A stretch of 64,000 bases of DNA. It comes from an uncultured Anaerolineales bacterium (GTDB taxonomy: Bacteria > Chloroflexota > Anaerolineae > B4-G1). A model generated the notes under the pieces. The model saw nothing but the letters and a program-made list of their open reading frames with translations, was not told the origin of the DNA and searched no databases. Shown piece after piece: positions 1 to 64,000 of this stretch. Every line of letters starts with the position of its first letter. The stretch's first letter is position 1. The stretch is from NCBI GenBank assembly GCA_964542755.1, contig CAZIWL010000001.1, positions 48,234 through 112,233 of the forward strand, read 5' to 3'. Both the position numbers and the translations under genes were made by a program.

Positions 1-2
1 AG

Positions 3-800
3 ACGGATGAGGATCTCTACGACGAGATCAGCGCGCTCAACAACGAGCTGGTGGCCATGCAGCGGGAACTGAACCGAAAGAACGCGGAGCTTCGCCGGCT
101 GAACGAGCAGAAGAACGAGCTGCTCGGCATGGCGGCCCACGACCTGCGCAACCCGCTCCATGCCATCCTCTCCTACAGCGACTTTCTGATCGAGGATCTC
201 TCGGACACACTGAGCGATGATCACCTGGAGTTCCTCTCCATCATTCAGTCCTCCTCCGAGTTTATGGCCGGGTTGGTGAACGATCTGCTGGACGTGGCGA
301 AGATTGAGTCCGGCAAGCTGCAGCTCAACAAAGCGCCCACAGACCTCCACGATCTCGTGGAGCGCGTGGTGGGGGTGATGCGGCCTCTGGCGGCAAACAA
401 GGAGATCACCCTGAGGGCGTCGCTGGAACAAGTGCCTGCGACGAGCCTGGACCGCGGGAAGATCGAGCAGGTGTTGAACAACTTGCTGAGCAACGCCGTC
501 AAGTACTCGTCGGCCGGCACGAAGGTGGACATCCGCCTCCGTCGAGAGGACGGATGGTCGGTGCTTGAGGTAGAGGACCGGGGCCAGGGCATCCCCGAGG
601 AGGAGCGGGGCGCGCTCTTCCAGCCCTTCCAGACCACCAGCGCGCGGGGAACCGCCGGCGAAAAGAGCACAGGTCTCGGCCTGGTGATCACCAAGCGCAT
701 CGTCGAAGGCCACGGAGGCTGGATAGAGGTCGATAGCGAGGTTGAGGTGGGGTCGACGTTTACCGTGAGACTGCCGGCGGATGGCGACATGGAGCCGTGA
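3..800 (+). CDS. sensor histidine kinase, C-terminal HisKA plus HATPase_c; 5' truncated by the window edge
   Basis: Frame is open upstream of the listed M at 51. H-box AAHDLRNPL and HATPase N/G boxes (NAVKYS, GLGL) are present. Confidence 0.85.
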   Translation, partial: TDEDLYDEISALNNELVAMQRELNRKNAELRRLNEQKNELLGMAAHDLRNPLHAILSYSDFLIEDLSDTLSDDHLEFLSIIQSSSEFMAGLVNDLLDVAKIESGKLQLNKAPTDLHDLVERVVGVMRPLAANKEITLRASLEQVPATSLDRGKIEQVLNNLLSNAVKYSSAGTKVDIRLRREDGWSVLEVEDRGQGIPEEERGALFQPFQTTSARGTAGEKSTGLGLVITKRIVEGHGGWIEVDSEVEVGSTFTVRLPADGDMEP

Positions 801-870
801 GGGGACATGGGTTGGGCGAGTGACTGGTCAGACGACGGGGCCTCGCGGGGGATTCTGTCCCGTCGTCTAG

Positions 871-1293
871 CCAACGGGAACGGGAATCGGCGAAGGGGCA
901 CTGGAGCACCTCTTTGAGCCCGTCTTCACTACGAAAGATGCGGTTGATAGAACTGGTCTGGGTCTGGCCCAGGTCTACGGGATCGGGGAGCAGCACGGGG
1001 GGCATATCGCGGTCCATACCGAGGTCGGAAGCGGAAGCTGCTTCCAGGTTTACGTGTCAGGTATGGAGGTGTCCGTGGCTGATGAGGGGGTGCGGATAGC
1101 GCCGGACGAAATGGACCATCTCTTCGACCGCCCTCACCAGATCGAGCGCGATGAGATGGAGCAAGGAGGGCTCGTCCTCTTCATCGCCCGCCGGCTGATC
1201 GAGCCGCAAGACGGCGAGATCACTGTCGAGAGCATCCCCGGCGAGGGGAGCACCGTCCTCATTCGACTGCAGCTGCTGGACACCGAATCGTAG
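871..1293 (+). pseudogene. orphan tandem HATPase_c 3' fragments, a degenerate histidine-kinase remnant
   Basis: A single frame-1 ORF after the TAG at 868 encodes two consecutive HK C-terminal ATP-lid modules (LEHLFEPVFTTK..GTGLGLAQV..HGGHI, then VADEGVRIAPDEMDHLFDR..GGLVLFIARRLIE). There is no HisKA domain, no start codon and no RBS. Confidence 0.4.
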
Positions 1294-1452
1294 GCGGTCC
1301 GGCGAGGCGCTGATCGGGCGGGTCAGCGCCCACCGCGTCCCCGCGCATTCCGAACTCCTGGCTTGACGACGACAAAGGTGCACGAACGAATGGCCGCAGG
1401 GGTACGGGCATCAAGTGCAACGCACCCCGAAGGTGCATCGCAGCTCACGAGC

Positions 1453-1504
1453 GTATGCCTGCCACGTATGCCTGCCACGTATGCCTGCCACGTATGCCTG
1501 TCAC
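1453..1504. repeat. perfect tandem repeat, 4 x 13 bp (CGTATGCCTGCCA), last unit with one mismatch
   Basis: Read directly from the sequence, in an intergenic position. Confidence 0.85.
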
Positions 1505-1675
1505 AACAGAACACCGGCGCCCGTTCTGCGCCAACCGTGTCCAACCGGCGACTGACTCCACGACAACCCGTTCGCGCGCCCCCGACCGCCTCACAGACGG
1601 TGCGCTAACGAACTATCGGGTGTGCACCTCGGCGCGATGCACCTGGTGGGCATGTGCCTACGACAACCCTTTACC

Positions 1676-1704
1676 TTGCAGGAATGCCTGATTTGGACTA
1701 TAAT
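1676..1704 (+). promoter_or_regulatory. sigma70-like promoter, TTGCAG-17-TATAAT
   Basis: Hexamers with 17-nt spacing lie 34 nt upstream of the fmdB start; an RBS GGGAGGG sits 7 nt before the ATG. Confidence 0.5.
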
Positions 1705-1737
1705 GGATTGTCGTAGAGTACACGGGAGGGAATAACT

Positions 1738-2022
1738 ATGCCATTGTATGAATATGAATGCGAGTCCTGCGGCGTGCGTTTCGAGCGGCGCCAACACATG
1801 GAGGATGAGCCGATCAAGACATGCCCCGAGTGCTGTGGAGACGTACACCGACTGATTCAGCCGGTGGGTATCATCTTCAAGGGATCCGGGTTCTATGTGA
1901 CGGACAACCGGGCTAAGTCGTCGACTGCGACACCTGGCAACTACAAGAAATCAGACGAGAAGCTGTCTGAGACATCAAGCGAGTCGTCGAAGGAGAGCAG
2001 CAAGACTGACTCGGAGGATTAG
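1738..2022 (+). CDS. FmdB-family zinc-ribbon regulatory protein
   Basis: MPLYEYECESCG...CPECCG double CxxC motif typical of the FmdB family; strong RBS. Confidence 0.85.
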   Translation: MPLYEYECESCGVRFERRQHMEDEPIKTCPECCGDVHRLIQPVGIIFKGSGFYVTDNRAKSSTATPGNYKKSDEKLSETSSESSKESSKTDSED

Positions 2023-2124
2023 GTCGGGTCGGTTTCCGTCGTAGTCCCCTGGTTAGGGACAGGCCGCTCGCGAACCGACTGCCGCACAACGACCGCAGAC
2101 TTCGCGGGAGGATCTACCAGAGAG

Positions 2125-2157
2125 GGCCCGGTGCAGCTAAGCCGGGCCTTCTTTCAT
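2125..2157 (+). terminator. candidate intrinsic terminator hairpin
   Basis: 7-bp GC stem GGCCCGG/CCGGGCC with a 10-nt loop, followed by TTCTTTCAT. Confidence 0.3.
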
Positions 2158-2226
2158 GGTGGGGATGGAGATCGTCTGGAGACTCCGGGACACCGTGGGT
2201 GTTTGTCACGGAGGAGACACGGCAGG

Positions 2227-2526
2227 CTAGAGCTGAAAACCCCCGCTGGCGCGGATCGTCTTCTGGCTGTAATCTGTGACGTAGGTCAAGAGCCCCAGCT
2301 TTAGCTCACGCCACTTCTTCGTCGCCAACGCTCGTCGTAGGCTTCCCAGGTCATCGGCCACGCCGCCCGTCAGGATCTGGGGGCGATTCCCATAGGCCGT
2401 GTACCATGCGTCCGTTGGCTGGATGCCCAGCTCTAGGAGCCCGGGGGCGAACTCCTCCATCACGAACTCGAAATACTCGTCCTCAAGTCCGTTGCGAATA
2501 TTCCAGGTCATTAAGAGTTTAACCAT
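2227..2526 (-). CDS. hypothetical small protein; start taken at the internal ATG (MVKLLMTW...)
   Basis: ORF 2227..2544. The listed start is GTG, and an ATG at 2526 has a weak AGGA upstream. No family recognised. Confidence 0.45.
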   Translation of the reverse strand: MVKLLMTWNIRNGLEDEYFEFVMEEFAPGLLELGIQPTDAWYTAYGNRPQILTGGVADDLGSLRRALATKKWRELKLGLLTYVTDYSQKTIRASGGFQL

Positions 2527-2693
2527 ACAGATCCTATGCTTCACTTCTCACTCCCTCCGGCACTGCGCTGGTCGCATCGGCACTACCCGGCACAGACAGT
2601 CTGGGCTTCGTGGGAAGCGTTTCCAACCGTACCAGTCTCTACCTACAGCCTTGATCTCTTAGGTTCGGTGTCGTTCGTGCGGACGGCTGCCCG

Positions 2694-3488
2694 CTACTCA
2701 CATCCCAGGGACATCATGGTCTGCTCGGCCTGGGTCTTCCAGGTGGCTGGGGGATCCAGAGCCAGGAACCGCTCATAGGTCTCGCAAGCTCCGTCGACAT
2801 CCCCGCTCTGTGCTAGAGCCCCCGCCAGGGCATAGTAGGCCTCCCGGGAGTCCGGGACCGATTCGATGGCCTTCTCGAGCATCTCGACTGCCTGGTCGTA
2901 ATGCCCCTCCTGGAGCCGCACGTTTCCCAGGCCGATCAGTGCCTCTGGCATGTTCTCTCTCAGCTCCAGGGCAGCCTCGAACTCGCTCGTAGCTTGGTCA
3001 AGGAGCTCCGGGTCGGCCGGCGCCGACGGGTCTCCACTGGATAGTGCCAGTGTCAAGAAGGCCGCCCCCAGTTGATAGTGTGTGTCGGAATCGTCGGGGT
3101 CGATCTCCAACGCTTTCTCGAACTCATCCACGGCGGAACGGAGGTCCTGCAGCTGGTAGTAGGTGACGCCCAGGTTGTGGTGGGCAGCTGCACTCTCCGG
3201 CTCTAACTCCAAGACCTTCCGAAACGCGTCGGCCGCCTTCGAGAGCTCACCACTCTGGTTGTAGGCCTGCCCCAGCAGAAAATGCACATCGCTGTTGGTC
3301 GATGTTTCTTCAGCCGTGGCCTCCAGCGCCTCAATAGCCTCCACGTAGTCCCCGGCCTCAAGATAGGCACGAGCCGAGGAGAGAAGCGCTTCCACATCGT
3401 CGGTTTGGGTCTCAGCGTCGCCCCCGCACGCCCCCAGGGACACCGCCACCGCCAGTGCCACGGCAACGAGTAGATAGCTCCTAGGCAT
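2694..3488 (-). CDS. TPR-repeat lipoprotein
   Basis: Signal peptide with lipobox LGAC, multiple TPR-like repeats, RBS GGAGG 8 nt upstream. Confidence 0.8.
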   Translation of the reverse strand: MPRSYLLVAVALAVAVSLGACGGDAETQTDDVEALLSSARAYLEAGDYVEAIEALEATAEETSTNSDVHFLLGQAYNQSGELSKAADAFRKVLELEPESAAAHHNLGVTYYQLQDLRSAVDEFEKALEIDPDDSDTHYQLGAAFLTLALSSGDPSAPADPELLDQATSEFEAALELRENMPEALIGLGNVRLQEGHYDQAVEMLEKAIESVPDSREAYYALAGALAQSGDVDGACETYERFLALDPPATWKTQAEQTMMSLGCE

Positions 3489-3510
3489 TACCCTTCCTCC
3501 AACTGATCAA

Positions 3511-4161
3511 TCATCCCAGGACGTTCTGCAGCACGAAGATGTCCGTCTCCTCAGACGGGCCCGGATCGCTCACCCGCAACGACGTTTGCCTTTCGGCCTG
3601 CTCCATGCCCATCTCTTTTAGGAAAGTATTGACGCTGTCCAGTTCCTCCTTCAGGCCCGAAATCTCATACCGCATAGGGATGACGATCTCTGGTTCAAAG
3701 AGGCCAATGGCCTCTGAGGCCTGAGTTGCGGTGAGGCTTCCTCCTCCGCCGACGGGCACCAGAAGCACGTCGACCGAGCCCAGGTTTTTGACCTGGGACT
3801 GGGTGGGGACGTGGCCTAACCGGCCCAGGTGACAGATGGTTGTTCCGTCAAAGTCGAAGGCGAAGACGGTGTTCAACCCGTGCTGTCTGCCGCGCTTGTC
3901 ATCTGCGAAGGTCGAGATGCCAGTGATGAACACGCCGCTAATCTCGTACTCACCCGGGCCATCGATGAGCTTGAAATCGCCCTTAACTGTGTCCAGGTAG
4001 TGGCAAGAAGCATTGTGGTGACTGACGGTCACGATCTCGGCCTGGAGCGGAGGAAGTGAGATGCCTAATTCTGGAGAATACGGGTCTGTGACGATGGAAA
4101 TGGATCCCTTTCCATCGAGTCGGAAGCACGTCTGGCCGTACCAACGGATCTCTACATCCAT
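3511..4161 (-). CDS. UPF0173-type MBL-fold metal-dependent hydrolase
   Basis: MDVEIRWYGQTCF..HHNASCHYLD beta-lactamase-fold motifs. Start moved to the ATG at 4161 because a promoter sits immediately upstream. Confidence 0.8.
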   Translation of the reverse strand: MDVEIRWYGQTCFRLDGKGSISIVTDPYSPELGISLPPLQAEIVTVSHHNASCHYLDTVKGDFKLIDGPGEYEISGVFITGISTFADDKRGRQHGLNTVFAFDFDGTTICHLGRLGHVPTQSQVKNLGSVDVLLVPVGGGGSLTATQASEAIGLFEPEIVIPMRYEISGLKEELDSVNTFLKEMGMEQAERQTSLRVSDPGPSEETDIFVLQNVLG

Positions 4162-4171
4162 ATCACTTGGG

Positions 4172-4200
4172 ATTATACTGTGAAAGGAGCGGAGCGGCAA
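4172..4200 (-). promoter_or_regulatory. sigma70-like promoter TTGCCG-17-TATAAT on the minus strand, likely giving a leaderless or near-leaderless mRNA
   Basis: The -10 ends 10 nt before the ATG at 4161 and there is no RBS. Confidence 0.45.
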
Positions 4201-4261
4201 CGCCCCGTCGCCCACCCTCCTGCCTTAACCGCCCTGCAAAGCCGTCGAAGGGGTGGCACGC

Positions 4262-4360
4262 CCCCCTGAGTTCGCCCTGACTCGTCCCCTTGAGTTCGGC
4301 CTGCGTCGCCCTCCTTGGGTTCGGCATGGCCCGCCCCACTTTGGTTCGGCCTGGATCGCC
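4262..4360. repeat. degenerate tandem repeat, about 4 units of roughly 24 bp (..GAGTTCGGCCTG.. core)
   Basis: Intergenic between the hydrolase and lpdA; units are imperfect. Confidence 0.5.
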
Positions 4361-4400
4361 AGATCCAGGCCTTTCCAACAGGACAACCTCCCTACTCACC

Positions 4401-5801
4401 CTACATGTGCAGCGGCTCGCCGAACACGCCGTGAGCCGCCTCCATGAGTGCCTCGCTGAGCGTGGGATGGGCGTGCACCGTCCGTGCGATTTCCTCCGGC
4501 GTCAGCTCCCAAGTCCGCGCAGCCACCAACTCCGGTAGCAGTTCGGTCACCTCAGGCCCCACCATGTGGGCGCCGAGGATCTCTCCCGTGGTCTCATCGG
4601 CAATGATCTTGACAAACCCCTCGCGCTCACCCAGCGCGAGTGCCTTCCCATTGGGCCTGAAGGGGAACGTGCCTACTTTGATATCGTAGCCCTCTTCGGT
4701 GGCCTGCGTCTCGGAAAGGCCAAAGCTTGCGACCTGAGGATGGCAGTACGTGCAACGTGGCACCGCGTCGTAATCCAGCGGTCGGGGATCTTCGCCGGCT
4801 ATCGTCTCGACCGCGATGATGCCCTGGGTCGAGGCCACGTGCGCTAGGGCCATCTTGCCCGTGACGTCACCGATGGCGTAGACGCCCGAGACGCTTGTTC
4901 TCATGGCCTCGTCGACCACGATGCTGCCCCGCTCCGTCTTCACGCCGACGGTTTCCAGGCCAATGTCGTTGGTATTCGGCTGCACGCCGATGGCAATCAG
5001 GGCTCGCTCAGCTTCCAGGACTTTCTCTTCGTCGTCCTCACCCATGACGGTCACCCGGACGCCGGCGTCGATCACCTCGATACCCTGGACTCGGGTGGAG
5101 GTCATCACCGTCACCCCCCGCCGACGCCGGAATGCGCGCTCGACGACCTTGCTGACCTCTTCATCCTCCAGTGGCACCGGGCGGGGAAGCATTTCCACCA
5201 CGGTGACCTCTGTGCCGTAGGCGTTCCAGACCTGGGTGAATTCCATGCCAATCGGCCCGGCGCCGACAACGACCACCGACTCCGGCAGATCGTCGAGAAC
5301 GATAGCGCTGCGATAGGTCATGACCCGCTCGCCGTCGGGCTCGATACCCGGTATCGTTCGTGCGTGGCCGCCCGTGGCAATGATGATGTTCTCGCTCTCG
5401 ATGGTGCGGGTGGAACCGTCATCCAACGCTACTTCGACGCTCGTGGGGGACTTCAGCACTCCGCGTCCCTCGATCACGTCAACGTTGTTCTTACGCATCA
5501 GGAGGCCGACGCCCTTAACCAGGCGCTCCGACACCTGCCGGCTCCGCTGAACAGCGGCGCCGAAGTCAAGCTCGACGTCGGAGACGGAGAATCCAAACTC
5601 CCGCCCCCGGTCTAGCAGCGAGACTACCTCCGCGTTGCGCAGCAGAGCCTTGGTGGGTATGCAGCCCCAGTTGAGGCAGACGCCTCCGAGATGCTCTCCC
5701 TCCACCAACGCAACCTTCATGCCCAGCTGGGCGGCGCGGATGGCAGCTACGTAGCCCCCGGGGCCCGCCCCGATGATTGTGATGTCATATGCTTCGCTCA
5801 T
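4401..5801 (-). CDS. lpdA: dihydrolipoyl dehydrogenase
   Basis: GAGPGGY FAD motif, redox disulfide GGVCLNWGCIPTK, a C-terminal dimerisation domain, and RBS AGGAGG before the ATG at 5801. Confidence 0.9.
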   Translation of the reverse strand: MSEAYDITIIGAGPGGYVAAIRAAQLGMKVALVEGEHLGGVCLNWGCIPTKALLRNAEVVSLLDRGREFGFSVSDVELDFGAAVQRSRQVSERLVKGVGLLMRKNNVDVIEGRGVLKSPTSVEVALDDGSTRTIESENIIIATGGHARTIPGIEPDGERVMTYRSAIVLDDLPESVVVVGAGPIGMEFTQVWNAYGTEVTVVEMLPRPVPLEDEEVSKVVERAFRRRRGVTVMTSTRVQGIEVIDAGVRVTVMGEDDEEKVLEAERALIAIGVQPNTNDIGLETVGVKTERGSIVVDEAMRTSVSGVYAIGDVTGKMALAHVASTQGIIAVETIAGEDPRPLDYDAVPRCTYCHPQVASFGLSETQATEEGYDIKVGTFPFRPNGKALALGEREGFVKIIADETTGEILGAHMVGPEVTELLPELVAARTWELTPEEIARTVHAHPTLSEALMEAAHGVFGEPLHM

Positions 5802-6414
5802 TGTCTTGCCTCCTAAGGTAGTCTGTCGCTCTGCGGAAGTCGCCCGCCTCATAATCACACTCTGGAGACGGACGATTCTCGGTTGTCCAACGCGGCGATC
5901 GTCGAGGGCGCGTCAGTTTGGGTTTCGTCAAGCATGGACCATTTCCCCAGTGGAGAGTGATCGTCCGTCGTCGTTTCTTCACATGCCTCTTTGGCGTCTG
6001 AAAGCAGGTGGTGAGACGCTGTGTCGATGGTCATTCTACTCTCACGGCATGAGGTGTCAAGCGGCGATTGTGCTGATCCTCGGAAGGGTGTGCCAACAAC
6101 TGGTCGTGTCCTACGGCTTAGCGATCGGTATGTTGGTCGATCGACAGGATGGGAGGGGCCGATAGATTGCGGGTGGTTCACGGCGACGACCGTGCATTGC
6201 ACAGGACACCTGCAACCCGCTGGGCGTGTGCCTGTGATAGGAAGTTGGCGCGCTGAGCGGCCCGCGGCTTACCCAAAACTGGGTCTTCATGCTACAATGA
6301 GCTTGGGCGAAAGAACGGCAAGGTGAGCGTGCTGAGCTCCGCCGCGACGACCACTCGGTCTCATCGCCGACGCCCGGCTTTCTGACGCCAATCCGTAGCC
6401 TATAGGGAGGGCCT

Positions 6415-7116
6415 ATGCCGAGAGAGATGTTTGACCGGGACTTGCAGGAGCTGGAGGACGAGCTGCTGACGTTGGGCAGCCGGGTCGAGCGGGCGATCAC
6501 TGACTCAGTCTCCAGCTTGAAGCGGAGGGATCGGGAGACCGCCCAGCAGATCGTTGAGCAGGATCGCCAGCTCAACGAGAAGCGGTACGAGTTGGAGGCT
6601 AAGGCCCTGACGCTCATCGCCACGCAGCAGCCGATGGCGGGGGACCTGCGTACCATTGCGGCAATCCTCAGTCTTGCCTCCGAATTGGAGCGTATCGGTG
6701 ACTACGCTAAGGGCATCGCTAAGATCAACGTGATGATGGGCGACGCGCCCCTCTTGAAACCTCTCATCGACGTGCCTCGGATGGCCGAGAAGACGCGTGA
6801 CATGCTACATGCCGCTTTGCAGGCGTTTGCCGAGAGGAACGTCGATCTGGCGCGCTCGATTCCGAAGCGAGACGACGAGGTGGACGGGCTCTACAACCAG
6901 GTCTACCGGGAGCTGCTCACGTACATCATCTCCGATCCGCGCACCATCGACCAGGCAACGTATCTGCTCTGGGTGGCCCACAACCTGGAGCGCGCGGCCG
7001 ACAGGGTGATCAATATCTGTGAACGGGTGATCTTCACCGTCTCCGGTAAGCTGGTTGAGCTCAAGGGGAGCGACGACGAGGGCGAGATCACGTACAAGAA
7101 CGAGGCACTATCATAG
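6415..7116 (+). CDS. phoU: phosphate-uptake regulator PhoU
   Basis: Two PhoU repeats (..ERIGDYAKGIAK.., ..ERAADRVINI..) and a strong RBS. Confidence 0.9.
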   Translation: MPREMFDRDLQELEDELLTLGSRVERAITDSVSSLKRRDRETAQQIVEQDRQLNEKRYELEAKALTLIATQQPMAGDLRTIAAILSLASELERIGDYAKGIAKINVMMGDAPLLKPLIDVPRMAEKTRDMLHAALQAFAERNVDLARSIPKRDDEVDGLYNQVYRELLTYIISDPRTIDQATYLLWVAHNLERAADRVINICERVIFTVSGKLVELKGSDDEGEITYKNEALS

Positions 7117-7190
7117 CGGCTGTCTCGCCCTAACCAGACGCTGTATGGACGAGGGTCTATCGATCCGCTGAAGACGCTCTCGTCTGAGGT

Positions 7191-8510
7191 CTATTCCTGC
7201 AGGTCCTGAACGGCGGCTGCGGCGGCTTCCGCGGGGGATGCCTGCCCCCGCAGGAGAGTTGAAACGGCCTGCTGCATCGGCAGTCCCACCGCCTCAAGGA
7301 CGGTGGCCCTCGGGGGCGGCATCGCCGCCTCCAGTAGATCGCGGAGTACCGTCCTCTCTGCCTCGGCTACGCGCCAGAACCTGAGGGCGCTGCGCGTGCC
7401 CGGCAGGTAGCCCGCGGCTTGAGTCCACGCGGCGTTCCGCGTGGGCGCCGTGAGCCATTCGGCCAGCCGGAGGGCCGATTCCTGGCGCTGCGGGTCGTCG
7501 GTGACGACGGCCAACGCCCACCCGCGGGCGATGCTGATGTGCCGCCCATCCTTGGTTGGCACGATTGCCGGGGCCATGGTTTCGTCGGCCTCAAGCCAGT
7601 ATCTGCTCGCTCGGACCAGGGTCATGCCGCCCTGCCCCTCCTTGAACCTCTCCCATACCTGGTCCACGTGGGTGGCGGTTAGCACCTGCGTCGGTGCGAC
7701 GACGGTGTGGGTGACGCAGCGGCTGTAGAAATCCAGGACGTCGACGAGCACGTCCTCATCCAGGGCGGGGTTCCCCTCGGCGTCCGTCAGTTTGCCACCC
7801 GCGCCGAGATACTGGAGAAGCGTGGCATCGTTCACTCGGCCGTCATAGCCTCCAGCGGGGAACAAGAAGGTCGTCGGGGCCGAGAGGACATCCGTCCATG
7901 TAGCCGGGGGCGACTCAAGAACCGCTGGTCTGTAGGCCAGATGCTGCATGTCGACCCCCAAGACAATGCCCATCGCCTCCCCTTCCACCTTTCCCATGGT
8001 GGCAGCAAAGGGGAAGCCGTCGTGGTCCGCGGACGGGGCCAGATACCCGTCGAGGGGTTGGATCAGCCCGGAGCCGGCCACGGTTCCCAGGTCGGACGCG
8101 TCCAGCACGACCAGGTCCGGCAGCACGGAGGGCGCTGCGTCCCGGGCCGTCCGCATAAAGTCGATCAACCCTCCCCGTCCGTGGCTTCTCTTCACGACGA
8201 CGTCGACCTGCAGGCTGGGATTCGCACCGCCGAAACGGGACAACTGCTCGGCCAGCACGCTCGAGCCGCCTCCACCTGCGTAGGGATCCAGCTCCTCGGG
8301 AAGCCATAACTCGAGTGTGGTGATCATCGGAGTAGGGTACGACGTCGCTGTGGCCGTGGGGGCCGGCGGTGGCGCAGTGGGCGTGTCCGTGGGCAAGAGG
8401 GCGACTGGTGGTGTCAAGGGCGGTCCCTCGCAGCCCATCAGGCAGAGCACGGCGAGACATACGACCAGCGCCTGCAGCCTCGGCATACGCTTGAACTCGA
8501 GCTTACTCAT
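7191..8510 (-). CDS. ABC transporter extracellular solute-binding lipoprotein, family 1, with a PT-rich linker
   Basis: Signal peptide and Cys lipobox, a PT-rich linker, then an SBP fold. The start is ambiguous between 8510, 8486 and 8549. Confidence 0.75.
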   Translation of the reverse strand: MSKLEFKRMPRLQALVVCLAVLCLMGCEGPPLTPPVALLPTDTPTAPPPAPTATATSYPTPMITTLELWLPEELDPYAGGGGSSVLAEQLSRFGGANPSLQVDVVVKRSHGRGGLIDFMRTARDAAPSVLPDLVVLDASDLGTVAGSGLIQPLDGYLAPSADHDGFPFAATMGKVEGEAMGIVLGVDMQHLAYRPAVLESPPATWTDVLSAPTTFLFPAGGYDGRVNDATLLQYLGAGGKLTDAEGNPALDEDVLVDVLDFYSRCVTHTVVAPTQVLTATHVDQVWERFKEGQGGMTLVRASRYWLEADETMAPAIVPTKDGRHISIARGWALAVVTDDPQRQESALRLAEWLTAPTRNAAWTQAAGYLPGTRSALRFWRVAEAERTVLRDLLEAAMPPPRATVLEAVGLPMQQAVSTLLRGQASPAEAAAAAVQDLQE

Positions 8511-8549
8511 AGTGGGTAGATTATAACACAATCCGCTGGAGCATCCCAC

Positions 8550-8578
8550 TTGTCAACGCCTGAGCGTCACGGTATGAT
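8550..8578 (+). promoter_or_regulatory. sigma70-like promoter TTGTCA-17-TATGAT for the glycosyltransferase operon
   Basis: Hexamers with 17-nt spacing lie 84 nt upstream of the first GT gene and are divergent from the SBP gene. Confidence 0.45.
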
Positions 8579-8661
8579 TCTTTCTACCCGCAGGAGGTTC
8601 GGCTCGCGCACGTCGACAGTAGCCAGCCTCCTCGATTTGTCTATGGGTATCGTCGAAGTGC

Positions 8662-10746
8662 ATGACTGGAACCGAGACTGACACTCAAGATGTCCTCCGC
8701 CGGCGTGAGCTAGTTTTCCTGGTTATCGTCCTACTCACGGCTACCCTCATGCGGACGTGGCGCTTGGACGCCATCCCTCCCGGGTTGACCCACGATGAGG
8801 CTGGTCACGGACACGACGCGATAGCCATTCTGGAGGGCGCGCGGCCCATCTACCAGACCGTCGGATACGGTCGCGAACCTCTGTACGATTACTGGGTTGC
8901 TGGTCTAATGGCAATTGCTGGACGCACTCGAGAGGTCCTCAGATTCTCTGCCGTTCCGCTGGGACTGGTAACTCTACTGACGACCTTCGCCTGGGCTCGA
9001 GCGGCTTACGACGGGACAGTCGCCCTAGCGGCGACAGCGCTCCAGACGGTTGCTTTTTGGTCGCTCGCGGTCAGCCGGCAGGCTTTGCGCTCCAGTCTGT
9101 TGCCTGTTGTTTTCACAGCAGCTATCTTCTTCTTCTGGCACTCGATCTACCCTACGAGGCGCAGGCTGAGCCCGTGGCGGCTGGGCATCTTCTCGCTGCT
9201 CGTGGGGGCGACGTTTTATACCTACGTCCCGGCTCGAGTACTCTGGATTCTGTTCCCCATTTTCCTTGCTTACCTGGCCATTTTCCATCGAAGGACGTTC
9301 CAGAGGGTCTCCGCGCCCATCCTCGCGGCCGTAGGTGCAGGGTTGCTGATGGGGGTGCCTCTCTTCGTGTTCCTGAAGCGCCATCCCGGAGCGGAGCAGA
9401 GGCTCGCGATGCTGGATGCACCCCTTAGGGCGCTCCTGGCTGGTGATCCCTCCGTCGTCCTCAACCGCGCTGGGCGTTTCCTGGCGGGTCTGACGATCCC
9501 TGGGCGTGGCGACAGTTTTCTAGCCTACACCATTCCGGGCCGTCCCATCTTCGGCCTGCTCACGGGTGTTCTCTTCCTGATCGGGGTTGGACTCTGTGTG
9601 GTACGGTGGCGCGAGCCGAAGAATGCCTTCTCGCTCCTCTGGTTCGCCCTCGGGGTCTCTCCCTCCTTGGTCACTGGTCCGGCCGCCAGTACGACGCGCA
9701 GCGTCGCTGCGCTTCCGGTGATCTTCCTGTTCCCAGCCATCGCGGTTGTCTCTGGGGCCCGATGGGCCTCTGAGCGTTGGGGGAGCGTGGCCTCCTGGGT
9801 GATCGGTCTGGCGGCTGGCGGTCTCCTGCTGGGTGTGGGCGGCGTCACCATCCAAGACTACTTCGTCACCTGGGGTGAGTCTCCCCACACACGCGCAGCC
9901 TATCAGCACACATTGGTTGAACTGGCGGCCTACCTGGACAGCCAACCGGAGGATGGGGTGGTGGGCATCTCAACCGACCAGCCGCTCGCGCCCCACGACC
10001 CTTACGTCTTCCAATTGAGTCTCAAGCGCAGGGATCTTTCTGTCCGCTGGTTTGATGCTCGGCGAGCGATTGTCGTTCCCGAGCGGGCGCGGGCTAGGCT
10101 CGTGATTCCCTCAAGTGCCACGCCCCCGCCGATCCTGGCCGAGCTGCCTGGCCTTCAATGCATGGAGCGTGTGCAAATGCGGACGGACGACCTCGATCCC
10201 TGGTTCGAAGTATTTGAGTGGCAACCCCGGATGACGCGGGCGGAAGTCACCGAGAGGATGGACGACAGTGCGAACGTGTCGGGCGAGGCGGTCCTGTCTG
10301 AAGAGGGGGGGCGAACCTCCCTCGGACTCCCTGCAACTTTTGGGGGCGCTCTGGAGCTTCTGGGCTACGACTTGCTGACACCAGTCGTCGGCGTGGAGGA
10401 GATCCAGCTGTTGACAGTCTGGAAGGCTACGAACCCCGACGCGATCAAGGCGGCGGATCCCGCGGATGTGGAGGACGAACCCGTGGTTTTTGTCCACGCC
10501 CTGGATGGAGAGGGGGCCTTGCTTGCTCAGGAGGACCGGCTCGATGCGCCTGTCTGGAGCTGGGAAGAGGGCGATATGATCCTCCAGATCCATCGCTTGG
10601 CGCTACCGCCCGACCCGGATCACGGCCCTCCCACCCTCTCCCTCGGCGTCTATCGGCGAACTGATATGAGACGACTCCCGGTGACCATCAAGGACAAGGT
10701 GGTCGGGGATTCCCTCTTACTCCCCACGGTGCGGGTCGAGGGCTAG
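8662..10746 (+). CDS. GT-C fold glycosyltransferase, PMT_2/ArnT-like (GT39/GT83-type), paralog 1
   Basis: Polytopic N-terminal domain with a loop-1 motif AIPPGLTHDEAGHG and an EPLY box, plus a C-terminal conserved roughly 120-aa domain. Confidence 0.8.
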   Translation: MTGTETDTQDVLRRRELVFLVIVLLTATLMRTWRLDAIPPGLTHDEAGHGHDAIAILEGARPIYQTVGYGREPLYDYWVAGLMAIAGRTREVLRFSAVPLGLVTLLTTFAWARAAYDGTVALAATALQTVAFWSLAVSRQALRSSLLPVVFTAAIFFFWHSIYPTRRRLSPWRLGIFSLLVGATFYTYVPARVLWILFPIFLAYLAIFHRRTFQRVSAPILAAVGAGLLMGVPLFVFLKRHPGAEQRLAMLDAPLRALLAGDPSVVLNRAGRFLAGLTIPGRGDSFLAYTIPGRPIFGLLTGVLFLIGVGLCVVRWREPKNAFSLLWFALGVSPSLVTGPAASTTRSVAALPVIFLFPAIAVVSGARWASERWGSVASWVIGLAAGGLLLGVGGVTIQDYFVTWGESPHTRAAYQHTLVELAAYLDSQPEDGVVGISTDQPLAPHDPYVFQLSLKRRDLSVRWFDARRAIVVPERARARLVIPSSATPPPILAELPGLQCMERVQMRTDDLDPWFEVFEWQPRMTRAEVTERMDDSANVSGEAVLSEEGGRTSLGLPATFGGALELLGYDLLTPVVGVEEIQLLTVWKATNPDAIKAADPADVEDEPVVFVHALDGEGALLAQEDRLDAPVWSWEEGDMILQIHRLALPPDPDHGPPTLSLGVYRRTDMRRLPVTIKDKVVGDSLLLPTVRVEG

Positions 10747-10760
10747 GGGGCAGTCACACG

Positions 10761-12830
10761 GTGCCACACGCTAAGCCCAGTGGATCACGCTTCCCGCCGT
10801 CGTACCGGCGTGCTGCGATTCTTCTGATCCTGGCCGTGGCCGTCTTCTTCCGTCTGTACCGCCTGGACGCCGTTCCCCCGGGCTTGACCCACGACGAGGC
10901 GGACACAGGCTACTTTGTCGCAGCAGTCCACCGTGGAGCCCCATCGAGAATTGACATTCCGTACGGGTATGCGTACAAACCCTTCACTCAATACTCCGGG
11001 GCTCTTTTCATGGCTTTGTTCGGGCCGACTGATCTTGCGCTCCGTCTACACTCCGCATTCTTCGGCACGCTGCTGGTCCTCTTCACGTATCTTTGGTGCC
11101 GGGAGGCGTTCGGCACGACGGTGGGACTGGGGAGTGCTGCCATGGTGGCCGTGTCGTTTTGGACTGTGTGCGATAGCCGTTTCGCCCTGAACTCAGCGCC
11201 GGCCCCGGCCTTGTTCACTGGGAGCGCGTATTTCCTGTGGCTCGCGCTTAACCGTGACGTTGGCAGGCCCCTCTGGTGGGCCTGGGGCCTCTTCGCTCTC
11301 CTGTTGGGCGGGTCTCTGTACGTCTACGAGGCGGCGTTGGCGGCAGCGTTGTCTCTCATCCTCCTGCTGCTCTATTTGGCCCTAACGGATCCCAAGCTCT
11401 TTCGTCGTCAAGGCCCTTGGTTTGGTGGCGCCCTTATCCTCGCCACGCTGCTAGCTGCACCCCATCTACTCGATTCCTCGTCATGGGGACGGACGAATAC
11501 GCTGTCCGGTCCGCTGCTGGCGGCCAGTCGCGGGGAGCTGGGCCCCCTGTTCAGAAATGCCGTCAGCGCGTTGGGGACCTTCAGTTTTCGCGGAGATACC
11601 CTGGTCACGTACAATCTGCCGGGGCGCCCGATCTTCGATCCGGTGACGAGTCTGTTCTTCTACGGCGGGTTGGCGCTATCGCTCTGGCGTTGGAGAACCC
11701 CTGCCTATGCTTTCCTAGTGATGTGGTTGATGACCGGGATTGTCCCCTCACTCGTCATCGGTGAGTGGACCAGTACGCTGCACAGCAAGGCTGCCGAGAC
11801 AGCGATCATGACCCTGCCCGTGGTCGGTGCTGTTGCCGCCGGTCGCGCCATCCGCGTACATCTCGGGCGGAACTGGTTCAGGCTGTTTGCCGGTGCTTGC
11901 ATCGTCTGGTTGGTCGTGATCGCAGGGCTGACGGGATACGACTATTTCGTCCGCTGGGGGCAGGCGCCGGAGACCCGTGCTGCGTACTTCAGCAATCTGG
12001 CGGCCATCACGGACTACCTGAATGAGATCGACTACAGTGGGCCGGTGTCTCTCTCGTCACCGTTTCCGGATCTCCCTCACGATCCCTTGGTCGCCCAGAT
12101 GCGCCTCCACCGCGAGGATCTGTCGCTGCGCTGGTTCGATGCCCGTCGTGCCCTTGTCTTTCCTCAAGCTGATCATGCGCTACTGATTATACCGCCGAAC
12201 ACGCCGCTGGCTGATCCGTTTGCTGGTCGGCTCGGTCTTCGGTTGGTGGAGCGTGTCGAGTTGAAGCCCGACGACATAGATCCATACTTCGACGTCTTTG
12301 AATGGCCTCCCAACACGGCGCTCTCCGAACTCTTGACGCCGGCATCTGGTATCGCACATGCGGGAGGTGAATCCCTTGAGCTGCCGGTCAGCCTGGGGGG
12401 GGGCGTTGAGCTGGTCGGCTACGAGGTAGCGGAACAACGGCTGGCGCCCGGGGAGACCATCGATCTGATCACTTTCTGGCGACTCAAGGTCGGCGCGGGA
12501 TCTTCATCAAGCCACCCTTTGGGAAACGTGCCTGAGGACGCGTTCGGCCACAGCCTGACCCTATTCACCCACCTGGTTGATGATGGGAACCACGTAGTCG
12601 CCCAGGAGGACCGGCTCGACGCCCCCGCCTGGAACTGGCACGGCGGGGAGACGGTGGCCCAGATCCACCGCCTACAAATCGGTCCCGACGTCGAACCCGG
12701 CGTGTATCATCTCCAGGTGGGGATCTACGACAACCACGACCCGGAACTGGCTCGTCTCCCCATCGTCGTCGACGGCGAAGTGGTCGGCGACAGCGTCCGT
12801 CTCCAACCGCTGGAGGTCACGGATTCGTGA
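10761..12830 (+). CDS. GT-C glycosyltransferase, PMT_2/ArnT-like, paralog 2 (GTG start)
   Basis: AVPPGLTHDEADTG motif, polytopic, with the shared C-terminal domain. Confidence 0.8.
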   Translation: MPHAKPSGSRFPPSYRRAAILLILAVAVFFRLYRLDAVPPGLTHDEADTGYFVAAVHRGAPSRIDIPYGYAYKPFTQYSGALFMALFGPTDLALRLHSAFFGTLLVLFTYLWCREAFGTTVGLGSAAMVAVSFWTVCDSRFALNSAPAPALFTGSAYFLWLALNRDVGRPLWWAWGLFALLLGGSLYVYEAALAAALSLILLLLYLALTDPKLFRRQGPWFGGALILATLLAAPHLLDSSSWGRTNTLSGPLLAASRGELGPLFRNAVSALGTFSFRGDTLVTYNLPGRPIFDPVTSLFFYGGLALSLWRWRTPAYAFLVMWLMTGIVPSLVIGEWTSTLHSKAAETAIMTLPVVGAVAAGRAIRVHLGRNWFRLFAGACIVWLVVIAGLTGYDYFVRWGQAPETRAAYFSNLAAITDYLNEIDYSGPVSLSSPFPDLPHDPLVAQMRLHREDLSLRWFDARRALVFPQADHALLIIPPNTPLADPFAGRLGLRLVERVELKPDDIDPYFDVFEWPPNTALSELLTPASGIAHAGGESLELPVSLGGGVELVGYEVAEQRLAPGETIDLITFWRLKVGAGSSSSHPLGNVPEDAFGHSLTLFTHLVDDGNHVVAQEDRLDAPAWNWHGGETVAQIHRLQIGPDVEPGVYHLQVGIYDNHDPELARLPIVVDGEVVGDSVRLQPLEVTDS

Positions 12831-14860
12831 CTGATCGTCGCCTGTGCAAATGGGCCTTTGTCGTCCTGCTGCTCCTGGTCGCCTGGGGCCTACGGATCGG
12901 TTGGCTGGAGGCAGTCCCTCCCGGCTGGCGTGACGATGAACTGATCAACATCCACGCTCTCTCCAACCGGTTGCTGGAAGGGGAGTTTCCCCTCTACTAC
13001 CTGGGGGCCTCCGGCCACGAACCGCTGTACCATCATCTCCACGCAGGGGTGCTGGGGGTACTCGGGTTCAACGTGTTGAGCGGGCGACTCCTGTCGGCGA
13101 TGTTCGGCACCCTGTCCATCTCCTTGACCTACACCCTGGCCCGCCGCCTCTTCCCCGATGCGCAGGCAGTGGCCAATGTCGCCGCGGCGACATTGGCAGC
13201 GTCCTTCTGGTCTTTGATGTACAGTCGCACGGCCATTCGACACATCAGCCTGCCCCCGTTCATCCTGGCGACGGTTTACGCCTTTTGGCGTCGGCTCGAC
13301 GGCCCGGGATCCAGGCCCTGGGCCTGGATCCCGGTGGGGTTGTTGCTGGCGGCAAGCCTTTACACGTACACCGCCTCGCGGCTTCTCCCTGTTCTTCTGA
13401 TTCTCTTCGTGGGGTACCTGGCGGCTGTCCATCGGCCGCATCTACGCCGGCACTGGCGGGGGATCGGGCTGGCGTTCCTGGTGATGACGGTTCTCGTCGC
13501 CCCGCTCGGCGTGGCCATTCAGCGGGGGCGAAGCACGCGTGCCTTGGAAGGCATCGGGGCCGACGCCCGAGTCACGGAGCTGGCGAAGCCCCTCCGCGCC
13601 CTTCGGGATGGAGATCCATCCCAGCTCTTGGCCTCAGTGGTGAAGACGCTGGGCATGTTCCACGCCAGCGGCGACCCTGAGTGGCTCTACAACATCCCGG
13701 GTCGTCCCATCTTCGGTGTGCTGGGAGGAATCCTCCTCTGGCTCGGCGTGGGGCTCTCTCTCTACCGCTGGCGCGAGCCCCGTTTCTTCTTCTTGATCGT
13801 CTGGTTGGGCATAGGCCTGACGCCGGCTTTCATCAGCACCCCGCCGGCCAGCCTGGGACACACGATCGTCGCGCAGCCGGTGGCCTATCTCATGCCCGCT
13901 GTCGCCCTGGTCGGGATTGGACGATGGGTTGAGGGACAGACGTCAACGCGTGTGTCTCGGGGCCGAGCTACTAGAGGGGCGCGGCGAGCGGCGATAGGCC
14001 TGGTGTTGATTGCCTTCGTGTGCAGCAACGCGGCCCGCGACCTCTGGGACTATTTTGTGGTCTGGCCCCGTCGTGGCATGGTCCGCCTCCTCTACCGCGC
14101 CGATCAGAGGAAGATTGCCGAGTATCTCAACGAGCAAGTCGGCTATACCGACATCGCCGTGGGAAGCGGACTGATGGGCCCGTGGGACCGGATCGCGCTG
14201 ACGGTCGATCTCGAGAGGCCGGATGTGGCACCGAGGCTTTTCCATCCCGAACGGGCCCTAGTCTGGAAGCAAGGAGCGAACCCGATGCCCGTCTTCCTGC
14301 CCGGCTGGCCGGAACCGTCCGACGCCATTGAGGACTCTCTGGCAGGAGGGCGGCTGATATCGGAACATGTGAGTGTCCATACGCCGAGGAAGAGTCTCAC
14401 CTCATCATTCGAGACCGAGGAGGTGACCTTTGCCAACGGGCTGACGCTCCTGGCGGCCCGTCCGTTGCAGCAAGGGCGCGAGCAAGAAACCGTGAGCATC
14501 ATCACCGCTTGGCGTGTCTCCGAACCCCTTGAACTGCCGCCTATGCCCGTTGTGGCGCAGCCTCCCCCGCCGAAGACGTACGCGGGGCCCCGTTTGGCCG
14601 TCTTCGCTCACCTGCTCGGGAAGCAAGGCGAGACGCTTGACGTTGATGATGGGCTATGGGTGGATCCCTTGACGCTTCGACCCGGCGACCGGTTCCTCCA
14701 GATCCACCGTTTCTCCGTCGCCTCGGAGGGTGCATCGGTGCCGTCCGCGCTGGTCGTCGGTCTCTACGACCCAAAGACGGGAGAGCGCTGGCAAACTGTG
14801 GGAGAGGACGGCGGGGCTGGTGCGCATCGAGTCACCATTCCGCTGGGGGACCCTCAGTGA
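12827..14860 (+). CDS. GT-C glycosyltransferase, PMT_2/ArnT-like, paralog 3
   Basis: GTG start overlaps the upstream TGA (GTGA). AVPPGWRDDE and HEPLY motifs, with the shared C-terminal domain. Confidence 0.8.
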   Translation: MTDRRLCKWAFVVLLLLVAWGLRIGWLEAVPPGWRDDELINIHALSNRLLEGEFPLYYLGASGHEPLYHHLHAGVLGVLGFNVLSGRLLSAMFGTLSISLTYTLARRLFPDAQAVANVAAATLAASFWSLMYSRTAIRHISLPPFILATVYAFWRRLDGPGSRPWAWIPVGLLLAASLYTYTASRLLPVLLILFVGYLAAVHRPHLRRHWRGIGLAFLVMTVLVAPLGVAIQRGRSTRALEGIGADARVTELAKPLRALRDGDPSQLLASVVKTLGMFHASGDPEWLYNIPGRPIFGVLGGILLWLGVGLSLYRWREPRFFFLIVWLGIGLTPAFISTPPASLGHTIVAQPVAYLMPAVALVGIGRWVEGQTSTRVSRGRATRGARRAAIGLVLIAFVCSNAARDLWDYFVVWPRRGMVRLLYRADQRKIAEYLNEQVGYTDIAVGSGLMGPWDRIALTVDLERPDVAPRLFHPERALVWKQGANPMPVFLPGWPEPSDAIEDSLAGGRLISEHVSVHTPRKSLTSSFETEEVTFANGLTLLAARPLQQGREQETVSIITAWRVSEPLELPPMPVVAQPPPPKTYAGPRLAVFAHLLGKQGETLDVDDGLWVDPLTLRPGDRFLQIHRFSVASEGASVPSALVVGLYDPKTGERWQTVGEDGGAGAHRVTIPLGDPQ

Positions 14861-17100
14861 CCCGCTCCCAATTTCGATCCCGCCTGGCGTTGGCCATCCT
14901 TCTGGTCGTCTACGTTGGACTTGCAGTGGCATACAGTCTGGTCAACCCGCTCTACGAGGCGCCGGACGAGCTACGCCATGTGCGGTACGTTCGCCACATC
15001 AGCGCGTACCGCAGCCTGCCGGTGCAGCGGGCGGGGGCGCCTCGCGCTCAGAGCCATCATCCACCACTCTACTACGCCCTGGGTGCTCTGGTCTCGGGTT
15101 GGGTCGACGTAGAGGATGACGTCTACTATCAGCCCGTCGAAAACCCGTTTTGGGCCTACCGCTACTGGGAAGTCGGCAACGACAACAAGAACCAGTACCT
15201 CCACGGGCCTACTCGTCGCTTGGGCCCCCTGTCCATCCCACGCATGACCGGCATTACCCTGGTCGTCTACCTGGTTCGCTGGATCACGGTTCTCGTCGGC
15301 GCCGGTGTTGTGTGGCTGACGTACCGAATTGGTGTCCATGTCTTTCCCGAACGGCCGGGGCTGGCCGTGGGAGGCGCCGCCCTTGTAGCCTTCAACCCGC
15401 AGTTCTTGTACCTGTCCGGAGCGGTCAACAACGATGTCCCTGCCGCGCTGTGGGGGGCGGCTGTGCTCGTCGTCTCGCTTGACGTCCTCTCTCAGGGGCC
15501 CAGACTGGCGACCAACATCCTACTCGGTGTGCTTTTCGGCCTGGCGATGTTGACCAAGATCCACCTCGTCGTCCTCTTCGTACCCATCGTGCTGGCCCAC
15601 GGCATGGCTCTGTGGCGAGACCGGGATTGGCGTGACTTCCTACGGACCAATATCATCGTGATTGGTCTGGCTCTGCTTGTCTCCGGCTGGTGGTTCGCGC
15701 GGAATCAGATGCTGTACGGCGATCCCTTGGGGGCCAGCGTTCACAGCCAGCTCTGGAACAGCCGCTCTCCCTCCGACGGCTGGTGGGCTCTCCGGCAGGA
15801 ACTGCCCTATCTGTGGAGCACCCTTTGGGGACGGTTTGGTTACGGTCAAGTGGCACTGCCCAGTTTGGTCTATCACGGCCTATTGGTCTTCTGTGGCGTG
15901 TCTCTGGCCGGATACCTAGTGCCGCGAGATAGGTCCCTGCGATCCCGTCCAGCAGGTCTTCTGGTGAGCACAGTCGCGGTGTTCGTGGCCTGGGTCCTTT
16001 TCTACACGCTCGTGCAGCCGGCCGGTGCTCGTGGGAGGTTCCTTTTCCCGGCTCTGCCCGCCTTCGGTATGCTGACCGTGGGTGGGCTGCAGCGATTCTC
16101 CCCCTTCCGCAACGGATGGTTGACGACGGCGATCACCGGTGTGGGCATGGCTGCCCTCGCCCTGTACGCATTGGGATGCGTTCTCGCACCGGCGTTCTCG
16201 CCGCCCCGCCCCTTGAGCGAGCCCCAGATCCAGGCCGTGCCGAATCCCGTCGGTGCCGACTTCCGGTCTAGCCACGGGAGCCCGGACGGAGCCGTCGTCA
16301 AGATGCTGGGGCACCAGGTGGCCCCAGTCGACATCACCCCAGGGGACGCGGTCGAGGTGACCGTGTACTGGAAGGTTATGACGCGCACCGAGCAGAATCA
16401 CGTGGTGTTCGTTCATCTGATGAGCGAGACGGGGGTCATCATCGCACAACGCGATACCTATCCCGGGCTGGGGCGCTATCCGACCAGTGTGTGGGACCCC
16501 GGAACCGTTTTCGCCGACACGTATCGGATCCACGTTCCAGAGACAGCCTATGCACCGGACCATGGTTACGTGCAGGTCGGCCTGTACGTGCCTGACGGGC
16601 CACGGCTGACCACGGAGGGAGGCGAGGACGCGCTTCAACTGGCTTCTGTGGAGGTGCATCCGCGGCCCGGAGACGTACCCAACCCCATGGAGTTGAACTT
16701 CGGTGACAAGGTGGCGCTGGTCGGATACAGCCTGGACCAGCGCGTCGTTCAGCCGGGTGAGACGATCGGCTTGACGCTGCATTGGCTGGCGCTGAATCCG
16801 ATGGACGTCAACTACGACGTGTTTGTCCACGTTTTGGGCGCCGAGAACCAGATCTGGGGAAATACCAACAGCCCGCTGACCGATCGTGCTGTGTGTACCA
16901 ATCGGTGGAAGCCGGGAACTCTGGTGAGGGAGGAACGGGAGCTCACCGTGTCCGAGGGCACCCCGGCAGGCTTCTATGATTTGGAGCTGGGCCTGCACTC
17001 GTCACCCCACGGACGTCTGAAGGTCCTCAATGAGGAGGGGCGTCCAGTGGCCAATCGCATGCTGTTGACCAAGATACGGGTTACCAATGGGGACAGGTGA
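14857..17100 (+). CDS. GT-C glycosyltransferase, PMT_2-like, paralog 4, with two copies of the C-terminal domain
   Basis: In-frame GTG at 14857 overlaps the upstream stop. APDELRH and HHPPLYYAL motifs. The listed ORF start at 14656 lies inside the previous gene and is rejected. Confidence 0.75.
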   Translation: MTRSQFRSRLALAILLVVYVGLAVAYSLVNPLYEAPDELRHVRYVRHISAYRSLPVQRAGAPRAQSHHPPLYYALGALVSGWVDVEDDVYYQPVENPFWAYRYWEVGNDNKNQYLHGPTRRLGPLSIPRMTGITLVVYLVRWITVLVGAGVVWLTYRIGVHVFPERPGLAVGGAALVAFNPQFLYLSGAVNNDVPAALWGAAVLVVSLDVLSQGPRLATNILLGVLFGLAMLTKIHLVVLFVPIVLAHGMALWRDRDWRDFLRTNIIVIGLALLVSGWWFARNQMLYGDPLGASVHSQLWNSRSPSDGWWALRQELPYLWSTLWGRFGYGQVALPSLVYHGLLVFCGVSLAGYLVPRDRSLRSRPAGLLVSTVAVFVAWVLFYTLVQPAGARGRFLFPALPAFGMLTVGGLQRFSPFRNGWLTTAITGVGMAALALYALGCVLAPAFSPPRPLSEPQIQAVPNPVGADFRSSHGSPDGAVVKMLGHQVAPVDITPGDAVEVTVYWKVMTRTEQNHVVFVHLMSETGVIIAQRDTYPGLGRYPTSVWDPGTVFADTYRIHVPETAYAPDHGYVQVGLYVPDGPRLTTEGGEDALQLASVEVHPRPGDVPNPMELNFGDKVALVGYSLDQRVVQPGETIGLTLHWLALNPMDVNYDVFVHVLGAENQIWGNTNSPLTDRAVCTNRWKPGTLVREERELTVSEGTPAGFYDLELGLHSSPHGRLKVLNEEGRPVANRMLLTKIRVTNGDR

Positions 17101-19639
17101 GACCGCAGGCGACCGGCTGCAAGGAGTGGACGGCTTGCTCGCGCTGGCGTATCTCGGGGTCGCGGCGGCGACCACCTGGCCCCTCGTCCGCCACCTGACG
17201 AACGCTCTCCCAGGGCGCACATTGGACGCCCACATCCACTACTGGAATGGCTGGTGGGTTGGGGAGGCGCTGCGCCAGGCACAGACCCCTTTCTTCACTC
17301 GCAACCTGTTCTTCCCCCGGGGTGTATCCCTGGTCTTTCACAACTTCGCCTGGATACACATCCTGGAGTGGCTCGGGCTGCGAACGATGGTTGGGGGCAT
17401 CACGGCCTACAACTTGGCCTTCCTCCTTAACCTGGCGCTCTGCGGCTGGGCCGCTTTCCTCCTCGTACGCCATCTCACCCACGACAGACGGGCGGCTTTC
17501 CTGGGAGGGCTGATCTACCAGTGCTGGCCCTATCGCATGGCCCAGCTCGACCATCCGAATCTGATCAGCACGTATGCCATACCCCTGTTCTTGTACTTCC
17601 TCCTGCGCACGCTTCGCGAACAGGAATGGCAGGCAGGTCTCCTGACCGGCTTCTTCTTCGCCCTGACCGGTTACACTCGATGGCAGCTTCTGATCCCAGC
17701 ATCCATCATTGGGACGTTCATCCTCCTGTTCACCGTCCCGCATGTCTGGGCCTGCCGCCGTGATTGGTTGCGTCCCATGCTCCTTGGTGCTGGGGTGACG
17801 TTGCTAGCCCTGACACCTCCGGCGCTGCTCTTCGGCACGGAGTGGCGGACCACCTCGACGGAGCTCGTGAAGGAGGTGGATGAAGCGGCACTCCAGACCG
17901 ATGTGATGGCATATCTGACGCCGGGTGCAGATCATCCGGTCTTCGGGGCTGTGACCGGGCCTGCGTACGAGCGTTACTATGGAGACCGCAGTGGAGGTCG
18001 GCGGTTTCCGGCATACTTGGGCCTTACGGCCATAGTGCTAGCGGCCCTGGGTGCTCTGCGGAGGCCGCGGGAGGCCCTTCCCTGGTTGCTTGCGGCGGCC
18101 CTGATGGTTGCGCTGGCTCTCGGACTCAATCTGCGCGTCAACGGGCGACTATACCCGGCACTCCCAATGCCCTATCGCCTGTTCAAAGAAGCTTTCATCG
18201 TACGTCTTGTACGCTTCCCGGATCGATTCAGCCTTTTCACGGCTCTGCCGATGGCCGTATTGGCCTCATACGGAGCCTCATATGCCATGGGTGTCTTCCA
18301 CCGCCGGACCGGGAGGTCGCCGCTGGTCGTTGCCGCCCTGGTCACGCTTTTGGTTTTCGGCGAGTTCTTGGCAATCCCTGTCCCGCTGCAAGAGTCTCGA
18401 GGGTCTCCAATCCACGCACTGCTCGCCGCTGACGTGGATGACTTCGGCATCTTGAACGTGCCCGTCGATGCGCAGACGTGCAAGCGATACATGTTCGAGC
18501 AGACGCTTCATCAGCGCCCGATCCTCCAGGGGCACGTATCCCGTCTGCCGCTGGACGCGTACGACTATCTCGATGGACAACCGCTGTTGAAGAAGCTGCG
18601 TCAGTTCGATGAGCTGGATCCTCGGCTCACGGACGTCAGCGGGCAGTTGCACTCCCTGGCCAGGGACGACGTGAATTACCTCGTTCTCCATAAGCGAGAC
18701 GTCGGGGCCGGCCGTCTGGCCCGTTGGCGACGCTATCTCCTATCAAGGCCCCGATACGAGGACGACGACATCGCTGTCTTCTCGACCTCCCCTGTCGGCG
18801 GCGAGGATTTCGAGCTGATGGAAGAGCTGGCGACCGGACTTGGGCCAGTTCGGATCGAAGGTGCAGAGGCGTGCGCGAACCCGGGTGACAGCCTGCCGAT
18901 CAATGTGGGTTGGGGGACCGCGGAGTCGCCCGGTCAGGACCTGGTTCTGCAATTGGCACTGCTTTCTCACGATGGCGAGGTGGCGCAGGCGTCTGAACAC
19001 CAGGTATCCTCTGGCTGGTCAACGAGTGATTGGCCTGCCCACACTCTAGTCTGGGGATATTACGTTGTGCCCCTGGATGTCTCGCTACCACTGGATTCCT
19101 ACCGAATGCGGCTCGGTCTAATTGACGGGCAAACCGGAGCGATGTCCGGTCCCTCAATGACCGTCGGCACGGTGAGAATCACGGAGTCCCAGTGCTCTGG
19201 CTCGATCCCGGCGGGGGCGATGCCGGTGAACGCTCTGTTTGACGACGCCCTGCGTCTGCTGGGTTACAGGATCCATCGAGAGGAGGGGCAGTTGCGGCTC
19301 ACACTGCACTGGCGCTCCCAGCGGACGATGGACGTGGACTACAAGGTCTTTGTTCACGTCTTCGATCTCACCTCCGGTCAGCCGGTGGCTCAGGACGACG
19401 CCATGCCCCGGCGGTGGCGGTTACCCACCACGCTGTGGTATCCTGGACAACGTGTGGAGGATGAGATCCCTATCGATATGCAGGGCGTCGTCCCCGGAAC
19501 GTACGGCGTCGCCGTGGGGGTGTATGACCCGGATACTACGGAGCGGCTGACGGTCGTGAATGCCGGGAGCGGCTTTGCTCAAGACGGGCGACTGATCCTG
19601 TCTGGAGAGACCGTCAGGGTTGTCGAGGAGGACAGATGA
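17087..19639 (+). CDS. large polytopic membrane protein, a distinct GT-C-like family (PTPS-related or YfhO-like), with two copies of the shared C-terminal domain
   Basis: Overlaps the upstream gene by 14 nt, has more than 10 predicted TM helices, and carries the recurring ..VFVHV.D...G..VAQDD.. domain twice at its C-terminus. Confidence 0.7.
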   Translation: MGTGETAGDRLQGVDGLLALAYLGVAAATTWPLVRHLTNALPGRTLDAHIHYWNGWWVGEALRQAQTPFFTRNLFFPRGVSLVFHNFAWIHILEWLGLRTMVGGITAYNLAFLLNLALCGWAAFLLVRHLTHDRRAAFLGGLIYQCWPYRMAQLDHPNLISTYAIPLFLYFLLRTLREQEWQAGLLTGFFFALTGYTRWQLLIPASIIGTFILLFTVPHVWACRRDWLRPMLLGAGVTLLALTPPALLFGTEWRTTSTELVKEVDEAALQTDVMAYLTPGADHPVFGAVTGPAYERYYGDRSGGRRFPAYLGLTAIVLAALGALRRPREALPWLLAAALMVALALGLNLRVNGRLYPALPMPYRLFKEAFIVRLVRFPDRFSLFTALPMAVLASYGASYAMGVFHRRTGRSPLVVAALVTLLVFGEFLAIPVPLQESRGSPIHALLAADVDDFGILNVPVDAQTCKRYMFEQTLHQRPILQGHVSRLPLDAYDYLDGQPLLKKLRQFDELDPRLTDVSGQLHSLARDDVNYLVLHKRDVGAGRLARWRRYLLSRPRYEDDDIAVFSTSPVGGEDFELMEELATGLGPVRIEGAEACANPGDSLPINVGWGTAESPGQDLVLQLALLSHDGEVAQASEHQVSSGWSTSDWPAHTLVWGYYVVPLDVSLPLDSYRMRLGLIDGQTGAMSGPSMTVGTVRITESQCSGSIPAGAMPVNALFDDALRLLGYRIHREEGQLRLTLHWRSQRTMDVDYKVFVHVFDLTSGQPVAQDDAMPRRWRLPTTLWYPGQRVEDEIPIDMQGVVPGTYGVAVGVYDPDTTERLTVVNAGSGFAQDGRLILSGETVRVVEEDR

Positions 19640-21627
19640 GCCGAGGAGGGACGTGGGCACTCCTCACCTTGATTCTGCTACTAGCGGCCGTGCTCCGCTG
19701 TTGGAGTCTCGGGGACGTGCCTCCGGGGCTGAGCCACGACGAAGTGGCCAATGGCTTGATCGCTCGCCAGATCCTGGGCGGCCATCACGCCATCTATTTC
19801 ACCCGGGCTTATGGACACGAGCCGCTGTATCAGTACGTCCAGGCAGGAACGGTGGCACTCTTCGGGGAGCATTGGCTCGGGCTGCGCTGGCCCTCCTTCG
19901 CCTTTAGCCTCCTGGGCCTGGCTTCCGTCTATTCGCTGATGAGGCGCTTGTTCAGCCGTGCCGTCGCGCTGATGACCATCTCTGGCCTGACCATCGGGTT
20001 CTGGCCTTTGTTCTACGCCCGGGTCGGTATCCGGGCCATCAGCCTGCCGTTTATCGGTGCCCTGGCTGCCTATTGCCTGGTTCGCACGTTGGATCGGGAA
20101 TCCGACACCTCTGTCCTCGGCATCCCTTGTCACGTCCTGGGAGGGCTCCTCCTGGGGTTGAGTCTCTACACGTACATGGCTGCGCGCGTGCTGCCCTTCG
20201 TCCTGGCAGCCTTTGTCCTCCACCGGGCCTTGATCTCCCGGGAGAGAGACCTCCCCTGGGTTCGAGTGCTCGTCCTCTTTCTGGCAGCAGCTCTGATTGC
20301 CTCGCCGCTTCTGGTGTGGCTGGCCCGTCATCCCGGCGCTGAGTACCGGATTGCCGAGGTCCGTCGGCCGCTGGACCAACTGCTGACCGGGGACCCCTCC
20401 CTGGTCTGGCACAATCTAGTTGCCAACTTCGGCTTTTTCGCGATCACCGGGGATCCTTGGCCGCACCAGGGCATCCCCGGACGACCGGTCTTCGCAGAGC
20501 CCGTGGGGGCGGCGCTCTTCTACATGGGGCTGGGTATCGCCATCTGGCGCTGGCGCACGCCGCGGTTCGGCTTCCTCCTCATCTTCCTGGTGGGTGGACT
20601 CCTGCCCAGCATTCTGAGCGCCCACGCGCCTCCCGGCCTTGTCTCCGACGCGCCCAGCTCGGTGCGGAATGTGCTGGCCCAGGTGGTCGTCTTCGTCTTC
20701 CCGGCGTTGGCACTCACTGAGAGCTGGCGGTGGCTTCGGAGACGGCTGGACAAGCAAGGGGCGGTGCTCTCCAGAGCGCATCGCGTGGCGGTGGTCGCGG
20801 CGTTGCTGCTGCCATCTCTGTTGCTAACCGTGGGTGACTACTACGTCCGGTGGCCGCGCCGCGAGGATGTCCAGTACTTCTACCAGGCTGACCTGACGGC
20901 TGTGGGCCACCATCTGGACGCCCTCGGTCACCACAGTGCCGTCACTGTTGGGGGACTCTCTGTCGACTCGATGGATCGACCGACGCTGGCCTTCACCGCT
21001 CGGGCGAGTGTGCAGGACGTACGACTCTGCGATGTCCGCGAGACGCTCGTGATCCCTGTTGGCCTGGGGGCGCACGTGCTAGTGCCCCACGTTGTCCCGT
21101 TTGGCGAGGGACAGCCCTTGCGTGACCGGCTGGCTTCGTGGTCCACGGTTCAGGTCGCTGACCGTTTCGACGCCTATGGGCTGGGGGACAGAGAGGTATT
21201 GGATCGCCACATTGGGGGCCTGGATCAGGGTGCGCACCTACCCGATGGCACGCCGGTGGCGCTGCCTGCCTTCTTCTCCAACCGACTTGCCCTGGTTGGA
21301 TATGAGCGAGTACCCCAGCTCGAGAGTGGCTCCGTCGGCCTGTTGACGTACTGGCGCGTCGAGGACCCCCCTTATGGTCAACTGAAGGCCTTCGTCCACC
21401 TGGTGAGAGAGGGGCAGCTGGTCGCACAGGATGACGGACTGGCCAGCCCGGCGGAGGGTTGGTCTAGTGGTGACCTTGTTGTTCAGCACCACGTGCTGAC
21501 GGCGCCGTCGGGTACGCCGCCCGGCCTTTACGCCCTGGAACTGGGATTGTATAATCCCTCGACCCTGGAGCGGCTTACCATCGCAGGTCATGATCGGGTG
21601 CTCTTGAATCCGGTGACCCTCCCATGA
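19636..21627 (+). CDS. GT-C glycosyltransferase, PMT_2/ArnT-like, paralog 5
   Basis: ATGA start/stop overlap, DVPPGLSHDEVANG and GHEPLYQY motifs, with the shared C-terminal domain. Confidence 0.8.
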   Translation: MSRGGTWALLTLILLLAAVLRCWSLGDVPPGLSHDEVANGLIARQILGGHHAIYFTRAYGHEPLYQYVQAGTVALFGEHWLGLRWPSFAFSLLGLASVYSLMRRLFSRAVALMTISGLTIGFWPLFYARVGIRAISLPFIGALAAYCLVRTLDRESDTSVLGIPCHVLGGLLLGLSLYTYMAARVLPFVLAAFVLHRALISRERDLPWVRVLVLFLAAALIASPLLVWLARHPGAEYRIAEVRRPLDQLLTGDPSLVWHNLVANFGFFAITGDPWPHQGIPGRPVFAEPVGAALFYMGLGIAIWRWRTPRFGFLLIFLVGGLLPSILSAHAPPGLVSDAPSSVRNVLAQVVVFVFPALALTESWRWLRRRLDKQGAVLSRAHRVAVVAALLLPSLLLTVGDYYVRWPRREDVQYFYQADLTAVGHHLDALGHHSAVTVGGLSVDSMDRPTLAFTARASVQDVRLCDVRETLVIPVGLGAHVLVPHVVPFGEGQPLRDRLASWSTVQVADRFDAYGLGDREVLDRHIGGLDQGAHLPDGTPVALPAFFSNRLALVGYERVPQLESGSVGLLTYWRVEDPPYGQLKAFVHLVREGQLVAQDDGLASPAEGWSSGDLVVQHHVLTAPSGTPPGLYALELGLYNPSTLERLTIAGHDRVLLNPVTLP

Positions 21628-21928
21628 GTGCAGGCGAGATTTCTCCCCGGGATGATATCCTTTCCGTGCTTCGGTATCCAGAGGTGTGCGCGACCAGAGT
21701 ATGGTGTGCGCGAGGGTGGAAGACCACGGATTCCTTTGAGGCCGTGAGTCGCCGGTCTCCGCGCTGCCGACGTAGAGGCTTTGAGCTCAATCGAGGGAGC
21801 GATGAGTCGTGGATCGATGATTGCGCTGTGGGAACCGCCGGCAAGGGGCGTCACAGAGAGGCTGCCTCCTATCCAAATGCCGGAACCCAGGTCGACGCAG
21901 GACGGCTGTCCCGGCACGGGGGCATATC

Positions 21929-23602
21929 GTGAGCCTTGAGAGATCGGAGAGAGAGCGAAGCAGCGGAATCCGCGTTGCGCAGCGCTTCGCACCCCGCTGG
22001 GCCGTGGTGGCGCTGCTGCTCCTCTCGTGGGGTTTGGGGTTAACCAGTCTGGTCCAGAAGTCGGCGACGATGGACGAGCAGAACCACATTGCCCGCGGCG
22101 CTGCCTACCTGGGCACTGGCGATCCCCGGCTCAGCGTCGAGCACCCACCCTTGGTCAATGTGCTCAGTGCCCTCCCTGCCCACCTGCTCCTCGATCTCCA
22201 TCTTCCTCTCGACCAGTGGTGGGAGGCTGGCGAATGGTATCACTTCGCCGACAACTTCCTTTGGCAGGCGAACCAGCGTGCCGATCTCATTGTCTTCCTG
22301 GCTCGCCTGCCCGTCATGGGCTTGGGACTGTTGTTGGTCTCCCTCATCTTCCGTTGGGGGCGAGATCTGTTCGGCCCCTGGGGAGGCACGCTTGCTGCCG
22401 CCTTCTGCGCCCTGGATCCCAACATCCTCGCTCACCAGCGGCTGTCGACAACGGACCTCGGGGGGACGTTCTTTGCCGTACTGGCTGCCTACGCCTTCTG
22501 GTGCCTCTCCCGTCGTCTAACGCCGGGTCGGCTGGTGGTCGCCGGTCTGGCACTCGGCCTTGCCTTCGCGGCCAAACTCTCAGCGCTCATCTTCGGGCCT
22601 ATCCTCGCCCTGTCCTTCCTGCTGGCGGGCCTCGCCGAGCGAGAGGAGCGTGTCCGGCGCCTTTCGGGCCGCGCGGCGATGGCTGCCGTGGCAGTCGTCT
22701 TCTCACTTTTCGTGGTCTGGGCCAGCTACCTCTTCCGGCTGGAGCCAGTTGAGGGACTCCGATGGCCCGTGCCAGCCCCCCCATACATCCGGGGCATACG
22801 GGCCGTACTCAATCTGGCGGGTGGAGGACGCCCCGGTTATCTGCTGGGCGAGACCAGCACAGAGGGCTGGTGGTACTATTTCCCGGTCGCCCTGGCCGTC
22901 AAAACGCCGCTGCCAACCCTACTGGGCTTGATTCTGGCTACGGTCGCGCTGGCACGCCGACCTAGATCGGGGGATGTGTTTGTTGCCGTCCCGCCGCTGT
23001 TGTTTTTCGCAGCCCTTACCACGGCGCGGCTCAACCTTGGTTACCGTCACCTGCTGCCTGTGCTTCCGTTTTTCGCGCTGCACATCGGGCGCCTGGCCGA
23101 ACCCTCGGTCTGCTGGTTCAGGCGACGCGACCCGGCTCGACTCGCCGCTCTCCTGCTCACCGCCTGGCTCGGCGTCGGAACGCTTGTGCTGTACCCTCAT
23201 TTCCTGGCTTTCTTCAACACCATCGGTGGTGGGCCGGAGAATGGCTGGCAGGTCTTGGTCGACTCAAACATTGATTGGGGGCAGGATCTGATCGGCCTCC
23301 GGCGGTGGATGGAGCAAGAAGGCGTCGATTGCGTCCGGCTCGGCTGGTTCGGGAGCGCCCCCCCGGAAGCGTACGGCGTCCGTCACGAGCTCCTGCCGGG
23401 GTTGCCCCACGGCTATGAGCTGTGGCGCGACCCACCGGTCGACCTTGACCAGCCCGAGCCTGGTGTATACGCTATCAGCGTCACCAATCTGGTGGGCGCC
23501 GTGCTTCCAGATCCCGCGCTCTATAGTTGGTTCTTGGGATGTGAGCCTGATGCTCGGATTGGCTATTCTATCTTCATCTACCGGGTGGAAGAAGGACGAT
23601 GA
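21929..23602 (+). CDS. GT-C glycosyltransferase, PMT_2-like, paralog 6 (short form without the shared C-terminal domain)
   Basis: EHPPLVNVL motif. A TM segment precedes the first ATG, so a GTG at 21929 (GGGGG RBS 6 nt upstream) is proposed. The start is uncertain. Confidence 0.6.
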   Translation: MSLERSERERSSGIRVAQRFAPRWAVVALLLLSWGLGLTSLVQKSATMDEQNHIARGAAYLGTGDPRLSVEHPPLVNVLSALPAHLLLDLHLPLDQWWEAGEWYHFADNFLWQANQRADLIVFLARLPVMGLGLLLVSLIFRWGRDLFGPWGGTLAAAFCALDPNILAHQRLSTTDLGGTFFAVLAAYAFWCLSRRLTPGRLVVAGLALGLAFAAKLSALIFGPILALSFLLAGLAEREERVRRLSGRAAMAAVAVVFSLFVVWASYLFRLEPVEGLRWPVPAPPYIRGIRAVLNLAGGGRPGYLLGETSTEGWWYYFPVALAVKTPLPTLLGLILATVALARRPRSGDVFVAVPPLLFFAALTTARLNLGYRHLLPVLPFFALHIGRLAEPSVCWFRRRDPARLAALLLTAWLGVGTLVLYPHFLAFFNTIGGGPENGWQVLVDSNIDWGQDLIGLRRWMEQEGVDCVRLGWFGSAPPEAYGVRHELLPGLPHGYELWRDPPVDLDQPEPGVYAISVTNLVGAVLPDPALYSWFLGCEPDARIGYSIFIYRVEEGR

Positions 23603-25659
23603 CGCTGTGGACGGATGCTGGAAGCGACGCCCGTCGGCGAGCTGAGCTCTGGCTGATGGTCGGTATCCTCCTCGTCGGCACCTTCTTTCGCTTCCTCTCT
23701 CCGACCACTGTGCCACCGGGCCCCTCGCATGATGAGCTGAGAATGATGCAGTTGGGTGAGCTAATCGTCGACGGCGAGCGTCCCCTCCACTGGAAAATCA
23801 GCTATAGTGCCGAGCCTCTGTACATGTACTTCCTCGCCTTCGCGATGAGGATCTGGGGTTTCACCCCGTTCGCCGCCCGCCTGGTAACCCGCTTCGCGGG
23901 ACTTCTCCTTGTGGCCGGAACCCATCACTTGATCAGACGGCTCTTCGGACGGCCGACAGCGCTTCTCACAAGCGGGGTCATGGCTATTAGCTGGTGGCCT
24001 CTCTTCTTCAGTCGGGTGGCCCTACGGGGTCTCACACTCCCTTTGTTCTTCACCGCGGCTGTCTTCTGCCTGTGGGTGGGCTTGGACCTGGGGCGACGCA
24101 CGCGGGGACACCGGAGTGCGCATCTGCGTTGGGGCTGGCTCGTCACGGGTGCAGCCCTGGTCGGGCTCACTTGGTACACGTTCACGGGGGCTCGCAGCAC
24201 CAGCCTCCTCCTGCCCATCCTGCTCCTCTATCTTGGGGCACTTGGGATTCTGCCCCAGCATCAGCTGTGGCGGGTTACTGTGGTGACGCTGGTCGTTGCG
24301 GGACTGGTAATCGCCCCTTTTGTCTATGAAGTGACAGTTCACCCGGGAACTGCTGAGACCCGCCTGGATCAGCTTGGCGGAATCATTGAGGCCCTAAAAT
24401 CTGGCAATCCTCTTCCATTCGCCAGAGAGGTGGCGAATACCCTGGGCGTGTTTGTGCTGACGGGCGATCCCAACTGGCGGTACAATCTGTCGGGGCGTCC
24501 GCCATTCGGTCCCGGTCTCGGTTTTCTCGCCTCGCTAGGTTTCGTGGTCAGTCTCTTCCGATGGCGGCAACCGCGTTTCTTCCTGCTCGTGGTCTGGACT
24601 CTGTTAGGGCTCTCTCCGGCCATGCTCACCCCCGAGGCTCCTAGTTTCGTTCGAGGGATAGGCGCGCTGCCGGCGATTGTCGTTTTCCCAGCCGTGGGGG
24701 CGATCGCGCTCTGGGATTGGTCCGTGTCTGGAATCGGGTGGAGAGTGCGTCGCCTCGCGATCCTGGTCGTTGTCCTTCTCCTCGCTCTCAACGGACTCGA
24801 CGTGTTCCGCGACTACTTCCTGACCTGGCGCACCCAGCCCCAGGTCCACGAGATCTACCAGACCGCGCTGACCGAGGCATTTCGAGATCTGAGTCACAGC
24901 CATCTGACGGGGGAGATATGGGTCTCTGAGCCCTTCCCCGACGATCGGCACCTGCTGCTGGCTGATCGGATGCTCCGTCGCGAGGAGATCGACCTGCGCT
25001 GGTTCGACGCAGAGCGAGGGCTCATTCTCCCGCCCGCGGAGGGTTCCCGACGCTATCTTATCCCTGGTTTCGTCGAGCCCGATGGAGCACTCTTCAGCCG
25101 GTGGATGGGGGAGACCGTCACGCTACTGCGGGGAGACCCACCCCCTGGGGCTCCCTCCTACCATCTCTATCAGGTCACGGGCGGGCCAAGGATAGAACGC
25201 GAACTGTCGGACATCGCGGTGCAATCCACGGCATCGCTCGATCTACAGGGAGATAGACCGCTGTCCCTGCCCATTCATTTCAGTGAGAGGGCGCATCTGA
25301 TGGGCTACGAGCTCGACGACGCGGTCGTCAACGTCGGGGGCGAGGTGCGGCTGGTTGTCTACTGGCGGGTCGCCGGTCCCGTGTATGAACCCCTGGCGAG
25401 CTTTGCCCATCTGATTGATAGCCAGAACGGCGTGGTTGGACAGTATGACGGCTTTGATGTCCCGCCCTGGCACTGGAAACCTGAAGCCATTGTCGCCCAG
25501 ATCTATCGCTTCCGCGTCGGGGAGGCAGCACAACCCGGTGAGCACTGGCTTGAGGTAGGGCTGTATCGCGCGGACACGATGGAGCGGGTGCCAGTGGTAG
25601 ACGACGCCGGCACCTCGCTGGGAGACCGTGTCGTGCTGCCTAGCGTGATGGTGAAATAG
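23599..25659 (+). CDS. GT-C glycosyltransferase, PMT_2/ArnT-like, paralog 7
   Basis: ATGA overlap with the upstream gene, TVPPGPSHDE and AEPLYMY motifs, with the shared C-terminal domain. Confidence 0.8.
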   Translation: MTLWTDAGSDARRRAELWLMVGILLVGTFFRFLSPTTVPPGPSHDELRMMQLGELIVDGERPLHWKISYSAEPLYMYFLAFAMRIWGFTPFAARLVTRFAGLLLVAGTHHLIRRLFGRPTALLTSGVMAISWWPLFFSRVALRGLTLPLFFTAAVFCLWVGLDLGRRTRGHRSAHLRWGWLVTGAALVGLTWYTFTGARSTSLLLPILLLYLGALGILPQHQLWRVTVVTLVVAGLVIAPFVYEVTVHPGTAETRLDQLGGIIEALKSGNPLPFAREVANTLGVFVLTGDPNWRYNLSGRPPFGPGLGFLASLGFVVSLFRWRQPRFFLLVVWTLLGLSPAMLTPEAPSFVRGIGALPAIVVFPAVGAIALWDWSVSGIGWRVRRLAILVVVLLLALNGLDVFRDYFLTWRTQPQVHEIYQTALTEAFRDLSHSHLTGEIWVSEPFPDDRHLLLADRMLRREEIDLRWFDAERGLILPPAEGSRRYLIPGFVEPDGALFSRWMGETVTLLRGDPPPGAPSYHLYQVTGGPRIERELSDIAVQSTASLDLQGDRPLSLPIHFSERAHLMGYELDDAVVNVGGEVRLVVYWRVAGPVYEPLASFAHLIDSQNGVVGQYDGFDVPPWHWKPEAIVAQIYRFRVGEAAQPGEHWLEVGLYRADTMERVPVVDDAGTSLGDRVVLPSVMVK

Positions 25660-25875
25660 GGCTACCGACACAACCACCTCGCCTCCCCCGCGCCTCCGAG
25701 CCTTGTTGTCGCTGGACGAGGACTTGTCGACCTTCAGGCGGAACCCCGAAAAAGTCAGAGAAAGAATGGGTCTGAAGCTCAGCAGCGGCACGCCACGGTT
25801 GTCGAACGCCGATCCGTACCCCTATTCGTGAGGCGTCGGCGAGCACGATGAAGCTGTGCCCGAATTCCTCGCACG

Positions 25876-25904
25876 TTGACAGGAGGCATGGTCCGTAGTA
25901 GAAT
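25876..25904 (+). promoter_or_regulatory. sigma70-like promoter TTGACA-17-TAGAAT
   Basis: Lies about 100 nt upstream of the DUF11/Fn3 protein gene. Confidence 0.45.
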
Positions 25905-26006
25905 CTCCGCGTTGAGCATACTGCCCAAGTTGGAGTGGCGTCGCGAAGAACGGCATCACATCGAAACCGCGCAGCGCCCCCGACACAGTCAAGGAGCTGA
26001 AATCAA

Positions 26007-28253
26007 GTGATGAAGAAAGCCAAGAATACGGTCGGTTCCGAACACCGTCTTGCATGGATTCTGCTGACTAGTCTGTCCGCTCTGGCCCTGGTTGCGGTCC
26101 TGTCCCTGGCCCTGTCCCAGGCGGATGTCCGCGCCGAGCCTGCGCAAGAGACGGTCGCGGCGGTCCTGGAGCTAAGCAAGCAGGTGAATGAGGACACGGC
26201 GGCTCCGGGAGATACGTTGACCTATACGCTCCGGGTGGAGAACGTCGGGGACGTGGCCGCAGATGCCTGGTTGACTGACACGCTGCCTGACGGCTTGAGC
26301 TACGTGGTCGGCACCTTCAGTGCCACCAGCGGGGATTGGGGTGTCCAAGGACGGACGCTCACCTGGACGGCCGAGTTGGTCGGCTATAGCTACGCGACAC
26401 TGACCTTCAATGCCGAGATCTCGAGTGAGCTCACGTATGCCGAAATCGTCAATACAGCCGTGGTCACGGGAGCAGGAGAGCTGGTTCAGGATTCAGCTTC
26501 AACGACGGCTGCGGCCGACCTGGGCAACCTCGACACGGGGGCTACGTTGAAGAGTGTCTCCTCTGAGGAGGGTGAACCCGGCGACGTCTTGACCTACACC
26601 ATTCGCATTGAGAATACGGACGTTGGCAACCCCTATGACGTCCCCAATGTTCGGCTCACCGATACGTTGCCTGCTCATCTGACCTACGTCTCCGGTAGCC
26701 TCAGTGTCCTCGACCCGACGGCAAGCATCGGTGTCCACAACAACGTCATCACGTGGATGAACACGCTGGATTACCCCTCTTGGGACGAGATCCAGTTCAG
26801 TGTCGAGATCAGCCCGGGCGCACCTCGTGACAGCTGGATCACGAACACTGTGGAAATCGTCGCGCCGCTCCAGGCTTTCACGCGAACGGCGGGGACCTAC
26901 ATCCGTCCCGACCTACAATACGTCTACTTGCCCCTCCTCACCCGACGCTGGCCGCCGGTGCCCTATAAGCCGACGCTGGATGATATCAACAACCCCGACC
27001 AGAATGGAGACTACGCCGTTAGCTGGTCCTATGATGCCGGCCATCCAGATGTGACGGAGCCGGTCACCTATACACTCCAGGAGGCGACGCAGGAGGACCC
27101 CAGTGACTGGACCACCGTCTACGAGGGCTCAGGTACGTCGCAACCGTTCACGGATAAGGACGGCGGGACCTACTACTACCGGGTGCGCGGTCACAACGCG
27201 TTTGGGGCTGGCGAATGGAGCGATGTCAAGTCGACGTCGGTGATCGGCGAGCCCTTCGCGCCGGACCTGGATGAGATCGACAACGACGACGAAGATCAGA
27301 GCTACCGGGTCAGCTGGTCGTATGACGACAGCTATCCGGCTGCCACGCAGCCCGACAGCTACATCCTCGAGGAGGCGGAGAACGACGCCTTCACCGAGGA
27401 CTTGAGGACCTACGACCCAGCCACCGATGAGGACTGCGAGTTCGATGCTACCGGTGGTTACTGCGATCTCGACAACGATAGCGGAACGTACTACTATCGC
27501 GTGCGCGGACAGAACCAGCACGGTGTCGGGCCGTGGAGCGACGTGGAGGACGTCTACGTCTGGGAGTACGAGGACGATTTCAGCGACGAGGAGAGTGGGT
27601 GGCCGCGGCTGTGGGAGAGAACCCGTGGAGCCCTTTACCAGGTGGCGCCTTACGAGCATCCAGACTGCGGGCCCAACAAGGACTGCAAGTACGAGGATGG
27701 TCATGGGTACATCGTCGCCCGTCGCGCCGAGGAGAACCCTAGGGCGCTGTTCACGCCGGACGTGGAGATCCCCTCCACCAAGTATGGGCTGGAGGTGGAT
27801 GCGCGATGGTGGGAGGCATCCGTGAATGCCACCTACGAGATCTTCTTCTCCTCGGAGGACGACTTCGACACGTACTATGCTGTGAAAGTCCGGATCGACA
27901 ATCCCGATAAGCCCGGTGGCGAGCGGCCGAAATGTGAGTATCGTGTCTATCAGCGGACCGACGAGGGGGACGAGATCTTCACGGACTTCTGGAACAGGTC
28001 GGACAGCATCAACTGCGGCGTCGTGTACTGCAACGGCGACGACAGCTGTGGGAACACGGCCTGGAACGAGTGGAAGATCCAGCGGGATGACAATTGGATC
28101 AGTGTGGAGGTGAACGGCGACCTACTCTACAGCGGGAGGCACGACGACCCCCTCGGCGCTGATCGGGTCTTCGGCTTCGGGGCCACCAACTACGAAGGCT
28201 TCACTCCAGCAAAGCCGGTGTTCGACAAACTAGAGGTCGAGCTCGAGGACTAG
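26007..28253 (+). CDS. secreted cell-surface protein with 2 DUF11 (conserved repeat) domains and 2 Fn3-like domains
   Basis: Signal peptide; two LTYT.RV.N.G repeats; two YRV.W.Y..YYYRVRG.N..G.G.WSD units; RBS AAGGAG. Confidence 0.8.
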   Translation: MMKKAKNTVGSEHRLAWILLTSLSALALVAVLSLALSQADVRAEPAQETVAAVLELSKQVNEDTAAPGDTLTYTLRVENVGDVAADAWLTDTLPDGLSYVVGTFSATSGDWGVQGRTLTWTAELVGYSYATLTFNAEISSELTYAEIVNTAVVTGAGELVQDSASTTAAADLGNLDTGATLKSVSSEEGEPGDVLTYTIRIENTDVGNPYDVPNVRLTDTLPAHLTYVSGSLSVLDPTASIGVHNNVITWMNTLDYPSWDEIQFSVEISPGAPRDSWITNTVEIVAPLQAFTRTAGTYIRPDLQYVYLPLLTRRWPPVPYKPTLDDINNPDQNGDYAVSWSYDAGHPDVTEPVTYTLQEATQEDPSDWTTVYEGSGTSQPFTDKDGGTYYYRVRGHNAFGAGEWSDVKSTSVIGEPFAPDLDEIDNDDEDQSYRVSWSYDDSYPAATQPDSYILEEAENDAFTEDLRTYDPATDEDCEFDATGGYCDLDNDSGTYYYRVRGQNQHGVGPWSDVEDVYVWEYEDDFSDEESGWPRLWERTRGALYQVAPYEHPDCGPNKDCKYEDGHGYIVARRAEENPRALFTPDVEIPSTKYGLEVDARWWEASVNATYEIFFSSEDDFDTYYAVKVRIDNPDKPGGERPKCEYRVYQRTDEGDEIFTDFWNRSDSINCGVVYCNGDDSCGNTAWNEWKIQRDDNWISVEVNGDLLYSGRHDDPLGADRVFGFGATNYEGFTPAKPVFDKLEVELED

Positions 28254-28274
28254 ACAGCGTCGCGACACGTGAAA

Positions 28275-28302
28275 GAGGGGGAGGCGATTGGAGCCTCCCC
28301 CT
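28275..28302 (+). terminator. candidate terminator hairpin GGGGGAGGC/GCCTCCCCC
   Basis: 9-bp stem 20 nt after the stop codon, with a weak U-tract (TTGCACTG). Confidence 0.35.
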
Positions 28303-28353
28303 TGCACTGTCAGCGACTCCTGACATCCATTCCACCAGTGCGACCGGGGGACC

Positions 28354-29337
28354 ATGAATAGGCGTGCGCTCAACATCCTACGTGTGGTGATCAGCGTCGG
28401 AGCACTGGTCTTCCTCTTCTGGAAGGTCGTCAATCCTGATGAGACGTTGGGTGCTCTCGGTCAAGCCAACGTTCGTTATCTACTGCTGGCCCTCGGTCTC
28501 TACATCTCCAGCCTCGTGATCCGCGCCTTCCGCTGGTTTCTCCTCCTGCGAGGCCTCCACCTTCAGGTCTCGTTTTTCCGCCTAGTACGCCTCTACTTCA
28601 TCGGGCAGTTCTTCAGCAGCTTTCTACCCACTCAGTTCGGCGGGGACGTGATGCGCGCCTTGGAGCTGACCGAGGATACTGAGTCACCGGCCGCCGTCGG
28701 CACCGTCCTGTTGGACCGGATGACGGGTCTTCTCGTGTTGCTCCTGATGGGGCTGGCGGCCCTCCCGTTCCTGGCCGGACGAATGGAGCCGTGGCTCGTT
28801 TGGTTGCTGGTGGGCGTGGCTGGCGGCGGTCTTGTCGGCGGTGCCTTGGTGCTGGAGGGACGTTTCCTTCGATATCTGACCTCGTGGCTTCCCTCTAAGG
28901 TCAGCCTGAGCGGTGAAGGGGCTCTGGCCCAAATCTACGCCGCAGTGACCGGGTGCGGATGGAGGGCCGTCGCTGGTGCCTTCGGGGTCTCTGTGGTATT
29001 CAACCTGATCAACATCCTCATCAACTGGCTGTGCGGCATGGCCGTCGACGTGGGAGTAGGTCTCGGCTACTTCTTCATTGCCAGCCCCCTTCTGTCCGTA
29101 TCCGGAATGATACCCTCTATCGGTGGATGGGGTGTCCGCGAGGCCGTGAGCGCCGCGGTATTCTCCCCAATCGGCGCCGATGCTGACGTGGCTACAGCCC
29201 TGGCCATCTCGATCGGAGGCGTGACCCTGGCCACGGGACTTCTAGGAGGGTTCGTCTACGGCATCGAGCAGGTCCGTGGACTGCTGGGATCGCGAGGCAA
29301 CAAGCAGGCTGATCCAGGTGATCACGAGCTCCGGTAA
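28354..29337 (+). CDS. lysylphosphatidylglycerol-synthase-TM-region / flippase-like (UPF0104) membrane protein
   Basis: About 8 TM helices and a conserved FRWFLLLRGLHL..GQF.S motif typical of TIGR00374-type proteins. Confidence 0.75.
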   Translation: MNRRALNILRVVISVGALVFLFWKVVNPDETLGALGQANVRYLLLALGLYISSLVIRAFRWFLLLRGLHLQVSFFRLVRLYFIGQFFSSFLPTQFGGDVMRALELTEDTESPAAVGTVLLDRMTGLLVLLLMGLAALPFLAGRMEPWLVWLLVGVAGGGLVGGALVLEGRFLRYLTSWLPSKVSLSGEGALAQIYAAVTGCGWRAVAGAFGVSVVFNLINILINWLCGMAVDVGVGLGYFFIASPLLSVSGMIPSIGGWGVREAVSAAVFSPIGADADVATALAISIGGVTLATGLLGGFVYGIEQVRGLLGSRGNKQADPGDHELR

Positions 29338-30100
29338 CGACAAGGTCAAATACGTACGGAAGCTCCAGACCCAGAGGGACCTTCGTCACGCGGATCGGCG
29401 GCTCGTCCTGGAGGGGGTCCGTCTCGTGGAGGAGGTTACCCGGGCCAGCCTGGTTCCGTCCCTGGTCCTGCATACGGAGGACCTGACAGAGGGCGGGCGG
29501 GGCAAGGCGCTGCTAGTGACCTTGCGCGCCATGGAAGCCCCGACCTTCCAGGTCACCGACGAGGTTATGGCGTCGTGCTCCGACACGATGACGCCTCAGG
29601 GCATTGTCGCTGTGCTTCCGTTCCCCGAGTTTGCGCCTCCCCAGCCGCCAAGCTTCGTCCTCATCGCTGACAGGCTCCGAGATCCAGGGAACCTGGGTAC
29701 CCTTCTCCGGAGCGCCCTCGCTGCCGGGGTCGAGCAGGTCCTGTTGGCGCCCGGCACCGTGGACTTCAGCAATCCCAAGGTGGTTCGTTCCGCGATGGGC
29801 GCCCATCTCTGGCTCCCCATCCTCCACGCTGACTGGGATGCGGTTGCTGAGATAGTCGCTAGCTGCAACACGTGGCTGGCGGCTGGCGGCGGTCAGAGGA
29901 CCTACACAGAGGTGGACTGGACGACGCCCTCGGCCCTCATCGTGGGCAGCGAGGCCCACGGCGCCGGCGATCGGGCCGCGTCGCTCGCTCAGGGACGCAT
30001 CTCCATTCCGATATGCCCAGTCGTCGACTCCTTGAACGCGGCCACGGCCGCGTCGGTCATCCTGTTCGAAGCTGTGCGCCAGCGCGGGGTACCAGCCTAG
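29318..30100 (+). CDS. TrmH/SpoU-family RNA 2'-O-methyltransferase
   Basis: SpoU_sub_bind-like N-terminus, then the SPOUT catalytic domain (LIADRLRDPGNLGTLLRSA, IGSEAHG). GTG at 29318 is preferred over the ATG at 29276. Confidence 0.75.
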   Translation: MITSSGNDKVKYVRKLQTQRDLRHADRRLVLEGVRLVEEVTRASLVPSLVLHTEDLTEGGRGKALLVTLRAMEAPTFQVTDEVMASCSDTMTPQGIVAVLPFPEFAPPQPPSFVLIADRLRDPGNLGTLLRSALAAGVEQVLLAPGTVDFSNPKVVRSAMGAHLWLPILHADWDAVAEIVASCNTWLAAGGGQRTYTEVDWTTPSALIVGSEAHGAGDRAASLAQGRISIPICPVVDSLNAATAASVILFEAVRQRGVPA

Positions 30101-30234
30101 AGTCTTACCCGGGCGAGGCGGAAGCGCTGACCCAGGCTGCGATGCTTCCTGCCAAGACACGCTCTGGTCGGAGTGGATACATCGTGAGAGCCTGCTCCTT
30201 TCCAGGGCTCCCTGGGTTGACCCAATGGTCGAGC

Positions 30235-30263
30235 TTGACAAGAGCATGGTTCTGGGGCATAAT
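30235..30263 (+). promoter_or_regulatory. sigma70-like promoter TTGACA-17-CATAAT driving the T-box leader
   Basis: Consensus -35, 17-nt spacer, near-consensus -10. Confidence 0.45.
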
Positions 30264-30269
30264 CGATCG

Positions 30270-30585
30270 ATATAGGAAAGTGTCAAACAACAAAGGCTGT
30301 GACGGAGAAAAGTAGGTAGATGGAAGCCTCCAGGGAGGCGGGGCCTTGGACTGAGAGCCGCGCCGGGCAAGAACACTACCGGAGTTCGCTCCTGAGCCGA
30401 CGGGTGAACGAGGGATTGATGCGCTCCCCCAAGTAGCTCGCTCCGCAGGTCCAGCGTTATCGGGACAGCTGATCGCGCCTCGGTGCTGTCGGCGAGAGAG
30501 GTGGACCCGGACTGGGTCAATCAGGGTGGTACCGCGGGAGAACGATGCTCTCGTCCCTCAAGGGACGGGGGCTTTTTTGTTTTTG
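30270..30585 (+). promoter_or_regulatory. T-box riboswitch leader with a Phe specifier, controlling pheST
   Basis: Canonical T-box sequence AATCAGGGTGGTACCGCGGG at 30519..30538, immediately followed by an intrinsic terminator. A UUC codon sits in a candidate specifier loop GGAGUUCGCUCC at 30381..30392. An aminoacyl-tRNA synthetase operon lies downstream. Confidence 0.75.
30547..30585 (+). terminator. T-box terminator, 11-bp stem plus TTTTTTGTTTTTG
   Basis: GCTCTCGTCCC/GGGACGGGGGC stem followed by a U-run. Confidence 0.75.
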
Positions 30586-30827
30586 TAGGAGGCGCGCAAC
30601 CCCTCAGGGGCGCGATGTCGTTCTGCCCTCCATGCCGTCAGATCACGAGTAGGCGAGGCTGAGGGGTGTCTGATCCGATTTTCTTGGGTGGCCAGAGGCC
30701 GGGCGGGGGGGAGCCCGTAGTCGACGATCTCCTCGATCATGGCGTCCGGACATCCGGTTCGGCCCGTCTGTCGCGTGCCGAGGCTGGACGGAGACAAGCA
30801 CAGAGGATGGAGCTAAGGAGTTGACCG

Positions 30828-31850
30828 ATGCTCGATGAGCTAGAACGCGTTGAGGAGGAGGCCCGGGCCTCCCTGGAACAGGCAAAGCGCGGGGAGGAGC
30901 TGGAGGCGTGGCACAAGAAGTACCTGGGGAAGAAGGGCGCCATCACACAGATGCTGCGCTCCGTTGGCAACTTGCCCCGGGATGAGCGCCCCGCCTTCGG
31001 GCGCGCGGCGAACGCGGCCAAGCAGGCCCTTGAGCAGGCCTATGAAGCGCGCGCCGAGAGGCTGGAGCGAGAGGAGATGGCGTCGGAACTTGAGGAGGGC
31101 GCCATCGACGTCTCGCTCCCCGGGCGGCCCGTGGACTACGGCCACCTCCACCTGACCACCCAGAGTTTGCGCCGCATCTACGATATCTTCGGCGACATGG
31201 GCTTCCAGGTCTACGAGGCTCCCGAGGTGGAGACCGACGAATTCAACTTCGGCCTCCTCAATATGCCGCCCCATCATCCTGCCCGCGACATGTGGGATAC
31301 ATTCTGGGTCGACGACGGCATCGTGCTCCGGACCCACACCTCGCCGGGGCAGATTCGCGCCATGCACGAGTATTATCCCGAGCCCATCCGGGTGATCCTG
31401 CCAGGCAAGTGCTACCGGTACGAGCAGATCACGGCCCGATCTGAGCATCAGTTCTACCAGGTGGAGGGCCTGGCCGTCGGTCGGCACATCACCATGACCG
31501 ACCTGATCGGGACGTTGACCGAGTTCGCCGGCCGCTTCTACGGGGGGGTGCGCAACCTCCGCATCCGTGGCTCCTACTTCCCGTTCACGGAGCCCTCCAT
31601 CGAGGCCGATATCGACTGCATCCTGTGCGAGGGCGCGGGCTGTCGGGTGTGCAAGTATAGCGGCTGGCTGGAAATCGCCGGCGCCGGCATGGTCCACCCC
31701 GCCGTATTGGAGAACGGCGGGTATGATCCCGATGAATGGAGTGGCTTCGCTTTTGGCTTCGGCGTCGAACGCCCGGCTATGCTGAAGCACGGCATCGATG
31801 ATATCCGCCTCTTCTACGGCAATGATCTGCGCTTCCTGAGGCAGTTCTAG
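30828..31850 (+). CDS. pheS: phenylalanine--tRNA ligase alpha subunit
   Basis: Class II aaRS motifs, FGLLNMPPHHPARDMWDTF, RBS TAAGGAG. Confidence 0.95.
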   Translation: MLDELERVEEEARASLEQAKRGEELEAWHKKYLGKKGAITQMLRSVGNLPRDERPAFGRAANAAKQALEQAYEARAERLEREEMASELEEGAIDVSLPGRPVDYGHLHLTTQSLRRIYDIFGDMGFQVYEAPEVETDEFNFGLLNMPPHHPARDMWDTFWVDDGIVLRTHTSPGQIRAMHEYYPEPIRVILPGKCYRYEQITARSEHQFYQVEGLAVGRHITMTDLIGTLTEFAGRFYGGVRNLRIRGSYFPFTEPSIEADIDCILCEGAGCRVCKYSGWLEIAGAGMVHPAVLENGGYDPDEWSGFAFGFGVERPAMLKHGIDDIRLFYGNDLRFLRQF

Positions 31851-32181
31851 GCAAAGCTAGCGTGCTGAACGGCTAACCAGACCTGCCCACGGCGATGCGG
31901 TGCCGGGAACGCTGGTCAGGGACTCCCGCCGCATCGCGTTGCCGCCAGATGGTTCGGACGTGAGGGGAGTTACGATACGTGAATGGACGTCTCTCATCCA
32001 CAGGACCTATAGGGGCGTCCGGCCTTGGAGGACCTGATCGTGCTACACTCGACGATGCTATGTCGAGCTGCACAATCTTAGCCCAGCATGCGATGCAATC
32101 CTCATGCGATGGCGGCGATTGAGAATCTGGACTTACGCGGGGTCTAGGTTGCCTAAGATGAGTACATGAAGGAGATGTCCA

Positions 32182-34686
32182 GTGAGAGTTCCACTGTCTT
32201 GGTTGAATGACTATCTGAAGACCGACGTTTCCGTCGAAGAGCTGGCCGAGCGTCTCACCCTGGCCGGCCTGGAGGTCGAGACCATTGAGTATATCGGGCT
32301 TCCGCAGGCCGAGCTGCCCTGGAGTCCCGAGCACTTCGTCGTGGGCCAGGTCCGGGCTGTCCATGGCCATCCTAACGCGGACCGACTGGTCCTCGTCGAG
32401 GTGGACCATGGGCGTCCCGAGATGGAGGTCGTCGTGACTGGCGCTCCTAGCCTGGTCGAGCGTGAGGGTGAGGATGGGCTTCACCTTAAGGTCGCCTTTG
32501 CTCGGGAGGGCGCGCGGCTCTATGACGGGCACGCCCCGGACAAACAGGTGATGACCCTTCAAAAGGTCAAGATCCGCGGCATTCCGTCCCGGGCCATGGT
32601 TGCCTCGGAGAAGGAACTGGGGTTGTCTGACGAGCAGGTCGACATCCTCTACTTACCTGACGACGCGCCGGTCGGCACGCCCTTGGCTGGCTACATAGGC
32701 GACGCTGTGTTGGAGTTCGACATCAAGGGGCCTTTCGCCCACCTCAACTCGGTGATCGGTGTCGCGCGAGAGGCCGCGTCCTTGCTGGACGTTCCCCTCA
32801 AGCGCGAGGTCCTCAAGGTGCTGGACCGGCGCCCTGCCGAGCTGGCAGCCAACCCTGATTTCTTGAAGCTAGAGATCGCTGACCCCGATCTCTGTCCGCG
32901 CTACTCCGCCGCGTTCATCAAGGAGGTGGATGTCCAACCTTCCCCCTTCTGGATGCAGATGCGGCTGCGGCGGGCGGGCGTGCGTCCCATCAACAACATC
33001 GTGGACGTCACAAACTACGTCATGCTTGAGTTGGGCCAGCCTCTCCATGCTTTTGACTACAAGCTCCTACGATCCTGTCCGGGCGGGGACCGCCCAGCCA
33101 TCATCATTCGACGGGCAGAAGCCGGGGAACGGATGAAGACGCTGGATGGGCAGATGCGCACGTTCGACGAGGAGATGCTCCTGATCACCGACGGCGGCGG
33201 CCCGGTTGCCGTGGCGGGCGTCATGGGTGGCGAGGAGAGCGAGGTCTCCGAGCACACGGACACCGTCCTTCTGGAGTCGGCCAACTTCCACTATCTGAAC
33301 GTCCGGCGCACCTCTCGTGAGCTCGGCCTCTCCACGGAGTCGGGCCAGCGGTTCGGTCGTCGAGTCGATCCAGAGCTCACGGTAAGGGCCGCGGCGCGGG
33401 CGGCGTACCTGATGGCCGAGCTGGCGGGCGGGCAGGTCGCCCCTATCATCGGTGATCTCTATCCAGGGCGAAAACCGCAGCCGGTGATCCGTTTCGATCC
33501 GGCGTATGCCGCTCGCATTCTGGGCGTGGAGGTCCCCAGGGATGAGGTCGTGCGCATCCTCTCCTCTCTGGATTTCGAGGTCTCAGAACCATCGAAGGGG
33601 GATGTGCTGACGGTCGCTGTCCCATCGCACCGCCAGGACGTGACCAGGCCCATCGATCTCGTCGAAGAGGTAGGACGGATCTGGGGCTACGATCGCTTCC
33701 CCACCACCTTGCTGCGCGACGAATTGCCGCCCCAGAGAGAATCCATGCGGCTCAAGGGCGCTGAGCAAGTGCGCGATGTGTTGACCGGGTGCGGCCTGGA
33801 CGAGGTCATCACCTACTCCCTGACCAGTCTCGAGGAGGAGGCGCGGCTCAGTCCGGGTCAGCCGTTCCCGGATCCCGATACCTATCTCCAGCTCCGGAAT
33901 CCACTCTCGTCTGAACAGCATGTCCTGCGGCAGGCGCTCCTGCCCTCGCTGCTCAACGCCACGCGTCGGAATCTGCGTTTCTTGGACCGCGTGTCCATCT
34001 TCGAGATCGGTCGGATCTACGTGCCCGTGGAAGGGGCGGAGCTGCCGGACGAGCGTCAGCGGTTGGCGGCGGTTATGACCGGTCCTCGCGAGGAACGGTC
34101 TTGGCTGGAGCATCAAGACCGCGCCTGGATGGACTTCTTCGATCTTAAGGGCGTGGTCGAGACGTTGCTCTCCCGGTTGAGGGTGGACGTGGTGTTTGAC
34201 CCCGGGGAGCACGCCGCCTTCCACCCCGGCCGGTGTGCAGACGTTCGAGTCGCGGACCGCTCCGCCGGCGTCGTAGGTGAACTTCATCCGCTGGTACGTG
34301 AGGCATTTGAGCTGCCGGACCAGCCTGTCGGTGCTCTGACCTTTGACCTGGATGTGCTGCTGGCGGACTGGGGTAGCCCACGGGAGATGGTGGGCCTATC
34401 AACTCATCCACCGGTCTACGAGGATCTTGCCGTCGTAGTCGAAGCGGAGGTCCCAGCGGAACGCGTGCGTCGCGTCATCCGGCGTGCCGGCAGTCCCCTG
34501 GTGAGATCGGTCGAGCTCTTTGACGTCTACCGAGGTTCTCAGGTGGACGAGGGTAAGAAGAGCCTGGCTTACCGTCTCACGTATCAGGCTGAGGATAGGA
34601 CGCTCACGGATGGCGAGGTGGCAGAGGTACGCGCTGCCATAGTGGACGAGCTGAAGGACGCACTGAACGCGAGGTTGAGAAGCTGA
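32182..34686 (+). CDS. pheT: phenylalanine--tRNA ligase beta subunit
   Basis: GTG start with GAAGGAG RBS; tRNA-binding, B3/B4, B5 and FDX-ACB domains. Confidence 0.95.
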   Translation: MRVPLSWLNDYLKTDVSVEELAERLTLAGLEVETIEYIGLPQAELPWSPEHFVVGQVRAVHGHPNADRLVLVEVDHGRPEMEVVVTGAPSLVEREGEDGLHLKVAFAREGARLYDGHAPDKQVMTLQKVKIRGIPSRAMVASEKELGLSDEQVDILYLPDDAPVGTPLAGYIGDAVLEFDIKGPFAHLNSVIGVAREAASLLDVPLKREVLKVLDRRPAELAANPDFLKLEIADPDLCPRYSAAFIKEVDVQPSPFWMQMRLRRAGVRPINNIVDVTNYVMLELGQPLHAFDYKLLRSCPGGDRPAIIIRRAEAGERMKTLDGQMRTFDEEMLLITDGGGPVAVAGVMGGEESEVSEHTDTVLLESANFHYLNVRRTSRELGLSTESGQRFGRRVDPELTVRAAARAAYLMAELAGGQVAPIIGDLYPGRKPQPVIRFDPAYAARILGVEVPRDEVVRILSSLDFEVSEPSKGDVLTVAVPSHRQDVTRPIDLVEEVGRIWGYDRFPTTLLRDELPPQRESMRLKGAEQVRDVLTGCGLDEVITYSLTSLEEEARLSPGQPFPDPDTYLQLRNPLSSEQHVLRQALLPSLLNATRRNLRFLDRVSIFEIGRIYVPVEGAELPDERQRLAAVMTGPREERSWLEHQDRAWMDFFDLKGVVETLLSRLRVDVVFDPGEHAAFHPGRCADVRVADRSAGVVGELHPLVREAFELPDQPVGALTFDLDVLLADWGSPREMVGLSTHPPVYEDLAVVVEAEVPAERVRRVIRRAGSPLVRSVELFDVYRGSQVDEGKKSLAYRLTYQAEDRTLTDGEVAEVRAAIVDELKDALNARLRS

Positions 34687-34719
34687 CAGGTCTGCTGCAG
34701 ATCACTCTCGACCCGCTCG

Positions 34720-34761
34720 GTTCTCGAGCTGTCGCCCCACTGCGGGGGGCAGCTCGAGAAC
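34720..34761. terminator. 12-bp perfect inverted repeat between convergent genes, a possible bidirectional terminator
   Basis: GTTCTCGAGCTG...CAGCTCGAGAAC with a GC-rich inner hairpin; flanking U-tracts are weak. Confidence 0.4.
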
Positions 34762-34803
34762 GCTCTTCTGAGGCTGGCGTGGCGCTTGCTCCGCCAACCT
34801 CAG

Positions 34804-35367
34804 CTACTGTCCACCCCCGATCAGCCTCGTACGAAAGCTCAACAGACCGCGGAGCGCCTTCTGGCCCGCCGATGGGCGCTCGAGAGTCTCCAATCCCGCC
34901 TGATAGGTCGCCAGGCCCGCCTGACGATCGCCCGACTTCCATTGTTGAACACCCAGGGCGAGCAAGGTCTCACCCTGACGCTGGTCGTCGCCCACCTCCG
35001 CGAAGATAGTGGCGGCCTCCCGTAGAGACGCCACAGCCCTCTCCCGCTGCCCCTGGCTGGCGTACAGGCCGCCCAGATTGCCCAGCACCTGGGCCTCTCG
35101 ATCAATGTCACCTAGAGCGGCAAACGCGGACTGGGCCTCCTCAAGAGCAGCCACCGCCTCGTCCCACTGGCGCCGCATGCGGTGGACGATGCCCAGGTTG
35201 TTGAGCATCTCCGCCGCCTCCACGACGTCACCCTCCGAGCCGAATGCCTGACGGGCCTGTTCGAATCGCTCAGCGGCCTCCAGGTAGAGACCCTCTTGAA
35301 AGAGCCGCAGGCCCTCTTCCTTCATCTCTTGAGCCGACCTCGTCTGATCGGACGTCGTTTGGTCCAT
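34804..35367 (-). CDS. TPR-repeat protein
   Basis: 3 to 4 TPR units; start at MDQTTS with RBS GGAGG 7 nt upstream. Confidence 0.7.
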   Translation of the reverse strand: MDQTTSDQTRSAQEMKEEGLRLFQEGLYLEAAERFEQARQAFGSEGDVVEAAEMLNNLGIVHRMRRQWDEAVAALEEAQSAFAALGDIDREAQVLGNLGGLYASQGQRERAVASLREAATIFAEVGDDQRQGETLLALGVQQWKSGDRQAGLATYQAGLETLERPSAGQKALRGLLSFRTRLIGGGQ

Positions 35368-35436
35368 CTTCGCGCCTCCAGTCTTAGGTGCGTCTTGCGG
35401 GCCGACCGCAAGTCGAAGCAGCCTTCTCATCGGACG

Positions 35437-36108
35437 CTAGTAGGTGATCTCCAGCAGGCCCTCCGCGATCTCGCGGAGTCTACTCGCCGGCATGTGAGAG
35501 AGCTTCATGGCTAGCTCAAGGTACTTGACGTTGATCGGCTTGGCGACGAACGCCTTAATGTTCGAGGGGAGGTCCTGGAATCGACGGTCGATCTCCCGCT
35601 GCTGTTGCCTCGCCGCGATGGGGCCGTTCCCCTCATCCCGAAAGTAGTCCAGCGGCAGCTCCAGGGATCGCGCCAGCGTCTCAAGCTGAGTCACCGGGAT
35701 ACTACGTTTCCCAAGCTCATAGGCCTCAACCTCGTCCGTGGTGCAGCCGAGCCAATCGGCCAGGTCGTGATGGTCCAGGTCTGCCTCCAGCCGTGCCTGT
35801 CGGACCAGGGTGCCTATGATCCGGCGTCTGAGGCTAAGGATCGTGGCGAAATCTGGATCCCTTTCGTCCGTCGTCAGCTGAGAATGAGGATCGATGAAGT
35901 GGCTTACCGGCGCATCCAACACGTATCCAAGCACCTCGAGCTCAGGCAGTGAGATCGGTTCGCGGCCCTCCTCGTATGCTTCGATGTCGCTCTTGGAGAC
36001 GCCGAGGGCTTCCGCGCATTCCTCCAATGTGCATCCCTCGCGGCGCCGGGCGTCACGCAGGAGCACGCCGATCATGCGATTGCGGAGCGCCAGCCTTCTC
36101 TCATCCAT
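35437..36108 (-). CDS. XRE-family protein with two HTH domains
   Basis: Two Cro/C1-type HTH_3-like segments (..LEECAEALGVSKSDIEAYE.., ..HHDLADWLGCTTDEVEAYE..). Confidence 0.7.
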   Translation of the reverse strand: MDERRLALRNRMIGVLLRDARRREGCTLEECAEALGVSKSDIEAYEEGREPISLPELEVLGYVLDAPVSHFIDPHSQLTTDERDPDFATILSLRRRIIGTLVRQARLEADLDHHDLADWLGCTTDEVEAYELGKRSIPVTQLETLARSLELPLDYFRDEGNGPIAARQQQREIDRRFQDLPSNIKAFVAKPINVKYLELAMKLSHMPASRLREIAEGLLEITY

Positions 36109-36319
36109 GGGTTCCTCCTCTAAGCGGCTTGGGTCCGACCCGATTATAGCATGTCGCGTTTCGGCAGCAACAGCGCGCCAATTCTTCCACGGCGCCCGGG
36201 AGCACGGAACTCAACAGATTGGGTCCTGTCTCACCCCAGGTTACCGCGTCGTCGTGCGACGCGATGACCAGGGCGCAGCCTCATGGGGATCTGCTCCAAA
36301 TTGCCGGACCAACCCGGGC

Positions 36320-37333
36320 TCATCTATCGGTGGCAGCCAGTCCGGCGACCAAGAGATCTAGAGCGACCTCGGCTTCGATCTTGCCCGTCTTGATCTCCAC
36401 GTCGATTTCTGATAAGTGACGATAGACTTTCTCCAACTGCGCCGACGTGAAATGGACCGCCTGGTTGTGGAGTTTGCGGGCTGGGAAGGGATGGATGCCC
36501 AGCACCTTGGCGATCTGCTGGGGAGAGGCTCCATCGCTCTTCAGGGTCTTGACCTGGAGCAGCAGGCGGAACTGCCGAATGATCATTCCCAACAGGCCCA
36601 GCGGATGCTCACCCTCCTCGATCAAGCGGTGGAGCGTCTTCGAAGCGGTGCGGCCGTCTCGTTGCCCCAGCGCATCGACCATGTCGAAGATTACCGCATC
36701 CTGGGAGTATGGCACCAGGGTTTGCACATCCTCTGCAGTGACTGACCTCTCCCCGCCGCTGAACGTCACCAACTTGTCGATCTCTTGATCGAGCAGTCGG
36801 AGATTCGCACCTACCACAGAAGCTAGATGATGCGCTGCCCGGGGTTCGAGGCTACCACCGCGCTTCTGGGCCCGCCTGCGAATCCACTGGGGGAGTGATC
36901 TATCGTCCGGTTGGTCAAATTGCTTTTCGTATCCCCGCTCCTCTTGTCTTGCAAGGCGGACCACAGGGTGCCTGGAGGAGAGGGGTTTGTCTTCGACCAG
37001 GACCAGTCGTGTGGTCGGCGGCAGCTTGGGAAGGTAGTCGACCAGGGCATCCAGGAGCTCCTGCCTCTTCTCCGACAACTTACTACCCTTGCGGGCAGTC
37101 AGCCTCGACAAGAGCCCCTCGACGATGACGAGTCGTCTGTCCGCGAGGAAGGGGATGGCATCGCAGGCGTGGCGCAGCTTGCCTAATGTCAGCCTCTTGC
37201 CATCGAACACGGTCGTGTTCAGGTCCGTGGTCTCTCCGCCTCCCAGCCGGCGCTTGAAGTCGGCCAGGGTCTCCGACCGAGTGAACTCATCCTCGCCGTG
37301 GAGGACGTAGAAGGTGGGTGCAGGTTTCGTCAT
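36320..37333 (-). CDS. holA: DNA polymerase III delta subunit
   Basis: The N-terminus FYVLHGEDEF is typical of HolA; length and C-terminal helical domain also fit. Confidence 0.85.
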   Translation of the reverse strand: MTKPAPTFYVLHGEDEFTRSETLADFKRRLGGGETTDLNTTVFDGKRLTLGKLRHACDAIPFLADRRLVIVEGLLSRLTARKGSKLSEKRQELLDALVDYLPKLPPTTRLVLVEDKPLSSRHPVVRLARQEERGYEKQFDQPDDRSLPQWIRRRAQKRGGSLEPRAAHHLASVVGANLRLLDQEIDKLVTFSGGERSVTAEDVQTLVPYSQDAVIFDMVDALGQRDGRTASKTLHRLIEEGEHPLGLLGMIIRQFRLLLQVKTLKSDGASPQQIAKVLGIHPFPARKLHNQAVHFTSAQLEKVYRHLSEIDVEIKTGKIEAEVALDLLVAGLAATDR

Positions 37334-37411
37334 CTTGCCATGGCAGTGCCGACTGGCGTCGAGCTACCCCGCGTAGCGAGAAGACCAGCTACTCTCCCCA
37401 TCGCGGTCCGT

Positions 37412-37948
37412 CTAGCCCTTCGTCCGCACCAGGTGGATCGTCGTTCCGGCTCGGCTGCTCTTGGTGGCGCTGGTGATCTGCAGGTTGCCTACGTCGGCCT
37501 TCGTCGTCACGCGAGCCTGGAACGCCGTGCCCAGGGGTCTCGATGCGATGACGCCCAATGTCCCGACAGCGCAGGCCAGGGGGAGCCTGGACAAACGCTC
37601 AAGCACACCTTCGTTCTCGTCCTTGGTCATACCCCCCAGCGCCAGGAACGCCCCCAGCCCCGCGATGACCCCGGCGACGGCGTAGTTGGAACCGCAGTTG
37701 GGGTGAACGGCCAGGCCTCGTTGTCCCGCTTTCAGCCGTCTGAGTCCGTCCTGAGCGGCCTCCAGGAGCTCCCGGGTGTCGACGTCCCCGTAGACCGTGA
37801 ACCCCCAGATGGACGAGCGGCCCATCAGTCTCACGTTTCCTCCCCGTTCAGCGAGAATCTGTAGCGTCGCGTGCTCCAGGGCATGATTCCTGCGCACACT
37901 GGAGATGGCGGGGAGATCCAGGAACGATGAGAGAAGTCCTCCACTCAT
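37412..37948 (-). CDS. conserved hypothetical protein, family not recognised
   Basis: Start moved to MSGG (RBS GGAGG). NHALEHATL and HPNCGSNYAV motifs are present. Confidence 0.5.
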   Translation of the reverse strand: MSGGLLSSFLDLPAISSVRRNHALEHATLQILAERGGNVRLMGRSSIWGFTVYGDVDTRELLEAAQDGLRRLKAGQRGLAVHPNCGSNYAVAGVIAGLGAFLALGGMTKDENEGVLERLSRLPLACAVGTLGVIASRPLGTAFQARVTTKADVGNLQITSATKSSRAGTTIHLVRTKG

Positions 37949-38794
37949 TTGTCCTCCGTTCGTCATACGACCCGACACCGGCGTGATCCATCTCTGGTTG
38001 GGAAAGGGGGCGACATGCGGCGTCACCGGAGATGTCTTGAAACAGCCGGTGCCCTCCCTATCCCAAACAGCTGCTCATACTGTGCGTACCTGGTGCGAAA
38101 CACCCCTGGTCGGGATCAGACTTCCCCGGCGGCGAACCCACCAGGCCCTCATCCGATGGCATGTTCCCTTCCCCCCGCATGCTCTTCCTCGGTCCCGAGG
38201 AAGCCACCGGTCGTTCGTAGCCGTCGCAGTCTGGAGCCGATCGACTCCCGCTCAGGATGGCCGGGACTCCCCCAGACGTGTCCAACGGAATCGATCCTGC
38301 GGCATGCACCTCATCTACAGGGAGGGCGCCAGGTCTGTCCAGCCTGCGGGCTGCAAGACGGCCCTCTCTCGCCCACCAGCGGAGATCCGCGTGCCACCGC
38401 TGCTCGGTCTCGCTCCTCCGGTGATTATACTCGGCGAGAACCGTTGCGACAAGAACTATCATGCGTCAGGTGCGCCCGAGACTCGTCAAGGTTTGCAGGA
38501 GTCCTGGGGTTCCGGATCATCCGACATCCTGGGAGGGGCCTATGCGTTGTAGGCGTCTCGCTGCGATCAGAGTGCATTGCGCGAGACACCTTACGCCCGG
38601 GGCTAGTGCTTGACGTGGGTGACAAGTCACCAGCGCACCGCTCGACGATGCCTTGTCCTACTCCGACCTCAGGCACACGTTCGCGACGCAGGGCGGGTCG
38701 ATGGAGGGAGCGGACGTGATGAGGGAGAGCCTGAGGCTCACCGCGTCTGGGACTGTTCGGCGGAGGACCCAGCGCTCGATTGCCTTGAGGGGCC

Positions 38795-38823
38795 TTCCCT
38801 GCCCTCTGCCTTGGTGTTATAAT
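38795..38823 (+). promoter_or_regulatory. extended -10 promoter (TGTTATAAT) with a weak -35
   Basis: TGnTATAAT lies about 50 nt upstream of the protease gene. Confidence 0.35.
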
Positions 38824-38875
38824 ACCTCCCTTGGCAAAGTGAAGATGTGCATCAAGAAAATGCGGGAGTGACAGA

Positions 38876-40888
38876 ATGGAGACGACCAAACTTCTGATTG
38901 TGGCAGCAGTCCTGGTTCTGCTTGTGGCCATCGTCTGCTGCTGCTGTGCAGGAGGCGCGTTTATGTTGACCAACGCGGGGGAATTCCCGAGCCTACCCGA
39001 GATCGAGGTGACCGTGCCCTCTCTCAACTTCGAGACGGCAACCCCCGCTCCTACACCGGAGGTCAATCGGGATCCGGCAGGCAATCTCGGTGAGGAGACA
39101 GAGGCCTTGCTGGAGGAGACGGTGATCCCGGAGCGCGATCTCCACGAGCTGGCGATCCGCTTGCGGGGGCTCCCGGCTGATACCCCCCGCGCGGTGGAGG
39201 CCTCGGAGGTGCGAACCTTTGAGGTGGGGGATCGTCGACTCTTCCACGCCTCGAACGTCGACACGGAGGAACAGTTTGACCTCTACGCGACGCTCAGGTA
39301 CAGGACCGACCACGTCTATATGTGGGTGGAGGAAGGCGAGCCGATCAACGAGGCAAATCTGAAGGCAGCCGCTGACCTCTTCGAGGAACAAACGTATCCA
39401 ACGAACCGGGCGTTCTTCGGTAGCGAGTGGACCCCAGGGGTCGACGGCGACCTGCGCCTGAGCATTCTCCACGCCACGAATCTGGGTAACTCCGTCGCCG
39501 GATACTACTCCAGCGCCGACGAGTTCGTGTCTGAGGTTCGCGATGACTCGAACGAGATGGAGATGTTCTACATCAATATCGACAACGTCTCGGTGAACAG
39601 CGCCTTCTACAACGGGGTCCTGGCGCACGAGTTTCAGCACATGATCCATTGGCACAATGACCGGAATGAGGAGACGTGGCTGAACGAGGGCTTCTCGGAG
39701 CTGGCGACCTATCTGAATGGATTCGACGTCGGAGGTTCTGACTATCTCTTCGCGGATGCGCCGGACACGCAGCTGAACTCGTGGCCTTCTGGTCCGGGCG
39801 CGGCAGGGCCCAATTATGGAGGAGCCTATCTGTTCACGTCCTATTTTCTGGATCGATTCGGCTCCGATGCCACGCAGGCGCTTGTCGCCCACCCGGAGAA
39901 CTCCTTTGCCAGTGTAGAGATCGTGCTGCGCGAGCAGGGGAGCGATCTGACGTATGAAAACCTGTTGGGCGACTGGGTCGTGGCCAACTTGTTGGACGAT
40001 CCAGACATCCTCGACGGCCGGTACGGGTATGAGGACATCGATCCGCCCGCTGTCGACGTCGAGACGACCTACTTCGACAACGCCTACCCGGTGTCGGAGC
40101 AGGCGATGGTCCATCAGCACGGCACGGACTACATAGAGCTTCAGGGACGTCAGCCGCTCACCCTCACCTTCACGGGGTCGACGCAGGTGGGCCTCGTCGA
40201 CACGTCGGCGCACAGTGGGCAGTATGTCTGGTGGTCGAACCGCGGCGATGACTCCAACATGACGCTCACGCAGGCCTTTGACCTGTCAGGGCTCGAGGAG
40301 GCCACCCTCTCCTACTGGACCTGGTACCACATAGAGAAGGACTGGGACTACGCCTACGTGGAGGCGAGCACCGACGGTGGGGCGACCTGGGATATCCTGG
40401 AGACCCCCTCGGGGGTGGGGACGAATCCTAACGGCAACTCCTTTGGCTGGGCCTACACGGGCAAGAGTGGCGGGGGTGACACACCCGAGTGGATTGAGGA
40501 AGAGGTGGACCTCACCGACTACGCGGGCCAGGAGGTCGTCATTCGCTTCGAGTACATCACCGATGACGCGGTGACGCAGCCGGGCTTCGTCCTGGACGAC
40601 GTGTCCATCCCCCAGATTGGCTACTTCAGCCACCTTGAGGAGGACGGAGGAGACTGGGAACCCGCTGGTTTCATCCGCCACGCCAACGTGCTCTCGCAAG
40701 AGTGGCTGGTTCAGATGATCCTCTTTGGCCCGGATGCGACGGTAACCCGCCTCGAGCTTGGGCCAGATCAGACCGGCGCGTGGAGCGTCCCTCTGGCCCG
40801 CGACACAGATCGCGCGGTCATCACCGTGACCGGAATGGCGCCGGTGACGACGGAACGGGCGTCGTACAGCTACGAGGTGACGGAGTAG
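38876..40888 (+). CDS. membrane-anchored zinc metalloprotease (gluzincin HEXXH...NEGFSE; InhA/MAM-like C-terminal domain)
   Basis: N-terminal TM anchor containing CCCC; HEFQHMIHW...WLNEGFSELA; C-terminal DWDYAYVEASTDGGATW beta-sandwich motif. Confidence 0.7.
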   Translation: METTKLLIVAAVLVLLVAIVCCCCAGGAFMLTNAGEFPSLPEIEVTVPSLNFETATPAPTPEVNRDPAGNLGEETEALLEETVIPERDLHELAIRLRGLPADTPRAVEASEVRTFEVGDRRLFHASNVDTEEQFDLYATLRYRTDHVYMWVEEGEPINEANLKAAADLFEEQTYPTNRAFFGSEWTPGVDGDLRLSILHATNLGNSVAGYYSSADEFVSEVRDDSNEMEMFYINIDNVSVNSAFYNGVLAHEFQHMIHWHNDRNEETWLNEGFSELATYLNGFDVGGSDYLFADAPDTQLNSWPSGPGAAGPNYGGAYLFTSYFLDRFGSDATQALVAHPENSFASVEIVLREQGSDLTYENLLGDWVVANLLDDPDILDGRYGYEDIDPPAVDVETTYFDNAYPVSEQAMVHQHGTDYIELQGRQPLTLTFTGSTQVGLVDTSAHSGQYVWWSNRGDDSNMTLTQAFDLSGLEEATLSYWTWYHIEKDWDYAYVEASTDGGATWDILETPSGVGTNPNGNSFGWAYTGKSGGGDTPEWIEEEVDLTDYAGQEVVIRFEYITDDAVTQPGFVLDDVSIPQIGYFSHLEEDGGDWEPAGFIRHANVLSQEWLVQMILFGPDATVTRLELGPDQTGAWSVPLARDTDRAVITVTGMAPVTTERASYSYEVTE

Positions 40889-40948
40889 AACGCCGTACGA
40901 TGGTCCGCGGCGGACCCCCGGGTGTCCGCGTGGGTTGGGCCGCGGGTA

Positions 40949-42079
40949 CTAGTAGTGGATATTGACCAGCGTGCCCACCGAGGACCATTGGAAGAGCCAT
41001 TGAGCCTCAGGGGTGGGTAGGTTGATGCACCCGTGGCTCATGGGATGGCCGAAGTTGCTGTGCCAGTAGGTGCCGTGGATGCCGTAGCCGCGATAGAAGT
41101 ACATCGTGTATGGGACATCGCGGAGATAGTAATCGGGCCCGCTCATATCGTCGTATCGCAACTTGATGTAGATCTTGTACTGTCCTACCGGCGTCGGTGT
41201 GTTGGGCAGACCGGTCGAGACGGGGGTCGAGCGCACGGGCGTCTGTCCCTCGTAGGCCGTTAGCACCTGACGGCTCAGGTCGACGTCGATCCAGCGCACG
41301 TTGCCGCCTAGAGAGGACCGCGCCGGCGACAGCTCGTCGGGCGTGGGCGTGGGGGGTGGGTCCGTCGGCTGCGGCGTCGCCGTTGGCTGAGGAGAGGACG
41401 TCCGGGAGGGCGATGGCGTCGGCGAAGGCGTAGCGGTCGGTGTCGAGCTTGGTGTCGGTGTGGCTGTCGGCGAGGGCGTGCTGGTGGCCGTCGGCGCGGC
41501 GGATGGCGTGGAGGTAGGTGTCGAGGTTGGATTTGGAGTTTGGGTCGGCCTCGGGGAGGGCGTTGGCGTGGCCGTTGCAGTCGGTGTCGCGCTCGGCGGT
41601 GCGGCCTTGGCTGCGATGATGGGCAGCTCTTCGGGCGAATACCAGGCCACCACCAGGAACACGCCCAGAACAAAGGCGATGATGGACCCGATGGCGGCCA
41701 GCGGCAGCAGACGACGCCACCCAGAGGGGGTATTCTCTTGCGATGGCTCGGGCGGTAAAGGATGCAGTGACCCTGATGCCCCCGGTGGTGCAGAGGGTAC
41801 GACGTCCGATGGGTGGTGTGGTGTATGCCTTGAGGCCGCCCACTCGCGGGCTGCGAGTGCTCGCTCGTCATCGGGGGCGATTTTCAGAGCACGCTCGACG
41901 TATGCCAGGCTTGCGCCAGGGTCCTCACTCAGCCAAGCCATCCACAGCAACGCCGGTAGGTTGGAGGGATCCCGCTGCAGCGCGTCACGAAAGACTCGTC
42001 GGGCCTCGGCCTTCTCCCCCGATCGTGCAGCTTCCTCTCCTTCTCTCAGTAGCGCGCTAGTTTCTAGCTCCATAGGCAC
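40949..42079 (-). CDS. L,D-transpeptidase (YkuD domain) with N-terminal TPR, a TM segment and a long PT-rich linker
   Basis: Catalytic HGCINL motif at the C-terminus and a PT-rich low-complexity spacer. Confidence 0.8.
   Translation of the reverse strand: MPMELETSALLREGEEAARSGEKAEARRVFRDALQRDPSNLPALLWMAWLSEDPGASLAYVERALKIAPDDERALAAREWAASRHTPHHPSDVVPSAPPGASGSLHPLPPEPSQENTPSGWRRLLPLAAIGSIIAFVLGVFLVVAWYSPEELPIIAAKAAPPSATPTATATPTPSPRPTQTPNPTSTPTSTPSAAPTATSTPSPTATPTPSSTPTATPSPTPSPSRTSSPQPTATPQPTDPPPTPTPDELSPARSSLGGNVRWIDVDLSRQVLTAYEGQTPVRSTPVSTGLPNTPTPVGQYKIYIKLRYDDMSGPDYYLRDVPYTMYFYRGYGIHGTYWHSNFGHPMSHGCINLPTPEAQWLFQWSSVGTLVNIHY
41329..41587 (-). repeat. low-complexity Pro/Thr/Ser/Ala linker-coding repeat (ACN/CCN/GCN codons)
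   Basis: Seen in the sequence; lies inside the L,D-transpeptidase CDS. Confidence 0.6.
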
Positions 42080-42279
42080 CTGTCTGGATCAAGGTGTTGC
42101 GACTCGCCATCCGACTGCGTTGGCCAACCCTCCGATCAGGACGGCTTTGGGTAGCCGGGCGGCTGGACCTGTGGTCTCTCCAGTGACTGGACGCAAATCC
42201 GAGCATCGTCGGGGCGAGTGTAACACCGCAGACCGAGGGTGTCAATCGGTGGCTGTGCGGTGTCCGGAAGGAAGTCGAC

Positions 42280-43224
42280 GTGATACCTAGGCCTGTTCAT
42301 TCGTCAGCGCCCGGCAAGGTCATCCTCTTTGGCGAGCACGCCGTGGTGTACGGGGAACCGGCTGTCGCCGTGCCGGTGACCGAGGTAGAGGCTAGGGCAT
42401 CCGTCGTCCCCGCCCAGATGGGGCGTGGGCTCACGTTGGTGGCCTCCGACCTGGGTGAATCCTTCGCCTTGAACCGGGCGCCCGAAGGCGAGCCTCTCGC
42501 GCTGGCGGCCCGATTGACCCTGGACTTCCTAGGCGTGTCGCCCCCTGATGCTACGCTCACCGTTCGTTCCACGATTCCCATCGCGAGTGGGTTGGGCAGC
42601 GGCGCCGCGGTCTCCACGGCCCTGGTAAGGGCCTTGGCGCACTTTTTGGGGCAGGCGCTGGAACCGGCGGAGGTGAGCACTCTCGTCTACGAGGTCGAGA
42701 AAATCCACCACGGCACACCCAGTGGGATCGACAACACCGTTATCGCCTATGGGCGGCCGGTCTACTTCGTCCGTGGGGTTCCGTCGGGGCCCATGCCCCT
42801 GTCCGTGGGAGCGCCCTTTTCTCTCTTGATCGGGGATACAGGGCTTCCCAGTCCCACCAGGCGGCTGGTCAGCAGCGTTCGTGCGCGCCGGGAGCAAGAT
42901 AGGACTGAGTGCGACGCTATCCTCAAGCGAATCGGGTCCATCGCACGGCGAGGCCGCCGGGCTGTGGAGGCGGGACAGGTCAGAAAGCTTGGGCCTCTAA
43001 TGACGGAGAATCATCGACTCCTTGTCGAGCTGGGCGTCTCGTCGTCCGCGCTGGACGCGCTAGTCGATGCTGCGCGTGAAGCCGGCGCACTGGGTTCCAA
43101 GCTCTCCGGGGCCGGTCAGGGGGGGAATATGCTGGCGCTGATCCCACCGAGCGCCGGAGGGCGTGTTGAACGCGCTCTGCGGGAGGCGGGCGCTGTGCGG
43201 GTCATCCGGACCGCTGTCGGCTAG
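42280..43224 (+). CDS. mvk: mevalonate kinase (GHMP kinase)
   Basis: PGKVILFGEHAVVYG N-terminus and the GHMP ATP motif PIASGLGSGAAV. Confidence 0.85.
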   Translation: MIPRPVHSSAPGKVILFGEHAVVYGEPAVAVPVTEVEARASVVPAQMGRGLTLVASDLGESFALNRAPEGEPLALAARLTLDFLGVSPPDATLTVRSTIPIASGLGSGAAVSTALVRALAHFLGQALEPAEVSTLVYEVEKIHHGTPSGIDNTVIAYGRPVYFVRGVPSGPMPLSVGAPFSLLIGDTGLPSPTRRLVSSVRARREQDRTECDAILKRIGSIARRGRRAVEAGQVRKLGPLMTENHRLLVELGVSSSALDALVDAAREAGALGSKLSGAGQGGNMLALIPPSAGGRVERALREAGAVRVIRTAVG

Positions 43225-43263
43225 GCGCGATCCGCCGTGCCGGCGGGTCACGCCTCCACCCAC

Positions 43264-43968
43264 TCACGCCTCCCGAAAGCGGGCTTCCAGCTCTTCCAAC
43301 AACTGGGCGGCTTCCACCAACTTGTCGAGGGGATTCTTCTCACCGGCGAAGTACCGGTAGTCGCACGGCATGATATCGAGCGTCTCAACCAGGTCATCGT
43401 GGCGGTCCCGAAGGGCACTTTCGCTGACCCCATAGAGATGTGCGATGTCCGACCGCTCCACGGGGCGCAAGTTCACCTTCCGCACGACGTAGTCGAGCGC
43501 AGCTGCCCACGCCCGTGGCTTCTGGATAACCAGGCTCCCGCGACCGTGCGCCACCCGGTACTCCAACCACATCTGCAGGGCAGCACCGATCTCCTCCACG
43601 GGCACATCGGCCTCAGTCATCCTATCCGTGAGAACGTGCTCTACGTCGTCCATCCCGCTGGAGAAGAGTTGCTCAAACCGCTCTGTCACGTCTGAGTCGG
43701 GCTCAAGCCTGATGAATTCTGCCAAGACGCGCAGGGCGTGGTCGTAATCACCACTCCGGGCCAGGGCCTGTGCGAGCGCCAACTGATGGTCAGGATTGTC
43801 GGGGTCAAGATCGACGGCGGCCTGGAGCTCCTCCACCGCCCGATCTACGTTCCACGCTCGGTAAGCCCCCATGCCGGCCGCTTGATGCTCCAGGGCCCGG
43901 CGGAGATCCTTGCGCTTGGTCTTTTCTCTGGCCATCACGTGTGCCCCCGTCGATATCTGGTAATGCAT
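43264..43968 (-). CDS. TPR-like hypothetical protein
   Basis: Start at MHYQ with RBS GGGAGAG; TPR-like helices. Confidence 0.5.
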   Translation of the reverse strand: MHYQISTGAHVMAREKTKRKDLRRALEHQAAGMGAYRAWNVDRAVEELQAAVDLDPDNPDHQLALAQALARSGDYDHALRVLAEFIRLEPDSDVTERFEQLFSSGMDDVEHVLTDRMTEADVPVEEIGAALQMWLEYRVAHGRGSLVIQKPRAWAAALDYVVRKVNLRPVERSDIAHLYGVSESALRDRHDDLVETLDIMPCDYRYFAGEKNPLDKLVEAAQLLEELEARFREA

Positions 43969-44248
43969 CGTTGGCTCTCCCGAAAAAAGGTGCTCACGGT
44001 GCCTGGCACTTGTCGAAGACGCCGTTGAAGTGCCTGGGACCTGCCCTTCGAAAGCTTCTTTCAGTAGAGCCATCGTTGCGCCACAATGGACGCTGATGCC
44101 GGATTATATCACGGCGAGGGAAGATGGACAAAGCCCAAAGCTGTTCCGGCACCGTTGTCCCTGGAATGGAATGATGTTATAATCGATGGTCCAGTTGACC
44201 ACCACGACATCAACGATTCCCCGCGGGTAGTCATCCGAGGAGTTAGCC

Positions 44249-45466
44249 ATGGTAACGAAGATCACGGATACGATGGACCTGTCTCAAGCGCTCCAGACGC
44301 TCAAGTGGCTGGATCAGGAGCGGCGCAAGGACAGGGCTATGATTTCGAAGCTGGAGGAGCGTCTACAGGAGCAAGAACGGAGGATCGCCAGAAAGACGGC
44401 CCAGATCGAGGAGCTTCAGGGGGCTCTCACGCGGCTTGAGGGCCGGCTGTCCAAAATCGACGAGTTTGAGCAGATGGTCTCCAATTACAAGAAGGAGATG
44501 ACCTTCCAGCTTGAGCGGCGCGACGAGGCCTCGCACAAAGAGCGCGCGGAGGCCAAGCGGCTCCGCCGACTGGAGCACGAGGCCATGAAGGAGCACCTCA
44601 ATCGCCTGGAGAAGGAGCTCCGCGTCCTGCCACGTTATGATGAGCAGTTGAATGCCCGTCAGGCCGAGGAAGAGCGCATGAGCGGGAAGATCCAGTCGCT
44701 GGAGTCCATAGTGGCCGACCAGGATAAGCGGATCGAGGATGCGACCAACGCTGTGGCCTATCTGGAGGAGCGGCGTCGCTCAGATCATCGTCGCTTGATT
44801 GAAGCTGAGCAGAGTTTTCCCAAGATTCACAAGAAGATCGATACCTTGGCCCAGAAGTTTCCACTTCTCGAGCAGAGCGTGCAGAAGCTGGCCCCCCGCA
44901 TCGACGAGGCTATTCAGATGGCGCGGAAGTGGGAGAAACCCATCGAAGAGCTCCGAGTCTCCGACTTCCAGCGCGAGCAGAAGATGCAGTCCTACGTCGA
45001 TCAGGCCGAGGCGGTGGCGGAGGAGCTGGAGCGCGTTCGGCAGCAGACCCATGGGTTTATCGAGCGTCGAGAACAGGTGAAGCGGGCGCTGAGTGCCCTG
45101 GAGAAATTCCGAACCCGGATCGAACGCCGTCAGGACGAGATGTCGGAGAGACAGCGCATTGCCGAGGAACGCGTCGAGCGCGAGTGGGAGGAGTGGCAGT
45201 CCGAGCGATCGAAGGAGCGTAAGAGGCGGGAGCTGGTCATCGAACAGCGGTGGCAGGCCCAGGAGGAGGTCGATACTGAGCAGGCCGGCCGCCTGGGCGC
45301 TCTCGAGGATCTGACAAAGCTGCAACACGTGCAGTTGGGCTCCCTATGGGAGGTCCAACGCGCTGATGCTAATGCGCTGTTGAGCGCCGCGCAGGATGTC
45401 TACGAGCAGTTGGTCGCCCCGATCGACGACCAGCTGGCGAGCCTACGCGGCGAAGGGCAGGAGTAG
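44249..45466 (+). CDS. coiled-coil protein
   Basis: Heptad-rich, E/R/K/L-rich throughout; RBS GAGGAG. Confidence 0.65.
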   Translation: MVTKITDTMDLSQALQTLKWLDQERRKDRAMISKLEERLQEQERRIARKTAQIEELQGALTRLEGRLSKIDEFEQMVSNYKKEMTFQLERRDEASHKERAEAKRLRRLEHEAMKEHLNRLEKELRVLPRYDEQLNARQAEEERMSGKIQSLESIVADQDKRIEDATNAVAYLEERRRSDHRRLIEAEQSFPKIHKKIDTLAQKFPLLEQSVQKLAPRIDEAIQMARKWEKPIEELRVSDFQREQKMQSYVDQAEAVAEELERVRQQTHGFIERREQVKRALSALEKFRTRIERRQDEMSERQRIAEERVEREWEEWQSERSKERKRRELVIEQRWQAQEEVDTEQAGRLGALEDLTKLQHVQLGSLWEVQRADANALLSAAQDVYEQLVAPIDDQLASLRGEGQE

Positions 45467-45471
45467 CGGCG

Positions 45472-47412
45472 ATGCGAGTCATAGGTACGGCCGGTCACGT
45501 CGACCATGGTAAGTCGGCACTCGTGCTCGCGTTAACGGGGATCGACCCCGACCGTCTACGGGAGGAGAAAGAACGCGGTCTGACCATCGATCTCGGGTTC
45601 GCCTGGTTCACCCTCCCGGGCGGCGAACCCGTTGGGGTGGTTGACGTGCCCGGGCACCGAGATTTCATAGAAAACATGCTGGCCGGCGTCGGCAGTATCG
45701 ATGCCACACTCTTCGTGGTAGCTGCTGATGAGAGCGTCATGCCGCAGACGCGCGAGCACCTGGCAATTCTGGATCTCCTGGAGATCGACACCGGCATCGT
45801 CGTCATCACCAAGACCGACCTGGTGGAGAGCGAGGAATGGCTGGAGTTGGTCGTCGACGATGTGGCCGAGACGTTGACGGGCACGGTACTCGAGGATGCT
45901 CCCGTCGTGCTGACCTCCGCACGGACAGGGCGCGGTCTGGATGAGCTGCTGAACGTTTTGGAACGCATCCTTGCCATCCCGCAACGTCACCCGGATCGTG
46001 GGCGTCCTCGATTACCTATCGATCGCGTCTTTACCGTCAGTGGTTTTGGCACGGTTGTCACGGGCACCCTGATCGACGGCATACTCGAGACCGGGCAGGA
46101 AGTCCGAGTCCAGCCTCAGGGTCTGAAGGCGCGCGTTCGGGGCCTCCAAACGCATAAGGAGAAGATCGATCGTGCGGTGCCCGGCAGCCGCGTGGCGGTC
46201 AACCTGAGTGGCGTGGACATGGATCAGGTCGCCCGGGGGGACGTCGTGGCGTCTGGCGATTGGCTGCAGGGCACGACGCTGGTGGACGTGCGGATGCGCT
46301 ATCTCCCCGACATCCTTTGGCCGGATCTGGGGCAGTTTGCTCAGCGGCCCCTCCGGCACAACACCCGACTTAAGTTCTACACCGGCGCCGCCGAGGTTAT
46401 GGGGCGAGTCAGGCTCCTTGGGCAGAACGCTCTCCTTCCAGAGCAGGTCGGTTGGGTCCAACTCGAACTCCAGGAGCCAATCGCTATGGTGCGCGGCGAT
46501 CACTATATCGTCCGGCTGCCGTCTCCGCCGACCACCGTAGGGGGCGGTATCATTGTCGATCCACAGCCGAGGCACAAGCACCGCCGCTTTCGATCCGTCG
46601 TGGTCGACCGCCTTGAGACGTTGGCTGAGGGAAGCCCCGCGGATATCCTGCTGCAGACACTGGAGCGAGAAGAGGTCGTATCCGTGGAGGACTTGCTGGA
46701 GATGGGCGGGCTTGAGGAGCGTGCCCCCAGCGCCCTGCTTGATCTCCTCGCTGAGGGACGCGCGCTCGTGCTCAACGATGAGCGTCCTGAGGGGATAAGA
46801 CTGACCGAGCTGCCCAGATCTGCTGGAGCCTTGATCGTCAGCCGTGCGAGGTGGTCATCCCTGATCGACCACATCCTTGATGCTCTTTCGTCTTACCACG
46901 AGAAGTTGCCGCTGCGACCGGGAATGCCTCGAGAGGCCCTGCGCAGCCGCCTCCAGCTCGCTCCACGGATCTTCGACGCGGTCGTGGCTCAAGCAGAGCG
47001 TGAAGGACTCATCGTCGACGAGGGAGCGTCGGTGCGGCTTTCGTCCCACACCGTTGAGTTGACGCCTCAGCAAGGGGAACGGGTGAGTGTGCTGCTGGAC
47101 CGTTTCCGACGGGATCCCTACGCCCCTCCCTCGGCCAAGGAGGCCACCGAGATGGTGGGGGAAGACGTCTACCGGGTGCTCATCTCCCGAGAGGACCTGG
47201 TGCAGGTCTCCCCGGATGTCGTCTTCCTGCCAGAGACGTACGATGTCATGGTTACGCGCATCCGGGCTCAGATCGAGCGAGAGGGCAGCGTCACGCTGGC
47301 CGAGGTGCGCGATATGTTCGACTCCAGCCGAAAGTATGCCCAGGCTATGCTGGAGCATCTGGATGAGCAAGGTGTGACGAAACGGATGGGGGACAAGCGA
47401 GTCCTGCGTTGA
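45472..47412 (+). CDS. selB: selenocysteine-specific elongation factor
   Basis: GTPase G1 GHVDHGKS, DxPGH, NKTD; EF-Tu-like domains II/III; C-terminal winged-helix extension; length 646 aa. Confidence 0.85.
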   Translation: MRVIGTAGHVDHGKSALVLALTGIDPDRLREEKERGLTIDLGFAWFTLPGGEPVGVVDVPGHRDFIENMLAGVGSIDATLFVVAADESVMPQTREHLAILDLLEIDTGIVVITKTDLVESEEWLELVVDDVAETLTGTVLEDAPVVLTSARTGRGLDELLNVLERILAIPQRHPDRGRPRLPIDRVFTVSGFGTVVTGTLIDGILETGQEVRVQPQGLKARVRGLQTHKEKIDRAVPGSRVAVNLSGVDMDQVARGDVVASGDWLQGTTLVDVRMRYLPDILWPDLGQFAQRPLRHNTRLKFYTGAAEVMGRVRLLGQNALLPEQVGWVQLELQEPIAMVRGDHYIVRLPSPPTTVGGGIIVDPQPRHKHRRFRSVVVDRLETLAEGSPADILLQTLEREEVVSVEDLLEMGGLEERAPSALLDLLAEGRALVLNDERPEGIRLTELPRSAGALIVSRARWSSLIDHILDALSSYHEKLPLRPGMPREALRSRLQLAPRIFDAVVAQAEREGLIVDEGASVRLSSHTVELTPQQGERVSVLLDRFRRDPYAPPSAKEATEMVGEDVYRVLISREDLVQVSPDVVFLPETYDVMVTRIRAQIEREGSVTLAEVRDMFDSSRKYAQAMLEHLDEQGVTKRMGDKRVLR

Positions 47413-47431
47413 GACAAGAGGAGGCAAGCAC

Positions 47432-48058
47432 GTGAGCCCGATCAAGCTGCTGGGTATCTCTGGGAGCCCACGACGGGGGGCGACGGCCTACGCGGTCCAG
47501 GAAGCGCTGGCCTATGCCGAAACCCTTGGCGACGTGGAGACGGAGTTTGTCTCGGTGCGCGGCAAAGAGATCAAGTTCTGCATCCACTGCGACTACTGTG
47601 TGCGGAAGAAGGAGGGCTGCGTCTTCGAAGATGATGTCGCCAAGATGTATCCCAGCATGGAGGAGGCCGACGCGTGGGTCCTCGGCACTCCTGTCTATCA
47701 GGGAACCATGTCGGGACAGCTGAAAGCTGTCCTTGATCGTTGTCGAGCCATTGTCGCCAGGGACATCGACGCGCTCAAGGACAAAGTTGGGGTGGGGATA
47801 GCCACGGGTGGCGATCGAGTTGGGGGCCAGGAGCCGGCCATCACGGCCATCCACGCCTTCTACCTGGCGAACAAGATGATCCCCATCAGTGGAGGGCCAT
47901 TCGGCGCAAATCTGGGCGGCACCATCTGGTCGCGCGACAAGAAGGGTGCGGGTGCCGAGGCTGACGAGGTCGGGATGGAGAGCGTCCGGCGGTCAGTCAA
48001 TCGTCTTGTTGAGGTGACCTCGACGATCAAGGGCTCGAAGTTGCATGACGATTCTTGA
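47432..48058 (+). CDS. NADPH-dependent FMN reductase / iron-sulfur flavoprotein-like
   Basis: Flavodoxin-like fold LLGISGSPRRG and a Cys cluster CIHCDYC. Confidence 0.7.
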   Translation: MSPIKLLGISGSPRRGATAYAVQEALAYAETLGDVETEFVSVRGKEIKFCIHCDYCVRKKEGCVFEDDVAKMYPSMEEADAWVLGTPVYQGTMSGQLKAVLDRCRAIVARDIDALKDKVGVGIATGGDRVGGQEPAITAIHAFYLANKMIPISGGPFGANLGGTIWSRDKKGAGAEADEVGMESVRRSVNRLVEVTSTIKGSKLHDDS

Positions 48059-48083
48059 CAGATGCCATCGTACAGTGTATAAT
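48055..48083 (+). promoter_or_regulatory. perfect consensus sigma70 promoter TTGACA-17-TATAAT (leader A)
   Basis: Exact hexamers with a 17-nt spacer; the -35 overlaps the TGA stop of the reductase gene. Confidence 0.6.
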
Positions 48084-48089
48084 AGAAAG

Positions 48090-48195
48090 CATAATTAGAA
48101 TAATCTGAGCTACCCTACGGATGGGATTGTGAAGCTGCCAAATATCCGTCACGACGCAGCTTAACTGCCGAATCATTTATGATTCGGCGTTTTTG
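48090..48195 (+). ncRNA. candidate structured leader or sRNA A of about 105 nt (conserved motif plus terminator), unclassified
   Basis: Predicted TSS, a motif GCTACCCTACGGATGGGATTGTGAAGCTGCC at 48109..48139 that is shared with leader B, and a terminator. Confidence 0.5.
48167..48194 (+). terminator. intrinsic terminator GCCGAATCA-TTTA-TGATTCGGC plus GTTTTT
   Basis: 9-bp perfect stem, 4-nt loop, U-tract. Confidence 0.8.
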
Positions 48196-48795
48196 GTCTT
48201 AGGGGCCAACCGGTCCGCCTAGGGGGCCAGCCTAGTAGCACATCTTCCACAACCGGGGCACCACGCGCCCCGCCGCGATAGAAGGTCAGCTCGTACCAGA
48301 ATCGTGGTACAGTCTGCTTGAGAGTTGATGCCGTTACGATGCTGTTGAGCCGTAGCCAGCAACTTGCCTTCCGGGTATATTGTCGATGCCAAAAAGGCGA
48401 TCTCGCGCTTTCTTGAGTCATTGGTGGGCTTCACCCGCAATAGGCTTCGTTTCGGCGCGATCGACCCGAAACCCGTTCTGTGACGCCGTGGCCAGTGGGG
48501 CCGTGAGGCCTACTCTCTAAACGCCGTCTATGCTCATACGAGTACTGGATGACCATCGGCTGTTCTTGTTGCACACCGTTAGCGGTCTACCGGCCTTCTC
48601 TGGCAATCGCCTGATCGCGCGCACCAACCTCTCTCAAGGTAGACGATACATTTACCGGCGGGGGGCTGTGCATCGCTGCGGGGTCCGGCAGAAGAAAGGG
48701 GGTGACGACTGAACCATTAGCCTGGATGTTGTATGCGTCTCCTACAGATAGGACAACACAGACGGATAGATCAGATTCCAAGGAGGAATACTCAG

Positions 48796-50328
48796 ATGTC
48801 GTTGTACGAGAAGATGGTGAACGAGGCCGTTGGCGCCGCAAAGTCGGTTCTTGGCGTCATAAGGGAGAAGCGTGGCGGGACCTTCAAGATCGCCGACGCA
48901 AAGCCATACGTCGATGCCGTCAACGCGATGGAGCCCGGTGACGGGCAGTCCAAAGAGGTCTTCGACCTGCACGTCGAGTCGGTGAATACCCACTACAACA
49001 CATTGATGGAGCTCACCGACACCATTCGCCCCGAAGACGACCCCTTCGTCGAGCACTACCAGACTCCGCCCATCCTGGAGATCCTCTACGAGGAGGACTC
49101 AGAGTTCAAGGACTCGATGTGGCAGTTCATCGACGCGGTCGCCGAGAACAAGTCCTTGATTGGGCTCGATGCGGTTCGTCGCTACGGCGGCATGTACGGC
49201 ATGACCTGTGTGGTCGACTTTGCCTTCTCTGTCGGATCGGTACCCAATACAGTCAACCGTATCCTCCGGGAGATGGACATTCCGAAGGAGCACAAGCAGA
49301 CAATCCTGGCTTCGAAGTCATGGGGGATGAACACCTCATACGGCTTTGGCGCAGCTTTCCGGGGGGCACTCGAGTCCGGCAAGACGGCAGCCGAGGCAGA
49401 GCAGGCCGAGGTTGACCAGATTCAGCACATCTACCGCGACCCGGTGGAGGCCCAGGCTGAACTGATGGACACCCACAACCTGGGTGGGCACGGTGGACAT
49501 ACCTCGTTCGACACCCGCAAGTACATGGCCCAGTACAAGGAGGCCATGCGACCTCACGTGGTGGCTGCTATGGAGGCGGGCGTGCATCCTGCCAACATCA
49601 CAGCCGTGCCCGCCTACTGCGTGGGTGACATTGGTCATCACATCGCCCAGTCCGCGTACAATATGTTCAAGGACGACATGTCCTTCGGCATCTACGAAGC
49701 AGTGATGGGCGTCTTCGAGAATACCATGCGCCGTGGCGTCGAGCAGGACGCCTATGGCAGCGAGTGGGACGTTCTGGCCGTGGCGACTGGTGCGCCCGCC
49801 TGTGCCGCCGCGTACATCCTCTGGCTGGACAGCTTCACTGTCCCCATGGTGATCGATCTGTTCAACAAACGGTTCCACAACTACTGCTCGATGCACCCGG
49901 ACCGCGGTGAGGCGGACGAGCTGCACAATGTCGACACCATCGACATCCTGATGCGCGGTGAGTCGATCCTAGAGCCGAAGCCGCGTGGTGCCGGTCGCAA
50001 GGTCAAGGGCATCGAGGTCGATCTCAGCCCGGTTGAAAACCACGAGGTCGTCATGAATCCGCAGCGTTACACCTATCCGGCGTGCGCCATCACCCAGCGC
50101 TTTGCGGCGTTGATGCATATGGCTGACTTCCCGTGCTACATGACGCCCGAGTGCGTAACGGCCACGTTGATGACCAATGCCGTGGCGCTCAATCCGGACC
50201 GCCCCGGCGCCCCGGTCAGGGGATGCAAGGACTGCGCTATCTGCACGCTGAACAAGCGCAACGCGCCTATGGCGACGGGCCGTCTGACGGGTGATCAGGG
50301 TTATTGCGAGTGGCACCTGGCGGTCTAG
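48796..50328 (+). CDS. uncharacterised 510-aa protein, paralogous to the 609-aa protein at 51767; C-terminal Cys-rich segment
   Basis: RBS AAGGAGG. A shared segment AAMEAGVHPANITAVPAY matches [19 protein letters not shown] in the paralog. No known family recognised. Confidence 0.75.
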   Translation: MSLYEKMVNEAVGAAKSVLGVIREKRGGTFKIADAKPYVDAVNAMEPGDGQSKEVFDLHVESVNTHYNTLMELTDTIRPEDDPFVEHYQTPPILEILYEEDSEFKDSMWQFIDAVAENKSLIGLDAVRRYGGMYGMTCVVDFAFSVGSVPNTVNRILREMDIPKEHKQTILASKSWGMNTSYGFGAAFRGALESGKTAAEAEQAEVDQIQHIYRDPVEAQAELMDTHNLGGHGGHTSFDTRKYMAQYKEAMRPHVVAAMEAGVHPANITAVPAYCVGDIGHHIAQSAYNMFKDDMSFGIYEAVMGVFENTMRRGVEQDAYGSEWDVLAVATGAPACAAAYILWLDSFTVPMVIDLFNKRFHNYCSMHPDRGEADELHNVDTIDILMRGESILEPKPRGAGRKVKGIEVDLSPVENHEVVMNPQRYTYPACAITQRFAALMHMADFPCYMTPECVTATLMTNAVALNPDRPGAPVRGCKDCAICTLNKRNAPMATGRLTGDQGYCEWHLAV

Positions 50329-50385
50329 TCGAGCGGTGTGTCTAACGTCGTAGATCAGTAGCCCTGCAGCATCGTATCCGTAAAG

Positions 50386-50426
50386 GAGCTCAGGGAGGGA
50401 GGACTGAATCCGCTCTCCCTGAGCTC
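50386..50426 (+). other. 12-bp perfect inverted repeat hairpin (GAGCTCAGGGAG/CTCCCTGAGCTC) after the 531-aa gene
   Basis: Seen in the sequence; it lacks a clean U-tract. Confidence 0.5.
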
Positions 50427-50450
50427 TTCATTATCCTAGAGAGGGACGCT

Positions 50451-50666
50451 ATGTCGCCGTGCATCAGCTGTGTGATATCGAGCCAAGACGAGTACGGTCA
50501 CGACAGGACCTGGCAGTCCAAATGGATAGACACACGCTGCCCAGTCTGCGGCACAGGGTTTGAGGTTGGCGATCACGTGCTAGTCGATGAGGATACGATA
50601 ACTGCGTATCATGTCGAGTGCTACGATGGTTCCGGGGCCGCGCTTGAGGAAGGCGTCGTCATCTAG
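50451..50666 (+). CDS. small zinc-ribbon-like Cys protein (71 aa)
   Basis: CxxC...CxxC spacing and an RBS GAGGG. Small-ORF caveat applies. Confidence 0.45.
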   Translation: MSPCISCVISSQDEYGHDRTWQSKWIDTRCPVCGTGFEVGDHVLVDEDTITAYHVECYDGSGAALEEGVVI

Positions 50667-50777
50667 GGCCGCGCTGGATAGATCCGGTGGGACACCGCCA
50701 CGAGAGCCAAGTGAAGCGCCGGTGATCGACCATGGGGCTCGTCGGTCGAGTTGTCTCGTCCTTATCAGGGAGCTAGC

Positions 50778-51344
50778 ATGTCCGAAAAGGTGAAGGTGGC
50801 GTGGGGAATCACGGGCGCCGGAGACTACCTCAGAGAGTCCCTGGACGCAATGAGAGACCTGACGCGGGACTTCGGCGTCGAGGTTACCGTTCTGCTCTCC
50901 ACGAACGGGGAGCTGGTGGTGAAATGGTACGATCTGTGGGATGACCTGAATGCGAGTTTCGACAAGGTTAGGTCAGAAAAGGGCCCCAACCTGCCGTTCT
51001 TGGCGGGGCCTCTTCAACTCGGCCATTATGCCTTCCTCTTTGTGTCGCCGGCGACAGGGAACACTGTGGCGAAGATCGCGTATGGAATAGCGGACAGCCT
51101 TGTCACCAACTGTGTCGCGCAGACGGTCAAGGGGGGCACGCCAGTCTTTGTCTATCCGGTTGATCAGGTGGCGGGCAGCCAGGAGACGGAAGGCCCTCGC
51201 GGGGAGAGAATCACCATCAGCACCAGACAGATCGATCTGGACAACGTCGAGAAACTCAAGGCCATGCCCGGCGTTGAGGTTCTGGGGCATCCGGGCCAGA
51301 TAAGCTCGGTAGTGAAGGACACGCTGTTTTCCGAGGTGTCCTGA
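50778..51344 (+). CDS. flavoprotein of the HFCD family (UbiX/PPCDC/AfpA-like)
   Basis: VAWGITGAGDY flavin-binding start and a ..PATGNTVAKIAYGIADSLVT.. motif; start at the internal ATG with RBS AGGGAG. Confidence 0.7.
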   Translation: MSEKVKVAWGITGAGDYLRESLDAMRDLTRDFGVEVTVLLSTNGELVVKWYDLWDDLNASFDKVRSEKGPNLPFLAGPLQLGHYAFLFVSPATGNTVAKIAYGIADSLVTNCVAQTVKGGTPVFVYPVDQVAGSQETEGPRGERITISTRQIDLDNVEKLKAMPGVEVLGHPGQISSVVKDTLFSEVS

Positions 51345-51421
51345 GCTCCCTCGGGACTGTCCAAGGGACCCGCGGCACGGACCTGTCGCCGATCCAGTCT
51401 TAGCCCACACTATGTGCAATC

Positions 51422-51450
51422 TTGACATAGTCTGCCTGCTTGTGTATAAT
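51422..51450 (+). promoter_or_regulatory. perfect consensus sigma70 promoter TTGACA-17-TATAAT (leader B)
   Basis: Exact hexamers; shares the GTGTATAATAG context with promoter A. Confidence 0.6.
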
Positions 51451-51456
51451 AGCTGA

Positions 51457-51637
51457 CACAAATCGTTTCGAGCCAGCTGAGTGCCGCATCTATCTTCACA
51501 GTCGTTGGCTTCCAACCGAATATCGCGAACCCGCGAATGGTGCTACCCTGCGGATGGGACTGCGAGGTTGTGAATGATCTGCCCTAGTACAACCGAGCTG
51601 CCGAGACTTTGGTCTCTGTGCAGCTCGGTTCTTTTTT
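51457..51637 (+). ncRNA. candidate structured leader or sRNA B (conserved motif plus terminator), paralog of A
   Basis: Motif GCTACCCTGCGGATGGGACTGCGAGGTTG at 51542..51570; a GGTTGT/ACAACC hairpin; a terminator; and 130 nt to the GTG start of the 609-aa gene. Confidence 0.5.
51593..51637 (+). terminator. intrinsic terminator CCGAGCTGC...GCAGCTCGG plus TTCTTTTTTT
   Basis: 9-bp outer stem plus 5-bp inner stem, with a long U-tract. Confidence 0.8.
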
Positions 51638-51766
51638 TGGGAGGTGATACCAGGACATACAGGTGGTCGTGGGGCGTTCGGCAGATAGAAGGATCGTTGT
51701 TGACGAGCATCCCTCGCTATGAGGGATCTTGGGGGCCACATATTCAGACTATCAGGAGGTACTGAC

Positions 51767-53548
51767 GTGGAGAAGGAAATCCTTGCAACAATCGCAGCTA
51801 TGACGTCCAACATCGAGTACACGACGAGTGACCGGATCGAGGCGCTTACCAAAGGTCACGGCATGCTCAACATCGCGGCACTCTGCGCAGAGAACGCGAT
51901 GACGTGGGAGGTCCTCCAGGGGCGAGATATCTCCCTGACGGATGCGAATATAGAGAAACTCCCGCTGGATCACGTCATTGAGGCTGGGGTCAACGCCGCC
52001 ATGGAGGCGGGCGCTTTCCCGGCCAACGCCGCTGTGATTACGGCGACGCTGCTCCTCATCGCCGGCACCTCCCCCCGCGCAGGTGTTCCCGCCGGCAACC
52101 GAAAGCTCGGCGCTCTGGCACGCATGAAGGCTGGAGCGGGCCGGACCGGCGTGGTGTCGATTCCGACATCGAAGCTTACCAACAAGCTCTCTGGCTTCGC
52201 GGCCGTCCAGGGCCTCTATAACGCCATGATGGACGGTAATGTGGTCCGCATCGACGGCGCCCACGTCCCCGCGTTCGTCGCCGGCGGCGCGCCTATGGGT
52301 CACAGTGTCCTCGGCGAGGATATGGTCTACCCGGACATCTGCCTGAAGGGTGGTAAGGCTGCCGTTGACGCCATGATGAAAGCCTACCGGGGGGCCGGCA
52401 TCAGTCCCAGCCCGATCCAGTGCGCTATCCTGGCCGCCGCTGCCGTTCTCGAGGTTGTCAACCCCGATGGTATGATCGGCGCTGAGTACGGCGACTTCTT
52501 CGTGCAGGGGACCGGGTACCTGGCCGGCAAGGGTGCTGCCGACGCCGCCGGTCTCCCCGAGAAGCTGCACTTGCGGGGCACGGGCGACGAGTACGACACG
52601 GCGAGTCTGGTTGGCGGAATGGGTATGATCCTCAAGGATGTCGGAGCCCCCTCGGTGATCGGCATGATGACGGTCAATGAGATCCTGGCCGCCTTCGCTG
52701 AAGGTCCGATGATCGGCGCCGGCTTCGGTGGCGGTCCGGTCAACCCCCCGTTGGCTCACCTGGCTGCCGACGGCGTCATCGCGATGAAGGCCCTGATGAA
52801 CAACAAGGGCGACGTTGAGGCCGCGGCCGATATGCTTCACGAAGTCAAGATGACCCAGTGGATCGACCCCGAGATTGCCGCTTTCTCCACAAACACCATC
52901 ACCCGGAAGGCGGAGCAGGTCCGCCGTGGTCCTGTGACCGAGACGATCATCAAGGCCACCGACGGGATCCGGACCAACGCTCTGCACCGCCGCGCCAAGT
53001 TCGCTTACGACCAGCTGAACGAGGGTAAGGACCTGAAAGAGATCTGCGGTGCGCTCGACCAGGCACGCAAGGCGCGGGTGGAGGAGAACGCCGGCAAGAT
53101 CCTCAGCGGCTTCTTCGGCAAGGACATCACCATCACATTCGACAAGCTCGAGGGTGGTGCCCGCCGCGACCATCCCTTCGCACAGGCCTTCTGGGGCTTC
53201 GACGCTGACATCGATGCGACGGTCACCGTCGACGGCGAGGTATTCGAGTTCGAGGGCCTCAGCCACACGGTCATCCCGGACGCTGTCTTGAATCAGAAGT
53301 CCGAGCTGTCGTTGCCGATCACGGTCGCTGCCGCGGTGGCCCAGGAGCTGATGTACGTGGGCTGCTGCACGATCGACGCCGTGGTCCCCGCTGTGGTGGC
53401 TGCCGCTATGGGTACGTACACCTGGAAGGACGCCGGTAAGAAGGCTGAGAAGGGCGCCAATATCACCTGCTCCATCCCTGGAGCGAAGAACACGGCCCGC
53501 GAGGCTGCCCGGCTGGCAATTCGGATCTTGCAGGACCTGGAGGGCTAG
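51767..53548 (+). CDS. uncharacterised 593-aa Gly/Ala-rich protein, paralog of 48796..50328
   Basis: GTG start with AGGAGG 7 nt upstream. Head of a run of overlapping genes to the window end. The 666-aa antisense ORF is rejected. Confidence 0.7.
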
Positions 53549-53552
53549 GCTT

Positions 53553-53623
53553 CCTGGTCCCAACACGTAGGGACCAGGCCATGGATCAGGTAGAGGGCAG
53601 GTGAGAAAGCTCTCTACCTGATC
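53553..53623 (+). other. two consecutive perfect hairpins (9-bp CCTGGTCCC/GGGACCAGG and 12-bp GATCAGGTAGAG/CTCTACCTGATC) in an intercistronic gap
   Basis: Seen in the sequence; no U-tracts. Confidence 0.5.
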
Positions 53624-53650
53624 TCCTCTGTCAGGGAAGGGGCCTCTGTC

Positions 53651-54169
53651 ATGCTGATTCTGGTAAATGTAGATGACGTCCCGGGCGAACTCCTCCCACA
53701 CGTCATCAGCGGTCTGATGGCGCGTGGAGCCGAGAACGTCCACGCCGTTCAATCGATTACCAAGAAGGGGCGGCTGGGCTATATGATCTTCGTCGACGCA
53801 CCATCCGAGAAGCTGAACGAGCTCGGCGGATTCCTCGCGTCCGAGGTAGGAACGATCGGCATGCGGGTGCTTGAGTCACGTCACGTTTGTTTCGACTATC
53901 GGGTGCGGAGCATGCGCCTGACGGCGGGCGAAGCCAGCGGGCAAACCCAAGCCATCATTCGCGTGAAGGAGGTCTACGACGACGAGCGGGTCGTTTCGGT
54001 CAAAGCTGAGTACGAGGACTTGCGGTCCGCCCTTGACCGATTTGAGGGTTCGGGTGTGAACACCTCGCTCGTTGCACTCAAGCGCCTTGTGGAAGAGGCG
54101 GCGTTGGGCCAGGCTCAGATAGATCATTCGGGCATTCGGATCGAGAGGGTTAGGGAGGTTTCCACGTGA
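53651..54169 (+). CDS. standalone LarC C-terminal-domain-like protein (DUF111 family, nucleotide-binding half)
   Basis: LILVNVDDVPGE...TKKGRLG...EVGTIGMRV matches the LETNIDDMSGE...MKKNRPG...TTTLGVR pattern of the nickel-pincer cofactor protein LarC. Confidence 0.55.
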   Translation: MLILVNVDDVPGELLPHVISGLMARGAENVHAVQSITKKGRLGYMIFVDAPSEKLNELGGFLASEVGTIGMRVLESRHVCFDYRVRSMRLTAGEASGQTQAIIRVKEVYDDERVVSVKAEYEDLRSALDRFEGSGVNTSLVALKRLVEEAALGQAQIDHSGIRIERVREVST

Positions 54170-55026
54170 AGAAAATTCTGGTGCAACTCGACAACGACGA
54201 ATCCGCGAGCGTCTTCGATACGGTAGCGGCCTACGATTCTGGCGTTGACAGTGTCCTCCAATATGCCAGTGTGGCACCGGAGGACGTGCAGAACCTGGTC
54301 TACGGGGCGATTTTCACTCGTGGACCGCAGGACTTGAAGAATTCCGCCGTGTTCATCGGGGGATCGGATGTCGCGGTTGGAGAGAAGATGCTGAAGATCG
54401 CTCAAGATTCCTTCATCGGGCCTCTGAAGGTCTCGGTGATGCTCGATGCCAACGGCTGCAATACTACAGCCGCTGCAGCCGTCGCTAAGATGCTCTCGTC
54501 GGCAGACCTCTCGGGGGAAAAAGTGGTCGTTCTGGCGGGAACGGGTCCCGTTGGGATACGGGCTGCAGCTCTCTTCGCCCAGGAGGGCGCGGAGGTTACA
54601 CTGACGTCACGGGATCAAGCGCGAGCGGAGGAGGCTGCGGCTTCCGTCAGCGCCCGGTTTGATGTGAAGGTTGCGGGTGTGGCAGCTGCGGAAGAAGAGG
54701 ACCTTCGTGCAGCCCTTGAGGGGGCACGCGGAGTACTCTCAGCCGGTGCCGCTGGTGTTACCCTGCTGCCGGAATCGGTCTGGATTGAGCACCCAACCCT
54801 TCAAGTGCTTGGCGACGTGAATGCGGTTCCACCCTTGGGCATAGAAGGCATCAAAGTCCACTGGAAGGCCAAGGAGAAGCATGGCAAGATCATCTACGGT
54901 GCCATCGGTATAGGCGACTTCAAGATGAAGGTCCATCATGCCAGTGTTGCTCGCCTCTTCGAGCAGAACGACTTGGTCCTGGATGCCGAAGAGGTGTACG
55001 CGACAGCGAAAGAACTGTCGAGCTAG
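54166..55026 (+). CDS. mtdA: NAD(P)-dependent methylene-tetrahydromethanopterin/tetrahydrofolate dehydrogenase
   Basis: GTGA overlap with the upstream gene and RBS AGGGAGG. About 286 aa. Motifs FDTVAAYD, DANGCNTTAAAAV and VVLAGTGPVG resemble Methylobacterium MtdA. Confidence 0.75.
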   Translation: MKKILVQLDNDESASVFDTVAAYDSGVDSVLQYASVAPEDVQNLVYGAIFTRGPQDLKNSAVFIGGSDVAVGEKMLKIAQDSFIGPLKVSVMLDANGCNTTAAAAVAKMLSSADLSGEKVVVLAGTGPVGIRAAALFAQEGAEVTLTSRDQARAEEAAASVSARFDVKVAGVAAAEEEDLRAALEGARGVLSAGAAGVTLLPESVWIEHPTLQVLGDVNAVPPLGIEGIKVHWKAKEKHGKIIYGAIGIGDFKMKVHHASVARLFEQNDLVLDAEEVYATAKELSS

Positions 55027-56210
55027 TGCGCGTTCTCATCGTCGGCCTTAGCACTCGAGCGATCGCCCAGTCCGCGTACGAGGCCGGCCATGACATCGTG
55101 ACGCTCGACTACTTTGGAGACAGCGACCAGCGAGCTCTCGTAGAGAACCACTCCCTGCTCCGCGACTACGATCTGGCATACGGCCCTGAAGCGTTGGTCC
55201 GGGTAGGCCGGGAGCTGGATGCTCAAGCCGTCGTCTACACCGCGGGCTTGGAGAATGATCCTTGGGCGGTTGCGGACCTGGCGGAGGGCCGAACACTTCT
55301 CGGAAACGAGCCCGATGTCCTCTGCCAGGTCCGCAACTGGGATGTCCTACGGGGATTCTTCCGGGACGCAGGGATCGGCTTTGCAGAGACACTTCTGCCG
55401 GGCGAGGAAGGATTGGCAGAGCACTGTGAGCGCTGGGTTCGCAAGCCGGTTCGGAGCGGAGGCGGTCGCGACGTTGACTACTGGGACGGCAGCGCGCTAG
55501 CCTGTCATCAGATTCTGCAGGCCTACGTCGATGGCGTTCCGGCGTCAGCTGCCTTTGTCGCCGACGGCGAGGATAGCCTCGTTATCGGCGTGACCGAGCA
55601 GTTGATCGGGCGTGAGGAGCTGGGAGCCGCCGGTTTCGCCTGGTGCGGCAATATGGTACCCTTGGAGCTTGCAAAGGCTGACCGGGAGATTGTGTGGCAC
55701 GACATCGCCACTGCCGTCTCGCGCTTGACGAAGCACTTCGGCCTACGGGGAGTGAACGGTGTGGACTTCGTCCTTCACCGGTGTGCTGATGGGCGTCCGC
55801 AGCCGGTTGTCGTGGAGGTTAACCCTCGCTACACGGCCTCGATGGAGCTTTTCGAATCGGCGTACGACGAGAGCATTTTCTCTCTCCACGTTGAGGCTGT
55901 GAAGGGTCATCTGCCAACCAGCCAGGATCAAGCACGCTGGAAACGGACGGATGGTTACCTCGGCAAGGCAATCGTCTTCGCAAAGCGGCCCGTGACCATG
56001 CCCGACACCGGGGGCTGGTTTGGCCTGGGCAGGCACGACGTGCCGCATACTGGGGAGCGGATAGAGGCCGGACATCCCGTATGCACGGTGTTCGCGCGGG
56101 GTGACGGACGTCGTGGTTGTTGGAGCGGTCTCCTGGAGGCGGCTGAAAGTGTACGTCGCGAAATTGGAGACCAGATTGGAGGAGTGACTTGGACGCAACG
56201 TTCAAGCTAG
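55026..56210 (+). CDS. ATP-grasp ligase (MptN- or MfnD-like, H4MPT or methanofuran biosynthesis)
   Basis: ATP-grasp fold in a C1-cofactor context; GTG start overlapping the mtdA stop. Confidence 0.55.
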   Translation: MRVLIVGLSTRAIAQSAYEAGHDIVTLDYFGDSDQRALVENHSLLRDYDLAYGPEALVRVGRELDAQAVVYTAGLENDPWAVADLAEGRTLLGNEPDVLCQVRNWDVLRGFFRDAGIGFAETLLPGEEGLAEHCERWVRKPVRSGGGRDVDYWDGSALACHQILQAYVDGVPASAAFVADGEDSLVIGVTEQLIGREELGAAGFAWCGNMVPLELAKADREIVWHDIATAVSRLTKHFGLRGVNGVDFVLHRCADGRPQPVVVEVNPRYTASMELFESAYDESIFSLHVEAVKGHLPTSQDQARWKRTDGYLGKAIVFAKRPVTMPDTGGWFGLGRHDVPHTGERIEAGHPVCTVFARGDGRRGCWSGLLEAAESVRREIGDQIGGVTWTQRSS

Positions 56211-56551
56211 TAACTGGGCGAACGCGCAGCCAGGCTGATGGGCTGCACAAAGGCAAGGGCACCGAAGCCTATCGACAGGCGACGGAACGCGTGGAGATGA
56301 ATCAGGGCGACATGGGTGCCTTGGGCCTCAACGAGGGGTCTACCGTGCATCTACGGACGGATGCTGGGAGCGTCGATGTGATGGTTTACCAGGGCGAGCT
56401 CCCGTCCGGTCTCCTGTTCATGCCGCTGGGTCCTGCGGCAAACCGTCTCATCGGCGTCGAGACGGACGCCACGGGCACCCCCCGCTACAAGGATCTTCCT
56501 GTCATCGTAGAGCGGTCGGTCCGGGAAGGAGAAGCGGCAAGCGATGGCTAA
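56189..56551 (+). CDS. formylmethanofuran dehydrogenase subunit D-like protein (small beta-barrel subunit)
   Basis: TTG start with GGAGGAG RBS; KLVTGRT..Q N-terminus typical of FwdD/FmdD. Confidence 0.65.
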   Translation: MDATFKLVTGRTRSQADGLHKGKGTEAYRQATERVEMNQGDMGALGLNEGSTVHLRTDAGSVDVMVYQGELPSGLLFMPLGPAANRLIGVETDATGTPRYKDLPVIVERSVREGEAASDG

Positions 56552-57818
56552 GGTAGTGGAGAACGCCGTCTGCACGTTCTGCGGTTGTCTATGTGACGAC
56601 ATCACTGTGGAGGTCGAGGGCAACGCCGTAAGCCAGGTCCGTCGCACGTGCGCCAATGGCCGAGGCGTCTTCATGCACTACGACCCTGCGCCCCGACAGC
56701 CAACTGTCCGCGGCGAGGAGGTCACCTGGGGCGAGGCAGTCGAGGAGGCGGCGACAATCCTCTCGGAGGCCCATAGTCCCCTGATCTATGGGCTCAGTTC
56801 GACGGCTAGCGAAGCCCAGCGGAAGTGCGTTGCGCTGGCCGACTACCTGGGCGCCGTGATCGACACAACGTCTTCGGTCTGTCACGGCCCTACCGGACTG
56901 GCGATGCAGGCCGTGGGTGAACCCACTTGCACCCTGGGCGAGGTGCGGAACCGCGCAGACCTGCTCGTCTTCTGGGGCTGCAATCCGGCGGCCGCCCACA
57001 TGCGCCACTTCAACCGGTACTCGGTTACCGCCCGCGGGCGACTTACACCGAACGGGAAGAGGGACCGGACGACCGTGGTGGTCGATGTCCGCCCGACGGC
57101 CAGCACGCGGATAGCCGATCAGTTCCTCCAAGTTGAGCTTGGAAGTGACTTTGAGGTGCTGACTACCCTGTTGGCCTTCGTCCAGGGCAAGGGGGACAGG
57201 CTCACGGCGGAGGAGGTCGGTGGAGTGCCCATGGCGGAGCTGGAAGCACTGGCCGAGCACATGATGAGCTGCCGGTTCGGGGTGGCCTTCATGGGTATGG
57301 GGTTGACCCACACCCCGGGCCAGGACTTGACCGTGAGCGAGTTGTTCAAGCTGGTTGCAGCCCTGAACGACCACACCCGATTCTCCGTGATTCCGATGCG
57401 CGGACATGGCAATGTCGCCGGTGCGGACCAGGTGATGAGCTGGCAGTGCGGTTATCCGTTTGCGGTCAATTTCGCCCGAGGGTATCCGGTTTATGGGCCC
57501 GGGGAGTTCACGGCGGTCGACGTGCTCGCCCGCCAGGAGGCGGACGCCGCTTTGATTCTGGCCTCTGATCCCGTTGCCCATTTCCCACGCAGGGCGGCTG
57601 ATGAATTGGGGAAGATACCGGTCGTGGTCCTAGACCCGATGCCGAGTCTGACGACTGAGATAGCCTCGGTTGTCTTCCCCACGGCGTGCTACGGGGTAGA
57701 GGCGAAGGGTACGGCCTACCGCATGGACGGCGTACCCATTCAGCTACGGGCGGTGCTGCCGACCACCCGTCCGACCGATGAGGAGATCCTGGATCAGATT
57801 ACTGAGGCGGTGAGATGA
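56544..57818 (+). CDS. fhcB: formyltransferase/hydrolase complex subunit B (FwdB homolog)
   Basis: CTFCGCLCDD N-terminal motif and a molybdopterin-oxidoreductase-like fold. Confidence 0.8.
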   Translation: MAKVVENAVCTFCGCLCDDITVEVEGNAVSQVRRTCANGRGVFMHYDPAPRQPTVRGEEVTWGEAVEEAATILSEAHSPLIYGLSSTASEAQRKCVALADYLGAVIDTTSSVCHGPTGLAMQAVGEPTCTLGEVRNRADLLVFWGCNPAAAHMRHFNRYSVTARGRLTPNGKRDRTTVVVDVRPTASTRIADQFLQVELGSDFEVLTTLLAFVQGKGDRLTAEEVGGVPMAELEALAEHMMSCRFGVAFMGMGLTHTPGQDLTVSELFKLVAALNDHTRFSVIPMRGHGNVAGADQVMSWQCGYPFAVNFARGYPVYGPGEFTAVDVLARQEADAALILASDPVAHFPRRAADELGKIPVVVLDPMPSLTTEIASVVFPTACYGVEAKGTAYRMDGVPIQLRAVLPTTRPTDEEILDQITEAVR

Positions 57819-59455
57819 TGTTGGGGATTTTGAACGGGCGCGTTTACGATCCGATCCACGAGGTTGATGGGGAGGTGCAGGATGTGTGGATGGACGACGG
57901 GAAAATCGTCCCTCCCCCCGCAACCGAGGAGGCGAGACGCCAGGCCAGGACCATCGACGCTACAGGCCTCGTCGTTATGGCCGGAGGCGTGGACGTTCAC
58001 AGCCACATCGCGGGCGCCAAGGTCAATGCCGGCCGAAAGTTCCGGCCGGAGGACCACCGCGACCACGTCCGCGCGCGCACCCCTCTGACGCGCTCTGGCG
58101 CGGGCTACACCACACCGACCACGGCGATGATGGGCTACCTCTACGCCGAGATGGGTTACACGACCGTGATGGAGGCCGCGACGGCCCCACTGGTGGCGCG
58201 TCACACTCATGAGGAGCTGGAGGACATACCGATTCTGGACACCGGGGCCTATATCACCATGGGCAACAATCACTTCATCATGGAGTCCATACGCCGCGGG
58301 GAACGGGAGAAGGCTAGGGACTACGTGGCATGGCTGTTGCGGGCGACGAAGGGATATGCGATCAAGATCGTCAATCCCGGCGGTGTCGAGAACTGGAAGT
58401 GGCGCGGCAACGTCAAGGAACTGGACGACGAGGTGATTGGTTTCGAGGTCACCCCGCGTCAGATTCTGGAGACGCTCGCCTGGGTCAACGATGAGCTAGG
58501 CCTGCCGCACGTCCCGCATATCCACGGCCTCAATCTGGGGCAGGGTGGCAACGCCCGCACGACGGTCGAGACGATCAGGGCCCTCGACGGGCGCCCGTGC
58601 CACTTCTGCCATCTGCAGTTTTTGAGCTATGAGGGAGAACCCGATACGTTGCCCCGCTCGGGGGCGGTACAGGTGGCTCAAGCGGTCAACGAGCATAGGA
58701 ACGTTACGATCGACGTGGGACAGGTCGTCTTTGGTTCTGCCACCACAATGACGTCCGACGGCCCTCTCCAGTACCATCTCCACCGGCTCACGGGGGACAA
58801 GTGGCTCAACGATGATGTGGAGGCCGAGACCGGCGGTGGCCTCGTGCCAATGGAGTACGCGCCGAGGAACGCCGCCAACGCAACCCAGTGGGCCACAGGC
58901 CTGGAGTTGTTCCTGCTCATTGATGATCCCTGGCGGGTCTTCCTGACCACCGATCATCCCAACGCCGGTCCTTTCTTCCGTTATCCTTACGTCATCAAGC
59001 TGCTCATGGATCGTCAGGCACGCGCAGAAGCTTTCGAAGAGATCAGCCCCAGGGTCCGGAAGCGCTCGACTCTCGGGCAGCTGGAGCGAGAGTATTCGCT
59101 CTATGAGATCGCCATCATTACTCGGGCTGGTACTGCGCGCGCCCTGGGTCTGGACAACAAGGGGCACCTGGGCGTCGGTGCGGACGCTGATGTGGCTGTC
59201 TATGTCGACTTGGATGATCGGGAGGAGATGTTTGCGTCGCCGCGGTACGTGATCAAGGATGGGGAGATCGTCGTCCAGGATGGCAAGGTGGTGCGCGAGC
59301 AGCAGGGCCGAACCCTCTACGTTGAGCCTGCGTACGATCGCGGCATAGAGAAAGAGCTGCGGGATTACTTCCGGGACTACTACACCATCCAGTTCGATAA
59401 CTACCCGGTGTCACCTGACTATGTGCCCCGCGGGGAGGTCGTCGCGTGTCGCTAG
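57815..59455 (+). CDS. fhcA: formyltransferase/hydrolase complex subunit A (FwdA homolog, amidohydrolase)
   Basis: ATGA overlap; amidohydrolase metal motifs GGVDVHSHI...HIHGLNLGQGG. Confidence 0.8.
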   Translation: MMLGILNGRVYDPIHEVDGEVQDVWMDDGKIVPPPATEEARRQARTIDATGLVVMAGGVDVHSHIAGAKVNAGRKFRPEDHRDHVRARTPLTRSGAGYTTPTTAMMGYLYAEMGYTTVMEAATAPLVARHTHEELEDIPILDTGAYITMGNNHFIMESIRRGEREKARDYVAWLLRATKGYAIKIVNPGGVENWKWRGNVKELDDEVIGFEVTPRQILETLAWVNDELGLPHVPHIHGLNLGQGGNARTTVETIRALDGRPCHFCHLQFLSYEGEPDTLPRSGAVQVAQAVNEHRNVTIDVGQVVFGSATTMTSDGPLQYHLHRLTGDKWLNDDVEAETGGGLVPMEYAPRNAANATQWATGLELFLLIDDPWRVFLTTDHPNAGPFFRYPYVIKLLMDRQARAEAFEEISPRVRKRSTLGQLEREYSLYEIAIITRAGTARALGLDNKGHLGVGADADVAVYVDLDDREEMFASPRYVIKDGEIVVQDGKVVREQQGRTLYVEPAYDRGIEKELRDYFRDYYTIQFDNYPVSPDYVPRGEVVACR

Positions 59456-59491
59456 ATAACCAGGGGGTCGCGAGTGTGCTGGTGAGCACGG

Positions 59492-60862
59492 ATGCGAGGG
59501 CCGGCGGTTTCCGGCCGAGGCGTCGTGGCTGATTACCTCTTCGTCACAGGCAAGCTGGCCGCCGACGCGCTCCGGGATACGTTGGAGGGAATGGAGCCGG
59601 GATTCGACTATCGGATCGAGGAGCTTCCCCTCTCCGTGGCAGCCCTGATGCACGCCGGCTGGATCGCCCGGCACCTGGATGGAGCCCGTGGGTGCGACAA
59701 GGTCATGCTCAGCGGCTGGGTGCAGGGCGACCTTGCGGTGATCGAGGAGAAGGTCGGCGTCCCGGTGATCCTGGGCCCCAAGGACCTCAAGGATATTCCC
59801 GTTTTCTTCGGCGGCGAGCGCGTGCTTCCAGGGTACGGCGAATATGATGTGCAGATCCTGGCCGAGATCGTCGAGGCCTACCAGATGTCGTGGGAGGATG
59901 TCCTGGCCCGGGCCGAGTACTTCCGGGACAGCGGCGCGGATGTCATCGACCTGGGCTGCCCGGTGGGGATGGATGAGGGATTCCCCGGTGTGGGCGGGGT
60001 CGTCCGTCAGCTGAAGGCGCACGGTTTCACGGTCAGTCTGGACACCTTTCACCACGAGACCATCCGCCGCGCTGATGAGGCCGGGCTTGATATGCTCCTC
60101 AGCGTGAATAGCACAAACATGCATCTGGTGCCGGAGCTGGACTGCCGAGTGGTCGTCATACCGGATTTCGACCAGGGTTTGGAATCGCTCGAGCGCAATA
60201 TTGCCCAGCTTGAGGCTTGGGGCGTATCCTATATCATCGATCCCATCGTCAATCCCATCAATTTCGGCTTTGCCGAGTGCTTGCAGCGGTTCTACGAGAC
60301 ACGTCGACGCCACCCGGATGCCGAGATGCTAATGGGGGTGGCGAATCTCGTGGAGCTGACCGACGCCGACAGCACGGGCGTCAACGCTGTCATGGCTGGT
60401 TTTGTCCAGGAGCTGGGTATCGACTACGTCCTGATGACCGAGGTGATCAGCTGGGCGCGGGGCGCCGTCCGCGAGTTCGACCTGGCGCGGAAGCTGATGC
60501 ATTACGCCGCCCGGAACAACGTGCTGCCCAAGCACGTGGACGATGGCCTGATCACGGTCAAGGACCCGCCCTATGAGCCCTATACGGAGCCCGAGCTCCG
60601 GGTCATGCAGAAGCGGGTGCGCGACAAGAACCTCCGAATCTTCGTGACCGAGGACGCCATATGCATTTTCGACCGCTCCCGATTCGTTCAGGGCACCGAT
60701 CCGCAGGCACTCTTCGACCAACTGGAGATTCGGGACGGAGGGCACGGTTTCTACGTCGGCCGTGAACTCGAGCGGGCGGCCCTGGCGCTCCGACTTGGCA
60801 AGAAGTACACCCAGGAGATGCCCCTACGGTGGGGCTACCTCTCCGACGGCTGGGGTGAATGA
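59492..60862 (+). CDS. dihydropteroate-synthase-like protein of H4MPT biosynthesis (archaeal MJ0301-type)
   Basis: Pterin-binding TIM-barrel-like core (DVIDLGC, GFTVSLDTFH) plus a C-terminal extension. Start is uncertain; GTG alternatives lie downstream. Confidence 0.6.
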   Translation: MRGPAVSGRGVVADYLFVTGKLAADALRDTLEGMEPGFDYRIEELPLSVAALMHAGWIARHLDGARGCDKVMLSGWVQGDLAVIEEKVGVPVILGPKDLKDIPVFFGGERVLPGYGEYDVQILAEIVEAYQMSWEDVLARAEYFRDSGADVIDLGCPVGMDEGFPGVGGVVRQLKAHGFTVSLDTFHHETIRRADEAGLDMLLSVNSTNMHLVPELDCRVVVIPDFDQGLESLERNIAQLEAWGVSYIIDPIVNPINFGFAECLQRFYETRRRHPDAEMLMGVANLVELTDADSTGVNAVMAGFVQELGIDYVLMTEVISWARGAVREFDLARKLMHYAARNNVLPKHVDDGLITVKDPPYEPYTEPELRVMQKRVRDKNLRIFVTEDAICIFDRSRFVQGTDPQALFDQLEIRDGGHGFYVGRELERAALALRLGKKYTQEMPLRWGYLSDGWGE

Positions 60863-61422
60863 TCATCGAGACCTTGTTCGCAACGTTTAGCGACGCGGGA
60901 GAGCCCAACTTCGCACCAATGGGTGTGGTGTGGGGAGAGGACGAGGTGACCGTGCGGCCCTTTCGCGATACTACCACGTACCGAAACCTCGTCAGCACCT
61001 CGTGCGGCGTGGCGAATCTCACCGACGATGTCCTGCTCTTTGCCCAAGCCGCGCTCGAGGACGTCGAGCCTCCCTGGCGTCCCGCTTCTCACGTCAGAGG
61101 CGCCGTGCTCCGCAGTGCATGCGCGTGGAGAGAGCTGGAGGTCATCGATGAGAGAGGCCAGGGCACGCGGGCAGACATCAGATGCCGTGTCGTGGGGCGA
61201 GGGAACCAGCGCGAGTTCGTGGGTTTCAGTCGAGCGCGGAGCGCCGTGATCGAGGCAGCCATCCTCGCTACTAGACTCCATCTGTACCCACGGAAGGACG
61301 TTGAAGGGGCCCTCGAGCGGTATGATGATGTCGTAGCCAAGACTGGCGGGGAACGAGAACACGAGGCTATGCGGTATCTGCAGAGTTACGTGACAAGGTG
61401 GTACGGTGAGAATAAGGATTGA
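60859..61422 (+). CDS. DUF447-family protein (H4MPT-linked)
   Basis: Overlapping start; size and context match the DUF447 proteins found in methylotroph H4MPT clusters. Confidence 0.5.
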   Translation: MIIETLFATFSDAGEPNFAPMGVVWGEDEVTVRPFRDTTTYRNLVSTSCGVANLTDDVLLFAQAALEDVEPPWRPASHVRGAVLRSACAWRELEVIDERGQGTRADIRCRVVGRGNQREFVGFSRARSAVIEAAILATRLHLYPRKDVEGALERYDDVVAKTGGEREHEAMRYLQSYVTRWYGENKD

Positions 61423-62374
61423 GACTGCAGCCCGTCTACACATGGGCTTCTTGGACATGCACGGGGGCCTTGGGCGCCGTTTCGGTAGCCTGGGTGTGGG
61501 GCTGGAAAAGCCTCGACTAGTCCTCGAGGCAGCACCTGCGCCAGAGTTGACCTGTGAGGGACCCGGCGCCGAAGCCGCTCTAGAGTTCGCAGAGTGCTAC
61601 TGCCAGGCTTTCTTGTCCTGTGGAGGTGAAGTACCTGTCAAAGCGCACATACGAATCGTGGAGATGATTCCTCGCCACGTCGGCCTTGGGTCGGGCACGC
61701 AGTTGGCGCTGGCCGTGGGAACTGCCCTGGCCCGGCTCGGCGGCATCGAAGCCGGGGTGAGCAACCTTGCCCTGGCGATGGGTCGTGGACGCCGCTCCCG
61801 CGTGGGGATCGGTTCCTTTGAGGCTGGCGGCTTCATGGTGGATGGGGGAAGGCGTGTGGGCGAAGAGGCGCTTCCGCCCATCCTCCTGCGCCGCGCTTTG
61901 CCCCGTGATTGGCGCTTCGTCGTTGTCACGCCGGAGGTGGAACCCGGCCTATGCGGTGAGCACGAGGATCAGGCCTTCGATGAGTTGGCTCGACCCTCTG
62001 AGGAGCGCGCCGGTCGGATCGCCCGTCTCCTGGTGATGAGTATGCTCCCCGCACTGGTCGAGAACGACATTGAAAGCTTCGGGGCTGCCCTGACGGATAT
62101 CCAGCGGCTGGTCGGGGATAGCTTCTCGCCTGTTCAAGGCGGCCGCTACGCGAATCGGGTGTCGGGTAGACTCATAGATGATCTCCTCGCACTGGGGGCT
62201 GTGGGGGCCGGTCAGAGCTCCTGGGGCCCAACGGTCTATGGCCTGGTGCGCGGAGAGAACGCGGCACGCACTCTGAAGCAGGAGTTGGAGAGGGGGTCGG
62301 ACGGGAAGCAGTTGACGATCCATATTAGCGGGGCCTCTGAACGCGGAGCGCGCGTGACCGAGCTTCTGCGCTGA
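61406..62374 (+). CDS. mptG: beta-ribofuranosylaminobenzene 5'-phosphate synthase (GHMP-kinase fold)
   Basis: GTG start; GHMP motif IPRHVGLGSGTQLALAVGTAL; H4MPT biosynthesis context. Confidence 0.7.
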   Translation: MRIRIETAARLHMGFLDMHGGLGRRFGSLGVGLEKPRLVLEAAPAPELTCEGPGAEAALEFAECYCQAFLSCGGEVPVKAHIRIVEMIPRHVGLGSGTQLALAVGTALARLGGIEAGVSNLALAMGRGRRSRVGIGSFEAGGFMVDGGRRVGEEALPPILLRRALPRDWRFVVVTPEVEPGLCGEHEDQAFDELARPSEERAGRIARLLVMSMLPALVENDIESFGAALTDIQRLVGDSFSPVQGGRYANRVSGRLIDDLLALGAVGAGQSSWGPTVYGLVRGENAARTLKQELERGSDGKQLTIHISGASERGARVTELLR

Positions 62375-62452
62375 TAGTACTCATCGTGTATGGTGTGCCC
62401 GTCGAGTTCAATGGGCAAAGAGGCCGTAGACTGGGATTGGAGATGGAGTAGG

Positions 62453-63346
62453 ATGTACGTGAACGACGTCGAGATCATAGATACTTTTGCCGAGGCCTTC
62501 GACATGTGGGGGGCTCGACTCATCGTCACGGCGGCCAACGAGAAGTGGGCGCGGATCGCTGGCGAGAATGCCACCGGATTCGCCACGTCCGTCATCGCCT
62601 GTGGCGCCGAGGCCGGCATCGAGCGGTCGGTCCCGGCGGCGGAGACTCCAGATGGTCGGCCCGGAGTGAGTCTTCTCGTCTTCACGATGGGACCGAAGGG
62701 TATGAAGAAGCAGCTGATGGGACGGGTAGGTCAGTCCATCATGACCTGCGCGACAACAGCCTGTTTCGATGGGCTGGAGGATGGTCAGAAGACGGTGGAG
62801 GTCGGCGGCGACCTGCGCTACTTTGGAGACGGGTATCAGATCAGCAAGCTCCTCGAGGGGCGTCGGCTGTGGCGCATCCCCGTCATGGAGGGTGAGTTTG
62901 TCGTCGACGAGAGCTTCAATATCCAGCAGAGCGTCGGGGGCGGCAACTTCCTCATCCTAGGCGAGAACCCAGCGGTTACACTGGAAGCGGCCGAGGCAGC
63001 TGTGGAGGCTATCGCGGATATCCCTGGTGTCGTGATGCCCTTCCCGGGTGGCATCGTGCGCAGCGGGAGCAAGACGACGTCGAAGTACTCGTTCCTGCGC
63101 GCCTCCACCAACAGCCCCTACTGCCCTGTGCTCCGCGGGCAGGTGGAAACTGCCCTCCCGGAGGGCGTCAACTCGGTGTTGGAGATTGTGATCGACGGAC
63201 TGAGCGAGCGGGACATTGCGCGGGCGACTGCTGTGGGCATCCGGGCCGCGTGCCGGCCCGGGGTCAGTCGCATCACGGCTGGGAACTACGGCGGCACTTT
63301 GGGCCGCTACCAGTTCCATCTACACGACGTTCTCAACCGCTGGTAG
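62453..63346 (+). CDS. ftr: formylmethanofuran:tetrahydromethanopterin formyltransferase (Ftr/FhcD)
   Basis: MYVNDVEIIDTFAEAFDMWGARLIVTA closely matches the Ftr N-terminus. Confidence 0.85.
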   Translation: MYVNDVEIIDTFAEAFDMWGARLIVTAANEKWARIAGENATGFATSVIACGAEAGIERSVPAAETPDGRPGVSLLVFTMGPKGMKKQLMGRVGQSIMTCATTACFDGLEDGQKTVEVGGDLRYFGDGYQISKLLEGRRLWRIPVMEGEFVVDESFNIQQSVGGGNFLILGENPAVTLEAAEAAVEAIADIPGVVMPFPGGIVRSGSKTTSKYSFLRASTNSPYCPVLRGQVETALPEGVNSVLEIVIDGLSERDIARATAVGIRAACRPGVSRITAGNYGGTLGRYQFHLHDVLNRW

Positions 63347-63461
63347 ATGGGCGGTCGATTCTGGGCCCGTTGCCCCGGGCAGACCGCGATTCAGGTTTCG
63401 TCCGCCCTCTCTAGTCCGGGGGCGCTGGCACGGGCCGTCGTGAGCAGCAAGGAGAGCAGCT

Positions 63462-64000
63462 TTGTTTTCAGGTACTGAAGATAGTCACGAGACGCGCAAG
63501 ACGGCGACGACACTCACGCGTCGGGAGTCGACGACGATCCCCATTGAGGCCGATGCCATCTCTCCCGATCACTTTGTCGGTCTCGAGCTTGCGGAGATCG
63601 AACGCCTGCCGCTCTGGTATGGGCGACGCAAGGTACCCTTGGGCGAGCTCTTCTCAGTCGAGCTCGGCGACCCCAACGATATCCATATCCAGGGTGACCT
63701 TGATCACGTGAAGCGCGTCGGCCAGAACATGAGCCATGGTCGGATCACAGTGCACGGAGATGTTGGGATGCACCTGGGCGCCGGGATGACCGGGGGCCAG
63801 ATCGTCGTCCAGGGCAACGTCGGCGCTCGGGCAGGAGCCCACATGATCGATGGCTCGATCTGGATCCATGGGGATGCCGGGCCGATGTTGGGAGGGGCAT
63901 ACGCCGGCGAGAAACTGGGCATGAAAGGCGGCGTCATCATTGTGGATGGGGATGCGGGCTCCAGGGCTGCCGAGAGGATGCGGCGGGGCATCATCGTGGT
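63462..64000 (+). CDS. fhcC: FwdC/FhcC-like subunit (GXGXG beta-helix repeats); 3' truncated by the window edge
   Basis: TTG start with AAGGAG 7 nt upstream; repeats GDVGMHLGAGMTGGQIVVQGNVGARAG...GDAGPMLGGAY. The ORF runs off the end of the window. Confidence 0.7.
   Translation, partial: MFSGTEDSHETRKTATTLTRRESTTIPIEADAISPDHFVGLELAEIERLPLWYGRRKVPLGELFSVELGDPNDIHIQGDLDHVKRVGQNMSHGRITVHGDVGMHLGAGMTGGQIVVQGNVGARAGAHMIDGSIWIHGDAGPMLGGAYAGEKLGMKGGVIIVDGDAGSRAAERMRRGIIV

Follow-up and report, generated by a model that had tools for sequence, protein, structure and literature searches.

An Anaerolineae operon for methanopterin- and methanofuran-dependent C1 conversion, with a predicted redox-competent formylmethanofuran dehydrogenase

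The end of a 64-kb stretch of DNA (the window) from an Anaerolineae (Chloroflexota) bacterium carries genes for H4MPT- and methanofuran-linked C1 chemistry. The locus raises the question of whether its core enzyme is a hydrolase of the methylotroph type or a redox-competent dehydrogenase of the archaeal type, and in which direction the C1 units would flow. The initial annotation described a formaldehyde-oxidation module with cofactor-biosynthesis genes in a Chloroflexi-like genome, and labelled two of its genes FhcB and FhcA.

Operon layout, host and distribution

The locus is a genuine operon for methanopterin/methanofuran-dependent C1 conversion, and the genes listed in the initial annotation, those for cofactor biosynthesis included, all lie on the + strand where they had been placed (Table 1). 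Positions 53651–63346 contain ten mostly overlapping ORFs in one direction (+), and an eleventh is truncated by the window end; in order, they encode a LarC2-type protein (overlooked earlier), MtdA, an ATP-grasp ligase, FwdD, FwdB, FwdA, a DHPS-like enzyme, DUF447, MptG, Ftr and FwdC. An independent gene caller applied to identical metagenome contigs returned the same operon ORFs. Seven of the nine operon junctions overlap; the 4-nt ATGA/GTGA form, once thought to mark most starts, occurs at only three. The 318-aa version of the Ftr ORF starting at 62390 is an over-extension, and the start at 62453 is preferred. Directly past the window end, same-strain contigs carry mch, mptN-like, citG-like, larB and larC genes (99.8% nucleotide identity for the contig with mch); a same-strain contig also holds the complete fwdC, of 286 aa, that the window end cuts.

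Table 1. Features of the operon and its upstream region.
Feature	Coordinates	Strand	Evidence
Sigma-70-type promoter-like site	48055..48083	+	TTGACA-17-TATAAT, 12/12 consensus; ahead of leader copy 1 and DUF2193 gene
Leader RNA copy 1	48094..48210	+	Conserved GCUACCCUNCGGAUGGGA core, pseudoknot helices, intrinsic terminator; 84 bits to model R1
DUF2193 protein, 510 aa	48796..50328	+	PF09959, 749 bits; C-terminal CxxCxxC...C motif
AfpA-type flavoprotein	50751..51344	+	TIGR02699, 208.9 bits (cut-off 192.45)
Second sigma-70-type promoter-like site	51422..51450	+	12/12 consensus; ahead of leader copy 2 and operon
Leader RNA copy 2, operon 5' UTR	51527..51651	+	Pseudoknot and terminator; 106 bits to model R1
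p609, 593 aa, very conserved, first operon gene	51767..53548	+	No family or fold match
Stand-alone LarC2-type nickel-pincer cofactor domain protein, 172 aa	53651..54169	+	NF052512, 72.2 bits (cut-off 50)
MtdA-type NAD(P)-dependent methylene-H4MPT dehydrogenase	54166..55026	+	Mpt_N domain, 110.8 bits
ATP-grasp ligase	55026..56210	+	ATP-grasp_3, 81.6 bits; weakly MfnD-like (MfnD 20 bits, far below cut-off)
FwdD, cap domain of Mo/W-pterin site	56189..56551	+	Matches 2KI8, 5T5I_D, 8RJA_D (E = 1e-16 to 1e-20)
FwdB, Mo/W-bis-pterin and [4Fe-4S] catalytic subunit	56544..57818	+	TIGR03129, 536 bits (cut-off 328)
FwdA, binuclear-metal amidohydrolase subunit	57815..59455	+	TIGR03121, 750 bits (cut-off 393)
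DHPS-like pterin enzyme	59492..60862	+	DUF6513 and Pterin_bind; TIGR00284, 183.7 bits (below cut-off 256.65)
DUF447 flavin-reductase-like protein	60859..61422	+	Standard member of H4MPT clusters
MptG, beta-ribofuranosylaminobenzene 5'-phosphate synthase family	61406..62374	+	TIGR00144, 168.5 bits (cut-off 113.5)
Ftr, formylmethanofuran:H4MPT formyltransferase, 297 aa	62453..63346	+	TIGR03119, 427 bits (cut-off 293)
FwdC, N-terminal 179 codons (gene cut by window end)	63462..64000	+	TIGR03122, 183 bits (cut-off 131)

FwdA, FwdB, FwdC and Ftr exceed curated equivalog cut-offs, Mch passes its equivalog model, and MtdA scores 268 bits against M. extorquens MtdA (1LU9; 6TGE and 6TLK also matched). 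It is exceedingly improbable that the genes are paralogs of a generic kind (amidohydrolase, formate-dehydrogenase-like, GHMP kinase, SDR) that play no part in methanofuran or H4MPT chemistry. Pfam alone does return Amidohydro_3, Molybdopterin and GHMP_kinases for several genes, but the matches to curated models and to solved structures are specific and span the full length, co-occurrence with Ftr and Mch in a single operon is kept across phyla, and best matches do not fall in generic paralog families, the outcome named earlier as one that would overturn the assignment.

The best relatives of the host are Anaerolineae/Anaerolineales MAGs, in keeping with the Chloroflexi-like genome first proposed, and the closest genome, an Anaerolineales MAG, has the same gene order. 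About 25 Anaerolineae MAG species carry the operon. Its conserved order (Mtd, ATP-grasp, FwdD, FwdB, FwdA, cofactor genes, Ftr, FwdC, Mch, RimK-like, CitG-like) is common to Anaerolineae, Acidobacteriota, Actinomycetota and Bacillota. A number of Gammaproteobacteria have the fwdD-fwdB-fwdA-ftr-fwdC core, and there mtd, ATP-grasp and mch lie on the other strand. Earlier publications cover both the fwdDBA-ftr-fwdC operon type, in many bacterial phyla, and H4MPT genes in Chloroflexi. In 2016 Chloroflexi already figured in a list of phyla that have such genes (PMC5020050), and the same operon was reported from Actinobacteria in 2020 (PMC7325909), making the host less non-canonical than had been implied. 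Two features cited as signs of such a host are neighbours unrelated to the C1 operon: the PMT_2 glycosyltransferase array (10761–23602) is real, and the T-box (30290–30561; 87.6 bits, below the Rfam cut-off of 93) does exist, upstream of pheS, but lies 23 kb from the module rather than next to it.

The formylmethanofuran dehydrogenase subunits

The Fhc complex is distinguished from Fwd by loss of the FeS cysteines, the Cys-His pair, the Arg and FwdD (Hemmann et al., 2019, PMC6926001). FhcB lacks the FeS domain, Cys118, His119 and Arg288, all of which, together with FwdD, have counterparts here. FwdB of this operon contains Cys10/13/17/36 for a [4Fe-4S] cluster, the catalytic Cys113-His114 and Arg286, within the conserved motifs CxxCxxxC...C, SVCHGP and PMRGH, respectively. 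The last three residues correspond to Cys118/His119/Arg288 of Methanothermobacter wolfeii FwdABCDFG (PDB 5T5I; also 8RJA, 9SFI, 7BKB), of which A, B, C and D have full-length homologs here; the [4Fe-4S] cysteines are likewise kept and FwdB identity is ~48% (47.6% over 418 positions). Matches to archaeal FwdB structures (E = 3e-129 for 8RJA_B, 6e-125 for 5T5I_B; 420–434 bits) far exceed that to Methylorubrum extorquens FhcB (6S6Y_B; E = 9e-12, 47.7 bits). In FwdA, the HxH motif and the Lys and Asp positions line up with those of solved FwdA structures; the subunit scores 523 bits to archaeal 5T5I_A vs 388 to FhcA 6S6Y_A. The FhcB and FhcA labels are replaced on these grounds, as is the view that a molybdopterin version of FwdB is not evident. 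The cysteine-containing CTFCGCLCDD, pointed out in that connection, is present as the [4Fe-4S] motif, and the catalytic Cys113 sits in SVCHGP.

Similarity to archaeal FwdB, the retained FeS cysteines, Cys-His and Arg, and the presence of FwdD argue that the core enzyme is an archaeal-type, predicted redox-competent Mo/W-pterin formylmethanofuran dehydrogenase and not the methylotroph hydrolase. It is very unlikely that the complex is an Fhc-type formyltransferase/hydrolase, which would only hydrolyse formyl-methanofuran to formate, as in methylotrophs, with the B subunit a redox-dead scaffold. The B-A-ftr-C order, in which ftr sits inside the set of complex genes, does resemble fhcBADC (PMC6926001), and the NAD(P)-type Mtd is that of bacterial methylotrophs; against this stand the retained residues, the separate FwdD and the bit scores above. 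Moreover, in gammaproteobacterial MAGs the two types occur next to each other as plainly separate paralogs, and the Cys-His pair is missing from the Fhc-type paralogs of this data set. Across an 80-locus table, FwdD was seen only at loci with Fwd-type FwdB and at none with only an Fhc-type B subunit. DUF2193, reported to bind Fe-S (PMC12375889), is encoded at 14 of the 80 loci, every one with Fwd-type FwdB, and in several phyla its gene is found together with Fwd-type clusters.

Unlike archaeal Fwd loci, this operon is bacterial, has ftr embedded between fwdA and fwdC, encodes Cys at the active site instead of selenocysteine, even though selB is found 9 kb upstream, and pairs Fwd with an NAD(P)-type MtdA instead of F420-dependent Mtd or Hmd. 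It also lacks the FwdF/G polyferredoxin and FwdE; neither these nor another obvious electron partner were found among the scanned window ORFs or the inspected gene calls around related loci. With M. extorquens Fhc (PDB 6S6Y) it shares the bacterial context, the B-A-ftr(D)-C order and an association with mtdA, mch and genes for H4MPT/methylofuran biosynthesis (ATP-grasp, RimK-like, CitG-like, DUF447, DHPS-like and MptG). Sets containing fwdD, with the same core operon, were noted in Firmicutes, Synergistetes and NC10 (Chistoserdova, 2016, PMC5020050). Ca. Hakubella thermalkaliphila (Merino et al., 2020, PMC7325909) has an identical fwdDBA-ftr-fwdC core, retains Cys118 and the FeS domain, and shows 56–62% identity for FwdB, FwdA and Ftr (locus L028); its H4MPT biosynthesis genes were reported missing, whereas the Anaerolineae operon has a full set.

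Proposed pathway and its direction

The operon quite likely interconverts H4MPT-bound C1 units and CO2 via MtdA, Mch, Ftr and FwdABCD. MtdA would convert methylene-H4MPT to methenyl-H4MPT with NAD(P)+ as oxidant, Mch would open the ring to give formyl-H4MPT, and Ftr would pass the formyl group to methanofuran. In the four-subunit FwdABCD, formyl-methanofuran would be hydrolysed at the FwdA dimetal site and the formate oxidised to CO2 at a Mo- or W-bis-pterin site of FwdB/FwdD, with electrons presumably leaving through the FwdB [4Fe-4S] cluster to a low-potential acceptor. H4MPT would be made by MptG, the DHPS-like enzyme, DUF447 and AfpA, and glutamyl tails added by ATP-grasp ligases. The exact reactions of the DHPS-like protein, the ATP-grasp ligase and MptG are assigned from family and context because scores fall below curated cut-offs, for MptG that of equivalog model NF040726. 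The DHPS-like enzyme is putatively allotted to H4MPT biosynthesis, and the ATP-grasp gene is positioned like those of OrfY/MyfA-type methanofuran glutamate ligases (PMC8141765). The AfpA-type flavoprotein is a candidate dihydromethanopterin reductase, DmrB/DmrX-like; its gene adjoins that of the DHPS-like enzyme in relatives, and Afp is regarded as a DmrA counterpart (PMC5020050).

This set links methylene-H4MPT and CO2 without free formate as an end product, and every step would be reversible. Since B is a genuine FwdB, formaldehyde oxidation, the role first proposed, becomes only one of the possible directions. The oxidation of C1 units to CO2 is weakly favoured. A tentative alternative, less probable but of some weight, is that these enzymes work mainly in reverse, reducing CO2 with ferredoxin to formyl-methanofuran and then to methylene-H4MPT; a fermentative anaerobe could use such an H4MPT-type methyl branch to supply C1 units or to dispose of electrons. 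In archaea a redox-competent Fwd catalyses the entry step of CO2 fixation (PMC6926001), fae is absent nearby, and relatives occur in anaerobes including Halanaerobium, Syntrophaceticus and Ca. Hakubella, with a CO/CO2-linked role proposed there. However, mer, mtr and CODH/ACS are absent from the window and 10 kb downstream, no low-potential electron supply (hydrogenase or bifurcating module) is adjacent, and sequence cannot decide the direction. Counting against the main reading, the 64-kb window contains no genes for Mo/W cofactor biosynthesis or transport, fae, mer or CODH/ACS.

The operon head

The consensus promoter at 51422 is the probable start of operon transcription; the transcript would run through a terminator-containing leader and then p609 and LarC2 first. 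The LarC2-type ORF overlaps mtdA by GTGA and is translationally coupled to it. The leader, a previously unannotated RNA of ~100 nt with a pseudoknot and terminator, occurs twice in the window, and copy 2 has an MFE of -41.8 kcal/mol (z = -3.2). The leader RNA and the p609/LarC2 pair before the core genes, and larB-larC after them, set this locus apart from other bacterial fwdDBA-ftr-fwdC operons.

The p609 gene adjoins that of its LarC2 partner, in the same cluster as LarB, LarC and sometimes LarE, and is tied to nickel-pincer cofactor and nickel-uptake genes in two phyla; in Thermoleophilia it lies between nikR-cbiQO and larC2-larB-larC1-cbiM, where lar operons have LarA. In contrast to the known nickel-pincer enzymes (LarA racemases; AKR-fold NphT, PMC13524815), comparison of p609 with LarA and aldo-keto reductases revealed neither sequence nor fold similarity, and p609 could be a maturation factor as an alternative to a nickel-pincer enzyme. 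The nickel-cofactor-linked p609 and the structured leader RNA are the previously unreported elements at the head of this operon.

The C1 operon in its host genome

ORF calling in the interval 53651-64000 gave ten complete ORFs on the + strand and one further ORF that runs off the end of the window, and an independent gene caller returned the same genes on identical metagenome contigs. The C1 genes named in an initial annotation of this interval were all identified by profile searches, although its gene list overlooked the first ORF, which encodes a LarC2-type domain, LarC2 being the CTP-binding part of the nickel-pincer cyclometallase. Overlaps occur at seven of the nine junctions, and the 4-nt ATGA or GTGA form, which had been ascribed to most starts, is found at three of them. 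The operon begins upstream of 53651, with a gene for a 593-amino-acid protein designated p609. An exact look-up with a 318-aa Ftr ORF was empty because its start was over-extended; the 297-aa form was matched.

Positions of the operon genes, leader RNAs and other features of the window
Feature	Position	Strand	Evidence or remark
PMT_2-type glycosyltransferase array	10761-23602		tandem, at least 6 paralogs, 590-850 aa each
T-box leader	30290-30561		upstream of pheS/pheT; 87.6 bits vs Rfam gathering score 93
Mevalonate kinase gene	42280-43224		TIGR00549, 252 bits
SelB, selenocysteine elongation factor	45472-47412		9 kb upstream
Promoter, perfect TTGACA-17-TATAAT	48055-48083		5' of first leader copy
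Leader RNA copy ahead of DUF2193	48094-48210		candidate
DUF2193 gene	48796-50328	+	upstream of operon, behind first leader copy
AfpA flavoprotein	50751-51344		upstream of operon; passes AfpA model
Promoter, perfect TTGACA-17-TATAAT	51422-51450		5' of second leader copy
Leader RNA copy ahead of operon	51527-51651		candidate
p609, 593 aa	51767-53548	+	no family match
LarC2-type domain gene	53651-54169	+	NF052512, 72.2 bits vs cut-off 50
MtdA-type dehydrogenase	54166-55026	+	Mpt_N, 110.8 bits
ATP-grasp ligase	55026-56210	+	profile search
FwdD, 120 aa	56189-56551	+	FwdD structures, E = 1e-16 to 1e-20
FwdB	56544-57818	+	TIGR03129, 536 bits vs cut-off 328
FwdA	57815-59455	+	TIGR03121, 750 bits vs cut-off 393
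DHPS-like pterin enzyme	59492-60862	+	profile search
DUF447	60859-61422	+	profile search
MptG-family	61406-62374	+	TIGR00144, 168.5 bits vs cut-off 113.5
Ftr	62453-63346	+	TIGR03119, 426.8 bits vs cut-off 292.6
FwdC	63462 to window end	+	TIGR03122, 183 bits vs cut-off 131

A scan for Ftr with one genome per species recovered 330 relatives, of which the best (80% identity) and about 20 of the next 30 belong to Anaerolineae/Anaerolineales MAGs. The Anaerolineales MAG contig CAYYTU010000001 matches the gene order of the window, running DUF2193, FMN reductase, AfpA, the 593-aa protein, LarC2, Mtd, ATP-grasp, FwdD, FwdB and FwdA. Both results agree with the earlier description of the host as Chloroflexi-like. 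The module is ordinary for this lineage, and the wide occurrence of its gene set among bacteria is already established. Chloroflexi have been listed among the phyla with H4MPT/methanofuran genes, and several bacterial phyla retain fwdD (Chistoserdova, 2016; PMC5020050). Ca. Hakubella, too, was described as having this fwdDBA-ftr-fwdC operon, including Cys118 and the FeS domain (Merino et al., 2020; PMC7325909), and its locus is among the relatives collected here (L028). In the synteny table of 80 loci, the core order also occurs in Anaerolineae, Acidobacteriota, Actinomycetota, Bacillota (Halanaerobium, Syntrophaceticus) and some Gammaproteobacteria. Since the core operon had already been described in other phyla, the module represents another instance of a known operon type.

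Elsewhere in the window, the noted expansion of PMT_2-type glycosyltransferases proved to be a real tandem array, flanked by two similar-sized ORFs without a family match. The T-box reported as adjacent to the module is likewise real, yet it lies 23 kb away before pheST. Its score is slightly below the Rfam gathering score, so that a default Rfam scan misses it; at that threshold Rfam gave no match in the window, and the element was found by a permissive scan. A search of the window for tRNA and tmRNA genes was negative, and hence there is no tRNA-Sec beside selB. FwdB uses Cys despite the upstream SelB gene.

A formylmethanofuran enzyme of predicted redox-active type

Whether the core complex belongs to the redox-active formylmethanofuran dehydrogenases (Fwd) or to the methylotroph formyltransferase/hydrolase complexes (Fhc; M. 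extorquens, 6S6Y) was judged from curated profile models, matches in the PDB and the states of the motifs. In a search of all PDB chains, archaeal FwdB was matched by the B subunit over its full length (8RJA_B, E = 3e-129; 5T5I_B, E = 6e-125), versus E = 9e-12 for M. extorquens FhcB (6S6Y_B), and the subunit is 47.6% identical to M. wolfeii FwdB across 418 positions. Its Cys113-His114 pair lies in an SVCHGP motif that aligns with SVCHGP of 5T5I_B (Cys118-His119 in M. wolfeii), Arg286 in the conserved PMRGH motif is the counterpart of active-site Arg288, and Cys10, Cys13, Cys17 and Cys36 align with the [4Fe-4S] cluster cysteines of FwdB structures. FwdA has the expected ligands of a dimetal amidohydrolase (HxH, carboxylated Lys, His, His, Asp) as His62/His64, Lys184, His235/237, His266 and Asp380, in motifs that align with 9SW6_I, and it scores 523 bits to archaeal 5T5I_A versus 388 bits to FhcA. 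FhcB is known to have lost the [4Fe-4S] domain, Cys118, His119, Arg288 and the separate FwdD (Hemmann et al., 2019; PMC6926001). The alternative that the operon encodes Fhc, as the labels FhcA and FhcB had implied, is made very unlikely by the retained FeS domain, Cys, His and Arg residues and FwdD, and the match to FhcB reaches only 47.7 bits. The statement that a molybdopterin-type FwdB was not evident is contradicted by the same evidence, and the CTFCGCLCDD sequence that had been noted for its Cys is the FeS motif and not the active site. The module had been placed rightly in H4MPT/methanofuran metabolism, with its key enzyme mislabelled. Judged by these signatures, the core enzyme is predicted to be the redox-active, archaeal-type CO2/formyl-methanofuran enzyme and not the methylotroph hydrolase.

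The same division runs through the relatives. The 74 B-subunit homologs in the fetched loci split cleanly into a Fwd-type class, which has 45-78% identity and of which almost every member carries Cys-His, and an Fhc-type class, with 23-30% identity and without this motif. FwdD, the fourth subunit and cap domain of the pterin site, is restricted to loci with Fwd-type FwdB in the 80-locus table. Two adjacent sets are present in gammaproteobacterial MAGs (L033, L034, L051, L054, L057, L060, L065, L066, L072), one of Fwd type with FwdD and Cys-His, the other of Fhc type without the motif, so that the two types coexist in one genome. The polyferredoxin subunits FwdF and FwdG, which are typical of hydrogenotrophic methanogens and not universal, were found neither in the window ORFs scanned nor in the next 10 kb of the same-strain contig. 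FwdDBAC sets that lack E, F and G are known from archaea (PMC7325909).

Much of the remaining pathway is encoded in or next to the window. The MtdA-type protein combines Mpt_N and Rossmann domains, and its full-length match to the M. extorquens MtdA structure 1LU9 scores 268 bits. In Anaerolineae operons this position is taken by either of two divergent Mtd paralogs, whose identity to the window MtdA is 57-83% for one type (L008, L009, L017, L019, L023) and 34-38% for the other (L005, L006, L014, L016). Ftr contains both domains of the two-lobe FTR fold (PF01913 and PF02741). In the closest reference MAG (L001, 10001-11722), Ftr and FwdC form a single 573-aa ORF, which may reflect either a true gene fusion or an error of assembly or reading frame. 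Metagenome contigs of the same strain, 99.8-99.9% identical to the window across 11.5 kb, extend past its end with complete fwdC, mch, a RimK/MptN-like ligase gene, a CitG-like gene, a 367-aa unknown, larB and full-length larC. On these contigs mch lies directly 3' of fwdC (TIGR03120, 396 bits vs cut-off 228.8), outside the window, and relatives share the continuation Mch, RimK-like, CitG-like.

Several cofactor functions can be assigned provisionally. The AfpA flavoprotein is a candidate for the expected type of dihydromethanopterin reductase, Afp being a counterpart of DmrA (Chistoserdova, 2016; PMC5020050). From weak MfnD-like similarity and operon position, the ATP-grasp protein beside mtd is a putative methylofuran glutamate ligase of the OrfY/MyfA type, and by family and context the RimK-like gene probably corresponds to Orf5/MyfB or MptN; the methylofuran ligases OrfY/MyfA and Orf5/MyfB served as reference for both assignments (PMC8141765). 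The MptG-family protein passes TIGR00144 and scores 183 bits against a cut-off of 328 in the equivalog model NF040726. No match to the Fae family was found in the window ORFs scanned (mostly at least 150 aa) or in gene calls covering 10 kb downstream, and mer, CODH/ACS and Mo/W cofactor genes were likewise not found in the window ORFs scanned or within these 10 kb.

This enzyme set would interconvert methylene-H4MPT and CO2. MtdA would act first, with NAD(P), followed by Mch and Ftr; in the fourth step, catalyzed by FwdABCD, formyl-methanofuran would be hydrolysed by FwdA and the formate oxidised at a Mo/W-pterin centre of FwdBD, with electrons leaving via one [4Fe-4S] cluster. The scheme draws on established structures (5T5I) and conserved residues. 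Its parts on the loading of the cofactor, on what accepts the electrons and on the direction taken in the cell are inferred; as to direction, oxidation of C1 units to CO2 is weakly favored, and operation of the same enzymes in the reductive direction is a serious rival.

Two protein families at and upstream of the operon head

The p609 protein has no Pfam, NCBIfam, PDB sequence or fold match, and no correspondence was found to the N- or C-terminal domains or the fold of LarA. It has 694 homologs; the best 120 show 73-100% identity, and every one of these is labelled hypothetical. Clustering at 50% identity divides the family into about 15 full-length groups, with identities reaching down to 35%, and Lys, His and acidic residues are conserved throughout, Lys113, Lys136, Lys290, His179 and His268 among them. 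In a Syntrophaceticus MAG, the match of a gene preceding a LarC2-like gene at the edge of the locus (L042, 2-286) is limited to a stretch of about 95 residues at the C-terminus of p609. Database proteins resembling this stretch (P0121-P0123) are 109-158 aa long and may represent a stand-alone domain or truncated gene calls.

The neighborhoods of p609 point to nickel. A stand-alone gene of the LarC2 type always comes next after p609; larE-larB-larC is found in the p609 cluster of four Anaerolineae loci and larB-larC in that of the same-strain contig, and lar genes are absent from most loci where no p609 was seen. An exception is L017, in which p609 is present and the sequence within reach shows no lar genes. 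In Thermoleophilia, a 75%-identical homolog lies between nikR-cbiQ-cbiO and larC2-larB-larC1-cbiM, on contigs with no Fwd or H4MPT genes nearby. No LarA-family domain was called in any p609 neighborhood examined. There is a precedent in nickel-pincer enzymes without the LarA fold, recently found via lar-gene neighborhoods (PMC13524815), but those have the AKR fold and p609 does not. From the LarC2 pairing, the lar clusters, the nickel-related neighbors in Thermoleophilia and this precedent, we hypothesize that p609 acts either as a new enzyme dependent on the nickel-pincer cofactor or as a protein that handles this cofactor. A full-text search returned no paper linking nickel-pincer chemistry to H4MPT metabolism.

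DUF2193 is an Fe-S protein of unknown function that has been studied in methanogens (PMC12375889). Its gene adjoins Fwd-type clusters in 14 of the 80 loci, in Chloroflexota and Bacillota (including L014, L021, L029, L030, L032, L035, L036, L039 and L041), and in the same table it never stands beside clusters with only the Fhc-type set. This distribution suggests that its role may be tied to Fwd or to Fwd cofactors. Kinship between p609 and DUF2193, raised by a 19-residue similarity (AAMEAGxxPAN), was rejected by profile-profile alignment (probability 0.9%).

A duplicated leader RNA upstream of both genes

The genes for DUF2193 and p609 are each preceded by a copy of a leader RNA that spans roughly 100-120 nt and carries no annotation, and each copy has a perfect promoter at its 5' side. 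The leader core GCUACCCUNCGGAUGGGA occurs twice in the window, against 0.01 copies expected by chance. A metagenome scan and the related loci together provided 17 distinct full-length copies, and all copies with enough downstream DNA precede the p609 or DUF2193 gene. Across the 17 copies, two crossing helices (99% and 96% paired) form an H-type pseudoknot, in which five pairs have compensatory changes on both sides. An intrinsic terminator follows the pseudoknot, and two nucleotides are common to the terminator and the second helix. With the terminator counted in, pairing over the full structure amounts to 87% of cells, versus 28-45% in slid controls, and none of 500 shuffles scored as well.

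A covariance model of the leader detected further variants, confined to Anaerolineales-type loci, and no copies in Thermoleophilia, Bacillota or Halanaerobium loci. A permissive scan of the two leaders against Rfam 15 gave no family at E <= 5. On one metagenome contig (L086, 450-700, - strand), two leader copies stand in tandem 131 nt apart, an arrangement reminiscent of tandem riboswitches. The comparative evidence marks the leader as a candidate riboswitch or attenuator, a designation that is kept at candidate level because the sample is small and its sequences are related.

A broader reading, which we put forward tentatively and consider less likely than not, would join these elements. p609 would belong to an undescribed family that uses the nickel-pincer nucleotide cofactor or helps to install it; its role in Anaerolineae would be to link hydride chemistry of the nickel-pincer type with H4MPT/methanofuran metabolism, for instance as a source or sink of C1 units at the methylene or methyl level, with p609 and DUF2193 both under a new pseudoknot riboswitch-like leader. 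The leads at the operon head, i.e., the nickel-linked protein and the leader RNA, are more valuable than the module that was originally flagged: p609 is a clean, highly conserved and directly testable candidate for a new fold, and the duplicated leader offers a handle on the signal controlling the pathway. The retention of the enzyme type predicted to be redox-active in these bacteria, for its part, bears on the evolution of the H4MPT branch and on C1/CO2 fluxes in anoxic sediments with abundant Anaerolineae.

Follow-up and report, generated by a model that had tools for sequence, protein, structure and literature searches.

In the lar operon, larA, larB, larC and larE are combined with a nickel transporter and a regulator, and LarA is a nickel-pincer lactate racemase. 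Among the structures relevant here, PDB entries 6BWO and 6BWQ are LarC2 of L. plantarum, and PDB entry 12bi is the LarC of M. thermoacetica, a CTP-dependent nickel cyclometallase. LarC2 is hexameric. PDB entry 3C19 is MK0293, a structural-genomics protein of Methanopyrus kandleri with unknown function. For LarC, a mechanism has been described that comprises CTP binding and hydrolysis and CMPylation of P2TMN, in which LarC2 binds CTP and cytidylylates the precursor of the pincer (PMC13510736). About 15% of genomes carry larBCE without larA, and nickel-pincer nucleotide (NPN) proteins unlike LarA are expected in the field (PMC11796402). Which proteins use NPN in genomes without LarA is a question that is actively pursued. 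The first non-LarA nickel-pincer examples were reported only in 2026, and NphT, an enzyme of the aldo-keto reductase family, was discovered via its adjacency to larBCE (PMC13524815).

Within the window, i.e. the whole stretch of 64,000 nucleotides analysed here, a standalone LarC2-like protein (LarC2L) is encoded downstream of an orphan protein (X593) and upstream of genes of H4MPT-linked C1 metabolism (Table 1). The sequence directly 5' of the LarC2L ATG is GGGAAGGGG, and the homologs share the N-terminus MLILVNVDD. LarC2L matched Pfam PF01969 (Ni_insertion; E 3e-21, 76.4 bits, gathering score 22.1) and NCBIfam NF052512 (nickel_LarC2; 72.2 bits, cut-off 50), both above threshold, and covered only positions 248-363 of the 375 positions of the PF01969 profile, which is the C-terminal LarC2 part. 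A profile built from 27 family members and searched against PDB sequences found 3C19 (MK0293) at E 2.7e-12, the full-length LarC 12bi at 8.6e-6 and the LarC2 structure 6bwo at 3e-5. The AF2 model (pLDDT 87.9) had only three Foldseek matches in the PDB below E 1e-3, namely 3C19 (4.8e-8), 6BWQ_B, which is LarC2 with CTP (2.5e-7, TM 0.47/0.55), and 6BWO_A (1e-6). All remaining matches were at E > 1.9e-3, the next after LarC2 being ACT-type regulatory domains. According to the model and Foldseek, residues 1-127 form the LarC2 domain with a ferredoxin-like core and a protruding beta-hairpin arm, and residues ~128-172 form a family-specific tail with helical and beta parts.

HMM and fold thus confirmed that LarC2L is real and that only the LarC2 (CTP-binding) part of LarC is present, with the LarC1 domain, which carries the His cluster and acidic pocket, absent from the protein and from the whole window (Pfam, tblastn). 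A preliminary description had assigned the 172-aa product to the C-terminal domain of LarC, to be checked by profile searches against LarC, and had seen no other lar genes nearby; both statements held. By Pfam searches of ~45 ORFs and by tblastn with LarB, LarC and LarC1, no larA, larB, larE or larC1 was found in the 64 kb; for larB, larE and larC1 this corresponds to 53 kb upstream and 10 kb downstream. The Anaerolineales-type loci examined elsewhere also had no larB, larE or larC1 within +/-10 kb.

Table 1. Features of the locus (positions refer to the window).
Feature	Position	Strand	Description
FMN reductase/iron-sulfur-flavoprotein-like protein	47432-48058	+	PF03358, 113 bits
Leader RNA copy 2	48107-48199	+	upstream of DUF2193 operon; covariance model R1 50.2 bits, E 2e-14
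DUF2193 protein	48733-50328	+	PF09959, 749 bits
Small 71-aa protein	50451-50666	+	paired CxxC/CxxH-like motifs; conserved downstream of DUF2193
AfpA-type archaeoflavoprotein	50751-51344	+	TIGR02699, 208.9 bits (cut-off 192)
X593 operon promoter	51422-51450	+	perfect sigma-70 consensus TTGACA, 17 nt, TATAAT; 12/12 match
Leader RNA copy 1	51540-51640	+	5' leader of X593; covariance model R1 92.8 bits
X593	51767-53548	+	593 aa, 'hypothetical protein'; constant upstream partner of LarC2L
X593-LarC2L intergenic spacer	53549-53650	+	two strong GC-rich hairpins, no U-tract
LarC2L	53651-54169	+	172 aa; standalone LarC2-like protein, MK0293-like clade
MtdA/MtdC-type methylene-H4MPT dehydrogenase	54166-55026	+	PF09176 (Mpt_N) 110.8 bits, plus Rossmann domain
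ATP-grasp protein	55026-56210	+	same operon as FwdD/FwdB/FwdA; start/stop overlaps
FwdD-type subunit	56189-56551	+	formylmethanofuran dehydrogenase/formyltransferase-hydrolase; operon 55026-59455
FwdB-type subunit	56544-57818	+	operon 55026-59455
FwdA-type subunit	57815-59455	+	operon 55026-59455
DHPS-like protein	59492-60862	+	methanopterin-related
GHMP-family protein	61406-62374	+	methanopterin-related
Ftr	62390-63346	+	methanopterin-related block 59492-63346

LarC2L and the LarC2 domain of LarC belong to the same Pfam/NCBIfam family and have the same fold (Foldseek probability 1.0). They are collinear over the whole domain, with N-x-DD-x-GE, GA, KKGR, TGTLG-R and (K/S)AEYED in common, and both are often encoded beside LarB, LarE and LarC1. 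Within the family, at least 77 homologs of equal length share 25 invariant residues, including N6, D8, E13, T37-K38-K39-G40-R41, D49, E65, G67, G70, R72, H78, K106, K118-A119-E120 and E148. The motifs N-x-DD-x-GE, GA, KKGR, TxG-R and KAEYED are invariant in the family and align collinearly with LarC of Methanosarcinaceae, M. thermoacetica and L. plantarum, where all shared motifs are kept. They are the presumed CTP/metal site. In contrast to LarC, LarC2L stands alone without the LarC1 domain and the linker, forms its own clade and always adjoins X593. It also differs from canonical LarC2 by the family-specific residues His31, Thr37, Asp49 and His78, by a hairpin insertion of 4-6 residues and by the C-terminal tail of ~45 residues. 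The closest solved relative is MK0293, which is likewise a standalone LarC2-like protein (~180 aa) and matches up to residue 155 with the extra C-terminal helix included. Identity to MK0293 is however only ~24%, and a neighbour-joining tree (without support values) placed MK0293 between canonical LarC2 and a separate LarC2L clade that is nearest to it.

The conserved partner of LarC2L is X593 and not mtdA, and the pairing is near-obligate. X593 lay directly upstream of LarC2L in all 36 LarC2L-anchored loci having upstream sequence, and an ORF with a LarC2 domain followed immediately 3' of X593 in 70 of the 72 loci of a metagenome sample anchored on X593. One of the two exceptions had LarC2-LarB-LarC1 directly upstream of X593; X593 without a LarC2 gene after it occurred on a short Archaeoglobus-like contig (L049) and in locus L101. 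Altogether, the position of LarC2L was conserved in more than 100 loci of Bacteria and Archaea. The preliminary description had proposed translational coupling to mtdA, and in the window the stop codon TGA of LarC2L (54167-54169) does overlap the GTG (54166-54168) of the mtdA-like ORF, but this overlap is not kept even in close relatives. Its suggestion that LarC2L serves the neighbouring unknown proteins was essentially correct, with X593 as the constant neighbour. The spacer between the two genes folds with -58 kcal/mol (z = -3.4), and a comparable long hairpin of unrelated sequence was present in 16 bacterial loci. Probably, the spacer acts within the operon on the processing or stability of the mRNA and so uncouples the expression of X593 and LarC2L.

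X593 starts with a GTG at 51767 with AGGAGG 8 nt upstream; the listed ORF begins at the ATG at 51719. No Pfam family and no sequence relative beyond its own small family was found. The model is confident, yet it has no solved structural relative, and no homology to the known NPN-binding folds LarA or AKR/NphT was detected. The predicted fold is a mainly helical orphan. The protein is soluble and without conserved Cys, and contains a Gly-rich loop, numerous invariant Arg, Asp and Asn residues and the invariant Lys113, Lys136, Lys361, His179 and His331. A nickel-pincer enzyme would use a Lys as covalent tether and a His as nickel ligand, and X593 has invariant residues of both kinds. Judged from its sequence, X593 resembles an enzyme that handles an anionic ligand of nucleotide type. 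Across loci it is better conserved than LarC2L (identities of 42-84% versus 32-67%), and flavoproteins and ferredoxins recur beside it. The family ranges from Methanosarcina, Methanothrix, Methanomicrobiales and Asgard archaea to several anaerobic bacterial phyla.

Three other assignments of X593 were rejected. Paralogy with DUF2193 had only a short BLAST match (E 0.038) and an hhalign probability of 1.9%, and for a divergent LarC1 the hhalign probability was 0.1%. A membrane protein was considered because of weak fold matches to transporters, but GRAVY was 0.14 with two marginal hydrophobic windows only. A 666-aa antisense ORF (51752-53752) is regarded as spurious, since the product of the + strand, X593, is conserved and confidently modelled.

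Outside the window, X593 is encoded together with NPN biosynthesis genes in at least eight arrangements in Bacteria and Archaea, and lar genes were found beside the pair in 13 of 38 and in 24 of 80 related loci. LarB, LarE and LarC1 adjoin the pair in Desulfobacterota, Synergistota, a Thermoleophilia-type contig, Methanosarcinaceae and Asgard archaea. The gene orders include LarE-LarB-LarC1-X593-LarC2L (Desulfobacteraceae), LarB-LarC1-X593-LarC2L (Synergistota), X593-LarC2L-LarB-LarC (Methanosarcinaceae), X593-LarC2L-LarB (an Asgard MAG) and LarC2-LarB-LarC1-X593. One X593 with 38% identity to that of the window lies in the order X593-Fdx-?-LarC2L-HK-RR-LarB-LarC1. A single locus (L048) additionally contains NikR and a CbiMNQO-type transporter, with NikR/CbiQ/CbiO and X593-LarC2L-LarB-LarC1-CbiM(N). 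A full-length LarC comes after X593 in Methanothrix and Methanofollis, with a strong LarC2 domain (128-132 bits) and a degenerate LarC1 half, which has lost the HFHEVG-xx-D-xxx-D His/acidic motif and scores 98 and 58 bits versus ~190-227 for canonical LarC1. A detachment of LarC2L from the nickel-pincer pathway is contradicted by these many genomes.

Taken together, LarC2L is probably a LarC2 paralogue dedicated to X593, and X593 is a candidate for a nickel-pincer enzyme other than LarA, tied in this genome to H4MPT C1 metabolism. The gene neighbourhood is organised like a lar operon, in which genes for cofactor biosynthesis, nickel regulation and nickel transport accompany a single large 'client' protein. 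X593 occupies the place of LarA in lar operons and is therefore most likely a new enzyme class that receives or uses a nickel-pincer nucleotide cofactor. NphT is a precedent for a non-LarA protein beside lar genes, drawn from the same adjacency argument, but NphT belongs to a large known superfamily of TIM barrels and its biochemistry has been characterised, whereas X593 is a predicted orphan with a mainly helical fold.

We infer CTP use and CMPylation by LarC2L as well as cofactor binding by X593 and the reaction of X593, in the following way. LarB and LarE, presumably encoded elsewhere in the genome, would make P2TMN. LarC2L would bind CTP via the N-x-DD-x-GE, T-KKGR and KAEYED motifs and would CMPylate the precursor. 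Nickel might then be inserted by a LarC1-type protein or by X593 itself, and the cofactor would end in X593. The LarC1 half seems dispensable or degenerate beside X593, so that this cofactor could possibly be a cytidine-dinucleotide form. X593 may perform a hydride-transfer or other redox reaction, aided by the flavoprotein and Fe-S neighbours, and this reaction would be wired transcriptionally to the H4MPT/methanofuran C1 module (mtdA, fwdDBA, ftr), with the X593 and DUF2193 operons under a common riboswitch-like leader RNA.

In its full extent the proposal is more tentative. X593 might represent a new class of nickel-pincer enzyme, with a fold without solved relative, and its own LarC2 paralogue would load it with the cofactor, perhaps in a cytidine-dinucleotide form. 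It would occur widely among methanogens, Asgard archaea and anaerobic bacteria, might feed or drain the H4MPT/methanofuran C1 pathway in Chloroflexota, Desulfobacterota and Synergistota, and X593-LarC2L, the DUF2193/flavoprotein operon and lar genes would stand under a previously undescribed riboswitch. With X593, a concrete and easily testable candidate is nominated, a highly conserved orphan with its own LarC2-type partner. If true, organometallic nickel biochemistry would gain a new protein fold through X593, nickel-pincer chemistry would be placed in methanogens and in H4MPT-linked C1 metabolism, and the structural-genomics family of MK0293 would obtain a function. There would also be a bearing on the LarC mechanism, because the CTP-dependent LarC2 step could run apart from LarC1.

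An explanation without nickel is unlikely, but it draws on the genes around the pair in this genome. LarC2L would then be a nucleotide-binding subunit of X593, an activator (e.g. a cytidylyltransferase) or a regulator, X593 would catalyse a step of C1 metabolism linked to H4MPT/methanofuran or a step in making methanopterin/methanofuran, and CMP transfer onto a phosphate monoester would have been borrowed for another substrate. The pair stands at the head of an mtdA - ATP-grasp - fwdDBA operon in roughly half of the loci anchored on LarC2L, with three or more arrangements represented; the Fwd region of the window scored 536 bits with TIGR03129 and 750 bits with TIGR03121. The absence of lar genes from the window fits as well, as do the methanopterin biosynthesis genes nearby (DHPS-like, beta-RFAP-synthase-like and AfpA, whose archaeoflavoprotein family includes dihydromethanopterin reductase) and the leader RNA that also precedes a beta-RFAP-synthase-like gene. 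However, the pair is found without C1 genes nearby in Methanolobus and without C1 or methanopterin genes in Halanaerobium, Acetomicrobium, Desulfovibrionaceae and Methanosarcina. In Halanaerobium its context is a sugar PTS permease and a class II aldolase; the neighbourhoods in Methanosarcina sp. T3, Acetomicrobium and Desulfovibrionaceae gave no functional clue. The ACT-type matches, which would suit a regulator, are weak (E > 1.9e-3) compared with those to LarC2 and MK0293 (1e-6 to 5e-8). The adjacency to LarB, LarE and LarC1, in one case with NikR and a CbiMNQO-type transporter, recurs across phyla and gene orders and is hard to explain without nickel-pincer chemistry.

Rather improbable is an ordinary split LarC, in which LarC2L would be the LarC2 half of a two-gene LarC that supplies a LarA-type or some other enzyme elsewhere with standard NPN, and X593 would be an unrelated passenger or an accessory of biosynthesis or delivery, such as a LarC1-LarC2 scaffold or a handler of nickel or sulfur. 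LarC1 and LarC2 of L. plantarum are indeed separate reading frames (PMC13510736), the NCBIfam name for LarC2L would be LarC2, and no other LarC2 than LarC2L lies within +/-10 kb in Desulfobacteraceae, Synergistaceae, L048 and L052, where the LarC1 nearby lacks a LarC2 domain. Against this, several genomes encode LarC2L alongside a complete LarC or a canonical LarC2 that stands alone (Methanosarcinaceae, and the Thermovirgaceae-type loci L026, L112, L117 and L124), so that simply a 'split LarC2', the label of the preliminary description, does not describe a protein that forms a separate clade nearer to MK0293. LarC2L also stays attached to X593, whereas the position of LarC1 varies between loci. 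X593 itself has ~600 aa, is better conserved than LarC2L and carries many invariant polar residues, as for a catalytic protein, and the intergenic hairpin would fit an enzyme made in abundance and, encoded after it, a maturation factor made at a low level. Nevertheless, X593 could be a biosynthetic accessory and not the user of the cofactor.

A non-functional LarC2L ORF, i.e. a decaying larC remnant or a chance ORF, would agree with the lack of other lar genes in the window and with the many spurious ORFs in GC-rich DNA, such as the antisense ORF mentioned above, but is effectively refuted by the equal length, invariant residues and widely conserved position of the homologs, besides the confident AF2 model.

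Upstream of X593, a second operon starts with the DUF2193 gene, ~530 nt downstream of leader RNA copy 2. DUF2193 family proteins bind a [4Fe-4S] cluster, and no function was given (PMC12375889). The 71-aa protein that follows shows 69-73% identity in L001 (an Anaerolineales MAG, GCA_964474655.1), L007 and L057, and the FMN reductase-like gene adjoins X593 or DUF2193 in several lineages (L001, L007, L027 and L033, the last from Methanolobus vulcani). DUF2193 is probably co-regulated with X593 via the common leader RNA.

This leader RNA was found in 29 copies, every one in sense orientation, which precede X593, DUF2193 (10 copies), larB-containing operons and the beta-RFAP-synthase-like gene. 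It combines a conserved motif at the 5' side with a P1/P2 pseudoknot and an intrinsic terminator, the 5' arm of which overlaps P2. Pairing in P1 and P2 amounted to 94%, compensatory changes were seen in 8 of their 11 pairs, and none of 500 shuffles was equally good; the terminator was 92% paired with 7 of 11 compensatory. Structure, covariation, location in the 5' leader and an expression platform thus agree with riboswitch-like anti-termination. Riboswitches with a pseudoknotted aptamer and a terminator platform likewise have a conserved aptamer-like core with covarying helices, a terminator 5' arm that competes with an aptamer helix, and a location in leaders of functionally related operons. 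The element is absent from Rfam 15; the leaders and intergenic regions hold no known RNA family. Alternatively, the leader might work by protein binding or another attenuation mechanism. Considered by itself, the leader RNA is a candidate riboswitch, and from its ligand one might learn which signal the system responds to. The promoter in front of leader RNA copy 1 has the TG of an extended -10 element just upstream, and relatives have equivalent promoters 240-390 nt upstream of X593.

The preliminary description had proposed that the standalone 172-aa protein LarC2L resembles the C-terminal half of LarC, and this similarity is borne out by family profiles, PDB profile searches and fold. It matches Pfam PF01969 (Ni_insertion; E 3e-21) only over profile positions 248–363 of 375 and scores 72.2 bits against NCBIfam nickel_LarC2 (cut-off 50). 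A profile of 27 family sequences matched PDB sequences best at MK0293 (3C19), an uncharacterized Methanopyrus protein (E 2.7e-12), followed by full-length LarC (12bi, E 8.6e-6) and L. plantarum LarC2 (6bwo, E 3e-5). With the AF2 model (pLDDT 87.9), Foldseek gave only three significant matches, 3C19, 6BWQ_B (LarC2 with CTP) and 6BWO_A, and ACT domains came next (E > 1.9e-3). LarC2L aligns collinearly with canonical LarC2 domains and keeps N-x-DD-x-GE, GA, KKGR, TGTLG-R and KAEYED, which are invariant across its family. The domain itself is not new, since NCBIfam and Pfam already recognise a LarC2-type domain and the MK0293 structure has been available since 2008. The other particulars described were also confirmed: the TGA stop (54167–54169) overlaps the GTG (54166–54168) of the next ORF, which has the Mpt_N domain of methylene-H4MPT dehydrogenases in Pfam, and no other lar genes (genes for the nickel-pincer nucleotide cofactor) were found in the 64-kb window by Pfam scans of about 45 ORFs and by tblastn with LarB, LarC and LarC1, the nickel-insertion half of LarC.

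Scanning genomes with the LarC2L profile yielded 38 loci, in bacteria (Anaerolineales, Desulfobacteraceae, Desulfovibrionaceae, Dethiosulfatarculus, Syntrophobacteraceae, Synergistaceae, Thermovirgaceae, Acetomicrobium, Halanaerobiales) and beyond (Methanosarcina, Methanolobus, Promethearchaeota and one unclassified archaeon). Wherever upstream sequence was present (36/36), a homolog of X593, the 593-aa protein encoded directly 5' of LarC2L in the window, directly preceded it. To counter the bias of loci chosen through LarC2L, 80 metagenome loci chosen through X593 were examined as well; 72 had at least 650 bp downstream, and 70 of these had a same-strand LarC2-domain ORF starting no more than 700 bp away. 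Of the remaining two, one carries LarC2-LarB-LarC1 directly 5' of X593. X593 is the more conserved partner, with 42–84% identity across loci versus 32–67% for LarC2L. Genes for mtdA/fwd lie 3' of the pair in only about half of the LarC2L-anchored loci and are absent beside it in those of Methanosarcinaceae, Halanaerobiales, Acetomicrobium and Desulfovibrionaceae. Because of these counts, X593 plus a LarC2 module is the conserved unit, not LarC2L plus mtdA.

The window resembles DNA of Anaerolineales (Chloroflexota), its nearest named relatives being Anaerolineales MAGs, and two JGI metagenome contigs encode an X593 that is 100% identical. Downstream of X593, the window encodes LarC2L, an MtdA-like dehydrogenase, an ATP-grasp protein, FwdD, FwdB, FwdA, a DHPS-like protein, a GHMP-family protein and Ftr. 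The H4MPT/methanofuran module is already known from Chloroflexi, Synergistetes and Deltaproteobacteria (PMC5020050), where the X593/LarC2L pair is not mentioned. The 102-nt spacer within the pair (53549–53650) folds into two strong hairpins that lack a U-tract (z = -3.4); in 16 bacterial loci, this spacer likewise holds a long GC-rich hairpin, though of unrelated sequence. This is consistent with differential expression, X593 being made as an abundant enzyme and LarC2L as a low-level accessory factor. In a Halanaerobium locus (L035, 5381–14052), the pair is flanked on one side by a PTS EIIC-GAT permease and a class II aldolase, and on the other by a GGDEF protein and an Fe-ADH; this sugar or sugar-acid setting, free of C1 genes, hints that X593 does not necessarily act on a C1 compound.

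Features of the window and gene orders at related loci (L numbers)
Locus	Feature or gene order	Position	Strand	Remarks
Window	FMN reductase	47432	+	Pfam/NCBIfam
Window	Leader RNA, copy 2	48107-48199	+	covariance model; upstream of DUF2193
Window	DUF2193	48733	+	Pfam/NCBIfam
Window	71-aa protein	50451	+	paired CxxC/CxxH-like motifs
Window	AfpA-type flavoprotein	50751	+	Pfam/NCBIfam
Window	Sigma-70 promoter TTGACA-17-TATAAT	51422-51450	+	12/12 consensus; TG of extended -10 just upstream
Window	Leader RNA, copy 1	51540-51640	+	conserved element in ~310-nt X593 leader
Window	X593	51767-53548	+	no family; GTG start at 51767 preceded by perfect AGGAGG
Window	LarC2L	53651..54169	+	172-aa ORF; LarC2 by PF01969, NCBIfam nickel_LarC2, fold
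Desulfobacteraceae L015	LarE-LarB-LarC1-X593-LarC2L-MtdA-FwdDBA
Desulfobacteraceae L017	LarB-LarC1-X593-LarC2L
Synergistaceae, Thermovirgaceae	LarB-LarC1-X593-LarC2L
L026, L112, L117, L124	additional canonical standalone LarC2 + LarE			opposite strand
Methanosarcinaceae	X593-LarC2L-LarB-full LarC
Asgard MAG	X593-LarC2L-LarB
L048 (Thermoleophilia-type contig)	NikR, CbiQ, ABC ATPase; X593-LarC2L-LarB-LarC1(only)-CbiM(N)(+PDGLE)	9332-15372		first three on one strand, the rest on the other
L052	PNPOx-?-X593-ferredoxin-?-LarC2L-HK-RR-LarB-LarC1			X593 only 38% identical to window's
L091, L120	LarC2-LarB-LarC1-X593
Methanothrix, Methanofollis	X593, then directly full-length LarC			stop/start overlap in Methanofollis
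L045/L046 (Methanothrix)	LarC 3' of X593	9851-11074		full-length
L047 (Methanofollis ethanolicus)	LarC 3' of X593	9851-11044		full-length

All-against-all clustering of the ORFs in these loci showed that one protein, about 260 aa long, keeps recurring; it is LarB (NF033503, 232–307 bits). Genes of the lar group occur in 13 of the 38 LarC2L-anchored and 24 of the 80 X593-anchored loci, many loci being short contigs. The Desulfobacteraceae LarC1 proteins near the pair (244–285 aa) are without a LarC2 domain, and in L048 the pair is enclosed by genes for a nickel regulator and for an ECF-type transporter of nickel/cobalt. No LarA family match was present in loci with precomputed Pfam tables. From these nickel-pincer arrangements, X593 therefore holds the place of LarA in lar operons. 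The reading that we find reasonably probable is that X593 is served by LarC2L as its dedicated LarC2-type, CTP-dependent module and is itself a candidate for a new class of proteins binding or using a nickel-pincer cofactor, co-transcribed here with an H4MPT/methanofuran C1 module. The data establish the fold, the pairing, the lar and nickel context, the paralogy and the common leader RNA; CTP use and CMPylation would fall to LarC2L, cofactor binding and a reaction to X593. The main rival holds that LarC2 chemistry was co-opted for a step of C1 or methanopterin metabolism that needs no nickel; it is favoured by the lack of lar genes anywhere in the window and in every Anaerolineales-type locus, and is judged rather improbable.

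LarC2L is a specialised paralogue and not merely half of LarC. It coexists with a complete LarC in Methanosarcinaceae or with a canonical standalone LarC2 in the Thermovirgaceae type; it branches as a separate clade in a neighbour-joining tree (computed without support values), with MK0293 between LarC2L and the canonical LarC2 domains; and it stays beside X593 across loci, the position of LarC1 being variable. The fourth observation comes from methanogens: the full-length LarC proteins that accompany X593 in Methanothrix and Methanofollis have strongly canonical LarC2 domains (131.7 and 128.4 bits), and their LarC1 parts score 97.9 and 58.5 bits (cut-off 90; canonical proteins about 190–227), with the SGDM and HFHEVG-xx-D-xxx-D motifs lost or deleted. 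They are probably no nickel insertases on their own. The His cluster and acidic pocket of LarC1 are essential for nickel insertion, and LarC2 binds CTP and is the site of P2TMN CMPylation (PMC13510736), so the function kept beside X593 is that of LarC2. The second rival, still less probable, takes LarC2L for one half of an ordinary split LarC and X593 for an accessory or a passenger.

X593 homologs comprise 591–620 aa and are all labelled hypothetical proteins save for a JGI label, methylthioribose-1-phosphate isomerase, which found no support in any analysis. They have no Pfam domain, and when 1.84 billion representatives were searched exhaustively with HMMER, no wider superfamily emerged, only the family itself with about 17 full-length clusters. 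Neither single-sequence nor profile queries matched PDB sequences. The AF2 model, built on a 55-sequence alignment, is confident (pLDDT 91, pTM 0.91) and consists mostly of helices, with a small beta domain spanning residues 454–496; Foldseek found nothing at E <= 1e-3 (best TM-score 0.15). X593 is unrelated to DUF2193 and to LarC1. It appears soluble, and the 55-sequence alignment has no conserved cysteine. Invariant polar residues are N111-R112-K113, K136, H179, H331, K361, R466-R467, W476, D479 and Q526-E527, together with an invariant Gly-rich loop, F320-G-G-G-P-x-N-x-P; this pattern would fit an enzyme binding an anionic nucleotide-like ligand. Its recurrent neighbours are FMN reductase (window, L001, L007, L027, L033), AfpA flavoprotein, PNPOx and ferredoxin (L052), a DHODB-type electron-transfer subunit (L049) and a pyridine-nucleotide-disulfide oxidoreductase (L030), and these flavoproteins and Fe-S proteins suggest redox chemistry. 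A 666-aa antisense ORF over X593 (51752–53752, -) is spurious, a by-product of GC-rich coding DNA; comparable antisense ORFs at other loci owe their seeming conservation solely to that of X593.

The X593 promoter lies about 310 nt 5' of the start and has equivalents in relatives. The leader contains a conserved element, 5'-GCUACCCU-[GCGGAU]-GGGACYGCGA-[GGYUG]...[AUCYGC]...[CARCC]GAGCUGCC...-3', followed by a terminator stem and U-run. A covariance model of six sequences, searched against 1.2 Mb of related loci, found 29 copies, all in sense orientation (E 1e-29 to 4e-4), the second copy of the window among them. The helices P1/P2 form a pseudoknot (94.4% paired, 8/11 pairs with compensatory changes), which none of 500 shuffles equalled and for which slid controls reached 19–46%. 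The terminator is 91.7% paired (7/11 pairs compensatory), and the 3' strand of P2 overlaps its 5' arm, which is anti-terminator logic. Rfam 15 gave no match even at E <= 10. Sixteen copies precede X593-LarC2L, ten precede DUF2193 (followed by a Zn-ribbon-like protein, FMN reductase and AfpA) and three precede LarB-LarC1-containing operons, the one in L015 being weak (22 bits). The element links the two unexplained gene groups of the window and, in relatives, links them to lar genes; with its aptamer-like pseudoknotted core and intrinsic terminator, it is a candidate new riboswitch. Two of the ten DUF2193-associated copies, those of L093 (2394–2494 and 2529–2629), stand in tandem 5' of a DUF2193 gene; tandem arrangements occur in some riboswitch classes. 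The set of FMN reductase, DUF2193, 71-aa protein and AfpA (window 47432–51344) recurs with X593 in Anaerolineales and, in different order, in a deltaproteobacterial MAG. DUF2193 is a [4Fe-4S] protein, for which the gene set and leader RNA common with X593 may provide a functional context.

The literature searched contained no description of the near-obligate X593-LarC2L pairing, of its embedding in lar/nickel clusters across both prokaryotic domains, of a degenerate LarC1 beside X593 in some methanogens, of the X593 fold, which is without a solved relative, or of the common leader RNA. NPN proteins unlike LarA are explicitly expected by the field (PMC11796402; PMC13524815). That the finding marks a categorically new nickel-pincer enzyme is a proposal with a substantial, if less than even, chance of being right.

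In 2026, certain members of the AKR family proved to be nickel-pincer enzymes (PMC13524815). An aldo-keto-reductase-like protein lies just 5' of X593-LarC2L-LarB-LarC in Methanolobus vulcani (L033, 6156–8063, with an FMN reductase) and likewise in L044 (14827–16023, fused to a 4Fe-4S dicluster domain). A beta-RFAP-synthase-like gene (GHMP family) adjoins LarB in L087 (1083–2243) and L017 (3927–5045, -), an unexplained tie of a methanopterin-type enzyme to lar genes; downstream of the leader RNA in L087 and L102, this gene comes first and LarB-LarC1-X593-LarC2L next.

Elsewhere in the window, the region 44249–47412 (+), immediately 5' of the FMN reductase/DUF2193 block, encodes a 405-aa ORF with no Pfam match at E 1e-5, followed by SelB, the selenocysteine-specific elongation factor (45472–47412). 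Seven large tandem genes of about 590–850 aa each occupy 8662–25659 (+); apart from the seventh (23599–25659), which has no Pfam match, they carry PMT_2/PMT glycosyltransferase domains and are apparently paralogues.
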